Positions 1 through 64,000 of a stretch of 64,000 bases of DNA are shown here, one piece after another. The position numbers and the translations under genes were made by a program. The DNA comes from Prorocentrum cordatum (taxonomy: Eukaryota), in assembly GCA_963575745.1 (NCBI GenBank), contig CAUYUJ010000073.1, positions 1 to 64,000 of the forward strand, read 5' to 3'. Under the pieces are notes generated by a model. The model was given only the letters and a program-made list of their open reading frames with translations, did not search any database and was not told the origin of the DNA. Numbering within the stretch: position 1 is the first letter of the stretch; the number at the start of each line of letters is the position of its first letter.

Positions 1-14333: not shown

Positions 14334-15180
14334 AGCAGCGGCGACGACGGCGGCGACGGCGACGGCGGCGACGGCGACGGCAGCGACGGCGACGACCACG
14401 ACGGCGTCGGCGGCGGCGACGGCGACGCTCGGGCGCGGCCCAGCTCTCCGAGCAGCTCGAGCGCGCGGCGGAGCAGGCGGAGGCGTTGCGCTCCGAGGCG
14501 GCGGAGCCGCCACCGCGCCGCCTCGGCCGCGGCCGCCCTGCCGACGAGCGCCGAGCGCAGCCCGACGCCGCCGAACACCACTGTCGCGAGAGGAGGAGGA
14601 GGACGAGGAGAAGGAGGAGGAGGAGGAGGAGGAGCACGAGGAGCACGAGGAGGAGCAGGAAAAGGAGGAGGAGCAGGAGGAGGAGGAGGAGGAATAGGAG
14701 GAGGAGGAGGAGCAGGAGGAGGAGGAGGAGGAGGAGGAAGGAGGAGGAGGGGAGGGGGAGGGGGAGGAGGAGGAGGAGCAGGAGGACGAGGAGGAGGAGG
14801 AGGAGGAGGAGGAGGAGGAGGAAGAGAAAGAGGAGGCCCTCTCTAGCTGAAGTGGGCAGATTTGCTGGCCTCGAGGAGGCTCCTCCCCCCACGAGGAGGT
14901 GGGGGGCCGTCTCCCCTTCTTCGAGGGGGCAGGCTACCACATCGAGGAACCCCCTCCTCCAGGAGGGGTGATGGTGACATGTTGTTCCGAGGCAAAGGAG
15001 GAGAAGGAGGAAGAGAAGGAAAAGGAGAAGGCCACCTCCCCCTCGAAGGCGGTGGCTTCCGGCCTGGAGGAGGCTCGTTTTCCTCCTCCTCTTCCTCCTC
15101 CTCGTCCTCCTCCTCTTCCTCCTCCTCTTCCTCCTCCTCCTCCTCCTCCTCCTCCTCCTCCTCCTCTTCCTCCTCCTCCT
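14165..15180. repeat. Cluster of (GAC)n, (GGA)n and (CCT)n microsatellites
   Basis: (GAC)n ~14165-14425, (GGA)n ~14590-14835, (CCT)n ~15081-15180. Confidence 0.9.
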
Positions 15181-15249
15181 CGTTCTCCTAGTCGGCGTTG
15201 GAGGCCCAGTCGCTTTGAGAACCGACGGAGAGAGGAGTTGCTGAAACTC

Positions 15250-17840
15250 TTTGCAACGACCGCCCCGCAATCGCACGGGCCAGAAAGGGAGCCAGGGGGC
15301 ATGGCAGATGGATGGCGATTGCAGCGCTCTTGTCATGGGCACGGATGAAGCTGGTATCATACAGTTCTCTTGCGGCGAATACCACGGACAGGCTGGAAGA
15401 GATACGCAGTTCAGTACGAGAGTAGGATTTGATTGTACTGACAGGGACTCACCAATGGGCTTGGCCAGAGCCGATGAAGAAGACGAACCACAAATATCAT
15501 ACGGCATTGCAGTTCGGGCAAAGAAGGGAAAATGGATCAACAAACCATGTGCTACGACGCTCCTGGTTTCCAACGAGATGATGACAGGCAGGGCATTCCA
15601 CACGCAGTACCCGCCTCCTGCCCAACTGCAAGGTAGAACGGCAGGAATCAGTTTGAGAACAAGAGCTTACGACGTTGCAATATTTGCTGCTTGTTTACCG
15701 CCAGACAAGGGTACACGAACAATGGGATGATCTCAGATAATATGAGTTGGGTCGAGGAGACATGCGGCGACTCACGAGGCAGATATACGATCATTGTGGG
15801 AGGGAGCATGAACAGCCAGTTGAGATTGCTCACGTCAGACAGCAGGGATTCGGTGGTCAGCAGGCACAGTTCGAGCAAACATGCAGCAGCATTGGGGCCA
15901 GTGGCCAAGGAAGTGGACAACGACAATGGCGCAGGATTCGGTGAATTTTGCGCACACAGCTTACTGTCGGTGGGCACGACTTCCATTTACGGTGGGCCCA
16001 CCCACTAATGCGTTAAAAACGAGAATGTGACGTCGAGCAAAATAGGCCACATTGCAATTCCGACAGGGGCATTACCCCATGTGCGAAGGCGCGCAGCATT
16101 GAGAGGAGTGGTAAAGCAACTGCAGAAGATCAAAGCGAGAGGACACAGAGACCATATCCCTCTGGGCTTGGATATCGGACTGGAGCACCAATTTCCTTGT
16201 TCGGGCAAGCACAAGCAGCAAAGAGCAGACAAACAGGTGGACCCCAACATGCTGATGGATTGCCTGAGAAAAGGTCGACTGAGAGCGGAATTATTGCGCT
16301 CGTTCGACCGCCACTTGCAGGCCGCCCAGCCTCGGCAGCCAGGAGGAGCATCAGCGAGGTTCTCTCGGAGCGCGGCCCGGGCTGTGCCTTCAGGCGAGGC
16401 ATTAGCGAGGCTTTCTCGGAGAGCAACACAGGAGGGCTCCCCCGACCCCCCAGGAGAAGCATTAGCGAGGTTTTCGCGGAGCGCAACTCATGGGGAGCCC
16501 CCGGCAGAAGAAGTTTGGAGAGAGCCGCGCTAGCGCCCTACAGCAGATCAGAGGTGGAAGAGGTGGAGAGAGGCGGGCAGGAACGCCATGAAAGAGGTGT
16601 TCCCGACCAAGAAGAAGCAGGACGATAAGGGGGTGGCCGCATTCCAATTACTACGGCGCCCCCTACTGGCTGAAAAGACGAAGCTAAGAGTGGACATGGT
16701 AGACGCTGACACGCACGAGAGATTAGAGGAGATCAAGCAGGAGCTGGCGTAGATACAGATTGAGCCCCGTAAACGCAGGGCGGAGTTGGAAAAGGCATGG
16801 GAAGAAACACCACAAACTAACAAACAAACAAAAAATGGCAGATGAAAGATGGCGAGCATACGAGAACAACAGTTTCAGCTAGATGCACAGGCTCAGAGCG
16901 GAATATCATAGGAATGGGAGAGGACCAAAACAAATCAGCGCGGACTTGGTGGAGTTGCACAGAGGAGTGGCTTGCAGAGCTGGACAAACACCCCCACGCA
17001 GGGGGAGCGACAGCCGCGCCGATGGACCTGGAAGAGCATGAGAAGGAGCACGACGAGATGATTGCAGAGAAAATGCCGCCACCATTGGATATGGAGTTGA
17101 AAGCCCAAGTGGAGAGGGGCAAGAGAGAGATGATAAAATATTGCAGGGAAGCGGCAAAAGGGCGACCCCTTCCCGTGGAGAGCACCAGTAGAACTAACAT
17201 GGATGATACTAGAACCCACGGTCAAACTGGAGGACCCCGGGCAGCTGAGCAAGAAGCTGGAGGGGCAAAAAGCACGAGCGGCGGAGAAGCGCGATGACGA
17301 GGAAGACCTGGACAAGCACAGCACGCTTTACAAATACAGAGTGGGAAGGTCTACACTACAGCAGATGGGTTGGACATCAGGAATAGCGCTTCACAAAGGT
17401 ATCCATTGCAGAGGAAAAGCACCGAAGTACCCATGCTGGGCACAGGGGGGGGGGCTTGGAAACAGATCCAGGGAGAATGCGATTACTTGCGTCGAAGCTA
17501 CATAGTGGAGAGCAATACACGCAAGAACGAGCACCATCACAAGCAACCAGGATTGCACGAATGCATTCGCAAGTACGGAACGCAACCTCCTAGCGGCATC
17601 TGTCTTCGCCACGTCAAAAAAAATGAATTGACCATTTTGCGGCCGAGGCACTGAGGTGCACCTCTATGAGTATGGAACGCGCAAACAATTGGATGCACGC
17701 AAGGACTACGAGAGGAGCGCGAAACGGGATTTACCTGGTGCCCAAGACAGTTCAACGACACTTACAACCTGCACGTGGGGCAATGGCGCCAGAATGAATG
17801 AGGGCGGGACGAGATGCAGACATTGCATGATACAGTAGAC
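15250..17840 (+). mobile_element. Degenerate non-LTR retrotransposon (LINE) remnant: APE endonuclease plus linker
   Basis: Joining + frames across stops and frameshifts gives APE-like motifs in the expected order: LQGRTAGISLR..AIFAACLPP, IIVGGSMN (GDxN-like), LGPVAKEVDNDNG, GGPTH..SKIGHIAIP (PT..IDY-like), RDHIPL (SDH-like). A helical K/E/R-rich linker follows. No intact RT core was seen. Confidence 0.65.
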
Positions 17841-18574
17841 CCCGCCAATGAGCAGGAGCACGACCTCCCGCCCTATACACGCTCATGGACGACATCACCA
17901 AGACCCACGCGGTGGTCTCGTCGGGCCCGATCCCTCTTGCACCTGGAGTTAGCGAGGTAATGTCGGATCACCAGGTGGGGCCTGGCGAAAGCGAGGGTCT
18001 CTCGGTTAGCGAGGTCTTCTCGGCCCTAGGCGGAAGCGAGGTTATCTCGGTTCGGCCAGGAGCCCACGCGACAAGAATCGCAGGGCATATCGACGCCGCC
18101 ATTCAGCGCATGGAGGGCAAGCTGGGAAAAGGCGGATGGAGCCTGAATCCGGCCAACACCAACCACCCGGTGGCTCTGCGAGGACCAGACTGAGATGGGA
18201 CCACAAGGCAGCTGCAGAGAGAGAAGAGCATCGAGGGCACGCCGATGATGGGAGATGAGAGCATTGGGGCCGCACCTACCAGGAGGTCAAGGACAGGGAG
18301 GGGGAGGGCGAGGGGGACGGGGGGGGAAGGGGGAGGGGGGAGGGGGGAGGGGCAAGCTAAGTGCGCTCGCGTCATATCTGCATCCTACCCCTCCCTTCCA
18401 TCCCTTACCATGGCGCGGATCCCCTCTCTACTCGCTCAGTCGGATGTCGAGCAGGGCAATGATCCCGAAAGGGTACGCGATGCAGCACGGCATGGCATGG
18501 CGTAGAAGAGCACCGCGAAGCGTAGTATCAACCTAGCATTGCATTGCATGCCGTGGCATGGCGCGGGAAATGGC

Positions 18575-19130
18575 GCCAGCGCTGCAGCGGGAGCACGAGT
18601 CGAAACAAGCGGAAGCGCGGAAATGAGGCCAGCGCTGCAGCGGGAGCACGAGATTCGGAAGGAGCGGAAGCACGCCGGAATCGGCCCAGGAGGCTTCCCG
18701 GGCGCCAAAAGCAGAAATTCAGCACTTTCAAAAGAAAAATGTGTATTGGAATGGCCTTTTTTCGGCGCCGCCTCGGAACTCGATTTTCCGGCGCCGGCCG
18801 GAACCGGCTCCGGACCCGGCCCGGGCGCCAGCGCGGGCGCCGGCTCGGGCGTCCAGCCCAGGCGCTGGCTCGGGCGCCGGCCCGGGAGTCAGAATCGGCC
18901 CGGGAAGCCTCCCTCCTGGGCGCCAGAAGCAGAAATTCAGCATTTTCAAAAGAAAAATGTGTGTTGGAATGGCCTTTTTTCGGCGCCGCCTCGGAACTTG
19001 ATTTTCCAGCGCCGGCCGGAACCGGCTCCGGACCCGGCCCGATCAAGCGCCGGCCCGGGCGCCAGCTCGGGCGTGCAGCCCAGGCGCCGGCGGAAATGAG
19101 GCCAGCGCTGCAGCGGGGGCACGATTCGGA
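18575..19130. repeat. Nested direct repeats (~217-bp period plus GCCAGCGCTGCAGCGGG motifs)
   Basis: GCAGAAATTCAGCA(C/T)TTTCAAAAGAAAAATGTGT(A/G)TTGGAATGGCCTTTTTTCGGCGCCGCCTCGGAACT...CCGGAACCGGCTCCGGACCCGGCCC at ~18711 and ~18929. Confidence 0.88.
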
Positions 19131-19311
19131 ACGAGCAGGGCCCGAAAATGAGGCCGGCGCCTCAGCGAGAGCAGCAGTTTGGAAAAAACGCAAGCGAAAA
19201 CCCAACTAAGGGGGAAACCTGTGTGTAAAAAAACAGTACGCGGAACGGGTCGAATACTCCCAAACCGTCATCAGGGGAAGAGGGAGAGTAGTATTCATAT
19301 TGAGTAATTGT

Positions 19312-19481
19312 GGAGGAGGAGGAGGAGGAGGAGGAGGAGGAGGAGGAGGAGGAGGAGGAGGAGGGAGGAGGAGGAGGAGGAGGAGATGGACGAGGACGAG
19401 ACGAGGACGAGGACGAGGAGGAGGGGGGAGGAGGAGGAGGAGGAGGAGGGAGGAGGAGGAGGAGAGGAGGAGGAGGGGGAG

Positions 19482-19520
<39 letters not shown>

Positions 19521-19830
19521 ACGAGGACGAGGAGGACGAGGAGGAGGAGGAGGAGGAGGAGGAGGAGGAGGAGGAGGGAGGAGGAAGGAGGAGGAAGGAG
19601 GAAGGAGGAGGAAGGAGGAAGAAGGAGGAGGAAGGAGGAGGAAGGAGGAGGAAGGAGGAAGAAGGAGGAGGCGGAGGAGGCGGAGGCGGCGGAGGAGGCG
19701 GAGGAGACGGAGGAGGCGGAGGAGGCGGAGGAGGCGGAGGAGGCGGAGGAGGCGGAACAGACGGAAGAGGCGAAAGAGGCGGAGGAAGAGGAGGAGGAGG
19801 AGGAGGAGGAGGAGGAGGAGGAGGAGGAGG
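19312..19830. repeat. (GGA)n microsatellite with GACGAG, GGAA and GGCGGA variants
   Basis: Directly visible. Confidence 0.96.
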
Positions 19831-20010
19831 AGATTTCAGGGATTTCGGCCTCTTGCGGGTGCAAGTCTGGGGCCCGACCTCGGCGCTGTGCCCCTCCCCC
19901 AGGTATGCCCCCATTCTCAAGGGGCTCCCATGCAGGGTATGGGGCGGCCGTGCTCGGGCGCCACCCTCAGCTGGTCGTGCACACGCCGTACTCCCGCGTC
20001 CACGCCAGCA

Positions 20011-21642
20011 TCACCCGCCAGGGCCGTATATCCACTCCTCGAGTGTCGGCTGTGCCCTGACGACTCTGGTCTTCGCTCCCACGTCGGCGTAGCTAGCTAG
20101 GTAGGAATTGGGCTCCAGCTTCGCCTTTCGCCCGAACCGCTTGGCCAGCCACTTCTCGTGGTGCGAAGCCGCTCTGCTCTGCTCCCTCGCGCTGCAGGTG
20201 ACGGTCTCTGCACCGCTTTCTATGCTGTAGCTGATGTCGTTGGTATTATTTCTCGCCTTCGTATTCCGCTGCAGCTTCTCGCAAGCGCTGTTCCCAGCGC
20301 TGTAGTTGATGATGTCGGGCTTTATCGTTTTGTCTCCGTCCGCCAGCCACACCTTGGCGATTTCAGCACGGGGTTTCCACATAGCCATGCTAGTGCCGCG
20401 CTGATTTCCGAATTGTAGCTGATCACGTGGGGGCTCCGTTACACCGCCCGCTTCTTCTCGCACCTGCCACCGCCCGTCTTTCTCGCGCGCACAGCCACTG
20501 CCGTCCCCGAGCTGCCACTGCCCGTCCTTCTCGCACGAACTGGTTGCATCCGCTGCCGGCTGCCACTGCCCGCCCTTCTCGCGAGCACCGCCACTGCCGT
20601 CCCAGAGCTGCCACTGCCCGTCCTTTTCGCACAAACTGGTTGCGTCCGCTGTAGGCTTCCACTGCCCGCCCTTCTCGCACGCCCCGACAGCCTCTCGTAG
20701 CATCCTCTGCCCTGCCTTCTCGCACGAACTGGTTGCATCCGCTGTAGGCCGCCACTGCCAGCCCTTCTCGCACGCACCGACAGCCTCTCGTAGAAGCCAC
20801 TGTCCGCCCTTCTCGCACGAACTGGTTGCATCCGCTGTAGGCTGCCACTGCCAGCCCTCCTCGCACGTACCGACAGCCTCTCGTAGCCGCCACTGCCCGT
20901 CCTTCTCGCACGTACTGGTTGCATCTGCTGTAAGCTGCCACTGCCTTCCCTTCTCGCAAGCACCGACAGCCTCTCGTAGCAGCCATTGCTCGCCCTTCTC
21001 GCCCGAGCTGGTCACTCTTTCTTGACGCTGCCACTGTCCGTCCTTCTCTACTTTCGCCTCTCCCGTCTTCTCGCCATTCCTGTTTTCTGGTCCATCCGTG
21101 GCGACGAGGGGGAACGAGGTAGAGTGTTTCAGGGTGTAGATAGCGCAGATGTTCCCGAGTTGTGGCTGATCACGTGTGTGCCCCGCTTCGCCGCCTTCTT
21201 CTCGCACCTGCCACTGCCCGTCGTTCACACGTGTACAGCCAGCGCCTTCCTGCAGCTGCCACTGCCCGTCTTTCTCACACGAGCTGGTTGTTTCCACTGC
21301 AGGCAGCCACTGCCCGTCCTTCTCGCACGAACTGGTCGCCCTCTCGTGACGCTGCCCCTGTCCAGCTGTGGCGACTAGCGGGCTCACGTCGGGCTCTATC
21401 CACTCTGGCGGCCTCCACTGCCCGTCCTCCGTATGTACCTCCCACGGCGACCCCCACCAGGGTGGAGTGATGGTGTAGAGGTCCCAGACAGCTTGCCTGC
21501 AGGTGGCGAGTTTCAGCCTGCGGTCGGCGCGCCGCCGGCTGCGGCTGGGCTTGGGGGGCCTCCCTTCGTCGCTGCCGCCTCCGCGAAGCACGTCGCGAGG
21601 GGGAAAGACGCAGGGCCCACTCCACTGCTCGGCCTGCAGCAT
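20011..21642 (-). CDS. Open ORF (~543 aa from ATG 21642) made of degenerate PPR-derived motifs; probable pseudogene or TE-borne fragment
   Basis: Contains KPDIINYSAGNSACEK, NDISYS, KAKLEPNSY and many (S/A)CEKxGQWQ motifs, resembling the dinoflagellate PPR motif (..EPDVISYSAGISACEKGxQWQ..) as recalled. The canonical 35-aa period is lost. Confidence 0.5.
   Translation of the reverse strand: MLQAEQWSGPCVFPPRDVLRGGGSDEGRPPKPSRSRRRADRRLKLATCRQAVWDLYTITPPWWGSPWEVHTEDGQWRPPEWIEPDVSPLVATAGQGQRHERATSSCEKDGQWLPAVETTSSCEKDGQWQLQEGAGCTRVNDGQWQVREEGGEAGHTRDQPQLGNICAIYTLKHSTSFPLVATDGPENRNGEKTGEAKVEKDGQWQRQERVTSSGEKGEQWLLREAVGACEKGRQWQLTADATSTCEKDGQWRLREAVGTCEEGWQWQPTADATSSCEKGGQWLLREAVGACEKGWQWRPTADATSSCEKAGQRMLREAVGACEKGGQWKPTADATSLCEKDGQWQLWDGSGGAREKGGQWQPAADATSSCEKDGQWQLGDGSGCAREKDGRWQVREEAGGVTEPPRDQLQFGNQRGTSMAMWKPRAEIAKVWLADGDKTIKPDIINYSAGNSACEKLQRNTKARNNTNDISYSIESGAETVTCSAREQSRAASHHEKWLAKRFGRKAKLEPNSYLASYADVGAKTRVVRAQPTLEEWIYGPGG
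20455..21050. repeat. 93-bp coding minisatellite (about 6 units, each with two CEKxGQW halves)
   Basis: The ACTGGTTGC anchor recurs at ~20538, 20634, 20727, 20820, 20913 and 21006 (spacings 96, 93, 93, 93, 93). Confidence 0.9.
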
Positions 21643-21742
21643 GCGGTGCAACCTCAGGCTCTTCGCGCCTTTGCCTGGCGCTGGGGGCTTTCCTCCATTG
21701 CGGGCCGCCGCGCGGCGCGCGGGCCGCGCCGAGGAGCCGCCT

Positions 21743-21882
21743 AGGAGGAGGAGGAGGAGGAGGAGGAGGAGGAGGAGGAGGAGGAGGAGGAGGAGGAGGA
21801 GGAGGAGGAGGAGGAGGAGGAGGAGGAGACGGAGGAGGAGGAGGAGGAGGAGGAGGAGGAGGAGGAAGAAGAGGGGGAGCAG

Positions 21883-21950
<68 letters not shown>

Positions 21951-22003
21951 ACACGAGCACGAGCACGAGCACGAGCACGAACACGAGCACGAGCACGAGC
22001 AAA

Positions 22004-22039
<36 letters not shown>

Positions 22040-22457
22040 CACGAGCACGAGCACGAGCACGAGCAGCACGAGCACGAGCAGAGGAGGAGGAGGAGGAGGA
22101 GGAGGAGGAGGAAGAGGAAGAGGAAGAGGAGGAGGAGGAGGAGGAGGAGGAGGAGGAGGAGGAGGAGGAGGAGGAGGAGGAGGGGCGGGGGGGACGGGGA
22201 CGGGGACGGGGACGGGGACGGGGACGGAGGAGAGGAGGAGGAGGAGGAGGAGGGAGGAGAATGAGGAGGAGGAGGAGGAGGAGGAGGAGGAGGGAGGAGG
22301 AGGAGGAGGAGGAGGGAGGAGGAGGAGGAGGAGGCGGAGGCGGAGGCGGAGGAGGAGGAGGAGGAGGAGGAGGAGGAGGCGGAGGCGGAGAGGAGGAGGA
22401 GGGGGAGGGGGAGGGGGGGGGGGGGGACGGGGACGGGGAGGGGGACGGGGAGGGGGA

Positions 22458-22489
<32 letters not shown>

Positions 22490-22542
22490 GAGGAGGAGGA
22501 GGAGGAGGAGGAGGAGGAGGAGGAGGAGGAGGAGGAGGAGGA
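21743..22542. repeat. (GGA)n tract with embedded (CACGAG)n and (GGGGAC)n hexamer arrays
   Basis: Directly visible; reads (CCT)n on the LINE sense strand immediately after the LINE 3' UTR. Confidence 0.96.
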
Positions 22543-22607
22543 ATAGGCGGAATGGGCGGTGAGGCGGGTCAGCAGCGGCAGGCGCACGCATCCCGAGGAG
22601 AAGATGT

Positions 22608-25600
22608 CTAGGCATGGGGAGGAGCAGCAGCAGTAGCGGGAGCAGGCACGGGGGGTCCCAGGTCGACCTCGAACCTGCGGACCTCCTCCGTGCTGGGCTC
22701 TCTCGGATCTGCATAGTGCTCACTCTCCCTGGGATGCATGCCCTGTCGCAGACGGTCCCTACGGGTCTTAGCATTCTTATATGCAGGTGAGAGTTTACAG
22801 ATCCCGGCCAAGCCCCGCAGCGTGAGCGACGAGAAACTCCCGCAGTTATAACAGAAAACAAACGGGCCCGTCGTCCAGAGCGCATGGCCTCGGAACAGGT
22901 TCCGATTGTCAGTGGCGGAAGGGGGAGGTGGGAGGAGGAGGAGGAGGAGGGGGGACCTGGCCCCCCGGCCTCCTGCACACCGTGCGGCCCAGGCACTCCT
23001 GGAAACGGAATACGGCGCGTTCCTTCCTCGCGGTGGTTTTGCGTCCGCATCTGAGGCAGGTGACTGCAGGCCCCGAGAAGCTGACCGGGTGGGGCCTCTG
23101 CAGGGCAACACGGGGCCTTCTGGGGGCCAACACTCCTCCTCCTCTCCCTCTCCTCCCGGCAGGGGGGGGGTCCTGGATGTCCTCCTCCCGATCCGTCGGA
23201 GAAGGCGAAGCCACTGTACAGGCCTGGCTCTCCTGTTCGGGTTTGAATTCGCTCAATCTGAAAATCAGAGGTGGGATCCGCCACAGGGTGGTCTACAATG
23301 CCTCGGGCATTGAGTGGCACTCCCTCAGTGGCCCTGGCGGCCCTGTGGATGATCTCGGCGCTGTCGTCGGCAATATCTTTGCGCTGCTGGTCGAGCGCAA
23401 TGCACCTGCGGAACCTGTGCTGCTGGGTGCCAATATCATTGCCGCATGCTCGGCATTCTCGCACGTCTGTCTCTCCACGACGCCATCGAACATCTTGCGC
23501 GCAGAAGGCGGCGCACAGGTAGCTCTCGATTGCGCCTCTTCGCCTAGGGCAAAAACGTTGAGCCTTCTGGCGAAGAAGGGCGCGTACTGGTTCCAGAAAA
23601 GTTCGTGAAACTCCAGGTAGCTCGCGCTTCTCGGCCCACTCCTCAATTGCGACCTGGTCGAGCCTGGCCAGCACGAGCGCCTTGATCGTGGAGGGTGGTA
23701 CGATCCGCATGTTCAGCTGCTCCTGGTGATGCGCCATGATGATGCGCGGTGCTGGCCAGGTCCACCCAAGTCTGTCCGGGGGCCGCAGAGCGCGGCGGCA
23801 GGGCCCCTGACTTGCTTCCAGTCGAACTTGCGGTGGGGGGCCTGCCTAGCTGCTGCTAGGCGTACTGCCCTGCGCCAGCCCGATTCGAGCTTGGCGCAGT
23901 CGGCGCCTGCGTCCCAGACGACAGCGGCCCACTTGCCCATCGGGGTGAGGGCGGCCTGCACAATCGGGTCTGCCGAGCGAAGCCAAAGCCGCATGGCCCT
24001 GTCCTTGCCCATGGGCTCGCCGCTGAGGCCGCTGGACCTGAGGATACGGGCCGCGTTGAGGATCGTGGTGGGGACTCCGAAACTGGCCGAGGCGTAGAAC
24101 ATGCTGGGCAGTAGACCATTCTTGACCACTGCCCTGGTGGTAGCGCCGCCGGCCTTGAGGCTGAGCAGCTTCCTCTTCCTGCCCCATGCCTCGCGGATCC
24201 TCGAGCCAGCCTTCCGTCGTGTTATCGCCCCCCCTCCCCCGTGGTGTCCACTCCGAGCTGCCGGCCCGTGGCATTGGTCTGGTAGCCGAAATAGTTGGCC
24301 ATTGCCTTGCAGGTGTGGCGCAGCTCCTTGTCGGCTGTGATGAAATAACTCTTGCCTGGCTTGGTCCCGCACATGCGCGAGATGGGTATGCCGAGGTTCC
24401 CTTCGATCTGGTTGATGTAGTACTGGGTGCGAGCGTAGATGTTTTCTCGTACTTCTTGGCGTCCTCCATCGCGCTGCATCTGATGGTCGACAACATATAA
24501 AACTTGTCGTACACGTGGCCATCGTAGACGGATCTTGTCACATACTGGAATGATGATCATCTTCAGTGCCCTGGTGCCTCCACAGGAGCCTGCAATAACC
24601 GCCGAGTATGTGACCGTGCAGACCTTGGGCACAATACGCTGGTACATGATCTATCGGGGCCCGTGCACATGGATATGAACAGGTGTAACATCTGGCGCGG
24701 GAAATCAAGATCGGGGCTGGCGCCCCACATGAGGTAGGCGCTGATGTGCTCGAAGGCGCCGAGGTTGGACACCGCGCTGAGGGACACTACATTGTCTGGT
24801 AGGCCTTCCTTTGCTAGGGCCTGGGTCCACATGGCATTCTCTGCTCCTCCACCTCTTGCTGCCCAATCGTAGTCCCGCGCAATTCTAGCTTCCCGTTGGA
24901 TGTAGATGTCCGCATGCAGCCTCTCGGTAATCCGCATGGCGGTGGTCATGAGTCCAATAGGCCGAGTATCAGTGGCATTCTTGTCTAGGAGGAAGGAGAG
25001 GATATGCTGCAGGCTGGTCGGCCAGCGGATGTGTTGGCTGATGCACATGACAAGGTTGCACATGAACTGCGTGCCCTTGTCGGACAGCTCGCTCATCCAT
25101 CTGGGATGTATCTGGTCCGCCCCTACCCCCGTAGACGCCTAGAAGGTCCTGCAGACTCTCTTGAAAGTCTCGGGGATGACGTGGACCAGCGGGCGATCGT
25201 AGGCACAGGTGTCCCATGGGCGGGGTGGTTCGCCACGGCTCGCCTCGTGATGGGACCTCCGCAGGCGATTCCATACTGCATCGTGTTGCTCGGTTCTCGT
25301 CTGCAGGTCTGCCAGGTCGAGGTTGCTGATGCCTGCGTTGACCTGCGCCATGGTAGCGCATGGTGTGGGCGGCGCCTTCGCCCACTTGCTGATGCGGTGA
25401 ATGGACCCTGCTGAGCCCTTGGAGGCCTGCTTGAGGCGCTCTCTCCATTCCTTGCCGCGCTGCGAGGCGATGTGCTGCTCGATATTGTGAGCCCTGGCGT
25501 TGGCGTACTGGTGCATTACACTCATTTCCATCAGCAGGTCCATGTTCTGCGCGATGTTGTTCTCCAACGCCAGGTCTACCACGTGCTGGTACGGGGCTGC

Positions 25601-28440
25601 GGTGGGCATGCGCGTCCATTGGCTGTGGCCCTGCTTGCTCTGCCTGGCAAGGCTCCACCAGTGGGGCAAAAGGATGTCGTAGCTGCCTCCATGCTCGTTG
25701 GCGCTGCGGTGGAGGAGCACAATGTCGCCGAGCAGCTTGGCACGCCATCTCCATGCTCTCGAAGTAGGGTTCCCCCTAGGTCTGGCATGGGCCTCGGGCC
25801 CCGCGGCGGTGACTGTGATAAACTTTGGCGCTCTGCCACGGCCCTTGTACATGTATCTCTGGTCGTGGGGGATCTGATGCAGGTGGCAGAGCTCAGCTTC
25901 CATGATGGCGTTGGCCTCCTGCCATATGCGGTCCAGGTCGTCGGGGTGCAGACGCATGCTGTGGTCAAGCTGTGGCCACTGGACCTCAGTGGGGTCGGGC
26001 CTGTCCTGCGCCAGCGGTGCCTTGGCTGGGAAGGGCTTGATCTTCTGGAGAAAGCGTACCTGCGCCTTGCGGAAGGATCCTCGAAGAGCCAGGGACAGCG
26101 GCGCATGCGGCGGGACGCTGACTTTGGTGCATAACTGCGGAGGGTCGAAGGAAGGGGCAATGCGCTGGTCCACTACGTAGTAGTCCAGCTCGCGATGCCC
26201 TGTGGAATGCTGACAGGCAGGGATCCCATTTGCCAGTAGGACTCCGCCGATGTCGTCAATCCAATTGCTGCTGGCCAGCTCATTCGGTAGCATGTTGAAG
26301 TCGCCTTGGAGGACCCAGGGGATGCTGGAGCGGTGGATGATGTCGGCGATCCGACCTAGCAGGCTGAGGTTCCTGATGGTGAGGCCCTCAGAGACCCACA
26401 AGTGCACACTGATGAGCATCATGCCTCCCTTGCCTCCAATGGGTGCCCAGGCCACGCACAGACGTCCTGGTGATCCAGGCGGTGAGTGGTCGAAGTCCTT
26501 GTGCCCTGCCAGCGGCGCCAGGCCAATGGCTGAGGGCACTGCAATATGTACCCCTGCGCTAGGCCCTCCGTGTGGCCCAGGGGCAGACCTGGTCATGGCC
26601 AGGGTGATGCCTCGCTTCTTGGCGGAGGCGAGGATCGCGGGTACCCATTGGTTGCTCAGCTGATGTTCTTGTCCAAGGAGAGCCCAGACCTGGCCACCGC
26701 ACAGGGCGTCGAGCAGCGTACTGGCCGCGCTCCATGTAGAACAGCTGGCGCCGTAGATTCTGACTCCTGCCTTGGATGCCCCTTCTTTGCCACGCTTGGA
26801 CTGGTTTGATCGTGGGCCTGATCCTCTGGCGCTGCCGTCGTGGGAGTTGCTCACGGTGAGGTCCGCAACGTCCATGGGGTGCTGGATGTCGTGGCTGTCT
26901 TGGTCGATGTTGTCGTTCGGGTTGATGGCATCTACGTCGTAGTCGCCAGAAGCCGCGACCTCTGGGAGGCCAGAGGTCCGCTTCTCCTCTGCAGGCGGTA
27001 GCTCCCACCTTCGCCTTGCAGAGCCTTGGTGTATGTCGTTGCCAACGCAGGTGTCCATCCTGTCGTTGAACTTGGTGTCTGCCTCCAGAGAAGTACGTGA
27101 GACCGATCCCGCGCCGCCTCGGACTGAGCCACTAGTAATGCCGCGAGGCGACGCTGACAGATCGTCCTTGTGCGGGGTGGGGACGGTCGGCACGCCCGCC
27201 ACCATCCTCCGCAGAGTGGGCACGACAGCGCCGGTTCCACCCCGCCGCCCCCCCTGGGAGACGCAGGGAGTACTCGTCCTCCCCCTCTCCCCCACCGTGG
27301 CCAGCGGTGGCTTGATTCCTGAGTAGGCTCGAGGTGGAGGTGCCTCTTCGTGATCTGCGGTCCCGCACCAGACGGGCTCGTCGTCCAAGGGAAAGTCGAT
27401 GTCTGAGGCGGCTGCTGCACCCGAGTCCCCCCCAACTGGCAGAGGAGAGGCGCTGGACACTCGTGCTGCCTGCTGTGACACAGGTCGCACAACCCCCAGC
27501 GAGCCCTCAACAAGGTCCTGCACTCCGCAGGGCACCAAGCCTTCCGCTCCAGGCTGCTCCTGGGCTCGCTGGCTGGGTGCACGCTCCTCCCTAGCCTGCG
27601 AGGGCTGGGACCCACGACCAGGTACCGGCTGCAGCAGCGCGTGGGGGGCGTCGTCTGCTCTGCGCCCTCGAAGATAGGGCCGTCCACCAGGCGGCAGCAC
27701 GCCTTGGAAGGCTCCCTGACCATGCTGGGGGGCAGTGCTCGAACTGCGGACGGCGTCGGCCACCCGCCCATCGGCGGCGTCGGCGGTGAGCTGGGTGCTG
27801 CGGGAGGCGTCGACCACCCGCGCGTCCGCGGCAGCCCGCGCGCACCCGACGCCGCCCCTCCCGCTGTGGTCAGGAGCAGCGCCTTCCCCACCACCTCGCA
27901 GCAGGCGGCGGCTCTGCTGAGACACGTTGACCGAGGGCTGCGCGAGATCCTGAACCTCTCGTGCAGCAGCCTCGGCACAGAAAGCGGGGCCATGAGCGAT
28001 GGCCCCGCCGAGCAGCTCCTCTAGGCTCGAACCGTGGACGGCATCGGCCACCCGCCCGTCGGCGGCGTCCGCGGTGAGCTGGGCGCCACTCAGGTCGATG
28101 CTCTCAACGTCGTTCTCGGCGTACGCCGCGACCGCTCGGGGGCCAAGGGCCCGCGTCCCCTCTGCAGGCGGCTCCCCCAGCCCACGCCTCGCAGAGCCTC
28201 GCTGTATGTCGTAGATGCCAACGCAGGTGTCCATCCTGTCGTTGAACTCCGTGTCTGTTTCTGGGTCGGAGTCGCCTGCCGCCCAGGTCCCTGTCTCGAT
28301 GAGAATCGTGTCCCCGAGAGTGCCTTTTCTCTTTGGAAATGTGCCGTCAACGAATCTGGTATTCCATGCTGGTCCGTCTCCTCTGGGTCCAGCGTGATGT
28401 GCGGGGCTGTGGTCGGGCGCCCCGCATGCCCTTGGCTCAG
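22608..28440 (-). pseudogene. LINE ORF2 (APE endonuclease + reverse transcriptase), disrupted by a stop at 25139 and several frameshifts
   Basis: APE ~26765-26090: LGQEH, LQGDFN (GDFN 26305-26294), RELDYYVVD, PHAPL. RT ~25140-24230: GADQIHP, DTRPIGL, AFEHIS, VIAGSCGG, YVVD at 24497-24486 (decayed YxDD), QLGVD. CRAC-x8-H-x4-C at 23455-23402; FSDGS at ~23203-23189; H..CLRCG..C ~23090-22990 and H..CYNCG..C ~22890-22795. The 5' boundary is approximate. Confidence 0.88.
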
Positions 28441-29558
28441 GCGGATTGGGCCCCTGCCACTGGCTGGGCGCCTGAGGTAGTGGCCTGGTCGTTGCTCTCC
28501 TTGACCTTGTCCTTCTTGCGCCTGGCCAGGGTCTCGCTCGTGCGTCTCTGGAGTTCAGCGCGCCCTGCATCGGTGGAGGGGCAGGTGCCTCTGGGCGGCT
28601 CCGCTGCGGGCGGCACCGCTGCAGCGCCTCCAGCAGCGCTCGCCTAAGGCTGGCTGGCTGGGTCTGCTGGTGCTGCTGCCGCTGCTGGAGGCTGAGGGCC
28701 CTTGCCATTGTCCCCTTTGCGCTTCTTGGCCAGTCGCTGTGCATATTCCTGGTGTTGTTGCCTGACGGACAGCGCGTGCTCAGCGGCCTTGGCGAAGACG
28801 TCCTTTGTCCAGGTTGTGATGTGTTCCTCGAGTGCTCGCTGACGTTTGCTGATTTCCTCTCAGTCCTCGGTCGTGATGTCTCCTTCCTCGAGGTCGAATA
28901 CTGTGCCCATGTCGATCTTGATGCTGCTGCAGGTGCCGTCGAGCAGCGCGCCAAGGGCGAGCACTGGCTGCTCGGGGGCCTTGGCTTTGTGCAACTCGTG
29001 GACCTTTGAGTGCTGCACGCTGTAGTCCTCGAGCTCGGCGTTGAGCTGGGCGACCCAGTCCCTCTGGCCGTCGAGCTCACGTTCCCATTTGTCGAGCTTG
29101 TCCAGGGCCGACTCGAGCTTCTTGGCGTGCTTGTCGCCGGCGTTGGAGATGTCAAACAGCTGCAGCTCCAGGGACTTCTTGGGTCCTCCTGCCGCCAGGC
29201 GGTTGATCGTGTCGATCCTCGCCTTGCAGCGCTCCTGGAGCTTTGTGTTGCCCATCTTGGTGGCGACAGTGTACAACTCGTTGACCTCGGGGAGGTCGAG
29301 CTTGTCCACGTTGAAGCCGTCGTGATCTTGGCTGCCAGGGCCCGCTGCACCAGCGCCGCCAGGAGCCATGCTAGGGCGGTCAGCCCAGCGCCCCTGCGCC
29401 GCTGGCGGTGCTGCGTTGCCTGGCTCATGCCGTGGTGCTTGGCAGTGCTTGCACCATGTCCAGGCCCCGAGGTTCTTGCCGCACCCGCACTCCGTGCACT
29501 TCCAGTTGGGGCCGGCACGCCATGGCGCGGCATCGCGCCACCAGCTCCTCGGCGCCGT
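28437..29558 (-). pseudogene. LINE ORF1: RanBP2-type zinc finger plus coiled coil (~373 aa with two premature stops)
   Basis: In frame with track ORF 28860..29369 and upstream of it reads WKCTECGCGKNLGAWTWCKHC (29504-29442). Putative start GCC-ACG-GCG at 29558 (ATG>ACG). In-frame TGA at 28862-28860 and TAG at 28646-28644 with helical sequence continuing beyond; terminal TGA at 28439-28437. Confidence 0.75.
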
Positions 29559-29737
29559 GGCTGCAGGAGCGTCTGTTCCCGATCCTGGGGCTGACCAGGC
29601 GGGGTCGTCGTCCTGCTCCAGAGGAGCCTCACAGGATGCTGCGTCGCCTGGGGCGACTCACGCAGCGGTGCGATGAAAGAAACTGAGGTCTAGCCGCGGA
29701 CTAGCGGTATCCACTTGTTTCCCCTGGGAAACCAAAA

Positions 29738-29774
29738 CTTTGAGCCAAAATGGCTTGAGCCAAAATGGCTACGG
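29738..29774 (-). other. Genomic dinoflagellate spliced leader plus tandem relict SL
   Basis: The minus strand reads CCGTAGCCATTTTGGCTCAAG (29774-29754; 21/21 match to DinoSL nt 2-22), immediately followed by CCATTTTGGCTCAAAG (29753-29738; SL nt 8-22 with one extra A). Confidence 0.95.
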
Positions 29775-29935
29775 GAGGAGGAGGAGGAGGAGGAGGAGGA
29801 GGAGGAGGAGGAGGAGGAGGAGGAAAGAGGAGGAGGAGGAGGAGGAGGAGGGGAGGAGGAGGAGGAGGAGGAGGAGGAGGAGGAGGAGGAGGAGGAGGAG
29901 GAGGAGGAGGAGGAGGAGGAGGAGGAGGAGGAGGA
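29775..29935. repeat. (GGA)n microsatellite abutting the SL
   Basis: Directly visible. Confidence 0.97.
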
Positions 29936-30105
29936 GTGATCGGATCGCCAACAAAGCGCCCCGAATCGAATCGAAATCGGATCGCCGCACCCGGTTCCAG
30001 CTGGCCCCCGCCTATACCGTTGAACCGAACCGAATCGAATCGAATCGGAATCGCAGCCCCAGTCGGCGAATCAAATCTTATCGAATAGGATTGTAGGCGG
30101 CCCTG
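29936..30105. mobile_element. Possible truncated DNA-transposon end with (CGAAT)n subterminal repeats
   Basis: Clustered CGAAT/CGAAC pentamers ending in GGCGGCCCTG (reverse complement CAGGGCCGCC, a hAT-like CAGGG terminus). No partner end was found. Confidence 0.35.
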
Positions 30106-30172
30106 CCACCCGAGCTCACAGCACATGCAGGCGGCCCACCTTGGAGCCGGCGGAAGGGAGGAAGAAGGAGGT

Positions 30173-30305
30173 TGGTGGCTCAAAGATGGAGACTCCCGAG
30201 GGATGCTGTCCTCAGGACGAGGTTTCTCAAACAACGCAAATCCACCCTTGGACCCCTTCCTATCCTTGGGACCCCATCACTCAGGACCCCATCTTTGAAC
30301 CACTG
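30173..30305. mobile_element. MITE-like element with ~40-bp imperfect TIRs
   Basis: Left TGGTGGCTCAAAGATGGAGACTCCCGAGGGATG; reverse complement of the right end CAGTGGTTCAAAGATGGGGTCCTGAGTGATG. Confidence 0.6.
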
Positions 30306-31426
30306 AGGAGGGAGCATGAGGGAGGGAGGGAGGGAGGGCCGCCCTGCATACGTCCGAGCGCGCCCGAGAGAGGGCACCCCCCCCCCTCGCTCGCCGCCAG
30401 GAGGGGCAGAGCAGAGCGCCACACGACGAGAGACGCCAGGCCACTGGAGCCGGCTGGTGGGCCTGAGGTGGCCCAGCATTGGTTCCAGCGAGCAGGAAGG
30501 GGGGGAGAAGCGGTTCGAGGTTCTGGGTTCGGGAGGGTTCTTTGGCCTCTTTCTGCCTCCTGGGGTCGTTCTCGGGCCCCGGGACCGCCAGAAACGGCTG
30601 CGGAGCGAAAAACTGCACACAGGGCGGACCCCCGGAGGGGTCCAGGGACCGATTTTGAGCGGAGGTGGCCTCACCCCCTCCTGACCGACTTTCTGGGGTC
30701 CCGGCCGGTTCAGACCCCCGCAGCGGCTTCAGCACCCACGAGCTGCGCGTCTTCCTCCCGCGGCTCGTCCGCGGCTCGCTCCACGTCCGCACGGATGTGG
30801 AGCCGTCCCGCCCCCCACCAGCGGCCCGGGCGACCTGCGCGAGGACCCGTGCTGCGGCCCGTGGGCCATCCGTTCTGCCGCCCTGCGTGCACTTCGCCCG
30901 CGGCGGCCTCGTCCGAGCGGCAAGAGCACGGAGCTCAGGCGGCGCCCGCCACCCGCGCGCGACCAGCTCGTCAGCGCGCCCGCGGCGGGCTCGTCCGCTC
31001 CAAGTGCAGAGCCGTCGCGCGAGCCGTGCCCACGACTCGCGAGCGACCCACACGCGTCACGCCCGCGGCCCGCTCGCGGCTTGCTTGCCGAGCGTCTCGG
31101 TATTGAAGAGGTTTTCCTCGCGCTGGTGACCTGCGCTGCCCCCTCCTTGCTGCTCTGAGCTGGGGCCCCGGGCGGTTCCCCTCGAGTCACGGGGTGCGAC
31201 AGATGCGGGCTCGTTCACCCACCTCGCCCGTCCCGTCCCCAGGTTGGGACTTCACAGTCTTATTCGCAACTGTGGGGCTTCTGCGCTAGTGCTGAATTGA
31301 CTGAGGCTTGCGTGCTTCAGAGGCACGCATACCGGTATCAAGTACGCTGCTGCGGCTCAAGCCGGACAAGGTGTTGATTTCGAGCACGTGGCATTTGAGC
31401 TTAGCAGACCAGCCCCCTGTTTCGGC

Positions 31427-33691
31427 ATGTTGCGGTCCAAAGACGCAGCAGAGGAAGGCAAGACTCTACAGGATAAGCTCAAAGATCAGATTCCCTTGTC
31501 TATTTGTCCATTGCTGTGCATTGTTTCTTTTTCATTTCCATTTTTGGTATCCGGTGCGAGCATGCGCGAGAACCTCGTGTTCAAGCTTGGCACATTAGCG
31601 ATCATAGGGTGCTTCGCGGCAGCTTACGTTTTCGGTTATTGGTTGATCGCCCCGCGTAATGACGATGGGGTAGAGGTGTCGTTGGGAGGATGGCGGCCAG
31701 GCATTGGGGATCACGATGGAAGTCATTTGTACTACTGCGGGCGGGCGTTCAATCTACCTGGCAGTGACGGCTTCTGTGGGATCCACAACGGCCCACAATG
31801 TCCTTCATGCGAGCGGTACTCTGCAAGCCCGCGGCATGATCGCGTCAAGTTCTACGTGCGCGAGATGAAGCCCAAGCTTCGGATCACACGATGGCTCAGC
31901 CCAATGATATGCTTGGCCTTCTGCTTCGTGCTCTGGGGGGCCCCAGAGAAAGATCTAGCCTGCTCCTCTGAGTGCTGGGGCCCAATGATACCTTCATTAG
32001 CTGCGTATTACCTTCCACCAAGAAACACCAGTGCGAGCGAGTCATTGGAAAGTGACCTGATGTACGTGTCCGTGTTTCTCCCAGTCTTGAAGCCAATACA
32101 GATCTTGCCACAGATTGGTCAGCCTATCGACGACCGACTTTCGCGGACGATGTATTTTGGCGTGGAGATGGGAGGCATTCTTGTCGTCACCGCAATGATA
32201 CTGGAAATTGCCAGGTTTCTATGCAAGGGGCGCAGGCGTTTCGACGGTAACTCCAATAATTTGAACGCACCTTTAGTTAGCAACGCGAGGCTTTCTCAGC
32301 GGCAATCACCACACAGAGCGCTGTGGTGGTACAAAGTCACCTTCGTTATGTACTACATCGCATACCAGGTTTCGCTGTGGGTGTTGATGGACTACGGGGT
32401 GGCCAACGGCTTCATGAACCTCACCACCGGGATTGATTGGGAACTCTGGGTGCCTTTTGTCGCAGCTGTAGCCATGGTGGCGCTGGTCACCGGCATCTCT
32501 TGGTACTTGAAGAAGGCAGGTGACGACTTTGAGAATCCCGCACCCAAGCTTGCCATGGTGATGACCCCCTGGCTCGGAAACGAGCCGCATATCATGAAGG
32601 ACCACATCGCTCAGGCACTTTGTTTCGCTGCCGCCCACTGCCAGGATGATGACGCGTTGCGAACGGTCGGGCTCGTGCTCGGTTATATGAGCATTGCGGC
32701 AACATTCTTCCCCTTACTCTTCTACTTCACCGATCCCACAGTGTTCGACTCGCTCAGAGCGTCGCACTGGCCAATACCAGAGTCACCCGCTCCTGGCCCT
32801 GGTCTGCAAGGTCACGGCCAGCGTGAAAGAATCCAATACAACTGCAACGGGGTGGCAATCATGGCAGTGATGCCCGATAAATATCTGCGTGCCCTTATGG
32901 GAGAGGCTCCCCATACGCTTCTCCACATAGTCTTTGCGTACTTCTTCGGTGGGGGGGCATTCATCGTTGCAGCCATATTCTTTTCGGTGAGTAAGATCAT
33001 CATGATCCCGTTGGGACGTTCTATTCTGAAGTCGCGTATCCCGGCGCACGGGTGCACTGAGATAAATCTTGAGATGTTTTTGAGGAGTTGCCGCGACAAT
33101 CTCAATTGGGACAGTTCGGACGATGCCATCCAGAGAGCGCGCAAGTATAAATGGGTCAACGTTATAGCATGCTTGGAAGAAGTGATTCCAGACTTAGACT
33201 TCCACTCAGACAGGGTGCTGTTGAACGCGCTGGGTAAAGCCGCATCTGTTGATGATGGCACGCAAATTGATCCGGCTGCGGGTCGCTACATAAGCGTATT
33301 ACGCATCCTCCGTCACAATTTAGGTGTCCGCGACGAGAAATGGGCAGCTATCACCGTTGATTGGGTGAAAGATGGCATATTGTCTCATGGCCATTTGTCG
33401 CTCTTGGAGGAGATCGACAAGATGATCGGGCAGAAGGCCTCTGCAAAGTACATAAACGAGGTGCTTGATATGGATGCCCGCGGGAGCTTGCCTGGAGAAA
33501 CAGTTAGGGCCTTGGAGAACGCATCGAGGAAGCTCGGCTTAGGGACCGGAAACCAACGAGAAGATAATCCTGACACAGGAGAAATCTTTGCGGCCATAGC
33601 CCTTCACGCCAGCAGAGTGCAGATTGTTGTCTGGCTGTGGTGTTTCGCGCTTCCGGTGTTTGCCTTCGGCTGCGGCTGCCATTTCGCTTGA
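31427..33691 (+). CDS. Intronless multi-pass membrane protein (~754 aa from ATG 31427) with a YYCGR..DGxCG..NGPQCxxC motif; function unknown
   Basis: A 2.3-kb stop-free, high-complexity ORF with many hydrophobic segments (e.g. LGTLAIIGCFAAAYVFGYWLI, WVPFVAAVAMVALVTGISWYL, LLHIVFAYFFGGGAFIVAAIFFSV), the Cys motif at 31730-31810 and a soluble helical C-terminal region. The start could instead be ATG 31562. Confidence 0.8.
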   Translation: MLRSKDAAEEGKTLQDKLKDQIPLSICPLLCIVSFSFPFLVSGASMRENLVFKLGTLAIIGCFAAAYVFGYWLIAPRNDDGVEVSLGGWRPGIGDHDGSHLYYCGRAFNLPGSDGFCGIHNGPQCPSCERYSASPRHDRVKFYVREMKPKLRITRWLSPMICLAFCFVLWGAPEKDLACSSECWGPMIPSLAAYYLPPRNTSASESLESDLMYVSVFLPVLKPIQILPQIGQPIDDRLSRTMYFGVEMGGILVVTAMILEIARFLCKGRRRFDGNSNNLNAPLVSNARLSQRQSPHRALWWYKVTFVMYYIAYQVSLWVLMDYGVANGFMNLTTGIDWELWVPFVAAVAMVALVTGISWYLKKAGDDFENPAPKLAMVMTPWLGNEPHIMKDHIAQALCFAAAHCQDDDALRTVGLVLGYMSIAATFFPLLFYFTDPTVFDSLRASHWPIPESPAPGPGLQGHGQRERIQYNCNGVAIMAVMPDKYLRALMGEAPHTLLHIVFAYFFGGGAFIVAAIFFSVSKIIMIPLGRSILKSRIPAHGCTEINLEMFLRSCRDNLNWDSSDDAIQRARKYKWVNVIACLEEVIPDLDFHSDRVLLNALGKAASVDDGTQIDPAAGRYISVLRILRHNLGVRDEKWAAITVDWVKDGILSHGHLSLLEEIDKMIGQKASAKYINEVLDMDARGSLPGETVRALENASRKLGLGTGNQREDNPDTGEIFAAIALHASRVQIVVWLWCFALPVFAFGCGCHFA

Positions 33692-34349
33692 GGCGCCAGC
33701 TCTGGCAAACCCAGTGTCACAGTTTACGTTTTGATTGGCCACGTCGGTAAGAATTGCGATGTCACGCGTTTCCGCGACTGCAGTGGGGAAGAAGCTGTGC
33801 AGAAACGTTGTAGCACTGTCCTGTGTAGCAACCCTGCAACATTGCCCAGTTGTTGCGTTTCTTGTTGAAATCATATGGCAAGCCTCTTGGGAGCTTCTCT
33901 TGGGCCCCTCGGGAGCCTTTGCAGGGGCCTCCGAGTGATCCTGGGCCGTCGTGGATAAGGCATGGAGGTCAAAAGGGGGTTGCCGTGTTGAAGATGTTTC
34001 CTTTGTTGCAGAGTTCGTCCTCGCCCCTCTCCGATCCACATCCTCTGCAAGTATGGGCGAGCGAAGGGCCACATCTGTTTCTGGACGGACAGCTGCTGCT
34101 CGCCAGTGCGCTGACCTCGGGAAACGTGCTCACATAAATTGACACGGTGTGGGTCCTGGCCTGGGTTCGCTAGATGCACACGTGGCCGCACGCTTTCCCA
34201 GCACTCTGCATATCGAAGACGCCTACGGCGAATCACCGCCGCCCCCTGCCTTTGTGGAAGCGCCTATGTGGCCGAACGTTGAGGCCAGACCTGCCAAGCC
34301 ATCGGACCATGTGTTCCCCGAATCGGTTTGGAAAGCCTTCAGGGAACAC

Positions 34350-35179
34350 GTGGGCGTCTTGATGGTCATCGTCGCCGTCTTGGAGGCCTCTTGGGCGATC
34401 TTTCGGCGATCTTTGGGGGCTCTTGGGCCGTCTCGGGCCGTCGGAAGGTCGAAAGAAGGGAAATGCCCAAATCCATCAAAAACCTTGGGAAAATCAGTGA
34501 TTTTGGCATCTTTTGGCCTTCCTGGAGGCCCTCTTGGGGGCCTCTTGGGCCCTTTTGGGCCAGCTTCGAGCCAACTTCGGCCATCTTGGTGGGTTCCTGG
34601 CACGTCTGACGCCGTCGGGAGCCGTTTGGGGGGCCTTTCTGGGCCAACGGGGGACCCTCTTGGGGCGCTCCAGGGCCGTCTTGGAGGCCATCTTGGGCGT
34701 CTTGGAGGCCATCTTGGGCGTGTTGGAGGCCTCTTGGGCCGTCTTGGGGCCCTCATCTTGGGGGCTTCTTGGGCCGTCTTGAGCCGTCGGAGAGCCGAAA
34801 AGGCGCAAATGCCAAAATCCTTCAAAAACCAAGGGAAAATCAATGATTTTGCCCTCTTCGGACTCTCCTGGAGGACCTCTTGGAGGCCTCTTGGGCCGTC
34901 TGGGAGGCCTCTGGGGGGCCTCTTGGGCCGTCTTGGGCCGTCTTGGACTCTCTTGGGCCGTTTTGGAGGCCGTCTTGGACCATCTCGGGCGGACTTGGAG
35001 GCCATCTTGGGCCATCTTCGCGATTTTTTGAGGATGTCCCGAGCGAAACGGCCGTTTTTGGGCACGGTGGCGGGACGGGCCGGAGCCCACTGGAGAGTTC
35101 TTTTGGAAAAAGAACCAAAACCAAAACCTAACAGCTCATCCAGCACGCCGTGCACCCCTGCAAGCAGGGGGCGGCGGAT
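34350..35179 (+). mobile_element. TCTTGGGGCC-family interspersed repeat ending in a subterminal inverted repeat, hairpin and GGCGGAT
   Basis: Modular body. GGCACGGTGGCGGGACGGGCCGGAGCCCA (35061-35089) is the inverse of the family 5' motif. Ends CACGCCGTGCA-CCCCTGC-AA-GCAGGGG-GC-GGCGGAT. Confidence 0.7.
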
Positions 35180-35183
35180 CGAA

Positions 35184-35924
35184 TGGCCTTCGGCCCATCC
35201 CGCCACCGTGCCTGGGTTGTGGGTCAGAGTTCGATGGGATTCTTCTTCGGGTCTCTTCGGAGCGCTCTCGGGGGCCTCTCGGGAACAGGTTTGGGGGGAA
35301 CCTCTTGGGGGCCTCTTGGGAGCCTCTTTGGGGCCTCCTGAGGGCCTCCTGGGAGCCCCTCGGGGCCGAGCGCTCGAAATGTCCGTTCGGGTTCCCCATC
35401 TGGGCCCCCTCTCGGGGCCGTCTTTGGGTCCTCTTGGGCCGTCTTGGGGCTCTTTTGGGCCGTCTTGGGGCCCCCTCGGGAGCCTCTGGTGCCGACCTGG
35501 GGCGATTTGGGGGGCCTCGTGGTCTGTCTTGGGGCGTCAGGAAGCCGAAAAGGCGAGAAAGCCAAAATGATGTTGAAACCGAAGGGAAATCAATGAATTT
35601 TGCCTCTCGGAGCCCTCCTGGGAGTGCTCTTGGACGCTTCTTGAGGCGTGTGGAGGCAGGCTATCTTGGGCGTCTTGGAGCGATCTTTCGTCGACGCTGG
35701 GCGCTCTTCGACGGTCTTGGCGGCCTCCTGGGGCTGGCGTGGCCCGTTTGGGGAATCTTGTGGGCGAGGGGACCGTCCTGGAAGCCCACGCGGAACAACC
35801 CGAGAGCGCCCAGAGGCGCCCAGGAATTTCGGGGCCCGGACCCCCAAGAATTTGCAATCCTGCGGCTGTAGAATTGCAAGAGCCTTGGGGCCCTCCACTA
35901 CGTGCTGAAGGCACGGTGGCGGAT
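35184..35924 (+). mobile_element. Second, head-to-tail TCTTGGGGCC-family copy
   Basis: Starts TGGCCTTCGGCCCATCCCGCCACCGTGCC; ends CCACTA-CGTGC-TGAAG-GCACG-GTGGCGGAT. Confidence 0.7.
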
Positions 35925-37199
35925 CTTCTTCCCTAGTAGTATAAGTTTGTAAGATTAGTCTTAGTAGTCTTATTCGCCGTACTGTTTGTTATTACCATTA
36001 CTCGTACAAGTATGAGTATTCATCTCCTGACTCTTTAGTATTCGTAGCACCAGTATGATTAGTAACACTTGTATTGCAATAGTAGCGTTTGTCCTTGTAT
36101 GAGTGTTCATGTCAGTAGTATGACTAGTATTGGCGTTGTTAATATCACGCTTAGTTGTAGTATTCGTCGTATGTTTCTCATGCTTGTTCTTAATACTAGA
36201 CTTAGCATGATGTTCTTCAGCGAGCACGCGAGCGCTCCCCGCATGTATCCAACGCGTGGCATCCACGTGTTCTGCCCCAGTAGGTCTCGTCGGAGCGTCG
36301 TGCGCTCCGAGGATGTACACGTTCGGGCCGCCCTAGAGGTCCTAGGAGGCGTCCAGAGACTTGAGTACCTTGTATATTTCGAGGCTCACATGACGGGAGT
36401 CATCGCTGCCAGGAGTCAGCCAATCGCCGCTGGCTGACCCGTGCTTGGAAGCCACGTGGGGCCGACTCCCTTTTATCCGCCATCCGCTGGCACGGGGTCG
36501 GGAGCTTCTACGCGGCCAGCCGGGCTTCGCGACAGGGCCCTGGTGCTGACCCGGATGCGTCCCTGGAAATTGTCCACCGATTTGGATGTCGTGGAGGCTT
36601 TACGGCCGGTGCCGCCGACCTCGAAGACGACGACGACGAGGACGACGAGGAGGAGGAGGAGCAGGAGGAGGAGACGGAGGACGCGGTAGAGCAGCAGGAG
36701 GGGGAGGGGGAGGATGCGGAGGAGGATGAGGAGGGGGAGCAGGGGCAGGGGGGGGACGGGGAAGGAAGGAGCAGCAGGAGGGCGAGGAGAATGGGAGTCG
36801 GAGGAGCAGGAGAAAGAGGAGGACGCGGAGGAGGAGGATAGGAACGACGAGGTCGAGGTAAGGTTGCGGAGGACCGGAAGAAGGGCACACGAAGGAGGGG
36901 GAGCATGAGGAGGAGGGATGATCAGGAGGATGAGGCTGATGAGGAGGAGGACGCGAAGGACGGGAATGAGGAGGAGGGAAAGGGTGAGGAACAGGAGGAA
37001 GAGCAGGAGGAACAGGAGGAGGAGGAGGAGGACGCCGTAGAGCAGGAGGAGGAGGAAAAGCATGCGGAGGAGGATAAGGAGGGGCAGTTGGGGCAGAAGG
37101 AGGTCGAGACGGGCAATGAGCAGGTGGAGGACGAGGAAGACGAGGCGGAGGAAGAGGGGGAGGAGGAAGGTCAGAAGCAGGGGGCGGAGGGGATGCTTG

Positions 37200-38383
37200 T
37201 CGGGGTCGTTTCGGAGCGCTTTCAGGGGTCTCTGGAGCGCGGTTTGGGGGCGTTTTGGAAGACCCTTCGGGGGCCTCTTGGGGGCCTCCAGGGGCGTCCA
37301 GGGGGCTTGCTCGGGGCGTCTTGGAGGCCTCTTGCGGCCTTTTCGGGGGCGAGGGCTCGAGATGTCGGTTCGGGTTCCCCGTCAGGGCACCCTCTTGGAG
37401 CCGTCTTGGGTGCCTCTTTGGCCTGTCTTGGAGGCGTCTCGGCCGTCTTGGGGCGATCTTGGGGGCTTCTGGGGCTGTCTTGGAGCGTGGGGACGTAGAA
37501 GAGGCGAGAACACCAAAATCTTTCAAAAACCTACAGGAAACTAATGAAGGTTGCCTCTGGGGGCCTTCTTGGGAGTGCTCTTGGAAGCCTACCGTGGCGT
37601 TTTGCAGGCCCCACAGGCGTGCAGGAGGCCGTGAAGGCGTCTTGGACAGATCGTTCGGCGATGCAGGGTCCTCTTGGACCGTCTTGGGGGCCTCTTCGGG
37701 CACTCTTGGCCCGTCCTGGGTCTTTTTCGGAACCCAGGAGCCCCCGGGAGGGCTACGCATCTGAGTGCGGGACCGAGGCGTATCTCCCCCGACCCCCCCC
37801 CCCCCGGGAAACCCCCCCCCCGACGGGTGAGGGATCAAAGGGAGGGGGCTCCTGGGGCTCTTGTGGGACCCGAGACCACCTGGGAGGGATGCTTGTCTGG
37901 GTGGCGACCCCCCCGGGACCGGGGCGCATCTCCCCCGGGACCGAGGCGTGCTCAATTTCGCTTTGGTTGGCGCGCTTTGGGAGGGGACGGAGCGCCCGCA
38001 GGAGGAGGAGGAGGAGGAGGAGGAAGAGGAGGAGGGAGGAGGAGGGAGGAGGAGGAGGAGGAGGAGCAGGAAGAATATGGAGGGGAGAGCGGCGACGAGG
38101 CCAGGGAAATGGGGGCCACAGAGAAAGGAGCTGGCAGAGACAAGGACTAACGTTAAGTCGGGCCTGCCCCTCTACAGGAGGAATCTTCAAAAATAGTCCA
38201 AAAATAGTATGGGGGACGATGTTTTGAGTATGTTCGATCATGTTTCGCGTATTTGTCTGGCTATTTTTATGTTTCGTCCAAAACCCGCTTGTACGGGGAC
38301 ACGCCCGATTTAAGACTAACGAGTGACGAAGAGGACGACTCGAACGGACAAGCGCCTCACACATGCCGACAGGGTCGGCGGAT
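37200..38383 (+). repeat. Composite interspersed repeat: TCTTGGGGCC-family body, GGA tract, nested MITE, hairpin-GGCGGAT end
   Basis: 37260-37740 is similar to 35290-35760. Terminal CATGCCGAC-AGG-GTCGGCGGAT at 38362-38383. Confidence 0.6.
38156..38310. mobile_element. MITE family B, copy 2
   Basis: TA|AGTCGGGCCTGCCCCTCTACAGG ... CTTGTACGGGGACACGCCCGATT|TA. Confidence 0.8.
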
Positions 38384-38644
38384 CTGATCTTGGGTCATCT
38401 TCTTCCTGGCAGCGGTGCCTCCAGAGGAGCTGCAGAGCGGAGCAGCAGGAGCTGAACAGTCAGAAGGAGAAGATTGACGAATAGGGGGAAAAAATTAGGG
38501 GAGGACGGGGGGGGCGAGGAGGAGTAGGAGGGGGATGAGCAGCAAGAGCAGTAGAAGCGAGGCTGCAAAAGCATGGAAAACCGACCGATAGTGAGCCACG
38601 CAAGGGAGTTGTTCACACCCGCAGATTGCTACAACCTCGGGCAG

Positions 38645-38944
38645 GACGATGACGACGGCGGCGGCGGCGGCGATGACGACCGCGATAACGACGACCACGA
38701 CCACGACCACAACCACGACGACGACGACCACGACCACGACGACGCCGACAACGACGACAAGCAGGACGACAACGACGACAACGACGACGACGACAACGAC
38801 ACCGACGGCTGCGGCGACGGCGACGGCGACTGCGTCAGCCACGCTGCGACGACGCGACCACGACGACGCCGAAAACGACGACAAGCAGGACGACAACGAC
38901 GACGACGACGACCACGCCGACGACGACGACGACGAGGACGACAC

Positions 38945-38976
<32 letters not shown>

Positions 38977-39141
38977 ACGGCGACGGCGACTGCGTCAGCC
39001 ACGCTGCGACGACGACGACGACGACCACGACCACGACCACGACAACGACGGCGACGACGACGACGACGACGGCAGCGACGAGCACGCGACGACGACGACG
39101 ACGATGACGACGATGACGTCGACTACGACGATGACGACGAT

Positions 39142-39181
<40 letters not shown>

Positions 39182-39282
39182 GCGAGGACGATGACGAGGA
39201 CGAGGACGATGACGACCACGACGAGGCCGACGCTGATGACGACGACGACGATGGCGACGACGACGACGACGACGATTACGAC

Positions 39283-39323
<41 letters not shown>

Positions 39324-39527
39324 CGACGACGACGACGACGACGACACTGACGACGACGACGACGAGGAAGCCGACGACGACGACGACGACAACGACGGCG
39401 ACGACGACGACGACCACGACGACCACGACGACGACGACGATGACGACAACGACGACGAGGACGATCATGACGATAACGATACCGACGACGACGACGACGA
39501 CGACGATGGCGACGACGACTACGACGA

Positions 39528-39569
<42 letters not shown>

Positions 39570-40003
39570 CGACAACGCCGACGACGATGATGACGACGAC
39601 GACGAAAACCACGACGACGACGACGACGGCAGCAGCGACGACCACGAATGCGGCGTCGGCCACGCGACGACGACGACGACGAGGACGATGACGAGCACGA
39701 TGACGATGACCATAACGATAACGACGACGACGACGACGACCACGACGACCACGACCACGGCGACGACAACGCCGGCTACAACGACGACGACGACGTCGCC
39801 AGCGACGACAACACCACCACCACCACTGCGACGACGAAGTTCACGACGACGACGAGCACGACGGTGACGACGACGATGACTTCGATGACGACGATGACGA
39901 CGACATTCCGGATTACGTCAATGACGATGATTACGTCGAGCACGAGGACGATGAGGACGATGACGATGATGACGACGACGCTTACGGCGACGACGACGAC
40001 GAC

Positions 40004-40034
<31 letters not shown>

Positions 40035-40506
40035 TCGCCGACTAAGACGACGACGCTGACGACGACGACGGAAACGACGACGATGAAGACAACGACGAGG
40101 ACAGCGACGACGACGACGACGACGACGACGCCGACGACGACGACGCCGACGGCGACGACGGCGACGACGACGATGACGACGGCGGCTGCGACTACCACGA
40201 ACACGGCGTCGGCGACGCATCAACGACGACGACGATGACGATCACGGCAACGACCACGAGCACGACGATGACGACGACGACGATGACGACGATGACGATG
40301 ACGATGACGGTCACGACGACGATCACGACGACGACGACGACGACGACGCCGACGACGACGACGACCACGACGCTGACGACGACGACGACGACGACGCCCA
40401 CGACGACGACGACGACGACCACGACGAACACGACGACCTCGCCGACGACGAGCACGAGGACGACGATGACGACGATGATGACGATAACGATGACGATGAC
40501 GACGAT

Positions 40507-40545
<39 letters not shown>

Positions 40546-40805
40546 TACGACGGTGGCGACGTCGACTACGGCGACAACGACGACGACGACGACGACGACG
40601 TCGCCAGCGACGACAACACCACCAGTGCGACGATGACGACGACGACGACGATGGTAACGACGACGCCGAAGTTCACGACGACGACGACGACGACGAGCAC
40701 GACGACGATGACGATGACGACGACGAGGACCACCACGATGACGACGGCAACGGCGACGACGAGGACGAGGACGACGGCTATGAAAACGAGCACGACGACG
40801 ACGAA

Positions 40806-40838
<33 letters not shown>

Positions 40839-41763
40839 TCAGACGACGACGACAACTTCGACGACGACGACGACGACGACCAAGACGACGGCGACAAAGG
40901 CGAACACGACGATGAAGATGACGATGACGATGATGATGACGACGAGCACGACCACGACGACGACGACGACGACGACCAGGCCACTGACGACGGCAACCTC
41001 GACGACGACGATGACGATGACGATGACGATGACAACGACGACGACATCGACGACGACGACGACGACTACTAAGATGACGACGACGACAACGACGATGGTG
41101 ACGACGACGAAGACAACGACGACGACGAGGATGATGACGACGAGTGCGACGACGACGACGACGACGACGACGACACTGACGACGGCGACAACGCTGACGC
41201 GACGACGACGACGACAACGACGACGATGACAAGCACGATGACCACGACGACAATGACGACGACCAGGACGACGCTGACGATGACGAAGGCGACGACGACG
41301 ACGACAACGTCGCCGACGACGACCACGGCGACAACGACGACGACGACGACGACGACACGACGACGACGTTGTCGACTACGACCCCGACGACGACGACGAG
41401 GACGAAGACGAGAACGACGACGACGACGACGACAGCGAAGATGATGACAGCGACGGCGACGATTACGATACGACGACGACAACGACGCTGACGACGACGA
41501 CGTCGAGCACGATGACGACAACGACAACCCTGACGACGACGGCGACGACGACGAAGACGACGACGATGACGATGACAATGACGATGACGATGGCGAAGAC
41601 GTCGACCACGACGACGACGCCGGCGACGAAGACGACGACGAAGACGACGTCGCCAGCGACGGCCACGGCGACGGCGTAAGCGAAGCGACGACGACGCTGA
41701 CGACGACGACGACCACGACGACGACGACGACGACGACGACGCTGACGACGCCGACGCCGACGA

Positions 41764-41809
<46 letters not shown>

Positions 41810-42194
41810 AACGACGACGACGACGAGGACGACGGGGACGACGACGGCGACGACGACGACCACGACGACGATTGCGATGACGACGACGACTGCGATGACG
41901 GACGACCACGACGACGACAACGACGATGACACCGACGACAACGACGACAATGACGATGACGATGGCGATGACGACGACGACAACGATGACGGCCGCGGTG
42001 CCGGCGACGGTGATGTTGTCAGCGACGACCATGGCAACGGCGTCGGCGTTTCGACGGCGACGACGACGACGACGATGATTTCGACGACGAAGTCCGCGAC
42101 GACGACGACGAGGATGACGACGACTACGAACACCACGACGACGACGACGACGACGGGGACGACGACAACGACGAAGACGACGACGACGATAACA

Positions 42195-42225
<31 letters not shown>

Positions 42226-42400
42226 CGACGACAAGGACAACGACGACCACGACGACGACGACGATGACGATGACGACGACGACGACGAGGATAAGGATGT
42301 CGGCGGCGGCGACGACGATGCTGATGACGATTGTGACGACGACAGTGACACGGACGACGACGTCGGCCACGATGACAATGACCACGGCGCCGACGACGCC

Positions 42401-42432
<32 letters not shown>

Positions 42433-42605
42433 CGACGACGGCGGCGGCGGCGACGGCGACGACGACGGCGACGATGACGGCGACGACAACGACGACGACG
42501 ACGACCATCATAACGACAATGCCGACGATTACGACGTTGACGACGACGACGGACGACGATGACGACGACGACGACACGACGAAGACGACGACGACGACGA
42601 CGACC

Positions 42606-42657
<52 letters not shown>

Positions 42658-42821
42658 AGACGACGACGTCGAAGACGAAGAAGACGACGACGACGACGAC
42701 GCCGGCGACGACGACGACGGCTGCGGCGGCGGCGGCGGCGACGACGACGTCGCAAGTGACGACCACGGCGACGACCAGGGCGACGGCGTCGGCGACGCGA
42801 CGATGACGACGACGACGGCGA

Positions 42822-42875
<54 letters not shown>

Positions 42876-42887
42876 ACGACGACGACG

Positions 42888-42985
<98 letters not shown>

Positions 42986-43265
42986 CGACGACGACGGCGA
43001 CATCGACCACAACACGACGACGTTGCCTGCCACGCGACAGCGACGACGACGACGACGACAATGACGACGACGACGACGACGACGAAGACCACGACGGCGT
43101 CGACATTGACGACGACCACGACGACGACCACGGCGACGGCGTCGGCGACGGGGACGACGACGTCGAAGACGAAGACGACGACGACGCCGGCGACGCCGGC
43201 GACGACGACGACGACGACGACATCGACGACGAACACGACGACGACGACGAGGACGACGATGACGA

Positions 43266-43333
<68 letters not shown>

Positions 43334-43662
43334 AGGACGACAACGGCGACGACGACGACGACGGCGACGTTGCCAGCGACGACCACGGCAGCGGTGTCGG
43401 CGACGCGACGACGACAACGACGTCGACGACGGCAACGCCGACGACGACAATCAAGACGACGACGATGACGAGAATGACGACGACAACGACGAGGACGACG
43501 ACGACGACGAGGACGACGATGACGATGACGACGACGACGACGACGCCGACGACAACGGCGATGACGACGACGTTGCCAGCGACGACCACGGCAGTGGCGT
43601 CGGCGACGCGACGACGATAACGACGTCGACGACGACAACGACAAACATCGACGATGACAATT

Positions 43663-43694
<32 letters not shown>

Positions 43695-43926
43695 CACGAC
43701 GACGACCACGACGACGACGACGACGACGAGGATATCGGCGACGACGGCGACAAGGGCGACGATGACGATGACGACAGACGACGATGACGACGACGACGAC
43801 GACGACGACCACGACGTTGACGACGACGACGATGATGATGACGACGACGGCAGTGACAAAGACGACGACGACGGCCATGACGACGACGACGACGACGACG
43901 ACGACGATGGCGACAACAACGACGAG

Positions 43927-43958
<32 letters not shown>

Positions 43959-44097
43959 AGACTGCAACGGCGTCGGCGACGCGACGACGACGACGACGAG
44001 CACGACGACGACGACGACGACGACGACGACCATGACGATGATGACGAAGACGACGACGACGATGACGATGACGATGGCCATGATGACGACGACTTCA

Positions 44098-44134
<37 letters not shown>

Positions 44135-44165
44135 CGACGAGGACCACGACGACGACGACAAGGAG

Positions 44166-44198
<33 letters not shown>

Positions 44199-44276
44199 AG
44201 CGGTGACGACAACGACGAGCACGACGATGACGATGACGATGGCGATGACGACGCCGACCACGACGATGACGACGAA

Positions 44277-44334
<58 letters not shown>

Positions 44335-44770
44335 GCGACGACGACGACGACGGCGGGGGCGACGGCGGCGACGACGGCGACGAGCACGACGACGACGATG
44401 ACAATGACGATGACGATGACGACGAGGACCACGACGAAGACGACGACGACCGACGACGACGATGAAGGACGACGACGACGACGACGACGACCACGACGTT
44501 GACGACGACGACGATGATGATGACGACGACGGCAGTGACAAAGACGACGACGACGGCCATGACGACGACGACGACGACGACGACGATGGCGACAACAACG
44601 ACGAGGACGACGACGACGACGACGACGACGACGAAGACTGCAACGGCGTCGGCGACGCGACGACGACGACGACGAGCACGACGACGACGACGACGACGAC
44701 GACCATGACGATGATGACGAAGACGACGACGACGATGACGATGACGATGGCCATGATGACGACGACTTCA

Positions 44771-44807
<37 letters not shown>

Positions 44808-44838
44808 CGACGAGGACCACGACGACGACGACAACGAG

Positions 44839-44871
<33 letters not shown>

Positions 44872-44949
44872 AGCGGTGACGACAACGACGAGCACGACGA
44901 TGACGATGACGATGGCGATGACGACGACGACCACGACGATGACGACGAA

Positions 44950-45010
<61 letters not shown>

Positions 45011-45163
45011 GCGACGACGACGACGACGGCGGGGGCGACGGCGGCGACGACGGCGACGAGCACGACGACGACGATGACAATGACGATGACGATGACGACG
45101 AGGACCACGACGAAGACGACGACGACCGACGACGACGATGAAGGACGACGAAGACGACGACGA

Positions 45164-45211
<48 letters not shown>

Positions 45212-45215
45212 CGAC
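38645..45215. repeat. ~6.5-kb degenerate (GAC/GAT)n microsatellite
   Basis: Directly visible; source of the poly-D/T/R/V/S ORFs. Confidence 0.98.
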
Positions 45216-45934
45216 GCAACGGCGGCGGCGGCGGCGGCCGCGGCAGCGGCGGCTGCGGCATCGATGTCGACGTTGTTGCCAGCGACGACCACGGCGACGC
45301 CGACGCTTGGAGCGCGCCAGGCCGAGGCCGCAGCGCACGAGCGCGCCTCCGCGGCGGCGGCCGCGGCAGACGCCCGCGCGGAGGCCGCGCGGCTCGAGGC
45401 CGAGCGGCTTGACCGCCGCCGACGGCGGCGGCGGCGACGGCCGCCGCCAGCAGCCGCGCCGGCCCTCAGATCCTGGAGTCGCAAGCCCCTTCGGGAGTGC
45501 TCGCCCGGCTTGGGGCCACGGGACCCTCACAGATCGATCCGGATCGATTCATGGCGCAGAGGGAGGGGGTCAGGGGCTTCGCTCGTGATTTTGCGCCTGT
45601 GATGTTGCAAGTGTCTGCAGCGTCAGATCTCAGGGAAGAAGGCGGCCGGCTTTCCGTCGTCTTCGGCGTCCGGGCGCCGTTTTGTTCCCCGCACCCGCGG
45701 CCCTCAAGGGACGGCGCAGGGCGGAAAGCAGGCCCCAGGGAAGGGGTCGAGACCCCGAGGGCCGACACAGTCACGAAATAGCGCGGCGACGGCGGCGCCG
45801 GGGGAGGACGGAGGAGGCCGTCGTCGCGCGGCTTCGGCCGCCTACAGGCTGGGACATGCCTTCGGCCCCCGCGGCAGGTGCGCCGTCGCGTGTGAATACC
45901 GCGGGGGGGACAGGGGCGGAGGGCGAGCGGGTCG

Positions 45935-46150
45935 CTTCCAAAACGTGGCTCTCGCTTTAGCGCTCTCAAAAATTCGTTTTCAGAGTGTGCAAGAGTTTCA
46001 CGGATTGAGGGCGGGTGGTCTTCAAAATGTGGCTCTCGCCTTGGCGCCGCGTACATTCGTTTCAAAATTCAGCTAGAGTTTCACGGATTGAGAGCGGTTC
46101 CTTTCAGAAATGCGGTTCTCGATGTAGCGCCGCGCACATTCGTTTTCAAC
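45935..46150. repeat. Degenerate tandem repeat, ~83-bp period, about 2.5 copies
   Basis: AGAGTTTCACGGATTGAG at ~45992 and ~46075; CAAAATGTGGCTCTCG-like motif three times. Confidence 0.75.
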
Positions 46151-47289
46151 ATCAGGACTCAGGAGTGTGAGGGCGCAACAGTTACGTTACTTTGCGTTGT
46201 TGAAGTCCCAGGAATGATGTTTCAGCACGGTTCCGGATCGTCAAGACGCAGCAGTCATGTTGATTCGTGTAGTTGGAGTCCCGAGAATGGTGCTTTTCGG
46301 CACGCTTCAGGGTCTTGGAAAGGTTGTCTCCCATCGAGGCAGTTTCCTCAGTGGAAATGAATCTTTGTAGGGGCTCATGACGAGAGAGCTTGGAGCGAGC
46401 GTTTGTGTCCAACATCGTTGATGGCACTTGGGTTTCCATTTGCCCTCCTCCTCCGCCTCCTCCTCGCCCTCCTCCTCCTCCCCCTCCTCCTCTTGCGGAG
46501 CTGCACGTGGAGGCGAAGGTCGACCAGGACGTGCCCGTGTCGCTCACCCCGCTGCGTGCCGGCACTGTGTCGCTCGTGCCTGTCGCCGCCGCAGCCCTTG
46601 CTGTCTCACTGCCCACGGCCTCGAGCGGCAGTTCGGAGGTCTTGCCTGCTCAGCTCGGGTGTGCGCTGTGCCCGCTTGCGGTGCTGGACGACACCCTCGC
46701 CCAGCTGCGGGGTGAGGCTCGAGGAGCACCATGAATGGTCTTTCCTGGCGAGAGCGCGGACACCACGCCGACCCCATTGCGCACTGTGACGCGACGGTCA
46801 CGAAGTTGCACGCCGAGGTCGAGGCCTTGCCCCCGAACAGTATGGACATCTACCGCCGTCAGGCCGATATTACCGCATCGCAGTGTGTCACTCGCGCCGT
46901 GCGCTCGTCCCTCAGCGAGGCCGTGCAGCGAGTCAACGTCATGAGGGATGTTGTGGTCGCGCCTTGTGCCGCCTCTGCGTCGCCTTCGGCTTCGGGTATG
47001 CCCTCGCCGCAGACGTGTTCGCCGTCTCTGTCGGCCACTGCCTCGCGTGGTGTCGCGTCCAGCGGACGGCCTCAACGGGCTCGCCTTCGCTGAGGCGGAT
47101 CTGAGCTGTGCCCTGACTGCGGGGGCTCGGCCATCTTCAGCAACCCCGAGATCATGCCGTGCTTCGGCCATGGCGCCCCCGCGAGCTTCTGCGACGATGA
47201 TGGGTGCCTCGCGCCGCTCGGAACTCATTACCCTTGTGGACGATGGCGGATCAGAGTATATTACACCCGGCACTGACGTCGTTAACGCT

Positions 47290-47423
47290 CGTTTCCTCCT
47301 CGTCCTCCTATTCCTCCTCATCATCATCAGCATCATCCTTCTCCTCCTCCTCCTCGTCATCATCATCATCATCACCACCATCATCATCATCATCATCGTC
47401 ATCATCATCATCATCATCATCAT

Positions 47424-47469
<46 letters not shown>

Positions 47470-47805
47470 TTCAGCATCATCATCAGCATCATCCTCATCC
47501 TCATCATCCTCATCCTCATCGTCGTCGTCCTCCTCGTCGTCGTCGTTGTCAGGGTCATCGTCGTCGTCATCGCCGTCGTCGTGCTCGTCATCGTCATCGT
47601 CGTCGTCATGGTCATCGTCGCCGTTGCCGTCGTCGTCGTCATCGTCGTCATCGTTAGCGTCGTCATCGTCGTCGTCGCGTCGAAAGCGCCGTAGCCCTGA
47701 GCGTCGCTGGCGTCGCCGTCGCCGTCATCGTTGGCGTCGTCGTCAACGTCCTCGTCGTCGTCGTCAACGTCGCCATCATCGTCGTCATCATCATCACCAT
47801 CATCG

Positions 47806-47853
<48 letters not shown>

Positions 47854-47935
47854 GTATCAGCATCATCAGCATCATCATCATCAGTCTCATCATCCTCATC
47901 CTCATCCTCATCCTCATCCTCATCCTCCTCACCCT
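47290..47935. repeat. (CAT)n/(CGT)n/(CATCCT)n microsatellite
   Basis: Directly visible. Confidence 0.95.
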
Positions 47936-48611
47936 CCTTCGCCATCCGAGTACCTCCTAGCTGCCTACGGTTCGTGAGGAGGTAGTCGCTCTACGTCACG
48001 GCGGCTTCGGGCGCGTGGTTTTCGAGGAGCCGTCCTGGGCCGAGCCTTGCTGTTCCCTCCCCTCCTCCGCCCCCCCCATCCCCGCCTGTTCGCCTTCCCC
48101 CTCGGGGGACGGAGGTGGGACGAGGGGCAGAGGCCCTGGGGCAGGGATGGTATTCACTAACCACCAAACCATCCCAGGCCCCAAGTTGCCCTCCACTCCC
48201 AGTGGGGGGGGGTATCCTGGAACATCCTCGAGCGTGCTCTCTTTGGATCTCGAGATCTGCGCGTCCAGAGAGAACTGTGCATGGATGTGCGCGGCGTGCG
48301 CGGCGCCCCTGGCACCATCGAGCTTCGCCATCGGCCTGCCCCGCCCTCGTTCGAGACACCGCTGAGCGTCCCTTCCACTTCCCCCCCGCCCTCCCCCCCC
48401 CCGACCACCAGCCCCGTCTCCCCCCCTCCCCATCCCCATCCTCTCTTGGGATGCTCCCGCGACCGTTCAGGAGTCTCCCCTGCCGTTTCCGTGAAAGCTG
48501 AAGTGGGCGCCATGAAACGTTCACAGTCCGAGAGGCCCCCGGGTAACCACAAGAGATTCCAGCTGGTGTCCCAGGCAGTTTGACGAAATTCCCAGATGCT
48601 CATGGACAGAC

Positions 48612-48646
48612 CACACACACACGACCACACACACACACACACGCAT

Positions 48647-48677
<31 letters not shown>

Positions 48678-48692
48678 CACAGACACACACAG

Positions 48693-48739
<47 letters not shown>

Positions 48740-48761
48740 CACACACACAGACACACACACA

Positions 48762-48836
<75 letters not shown>
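48612..48836. repeat. (CA)n microsatellite
   Basis: Directly visible. Confidence 0.97.
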
Positions 48837-48838
<2 letters not shown>

Positions 48839-50210
48839 TTGGCGTCGCGGCCCTGCGCGCAGCGACAGGGCGGAGAAAGTCGTAGAGCAGCAATCGCGCG
48901 CGCGCGTCTGGGAGCGCCCGAGCTCTCAGAGACCGCTTAGGGTCCCGCAGCGGCAGCCCGCCCTAAGCCATCCGGGCGTGGATGACGGGGGAAGCGGTGG
49001 AAAGACGAGGCTGCGGTGCGGTGGAGGTGCCATAAGCCATCCGGGACTGGATGGCGGGGGCAGCGAGTAAGCAGCGTGGAGCGACAAGGAGGCCACGACC
49101 GACCTGAGCCCCGAAGGGCAGGGGGGTCACGTGCCTGCGGTGCGCGGGTGGCGAGGTCGGCAGGAGCCGGCCAAAGGGCACCAAGAGTGAGGAGCAAGGA
49201 GGCCGCAGGGGCCAGGCAGTGGCGGCGGGGGACGCCGCAAAGGTCGCAGGCAACAGGGCCGCGACAGCCGGCGAGCCAGTCGACGCGCTGTCACCGAGAG
49301 TGCAGGCCAGAGAGGCACGAAGCCGGGCGCCCTCCTGCAGGGATTGGCACAGGACCGAGGACGGCTGGGGTAGCAGCCAGGGGCTGCAGGGCGAGGAGCG
49401 CATGCTTTTTTTTTTTTCTCTCTCTCTCTCTCTCTCTCTCTCACGCACACACACACTTTTGCGTCGGCGGCTGGGCCGAAGGTAACTGCTCTGGCGGAAT
49501 GGCAACAGGGGACACGCTGTGTGCAAATTAAGGCCACAATGCATGGAGGCGGAGCAGGAAGAGGAGGAGGAGGAGGAGGAGCCCCGGCGCGACTGGGGGA
49601 GAGGAAGCCGGTCCACTCAGAGCTGCCGACTGCGGCGGGGGGAACGCCGAGGTGGGAGACCAGCGCCGGCACTGAGCTGCACTGAGCTGCACTGAGCTGG
49701 AGCGGGGGGGAGGCAGCACGGTGCTGCAACTGGTGATGAAGAAATACAGCTTGGTGATGGAGAAATACAGCTTGGCGGACCCCGACCCGGCCCAAGGCGC
49801 GGTCCAAGGATGGGCCGAGCGCCGAGACCAGCGGGCCAACGAGGCGCGTGCAGGGAGAGGCCCAGGCAGGAGAGCGCCGGGGGGGGGGGGGGGGCCCGCG
49901 CGCGGAGCTGCACAGAGCTGGGCTGAGCACGGAGCTGCGTAGCAGAAGCTGAGGGAACGCGTGGCCCAGCTGACTGAGCGGCAAAAGAGAGGCAAGGGGA
50001 GCGCCAGCACGGCCCGGCGAACCGTCAGGTGGGCCCAGAGGGCAGCTGACGCACCGAGACGGGAAGACCTCGGGACATGAGCTGAGCTGAGCAGGGCGAG
50101 AGGGGGCCAAACGGCAACCCCAGAAGCGAGCGCGGCGCTGCGGGCACGAGGAGCAGCGCGGAGCGGCGCAAGTCGCCACGGGGCGGGCCTGGCGGCGAGC
50201 AGCACGAAGC

Positions 50211-51880
<1,670 letters not shown>

Positions 51881-53016
51881 CGCGCTCTCCTGGGGGGCGG
51901 GGGGGGGGCGTGTGCCTTCTCTCTCGCCATTTGCGCCTTGCCGTTTCTTCCCTCGACAAGGATTGGAACCCGCCGGCGCAGGCTCTGAGGGCCGTTGGCT
52001 TGGCCCGCCGCGAGGGTGCCACGGCAACGAATGAGGCGAGGGCTGCCGCGGGCATCCGCACCCAGCGCATCCTCTCTCGCTCCCTCCGACCTCTCCTCTT
52101 CCCCGACGTCCTTGCCCCCGCCCTGCTCCCGAGGCTCCCCAGGTGGGTCCCCCGAGCAGCGCCTGCGCGCATGGCATCCGCCCGGCCCTGTCGGAGCGGT
52201 GCTGGCTCGTGTCCCACGGGCCGCGCAGGGTGTTGCCGCAAAGACCATCCCCAGGTGCGCGGCCCACTGCTTGCAGGCCCCCACGTGGCCACGCTGCCGC
52301 GTTTGTTTGGGTGCCCCCCTCTGCTGCCCTCCTCCGCGCCACAGCCGCGCGCCCCCCACGTCGTGCCCTGGAACGCCGCGAAGCTTCTCGCCGCCGCGGC
52401 CCAAAGGTCTGAATGCCCCGAGCAATGTGACGACCAGGCGCACCACGGCCAAGCGGGTGTCGCGTTTTGGCCCCAATCCCCTCCTGGCGGAACCCCTGTC
52501 GGTGCGCCTGGGATTGGTGCCCGCGCGATAACGCGATCAATCGTATCGTGCTGCTTGTTCACACACACGCACACACGTTGAAGGCCAGCGGGCGCAAGGG
52601 TTCGAAAGCGGTGCAGGGGCCAGTCGGGCTACGGGCGGGACACGCTGGGAAGTGATGGAGGCACAGGCCAGGAAAAGGAAGGGGCGAAGAAGCCAAGGGG
52701 CGGGAGCCGCTCAGGACATGCAGTCCGTCGCGGGTGTCTCTTGGATGCAAGGCGCCACGGAGCAGCTGCGACACAGGCAGCGGTGGCCGGAGCCGAGGAT
52801 CGTGAAGGGGCTTCACACGTACAACCTTCGGAGTGACGTGCACAATCGCGGGCGTGGGGGAATTAGCGGCTGTTCTGCAGACCGTGCCGCCCTGAGGCTT
52901 GCTCGCACCAAGCTCGCCCTGGCCGCGCCCCGAGTCCGCTGCATTCAATTTGGCAAGGCGGCCCCCGCGTAGCTCATGAGTCGGCCCATGGACGGGACCT
53001 CTGAGCCACGAGGCGT

Positions 53017-53430
53017 CCTCCTCCTCCTCCTCCTCCTCCTCCTCCTCCTCCTCCTCCGCCTCCTCCCCCTCCTCCTCCTCCTCCCCCTCCTCCTCCTCCT
53101 CCTCCTCCGCCCCTCCTCCTTCTCCTCATCATCCCTTCTCCCCTCCTCCTCCTCCTTCCCCCCCCTTCCTTCCCTCCCTTCCTCCCTCCCTCCCTCCTCC
53201 CCCCCCCCCTCCTCCTCCCTCTCCTTCTCCTCCTCCTCCTTCTACCTACTCCTCCTCCTCCTATCCTCCTCCTCCTCCCCCTCCTCCCCCCCTCCTCCTC
53301 CTCCTCCCGCCTCCTCTTCTCCTCCTCTCATCCTTCTCCTTACTCCTCCTCCTCCCTCCTCCATTTCCTCCTTCCTCCTCATCCTCCCTCCCCCTCCTCC
53401 TCTCCTCCCTTTTTCATCCTTTTCCTCCTC
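53017..53430. repeat. (CCT)n / polypyrimidine microsatellite
   Basis: Directly visible. Confidence 0.93.
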
Positions 53431-54084
53431 TTTCTCTACAACTCACGTGGGTCTTCAGACGGCCGGTGCGGGCTCCTACTTCCGTCCTCTCGGGGCACCG
53501 TTTACATCACTTGCGAACGAGCGGCTCTCCTCGCGCTGCCCTCTTAGGGTAACGCTTTGCCCCAGACCCCTGACGTCGTAAATTATCCGTTCGATCCCGA
53601 CTGCTTCTGTTAGGGTCTGGCTTGCGGAGGCCACTTTCGAGCCCCCGGACCGTGCACCTTTTCTTCGGCAGCGATGGAGACGGTCTCAGAAACCGTCAAA
53701 CCACGAGCCGGGATGGCAATTCGGCCTTGGGGGAAGGGCGAGGGAGTTCGGGGAACCCTGTCCTGACCCCCCCCCAAAAAAAAAACGGCGCCAGAGGTCT
53801 CGGTCATCGGCGCACACGAAGACAAAGAACCATTCGGAAGCCCGCATGGTCAAGACGCGGGGGTGAGGGCCCCTTCGGGCTCAGCTCACGCAGAACTCGG
53901 GTGCTCGCGTCGCTCCACACGCCTGCAGGGCGGAGCACCTCTCCTCGTGGCCGGGGGCCCCCCCGTGGCCAGCGACGCCCCGGCCGTTCCCCGGGCCAGC
54001 GGCCCCCGTCCTCGGGGCACCACGCTGCGTGCAGCCCCCCTCTGGCCCGAGCGCCGTCCTTCCGCTGCTCCAGACGGACTTTTG

Positions 54085-54241
54085 AGTCGGGCACGCCCCT
54101 CTGCAGGGGGGAGATTCTCCAGGGTAGTCAAGAACAGTTCGGGGACGATGCTGGACCACGTCTGGTCATGCTTGACGCAGTGCTGGACTATTTGTTGCTC
54201 TTCTCGCCCAGAGATCCGCCTGTAGGAGGACGTGCCCGACC
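54085..54241. mobile_element. MITE family B, copy 3 (GC-shifted)
   Basis: TG|AGTCGGGCACGCCCCTCTGCAGG ... CCTGTAGGAGGACGTGCCCGACC|TA. Confidence 0.75.
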
Positions 54242-54608
54242 TAAGGACAGACCCGGCCCGCGCGGCCCCTCCCCGGCCAAGCTCCCGCACGGGCGATGCC
54301 TGCCGGCGCCCCCGCGCATGTCGAGCGCGCTGCGACGCGCGCGCGGCGCCCTTTCGCCGAGGACGACGACGACGACGACAGCGACGGCGTGCCCCTTGGC
54401 TCCCGGAGGCGCGGGCAGTGCCAGGATTCGGCCACGCGCACCAGGGGGTACGAGGAGGGGGGGGGCCTCTTAGAAGCATCCCTGCTTCTTAAGAATGCGC
54501 GGGCCTTATCTATAGATGTAGGGCCGACGACTTCTAAGAAGCAGCCTCCTCCTAAGAAGCCTTCCCCCCTCCCCCTACCCGCTTGTGACCGCCGCCAAAA
54601 AAGATCTG

Positions 54609-54782
54609 GGCCTCCCAGATGGGTCAGAGTAGAGATGGTGTCGGAGGATCGCACCGCATTGCTAATGCAGCGGCGATGCGGCTCGACGCGAAACCCGAGC
54701 TTCTCCACGCCGACGTCGCCGATGCATCGGCGCTACGCGGCGATCCTCTGACGCCATCTGATCTGACCCCCTCTAGGAGGCC
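54609..54782. mobile_element. MITE family A, copy 2
   Basis: GGCCTCCCAGATGGGTCAGA ... TCTGACCCCCTCTAGGAGGCC. The interior shares TTCTCCACGCCGACGTCGCCGATGCATCG with ~3854-3882. Confidence 0.7.
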
Positions 54783-57700
54783 TCTACATAAGGGGGTCCC
54801 CACTGGGGGGGTCCCCAGTACCCCCGGAGCATCGAGACTCCAGGGTAGGAGCTCGAGGAGGCTCTGTGGACGTGTCGGGTCGCTGCGGAGTGCTCTGGAG
54901 TGCTCTGGGGAACCCGCTTCCCGGAGGAAGCCCTGAGATCCGACGTCGCGAAATAATCACATCGCGAAAAAGGAAAAAGAAGAGAAAAAAAAAAGGAGCC
55001 CCAGGCCCCTAGACCCGATCTTTCTGCTGCATGTTTTCGAGCCGGATCCATCCGTGAGGGCCCCCGCGCCCGAAACGCGACGAAGACGGCCACTCCGTGA
55101 AGAAAACTGCATCGGCTGGACCTCCGGGAATAAGGGCGCTTCCTCGAGGAGGTGGCGATTCGCTCGGTGGGGGCCCCCTGCTTGGCATCGCTCGGGAGGC
55201 CCTGCCGCGGCCCCGTGCCGAAGGAGGCGCGCCGACGCCCCGCACCGGCCCCGGTCCCGGGCGCGCCGAAGCTCGCGGGCCCCGCGGAGGAGCCGGAGGG
55301 CCCCGGCCTGCTGAGCCTGGTCTGCGAGGGCGGGCGCGCACGAGGCTCACTGAGATCCTGGGGACCATTTTTTTTTTTTGATTTTTTTTTTTCTTTTTAT
55401 TTTTTTTAACTCCTACTCCTCCTCCTCCTCCTCCTCATCATCCCATTTGTCCTCCGCACTCCTACTCCTCCTTCTCCCTCCTCCTCCTCCTCCTAATCCT
55501 CCTCCTCCTCCTCCTCCTCCTCCTCCTCCTCCTCCTCCTCCTCCTCGGTTTGATTCACAGCGGGCGTTTCTTGGCCCCGTTTCGGACCCCGAGGCCCTCA
55601 CAGATCGATCCGACTCGAAAAATGTCTCCAAGAGATTGGGCCCAGGGCCCCCGTCGTGATATCTCACGCTGCTCCAATGTTGGGAGGCGCTGGGGATCTC
55701 GGGGCGCGGCGGGCTGCCAGGGGGTGACCCTCGGGCCCCGGTGGTGCCCCCCAGCTTCCCGCGCCATCCTGGAGCGTCTTGCAGTCCCCCAGGGGCCCTG
55801 CGAGGACATGCTTGGGCGAGGCCGCGCGGGCCTCCCCGGGGGAGGCTGGGGGCCACCTTGGGCCGAGGCCACCCCTCGGGGAACAAAGCAGCCACATGAA
55901 CACAACAACTCGGAGGTCTGCGCGGACTCCTCAAGTCGGCGCTGGGGCCCCCTGGCGGCGCCAGAGGCGCCGCCCCCACCCCCGCGCGCTCCGCGCGCCA
56001 GGGAGGGGGGGTCCAGCGCGGGTCCGAGAGATCCGCGCGGACCTCCGAGTTGCTCTGTTTATGTCATCGCTTGTCCCCCTACAGTCAATCCGCACAATCA
56101 GCATGGGCAACCTTCTCCCAAGGGTACCCTTGCATCCTTGCCTCCTCGGTCCATCCCTGGCCACTTCCGATGGCCGCGCCCCGCTCGAGAAGCTTCGAGA
56201 TGGCCTTCCAGGGCCCCTGCATCCCTATCGTGCGTCCTGACCTTCTGGCACGGGCCGGCTGTGCATCTAGCAACACCTTCGGGTATAGGCAGGACCCCGG
56301 GTAAGGGGACCCCGTTAGTGGTAGGGCCCTGGGGCCCCCCAATTGGCCAGATTCACTAGACCAGGTTTGCCGTAACTGGTGTTGTTCGGGTGGCGGCAGT
56401 TCCGGTTAGCAGTGGAAACGGGACGGGGGGGCGCCCCCGGCACAGATCACCAAACCAGGTTCCGTGGAAAATGGGACGGGGGGGGGGCGCCCCCGGCACA
56501 GATCCCTACACCAGGCTCCACCAGACCCAGTTTTGCCAACGCCCGACACCCCGCAGGCGGCTCCGCGGAGGTCCCGCAGAGCCCGGGCGGGCAGGCCCCG
56601 GGCCCGGAGGCCACGGGCGGCGGAGCACTCGAAGAGCAGCAGCAGCCGGAGCCCTCGGCGGGCCCGCGCGGAGGCCTCGGCTCGGCCGCGGGGCGCCCCC
56701 TCCCCCGGGGGGGAACGGCGCCGCCGCCCGCGCGCGCCGCGGCCGAGCCGAGGAGTCCGCGCGGTCCTCCCAGAGCTCAGCCTTGCCACGGCGCAGCGAG
56801 GGCGACAAGAGTGAGGAGGAGGAGGAGGAGGAGGAGGCCGACCAGCCCGTGGGGGCGCGGGATGGCCGCGTCAGGATGACCCCATGGCCAAGAGAGAGAG
56901 GGGGGGGGGAGAAAAATGTGGAGGAGGAGGAGGAGGAGGAGGAGGAGGAGGAGGAGGAGGAGAAGGAGGAGGAGGAGAGAGAGAGGGGGGGGGGGGGGGC
57001 GGGGGAAATGTGGAGGATGAGGCGGAGGAGGCCTCGTGGCTCAGGGGTCCCGTCCAGGGGCCAACTCATGAGCTACGCGGGGGCCGCCGTGCCAAATTGA
57101 ATGAAGCGGAGGAGAAGGGGGAGGAGAAGAAGGAGGAGGGGGAGGAGAAGGGGGAGGAAGCAGAAGAAGAAGAGGAAGAAGAAGGCGAAAAAGAAGAAGA
57201 AGGACCAGGGGAGGAGGGAGGAGGAGGAGAAGGAGGAGGAGGAGGAGGAGGAGGAGAAGGGGCAGAGGCCTGACAGAAGGAAGACTGTGCGTGGACTGCC
57301 GCCCGGGCCTCCCCGAGGGCCGGCAGCTCCCCGGCGGAGGGGCCTCGGGGCGGGCGCGCACCCGGCCATCGGGGAACGAAACGTGGCGTAGGCATGAAAC
57401 GTTCGGAGGTCCGCGCTGAGTTGTTGCATCGGAGCGGGAGCCCCTTGGCGGCGCCTCTGGCGCCGCCCCTGGCGCGCGCCGCGCGCCAGGGAGGGGGGCC
57501 CAGCGCCGATCCAAGAAGTCCGCACTGAAAGTTCATGTCTACGCTTTGCTGCAGGCCTCACGGCCAGCGCCGCCGACCCTGAATGCGGGACCTTCCTTGG
57601 GACCGCGGCCACGGCCTTGGCCACGGCTGGGGCTGGGGTCGCGGCTGGGGCCGGGTTAATGTCTATGTTATCTATTATGCCTCCAGGCCCTCCCTTTTTT

Positions 57701-58410
57701 AATCTTTGTTCTTTTTCACCCCTTCTTCCCCTCCTCCTCCCTTCTCCTCCTCCTCCTACCTCTCCGCGCCTCCTCCTCCTCCTCCTCCCCCCTACTCCTC
57801 CTCCTCCTCCTCGTCCTTCTCTCCTCACTTCCTTCCTCCTCCTCCTACCTCCCTCCTCACTCCTCCTGCCTCCCCCCTCTCCTCCTCCTCCTCCTCTCCT
57901 CCTCCTCCTCCTCTTCCACCCCCTCTATGTACAGGAGCCATGGCACGCGTGACACTTGTTTGCTCTTCCTCCAGGCCAGCTCGGCAGGCAGGGTTCCAGC
58001 TCCGCTCCCCACAGGGTCCCCTGTTGGAATTTTTTTTTATTTTGTTTGGATTACTTGGTTTTTGGAATTTTTTTTTTGTTGGGAATTGGTTTGTTTTTGT
58101 TTTTTTGTTCGTGTTTTGCGTGCTTCTTTTGTTGCTTCTGGTTTGGAATTGATTTTTGGTGGTTTTGCTCTGTTTTGGAATGTTTTTCGTGGAATAGTTT
58201 TTGGATTTTTGTTTTTGTTTTTTTTTTGTTGGTGTTTGATGTTTTTATGTGGAAGTCCCGACCTTTTCCCCTGGACCGTTTTTTCATCCTGAGTCATTCT
58301 GTGACGGCCCCGAGGCCCGGCGAGGGCCCCCCGAGGCCGGAATGGGCCCAAAATTCTCCGCCCTGCTTCTTGTTTTACTTTTGGGTCAATGTCCACATTG
58401 ATTCTTTCAC

Positions 58411-58559
58411 CGAGCGCGTTCCACTACTCGCAAAGTGCCTACTCGCAAACGTCCGAATAGAAACACACCTGGCTCGATGCGATGTATCGCAGATCCCTCG
58501 CGGCGGATCCGGGCCATTTGCGAGTATAGCGACTTTTTGCGAGTAGTGGAACGCGCTCG
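58411..58559. mobile_element. MITE with a perfect 24-bp TIR
   Basis: CGAGCGCGTTCCACTACTCGCAAA ... TTTGCGAGTAGTGGAACGCGCTCG, plus an inner TACTCGCAAA/TTTGCGAGTA pair. Confidence 0.85.
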
Positions 58560-60630
58560 CCTATTGCTCTTCCTCCAGGCCAGCTCCGGCGGGCAGGGTC
58601 CAGCTCCGCTCCCCCGGGGCCCGGCCAGACCTGGCAGGCCGCGGGGCGCCCGGCGGCGCGCGCAGGCCCGGCCTCCGCGCCGTGGCGCCCGCGCCGCTGC
58701 CGGCGGGCGGCGGCCCGGCGCCTGCGCCCGGCGACGGCGGGGCCGGTCGAGGACCGCCGCGTGAAGCGGGGACCTCCCAGACCCTCCCAGACACCATCGC
58801 GTCGTCAAGGAATCAGGGTTGGAGGTTTCAGGCCATTTTCGGCCTCGGGGGGCCCTCGCCGGGCCTCGGGGCCGTCCAAAAACGACGCAGGATGAAGGGC
58901 CGGTCCCGGGGAATGGGTCGGGACTTCCATGGACCCCGTCCTGAAAAGATCAGGACGTCGCATGCTTGGGGTGTGAGTCGGGTATTCCCAGACCCTGGGT
59001 ATTCCCAGACCCTGAGATCCTGGCGTCTCAATTTTGCTGAGCCCTGCGTTTTTATTTTTGGGGGGCCCCGGGACCCTCACAGATCGATGCAGCTCGAAAA
59101 ATGGCGCAGAATGATGGGGTCTAGGGCTCTGGTCGTGGTTTTTCACAATGTTGCAATTTTTGTCCGAGACGTCGGATCGCCGTGTGAACCGGTTACTCTC
59201 ACCGAAGAAGAAAAAACGCCATAAAGATTAATTGTTCGCGCCCCGCGCGGATTTCTTGGATCCGCCCCTAGCGCGCTCCGCGCGCCAGGGAGGGGGGCCC
59301 AGCGAAGAACCAAGAGAACCACGCGGAGCGCCAAGAGTTTCTGTTTATGGCGTACCCTCTTCCTCTAGGATCGGGTACTCCCAGACCCTCCTGAGCCATG
59401 ACAGAAAAGAAGTAATAATAATACGAATAGTTATACTCATACTAATAAGAAGAAGAAGAAGACTAATAATAATAGTGATAATACTAGTACGACTAAGAAT
59501 AATAATCCTCATAATAGTTGTTGGGTTCTTATATTATGAAAATGTGTTGAATACTGTATATAGTTATATGTTTTGAATTTTCCTGCTATGTATATATAGA
59601 AAATAACACAAGAAACCGCTGTGCTCGGCCTCCGTAGGCCCTCGCCGCGCCCCACGGCGGCGGGAGGGGTCTCGCTGTGCTCGGCCTCGGGGGGGGCCTC
59701 GCCTGGCCCCAGGCAGGGCCGTCGAGAAAATCGCGCGGAGCGCCAAGAGTTTATGCTTGTGGTGTTTTCTCCTCCTTCTCCTCCTTCTCCTCCTTCTCCT
59801 CCTTCTCCTCCTTCTCCTCCTCCTCCTTCTCCTCCTTCTCCTCCTTCTCCTCCTCCTTCTCCTCTTCCTTCTCCTCCTTCTCCGTCTCCTCTGCGTGTAC
59901 TCTCAGAATCTTCTTCGTGGCGTGTTCTCTTCCTTCTCCTTCTAGACTCGGGTGCTCCCAGACCCACCCTCGAGTCATGACAGCAAAAATCACGACGGGA
60001 GGTTTTTGGCTATGCTCGGCCTCGGGGGGCCCTCGCCGGGCCCCCCAGGGGGCCGTCAAGAGGCGACTCGGGAAGAAAAGCCGGCCAGAGCCGCGAGAAA
60101 TTCGACGAGACCTTTGGGGCCCAGACATGCCGTCGTCTTGCTTTTTTCGATACGGAGCCCCCGGAAGTCCCGACCCCAGACTTGCTCGTGTCGTGAGCAA
60201 ATCAGGACGGGAGGTTTGTCGCAAATTTAGGCCTCGGGGGAGCCTCGCGGGGCCTCGGGACCTTCAAAAGACGAGTCAGGATGGAAGACCGGCCTTGGGA
60301 AAGGGTCCGGACTTCCAGGAACCCCGCATTGAAAAAATCAGGACGTCGCGTGTCTGGGACCTTTTCCCCAGGACCGGCTTCTCATCCTGGGTCGTCTTGT
60401 GACGGTCCCGAGGCCCGGCGAGGGCCCTCGAGGCCGAGATTGGCCAGGAACATCCCGCCCGGAGTTTTGTTTCGACGCGGTCATGTCTGGGCCTGGGCTC
60501 GTAAGACGGGCCCTTCGCCAGAGGGACCGTCGGTGCGGCCCCACAAGGGGGTCTTCCCAGCATTGGCCTCTGCGTGCTGGGATCTGCCCCCGGAAGTCGT
60601 GCACCAGAGGTCACTCTTGCCTAGTTCTCT

Positions 60631-60808
60631 TTCGAGCAGGGGATCGACTACAAAATTGACATACCCCAGAATTCGCTTCCACATCGAACCTACGAACGAA
60701 TACGTGGAATGTTCATAGATCTACGAACTTTCTACACCTTCCCAGTGGATTCGACGAGGAAAACAAATTCTGGGGTAAATGAATTCTGCAGTCGATCCCC
60801 TACTCGAA
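60631..60808. mobile_element. 178-bp imperfect palindrome (foldback/MITE-like)
   Basis: Left arm TTCGAGCAGGGGATCGACTACAAAATTGACATACCCCAGAATT vs right-arm reverse complement TTCGAGTAGGGGATCGACTGCAGAATTCATTTACCCCAGAATT. The symmetry centre is AGATCT at 60717-60722. Confidence 0.85.
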
Positions 60809-61929
60809 GAGTTGCTCTTGCGTGTAGCCGACTGGTCGAGGATCGCCGTGAAGCAAGCGGGTCCTCATCGAGATGGGAACAAAAGCGGCACGGACATAAA
60901 TCCCGTCGTTTGCGAAGTACACGCCCATCTCAGGTATCAGTGACAAGACGACAGAGCTCGCCCCCCTCACCTCCGTATTTCAAGGTTGGCGAGGAAGCCG
61001 TAACCCCCACGCAGAAGCGGGCGTTTGTTTCGCAACACAGTGCACTCCCCTTTGGCGCATTCGTTGGCAAACATTGAGATATGGGGCGGGGCTGTGGCCT
61101 TCGCAAACGACGGCTGTTGAGGGTCCGCGCGGATTCCTTGGATCGGCGCCAGGGTCGGCGACGGAGCCACCGCCGGGGGGGGCGCAGCGCCGATGCCAGA
61201 GATCCGCGCGGACCCCCGAGAGCGTAGGCTCACGCAGACGCTTCGTCCCGCAGAAGAAGGCTCTTCGTGGGCCCTTGGGCTCCGGGCCCCGGGGCCGTCG
61301 AGGGGCGACCCCCGAGGGAGCGCCGGTCTTCGCGGGGAGGGAGGCCCCCCCGGGGTGTCCAGGGCCCGCCCCCAGGCGGTCGGACATCTTGGCTCCGCGC
61401 GTCGCGCCGCCACTTCTGGCCCACCACGCGCCTCGGCGCGGCACGCCGTCCACGTCCCGGGTGCCCGGGCGCCAACGCCCCCGAGCCCTTTCCGATCCCC
61501 CCCGCCACGCGCAGCGGAGCCACGCGTCAGCCAGTTGCCAGGCACAGCGCGTCGCTGGGGCCGCCGCGGCGACGCGCCGCCCAGAGAGTTCGCCACTCTC
61601 GCAGGTTTCGGGTGTTCGGTTGTCTCCCTATCAGGAGGGAAAGAAACACACAGACACAATGAATCTTCGAATCCCCAGAAAATATGGGAAGTGGGAGGGA
61701 AAACAGAAACCCAGAAAATATGGGAAAATGTGGGGAATAGTTTTATTTGTGTGTATTTATGTGTGTGTCTTGGGGCCCCTTCACCCTAGGCCCCGGGATT
61801 CTAAATGAAGACGACTCTAGACGGAAGGGTGGTCCTTTGAGAAGGCCCCCGGGGTCTAGGACCCGCTTCCCTAGAAGGACCCGCCTCACTCATTCCCTTT
61901 GGCTGTCCTGATACGCCCACGCTGAAATT

Positions 61930-62071
61930 CAGCACGTGCCGTGTTCAAAACGTCCGTGTGAACACGCTGCGCGCTGGCTCCACGTGTTGGCCCACGTTTT
62001 CGCGAACGCATCGCGCCGAACGTACGCCTTCAGCCTCCACGTTGAGCTCCATATCAACACGGCACGTGTTG
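61930..62071. mobile_element. MITE-like element with a 16-bp TIR
   Basis: CAGCACGTGCCGTGTT ... AACACGGCACGTGTTG (one mismatch). Confidence 0.65.
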
Positions 62072-62109
62072 CGTGTGGCGCATCGGGGCAGCCAAGCTCA
62101 TGCCAAGAG

Positions 62110-62631
62110 TCGGCGGCGAGCGAGGGGGAGAAGTGAAAAGGAGAAGGCCTTCTCAGAAGCTTCGGAAGTCCCCCGGCCTTCTGAGAAGGTTTGTAGGCCT
62201 TCCCCGATGACCAACAAAAGGTTCTCAGAGGGCGCGAAAGCTTCTGAGAAGTCCCGCCGAGAAGGCCTTCGCCTTGTCGGTTCCCCCCCTCGCTCGCCGC
62301 CGAACGAGGAGCCCTGGCGCAGCCCATGGCCCCGCGCACGCACCACGGAGGGACGGCCCCCCCGGCGGCGCCGGCCCGCGAGCGCCGCGAGGCGGCGGAG
62401 GTCCACCAGCGCAGTGCGATGGAGGCTCGGCAGCGAGCGGAGGGGGGGAAGCGAGAAGGAGAAGGCCTGCTCAGAAGGCGGCCAGACTTCTCACAGGGTC
62501 TCGCGCCTCCTGAAAAAAGCCTTCCGTGTCTTCGGGGACAGCTCAGAGAACTGGTCAGAAGGCCAGGGGGCTTCCGAGCCCTCTGGGAAGGCTCGCTCGT
62601 TCTCATATTTCCCCCCTCGCTCGCCGCCAAG
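62110..62631. mobile_element. Two neighbouring copies of a ~200-bp TIR element (62110-62303 and 62426-62631)
   Basis: TCGGCGGCGAGCGAGGGGG ... CCCCCTCGCTCGCCGCCGA and CTCGGCAGCGAGCGGAGGGG ... CCCCCTCGCTCGCCGCCAAG; shared AGGAGAAGGCCT(T/G)CTCAGAAG interior. Confidence 0.7.
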
Positions 62632-63261
62632 CAAGAGGCGACCTCGTCCCGCGCCCTCCGCATCGTGGCCGTTGCGGGCATGCCGCCGGAGGAGGCGCGC
62701 GAGCGGCAGGGGGACGATGGCGAGGAGGCCAAGGCCGAGGCCGAGGCGCGCAGCAGAAAGAAAGCAGCAGACAGTCAACCCGCACAGGAGGGATGGGCAA
62801 ACTTACCAAGGGTATACCCCCTTGCAGCCTTGCCTCCTCGGCCCATCCTTCCCAGACACGATCGCGTCGCAACAGAATCAGGACGGGAGGTTTTTGGCCA
62901 ATTTCGGCCTCGGGGGGCCCTCGCTGGGCCTCGGGACCGTCAAAGTACGCCGCAGGATGAAAAGTCGGTCCCGGGGAAAGGGTCGGGACTTCCAGGGTTG
63001 AAAAATTCAGGACGTCGCATGTCTGGGAAGGGCACCCTTGCATCCTTGCCTCCTCGGTCCATCCTTGGCCACTTTCGCTGGCCGCGCCCCGCTCGAGAAG
63101 CTTCGACATGGCCTTCCAGGGTCCTTGCATCCTTATCGTGCGTTCTTATGGTACGGGTCGACTGTAAACGTCAACTCTCGGAGCTTGGCGCCGATCTCAG
63201 AAATCTGCGCGGACCTCCGAGAAGTGCTGTTTGTGCCACTTTTTGTTTTTCGACTGGCGAG

Positions 63262-64000
63262 GAGACCAAGTGCGACGCCGAGGCGGAGGCAACCGTGGCA
63301 GCGCCGCTGGCCTCGCCAAAGTCGCGGCCGCCGTCGCTACGACAGGAAGCGGCGGCGCCAGTGCTGGCACCCACGTGGCTCGACGCGGGCGTGGCGGCCG
63401 CGTTGTTCCGCGAGGCTGCGGCGGTGCTGGTGTCTTTGGAGCCCGCTGGGCAGCTCTGCTGTGAGATCTGCGAGCTGCTCTCACCGGGAACCCCTGGCTC
63501 CGACTGCAGCCATGACCACGACTCGGAGGGGCGATTGCTCGCGCGGGCGCAGCAGCGGGCGCAGCGCTGGCTTCCGCGCCTGGACACGCTCGCGGGCCAG
63601 CTGGAGTTTGAGGCCAAGGAGGCTGACGCGCGGGCGCAGCGGGTGAACCCCAGAGGTGTGCTGGAAGACGCCCGCTTCGTGTGCTCTGCAGCGGGGCCCG
63701 CCGTGCAGCGGATGCAGACCGACCTGGGGGCGGCCGCGGCCGTAGGGGCACTGACCCTACAGGACGAGCTCGAGCAGTTCGCGGCCGACGTGGCGTCGGG
63801 TGCCTGCGGGGGCCGAGGAGGGCCGATGGCTGGCCCAGGCATGCCCGAGGCCCTCTCCGAACTGTGGGCGGGGTTCGGTGGCGCTGCAAAAGGGTACGCC
63901 TCCTTCGTGGAGGAGGTCGCGAAGGTGCCCTGCCCTGGAGAGGCCCTCGGCGCCGGCGCGGCGTGGCGCCGCCTCCTCGCCGAGGTGGAGGTCGCGCTGC
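63262..64000 (+). CDS. Partial dynamin-related protein (ARC5/DRP5-like middle domain), open to the window end
   Basis: The frame starting at 63262 is stop-free to 64000 (absent from the track because it has no stop): ..AQRWLPRLDTLAGQLEFEAKEADARAQ..GALTLQDELEQF..ALGAGAAWRRLLAEVEVAL. TLQDE and GAAWRRLLAE resemble ARC5 GETLQDE and YGGAQYHRAMAEF as recalled. AG|G acceptor after a pyrimidine tract at 63260-63262. Confidence 0.55.

What the first reader, a model, noticed from the sequence alone, without database searches (positions are those of the whole stretch)
29738..29774. A LINE whose genomic 5' end is a spliced leader plus a relict spliced leader
Seen: the element starts exactly with CCGTAGCCATTTTGGCTCAAG, then CCATTTTGGCTCAAAG, and abuts (CCT)n upstream with no other sequence between. 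Established: DinoSL is trans-spliced onto dinoflagellate mRNAs, and tandem relict SLs lacking the first 7 nt arise when a retroposed SL is re-spliced at its internal AG. Inference: this retrotransposon lineage has been through at least two rounds of transcription, trans-splicing and reinsertion. It may use its genomic SL as a renewable splice acceptor, giving a capped, defined 5' end from read-through transcripts without needing an internal promoter. I cannot verify whether this has been described for this family.
Basis: partly seen in the sequence, partly recalled or inferred. Interest (0 to 1): 0.85.

Follow-up and report, generated by a model that had tools for sequence, protein, structure and literature searches.

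The report
Dinoflagellate LINE starting with spliced leaders
A dead jumping gene in a dinoflagellate genome begins with the cell's own mRNA leader tag written one and a half times, which shows it was copied back into DNA from processed mRNA at least twice, and the same pattern turns up on other jumping genes of this kind.

Summary
On the minus strand, (CCT)54 runs directly into a perfect 21-nt DinoSL (29774-29754), then a 16-nt relict SL (29753-29738), then a 5'UTR. Behind it lies a ~7.2-kb non-LTR retrotransposon: zinc-finger/coiled-coil ORF1, then APE-type endonuclease, RT and a C-terminal Cys domain. This copy is dead: premature stops, at least three frameshifts, a mutated RT catalytic box and a missing RNase H. 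It ends in a 65-nt 3'UTR followed by another (CCT)n-rich array.

The [quoted passage not shown] reading is supported. The pattern is not unique. In 117 environmental loci holding SL+relict, 4-5 of the 20 with at least 2 kb downstream are LINEs in the same arrangement, and one belongs to this family.

The "renewable acceptor, no promoter needed" idea is only partly supported. The relict shows one past use of the SL's internal AG. No RNA data could be obtained.

I found no paper that describes LINEs starting with DinoSL. This is a new variant of known dinoflagellate mRNA recycling, of moderate interest.

By-product: genomic full-length SLs abut microsatellites far more often than chance (10 of 48 against 1 of 384).

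The parts
29775..29936 (-). (CCT)54 array abutting the 5' end of the element (upstream flank; a pure pyrimidine tract on the sense strand)
   Evidence: TRF (29774-29936, period 3, 54.3 copies, 96% matches)
29754..29774 (-). Complete DinoSL core CCGTAGCCATTTTGGCTCAAG, 21/21, with the internal AG acceptor at 29770-29769
   Evidence: consensus as quoted in PMC8045281 and PMC5585692
29738..29753 (-). Relict SL CCATTTTGGCTCAAAG (SL without its first six core bases CCGTAG, one extra A)
   Evidence: (1 mismatch)
29658..29737 (-). 5'UTR; starts TTTTGGTTTCCCAGG, possibly a third, degenerate relict. In run X1 the part 29625-29735 is far more abundant than ORF1
   Evidence: summed contig depth 46-908 against 10-30 in the body; no Rfam family; fold z -1.56
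28644..29657 (-). ORF1-like frame: zinc finger WKCTECGCGKNLGAWTWCKHC (about 29442-29504), then coiled-coil-like region. No ATG before the finger; in-frame stop at 28860-28862 (a sense codon in all 4 X1 contigs)
   Evidence: 28862 A>G in 4 of 4 contigs; no Pfam family; no homologue of similar length
26774..28643 (-). Spacer / N-terminal extension of ORF2 with internal repeats (28090-28257 ~ 26917-27081, 79%; 28025-28086 ~ 27737-27798, 90%)
26092..26773 (-). APE-type (EEP) endonuclease domain of ORF2
   Evidence: A1 profile positions 13-240; relatives carry PF03372
25139..25141 (-). Premature TAG between the endonuclease and RT
23180..25138 (-). Reverse transcriptase region in four pieces of different frame (shifts near 24650, 24240, 23800). 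Catalytic box reads YVVD where relatives have F/Y-x-DD; motif A Asp is Asn
   Evidence: profile positions 558-1205; A1 invariant D743, D744
22710..23024 (-). C-terminal Cys-rich domain of ORF2. The RNase H part between it and RT (profile 1205-1377) is missing
   Evidence: RNase_H in relatives
22543..22610 (-). ORF2 stop (TAG 22608-22610) and 65-nt 3'UTR; no poly(A)
21743..22542 (-). 800-bp (CCT)n-rich compound array directly after the 3'UTR (own tail and/or the other half of the target array)

Best explanation
Window 22543-29774 (minus strand) is one full-length but inactivated copy of an APE-type non-LTR retrotransposon of a dinoflagellate. Its first 37 nt are a complete spliced leader plus one relict. 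The reason is that the RNA that was reverse-transcribed into this site was a mature, SL-trans-spliced LINE mRNA. The parent copy already carried a genomic SL from an earlier round. When the parent was transcribed, a new SL was trans-spliced at the AG inside that old SL (CCGTAG|CC), leaving the 15-16-nt relict. Reverse transcription then ran to within a base of the cap, and the cDNA was joined into a (CCT)n array, most likely by target-primed reverse transcription. So the SL is a heritable part of the lineage's 5' end, and the old SL has served at least once as the trans-splice acceptor that restored a defined, capped 5' end. Shown: the sequence anatomy, the LINE identity, the decay of this copy, and the recurrence of the layout on other LINEs. 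Inferred: the order of events and the use of TPRT. Also inferred, at about 40% likelihood, is that such LINEs can depend on read-through transcription plus trans-splicing instead of an internal promoter.
For: Anatomy:
- SL 21/21, then a relict beginning exactly after the AG, then the UTR.

LINE identity:
- The ORF2 region matches 2031 representative proteins (59 at E<=1e-30, best 1e-85).
- Of 10 full-length relatives scanned, 7 carry RVT_1, 5 RNase_H and 3 Exo_endo_phos at E<=1e-3, and 2 carry none.
- Collinear tblastn and profile matches run from 26773 to 22710.
- The feature search gives EEP/'endonuclease-reverse transcriptase' clusters.
- There are no terminal repeats.

Same junction elsewhere:
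- In run X1 a 547-nt contig aligns to 29634-29755, that is 5'UTR plus relict, at 15 differences.
- Another X1 contig reads (CCT)n - 9 nt - TCCGTcG-CCATTTTGG..., a single full SL (one base changed inside the AG). The contig was aligned only from 29754 into the element, so how far it continues could not be read.

Recurrence:
- Of 117 metagenome loci with the SL-relict tandem, 20 have at least 2 kb downstream.
- L037, L046 and L059 and L074 have Exo_endo_phos and/or RVT_1 ORFs on the SL strand. In L037, L046 and L059 the first ATG lies about 110-210 nt behind the SL array; in L074 the frame opens about 220 nt behind it.
- L053 has a sub-threshold RVT_1 match.
- L046 matches this family's own profile at E 2e-33.
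- Control: 0 of 70 ORFs of at least 200 aa on the other strand or upstream had RVT_1 or Exo_endo_phos.
Against: - No second copy of this family could be read base by base. No genome is held, there is no other copy in the window, and exact 5'UTR patterns found nothing in viral or metagenome contigs.
- The X1 evidence is from short contigs of another organism, seen only as tables.
- There are no RNA data, so present-day splicing at 29769/29768 is untested.
- Target-site duplications cannot be read because both flanks are (CCT)n, so TPRT is inferred rather than shown.
- The Pfam control is not length-matched to the test set, and 4-5 against 0 is not by itself significant.
- The X1 contig with a single SL near (CCT)n could be the orthologous locus, which would favour a local duplication of the 15-nt unit over a second retrotransposition.
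Confidence: 0.75

Rival explanations
1. The SL is a passive scar. The LINE has its own internal promoter in the 5'UTR. Its mRNA is trans-spliced like any other dinoflagellate mRNA, and the SL/relict is simply carried along when reverse transcription happens to be complete. It gives the element no advantage.
For: The 5'UTR is conserved and over-represented in run X1, as expected for a functional UTR. SymbioLINE-Dnmt elements are described with conserved 5' and 3' UTRs (PMC5890265, passages). Only 1-4 relicts are seen on LINEs, so most cycles do not add one.
Against: A transcript started inside the element, downstream of the genomic SL, would not contain the old SL and could not yield a relict. 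The relict therefore requires transcription that began upstream of the parent copy's SL, which means outside the element. This fits read-through and does not fit a purely internal start.
Confidence: 0.35
2. The relict arose by local tandem duplication (replication slippage) of the 15-nt unit in a copy that had a single SL, so only one retrotransposition round is recorded.
For: TRF reports it as a plain 15-nt repeat of 2.1 copies. One X1 contig has a single SL-type unit, also close to (CCT)n. This could be an orthologous or ancestral state.
Against: The unit border coincides exactly with the AG|CC splice point, as in the relicts described for many dinoflagellate genes (PMC3229502, passages). 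The first unit is canonical (CTCAAG) while the second has the extra A, as expected if the 5' unit is the younger. In the X1 contig 9 other bases separate the array from the SL, so it is not the same junction.
Confidence: 0.07
3. Chance chimera: a LINE, or its cDNA after a template switch, landed directly downstream of the SL+relict of an unrelated retrogene, or the junction is an assembly artefact at a repeat.
For: SL+relict units are very abundant: summed contig depth is about 12000 in X1, and 54 X1 contigs end exactly at 29774 with unrelated upstream sequence. Repeats invite misjoins.
Against: The same UTR-to-relict junction is seen in X1. The same layout recurs on 4-5 other LINEs with the ATG or frame opening about 110-220 nt behind the SL array. 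The SL, relict and UTR are contiguous with no filler.
Confidence: 0.05
4. The element is a site-specific retrotransposon of SL RNA genes, like SLACS/CZAR of trypanosomes, and the SL pieces are the split target gene.
For: Only the presence of SL sequence at an element border.
Against: SLACS/CZAR insert between nt 11 and 12 of the SL exon (PMC5814959, passage). Here a whole SL is followed by a relict that begins at the core's seventh base. There is no SL intron or second SL half at the 3' end, both flanks are (CCT)n, and no Rfam family matches.
Confidence: 0.01

Closest known systems
[quoted passage not shown]
   Same: A genomic full SL followed by relicts truncated at the internal AG.
   Different: The cargo is the retrotransposon itself (ORF1, EN, RT), not a host gene, so the SL becomes part of a self-propagating element's 5' end. 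The papers read treat retrotransposons only as the possible source of RT. The 2018 review even favours LTR/copia elements. Song et al. 2017 note the GO term 'RNA-dependent DNA replication' enriched among relict-bearing genes, which hints at the same thing without describing it.
SymbioLINE / SymbioLINE-Dnmt elements of Symbiodiniaceae (de Mendoza et al. 2018, PMC5890265: passages seen)
   Same: Dinoflagellate LINEs with ORF1 + ORF2 (Exo_endo_phos, RVT_1, RNase_H), conserved UTRs and no poly(A) tail.
   Different: ORF1 here has a zinc finger and coiled coil, with no DNMT. The passages I saw (searched for 'spliced leader', 'leader', 'trans-splic') do not mention an SL at the 5' end. Relatedness of the RTs was not tested because no reference sequences were at hand.
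L1Tc/ingi of trypanosomes with Pr77 promoter + HDV-like ribozyme, and R2 with its 5' ribozyme (PMC5814959: passages seen; R2 recalled)
   Same: LINEs living in polycistronic or co-transcribed settings that use RNA processing to cut a precise 5' end out of a longer transcript, with the processing signal carried along in each new copy.
   Different: There the signal is a self-cleaving ribozyme, and L1Tc RNA is described as unspliced and lacking an SL. Here the host's trans-splicing machinery would do the cutting and also donate the cap. No ribozyme family matches 29300-30000.
SLACS / CZAR / CRE: SL-gene-specific retrotransposons (PMC5814959: passage seen)
   Same: A retrotransposon bordered by SL sequence in an SL-trans-splicing organism.
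   Different: Those are insertions into the SL RNA gene at nt 11/12. Here the SL was acquired through the RNA, and the flanks are microsatellite rather than SL gene.
Microsatellite-targeting or microsatellite-tailed non-LTR elements (abstract of PMC4640811 seen in a listing; R1-clade examples recalled)
   Same: The element lies between two arrays of the same simple repeat, and its 3'UTR runs straight into the repeat.
   Different: Specificity is not shown for this family: only two 5' junctions were seen, both at (CCT)n. Other SL-tagged LINEs abut other repeats: (TA)n, (GACA)n, (ACAT)n.

Membership tests
Non-LTR (LINE) retrotransposon, APE type | EEP/APE endonuclease domain N-terminal to the RT in ORF2 | tested here: met
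   Window 26092-26773 aligns to the endonuclease part of relatives. Three of 10 relatives scanned carry PF03372. The feature search gives Exo_endo_phos clusters at 0.92-0.95. Pfam on the window ORF itself gave no hit.
Non-LTR (LINE) retrotransposon, APE type | Reverse transcriptase domain with catalytic F/Y-x-DD | tested here: inconclusive
   The homologous RT region is present at 23180-25138 (RVT_1 in 7 of 10 relatives). In this copy the box reads YVVD, motif A Asp is Asn, and there are three frameshifts. This is an inactivated member.
Non-LTR (LINE) retrotransposon, APE type | No long terminal repeats | tested here: met
   Self-BLAST of 22401-29800 against the window gives only two internal repeat pairs and no terminal direct repeats.
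Non-LTR (LINE) retrotransposon, APE type | Target-site duplication and 3' tail from target-primed reverse transcription | tested here: inconclusive
   Both flanks are (CCT)n, so a duplication cannot be delimited. The 3'UTR runs into (CCT)n with no poly(A).
DinoSL-tagged retrocopy (mRNA recycling) | Genomic DNA holds a full-length SL at the 5' end of the copy | tested here: met
   21 of 21 at 29774-29754.
DinoSL-tagged retrocopy (mRNA recycling) | Relict SL lacking the bases up to the internal AG, directly 3' of the full SL | tested here: met
   CCATTTTGGCTCAAAG at 29753-29738.
DinoSL-tagged retrocopy (mRNA recycling) | Transcripts of the locus or family carry a new SL joined at the AG of the genomic SL | not testable with these tools
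   No RNA run holds the stretch. The one read-laying run covered only contigs listed as DNA or of unknown kind.
SL-RNA-gene-specific retrotransposons (SLACS/CZAR) | Insertion inside the SL exon of an SL RNA gene, with the two halves of the gene flanking the element | tested here: not met
   A whole SL plus relict lies at the 5' end only. The 3' flank is 3'UTR then (CCT)n, and the 5' flank is (CCT)54.
Ribozyme-processed LINEs (R2, L1Tc) | HDV-like self-cleaving ribozyme at the 5' end | tested here: not met
   There are no Rfam matches at E<=1 in 29300-30000 on either strand. The 5' 215 nt fold no better than 11 of 200 shuffles.

The most novel reading that the evidence does not exclude
Dinoflagellate APE-type LINEs are SL-dependent, effectively promoter-less elements. 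They are transcribed by read-through within unidirectional gene arrays. The SL retained at their 5' end (its internal AG, or the AG closing each relict) acts as a portable trans-splice acceptor that restores a capped, exact 5' end in every generation. The same LINE machinery, priming in microsatellites and in the repeat tails of earlier insertions, also makes the thousands of SL-tagged retrogenes. This would answer the open question of which reverse transcriptase drives dinoflagellate mRNA recycling.
Probability: 0.25. Interest if true: 0.75.

Novelty: new variant of a known kind. Interest (0 to 1): 0.5.

Why it matters
Every LINE has to regenerate its 5' end without leaving its promoter behind. 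Known solutions are internal promoters and 5' ribozymes. A LINE that instead carries the host's spliced leader as a reusable trans-splice acceptor would be a third solution, found in a group whose transcription is poorly understood.

The finding also bears on an open point in dinoflagellate genomics. The reviews I read say it is unknown which retroelement performs mRNA recycling, and one favours LTR/copia elements. Here LINEs and ordinary SL-tagged retrocopies share the same 5' signature: a full SL that often abuts a microsatellite. Two retrocopies sit right behind LINE 3' ends. That makes LINE-type target-primed reverse transcription a testable candidate.

If the pattern is only a passive by-product, it is still a practical marker for finding full-length LINE copies and for separating them from host "retrogenes" in DinoSL-relict surveys.

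Tried and rejected
- **Whole-genome copy count:** not possible, because no genome is held for this window.
- **Other copies in the window:** none.
- **Exact patterns from the relict/UTR junction and from the 5'UTR:** 0 hits in viral contigs and 0 in metagenome contigs. The SL-relict tandem gave 0 in viral contigs.
- **Earlier notes of this scan:** nothing by sequence, words or place.
- **RNA evidence:** no RNA holder is listed for 28700-29790. The best holder has 0.14 of the words. Run X4 laid nothing.
- **ORF1:** no homologue of 145-464 aa and no Pfam family. The 'RanBP2-like' label for its finger is by eye against a recalled consensus, and the finger has one residue too many before the Asn (my regex for the strict pattern failed).
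- **Pfam on the window's own long minus-strand ORFs:** nothing.
- **Solved structures:** phmmer with relative P0004 gave 0. The 12-sequence profile gave only marginal EEP-nuclease, RNase H and R2 RT matches at E 1e-3 to 1e-2, so no LINE clade could be assigned.
- **Cluster look-up for names and sources of relatives:** the database was switched off. The 'longer' homologue search gave 3 unnamed proteins.
- **General pyrimidine tract upstream of genomic SLs:** rejected (mean 0.485 against 0.49 in controls). The (CCT)54 tract is a feature of this copy only.
- **Same microsatellite on both sides of retrocopies:** seen only in L052, out of 21 loci checked. Contigs mostly break at the array.
- **SL-gene insertion and 5' ribozyme readings:** rejected.

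Full report
**1. The observation**

Reading the minus strand, a (CCT) array of 54 units (29936->29775; TRF) runs without any spacer into three parts. First comes CCGTAGCCATTTTGGCTCAAG (29774->29754). Then comes CCATTTTGGCTCAAAG (29753->29738). Then comes TTTTGGTTTCCCAGG...

- The first unit is identical over 21 of 21 bases to the DinoSL core as printed in PMC8045281 and PMC5585692.
- The second is the SL without its first six core bases, that is, cut after the internal AG, with one extra A.
- The 15-nt SL core occurs nowhere else in the window. There are 2 matches against 0.05 expected, and 0 of 100 shuffles reach 2.
- The base in front of CCGTAG is C rather than T/A/G. The same is seen in 6 of 48 environmental genomic SLs (T 33, A 6, C 6, G 3).

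**2. What lies behind the SL**

Pfam finds nothing in the window's own long minus-strand frames. A three-frame reading and homology searches nevertheless show a non-LTR retrotransposon.

- *ORF1 (29657->28644).* It holds a Cys4 finger (WKCTECGCGKNLGAWTWCKHC) and a coiled-coil-like region. It has no ATG before the finger and has one in-frame stop.
- *ORF2 homology.* The frame from 26779, read through one TAG, matches 2031 cluster representatives at E<=1e-3, 59 of them at E<=1e-30, with the best at 1e-85. Of 10 full-length relatives scanned, 7 have RVT_1, 5 RNase_H and 3 Exo_endo_phos at E<=1e-3, and 2 have none.
- *Extent and damage.* tblastn and a profile of 12 relatives (A1) lay ORF2 collinearly from 26773 to 22710. 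There is a premature TAG at 25139-25141 and frame changes near 24650, 24240 and 23800. The RT box reads YVVD where relatives have F/Y-x-DD, and motif A has Asn instead of Asp. The RNase H part (profile 1205-1377) is absent.
- *3' end.* ORF2 stops at 22608-22610, a 65-nt 3'UTR follows, and then comes an 800-bp (CCT)n-rich compound array.
- *Other checks.* There are no terminal repeats and no second copy in the window. A feature search of the endonuclease part returns Exo_endo_phos / 'endonuclease-reverse transcriptase' clusters. Solved structures give only marginal matches, so the LINE clade is not assigned.

The element is therefore about 7.2 kb and full length from cap-proximal SL to 3'UTR. 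It is dead, and it lies between two (CCT)n arrays.

**3. Is the SL part of the family or an accident of this locus?**

No genome is held. Exact 5'UTR patterns found nothing in viral or metagenome contigs. The only sequencing runs offered hold at most 0.14 of the sampled words, and none is RNA.

Laying four runs showed that run X1, from another organism and kept as short contigs, covers the whole of 28700-29790 at roughly 85-95% identity.

- One 547-nt contig aligns to 29634-29755, that is 5'UTR plus relict, and to nothing else of the element.
- A second contig reads, on the element's strand, (CCT)n, nine other bases, then TCCGTcG-CCATTTTGG... This is a single full SL with one base changed inside the AG. 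It is what a one-round parent-type copy would look like, and it again lies beside (CCT)n.
- The stop in ORF1 (28862) is a sense codon in all 4 X1 contigs covering it.
- Summed contig depth rises from 10-30 over ORF1 to 46, 323 and 908 over 29625-29735. The roughly 110-nt leader is therefore shared by many more sequences than ORF1 is. I cannot explain this; diverged subfamilies or short non-autonomous relatives are possible.
- 54 X1 contigs and 12 X3 contigs end exactly at 29774 with unrelated upstream sequence. This only shows that SL+relict units are common in these genomes.

**4. Recurrence on other LINEs**

Twenty loci have at least 2 kb downstream of the tandem. On the SL strand:

- L037 has a 458-aa ORF followed by a 1049-aa ORF with Exo_endo_phos_2 and RVT_1.
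- L059 has a 659-aa ORF with Exo_endo_phos and a 1049-aa ORF with RVT_1.
- L046 has a 701-aa ORF with Exo_endo_phos.
- L074 has ORFs of 1202, 831 (Exo_endo_phos, E 1.5e-5) and 736 aa (RVT_1, E 1e-13). L053 has a 1730-aa ORF with a sub-threshold RVT_1 match.

In L037, L046 and L059 the first ATG lies about 110-210 nt behind the SL array; in L074 the frame opens about 220 nt behind it. The window's ORF1 is placed similarly. L046 matches the profile of the window's own family (E 2e-33). L037 and L059 do not, so more than one LINE lineage is involved.

As a control, 70 ORFs of at least 200 aa on the opposite strand or upstream of the SL in the same loci had no RVT_1 or Exo_endo_phos. This control is not length-matched, and 4-5 against 0 is only suggestive. 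The consistent layout is the stronger argument. The recognisable relicts number 1 to 4 and decay towards the 3' side, as described for host genes (PMC3229502).

**5. Mechanism**

*Shown.* A complete SL and a relict cut at the AG sit at the very 5' end of a LINE, and the same holds on other LINEs.

*Follows from the established recycling model* (Slamovits and Keeling 2008, recalled; restated in PMC3229502, PMC7245778, PMC12014239).

- The template of this insertion was a trans-spliced mRNA.
- Its parent locus already held an SL.
- The parent's SL was used as the 3' splice site.

A further inference concerns where transcription started. An RNA that still contains the parent's genomic SL must have been started upstream of the element. 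So at least that productive transcript came from outside, by read-through or an upstream promoter, and not from an internal start.

*Inferred.* Integration was by target-primed reverse transcription into (CCT)n. No duplication can be read.

*Not shown.*

- That the family lacks an internal promoter.
- That the present copy is transcribed or spliced. Its AG is intact and is preceded by 163 nt of pure pyrimidine, which would make a good acceptor. However, such a tract is not general (pyrimidine fraction 0.485 against 0.49 in controls).
- That the SL gives an advantage.

'Renewable' needs a caveat. Splicing at the internal AG adds 15 nt per cycle, so the small relict numbers mean that other AGs are often used, for instance the one closing each unit, or that arrays get trimmed. 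No ribozyme or other Rfam family is present at the 5' end, and the leader does not fold unusually (z -1.56).

**6. Rivals**

- *Passive scar with an internal promoter.* This is compatible with the conserved UTR, but it does not explain how the old SL got into the RNA.
- *Slippage duplication of the 15-nt unit.* This is possible, but the border sits on the splice point and the 5' unit is the pristine one.
- *Chance chimera or misassembly.* This is unlikely given the X1 junction and the recurrence.
- *SLACS/CZAR-type insertion into an SL gene.* This is contradicted by the flanks.

**7. Comparison with what is known**

Five full-text searches and passages of 12 papers and one preprint gave no statement that dinoflagellate LINEs begin with DinoSL. 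Supplementary files were not read and might list such genes.

- The nearest hint is Song et al. 2017: the GO term 'RNA-dependent DNA replication' is enriched among relict-bearing genes.
- The 2018 review says the mediator of retroposition is unknown and leans to LTR/copia.
- de Mendoza et al. 2018 describe SymbioLINEs with TSDs, conserved UTRs and no poly(A). The passages found mention no SL.
- In trypanosomes, the other classic SL lineage, L1Tc RNA is described as unspliced. Its 5' end is defined by the Pr77 promoter and an HDV-like ribozyme. The dinoflagellate elements apparently take the opposite route.

I therefore rate this a new variant of a known kind.

**8. By-products**

- *Microsatellites upstream of genomic SLs.* In the metagenome loci, the 30 nt directly upstream of full-length genomic SLs are a microsatellite in 10 of 48 cases (17 of 48 at a looser cut). 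This compares with 1 of 384 random 30-mers and 2 of 73 far contig ends. Four of the six SL-tagged LINEs (window, L046, L059, L074) show it.
- *Retrocopies behind LINE 3' ends.* L055 and L067 have the C-terminal domain of this LINE family upstream of the SL on the same strand. In L055 it is followed by a 10-nt tandem-repeat tail that touches the SL.
- *Flanks of a retrocopy.* L052 is a retrocopy flanked by (AT)n on both sides with a short A run at its 3' end.

Together these suggest insertion into simple repeats or into the tails of earlier insertions. This is the behaviour expected of LINE-type priming.

**9. Verdict**

- The two-round inference is supported.
- The functional claim is open.
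- Interest is moderate (0.5). The result is a logical extension of mRNA recycling that specialists would not find shocking. It does add a possible third way for LINEs to restore their 5' ends and a testable lead on the machinery of recycling.

Noticed in passing
Metagenome loci L001-L117 (e.g. L006, L023, L033, L044, L046, L057): Full-length genomic SLs very often abut a microsatellite. The 30 nt upstream are periodic (>=0.8) in 10 of 48 loci (17 of 48 at >=0.7), against 1 of 384 random 30-mers of the same loci and 2 of 73 far contig ends. The repeats differ between loci: (AT)n, (GT)n, (CAT)n, (AAC)n, (ACAT)n, (GACA)n, (CT)n.
   Followed up: partly
L055:650-1140 and L067:527-1960 (oriented with the SL on +): The C-terminal domain of this LINE family lies upstream of an SL+relict on the same strand (profile E 1e-6 and 5e-8). 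In L055 the LINE 3'UTR ends in a 10-nt tandem repeat that touches the SL. This looks like a head-to-tail insertion of a retrocopy into a LINE tail.
   Followed up: partly
window 29625-29735 (run X1): In another organism's contigs the first ~110 nt behind the SL reach summed depths of 46-908, against 10-30 over ORF1. One contig shares only this leader and then differs. The leader seems shared by many more sequences than the coding part.
   Followed up: no
window 26917-27081 / 28090-28257 and 27737-27798 / 28025-28086: There are two pairs of direct repeats (79% and 90% identical) inside the element between ORF1 and the endonuclease, also visible as repeated peptide motifs (…FNDRMDTCVG…, …QLTADAADGRVADAV…).
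   Followed up: no
L052 (whole contig, 1856 nt): An SL+relict retrocopy is flanked by (AT)/(ACAT) repeats upstream and by a short A run plus (TA)n downstream. This is the only one of 21 repeat-flanked loci where both sides could be seen.
   Followed up: partly
L074:1-7545 and 8261-16028: An open frame of 2515 aa without any Pfam family lies upstream, then an (ACAT)-type array about 400 nt long, then the SL units. Behind them is a LINE of at least 8 kb whose first ORF (1202 aa) has a weak OTU protease match (E 0.003).
   Followed up: no
L003:1-3960 (-) and 4857-6821 (+): Two ORFs with DnaJ plus RNase H/RVT_3 domains lie head to head, with an SL+relict between them. This is a different kind of SL-tagged gene, and it is not a LINE by these matches.
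   Followed up: no
window 41466-45548 (-), 46653-47990 (-), 36476-42018 (-): Frames with CitMHS transporter (E 2e-12), Nop14 (E 3e-11) and weak fatty-acid desaturase matches lie upstream of the element on the same strand. The LINE may therefore sit in a same-sense gene run, which would allow read-through. Gene models were not built.
   Followed up: no
window 19312-19832, 20510-21012, 21880-22090: There is another (CCT)-type array (171 units on the element's strand), a 93-nt tandem repeat of 5.4 copies, and a (GCTCGT)n block downstream of the element. The region is unusually rich in simple repeats.
   Followed up: no
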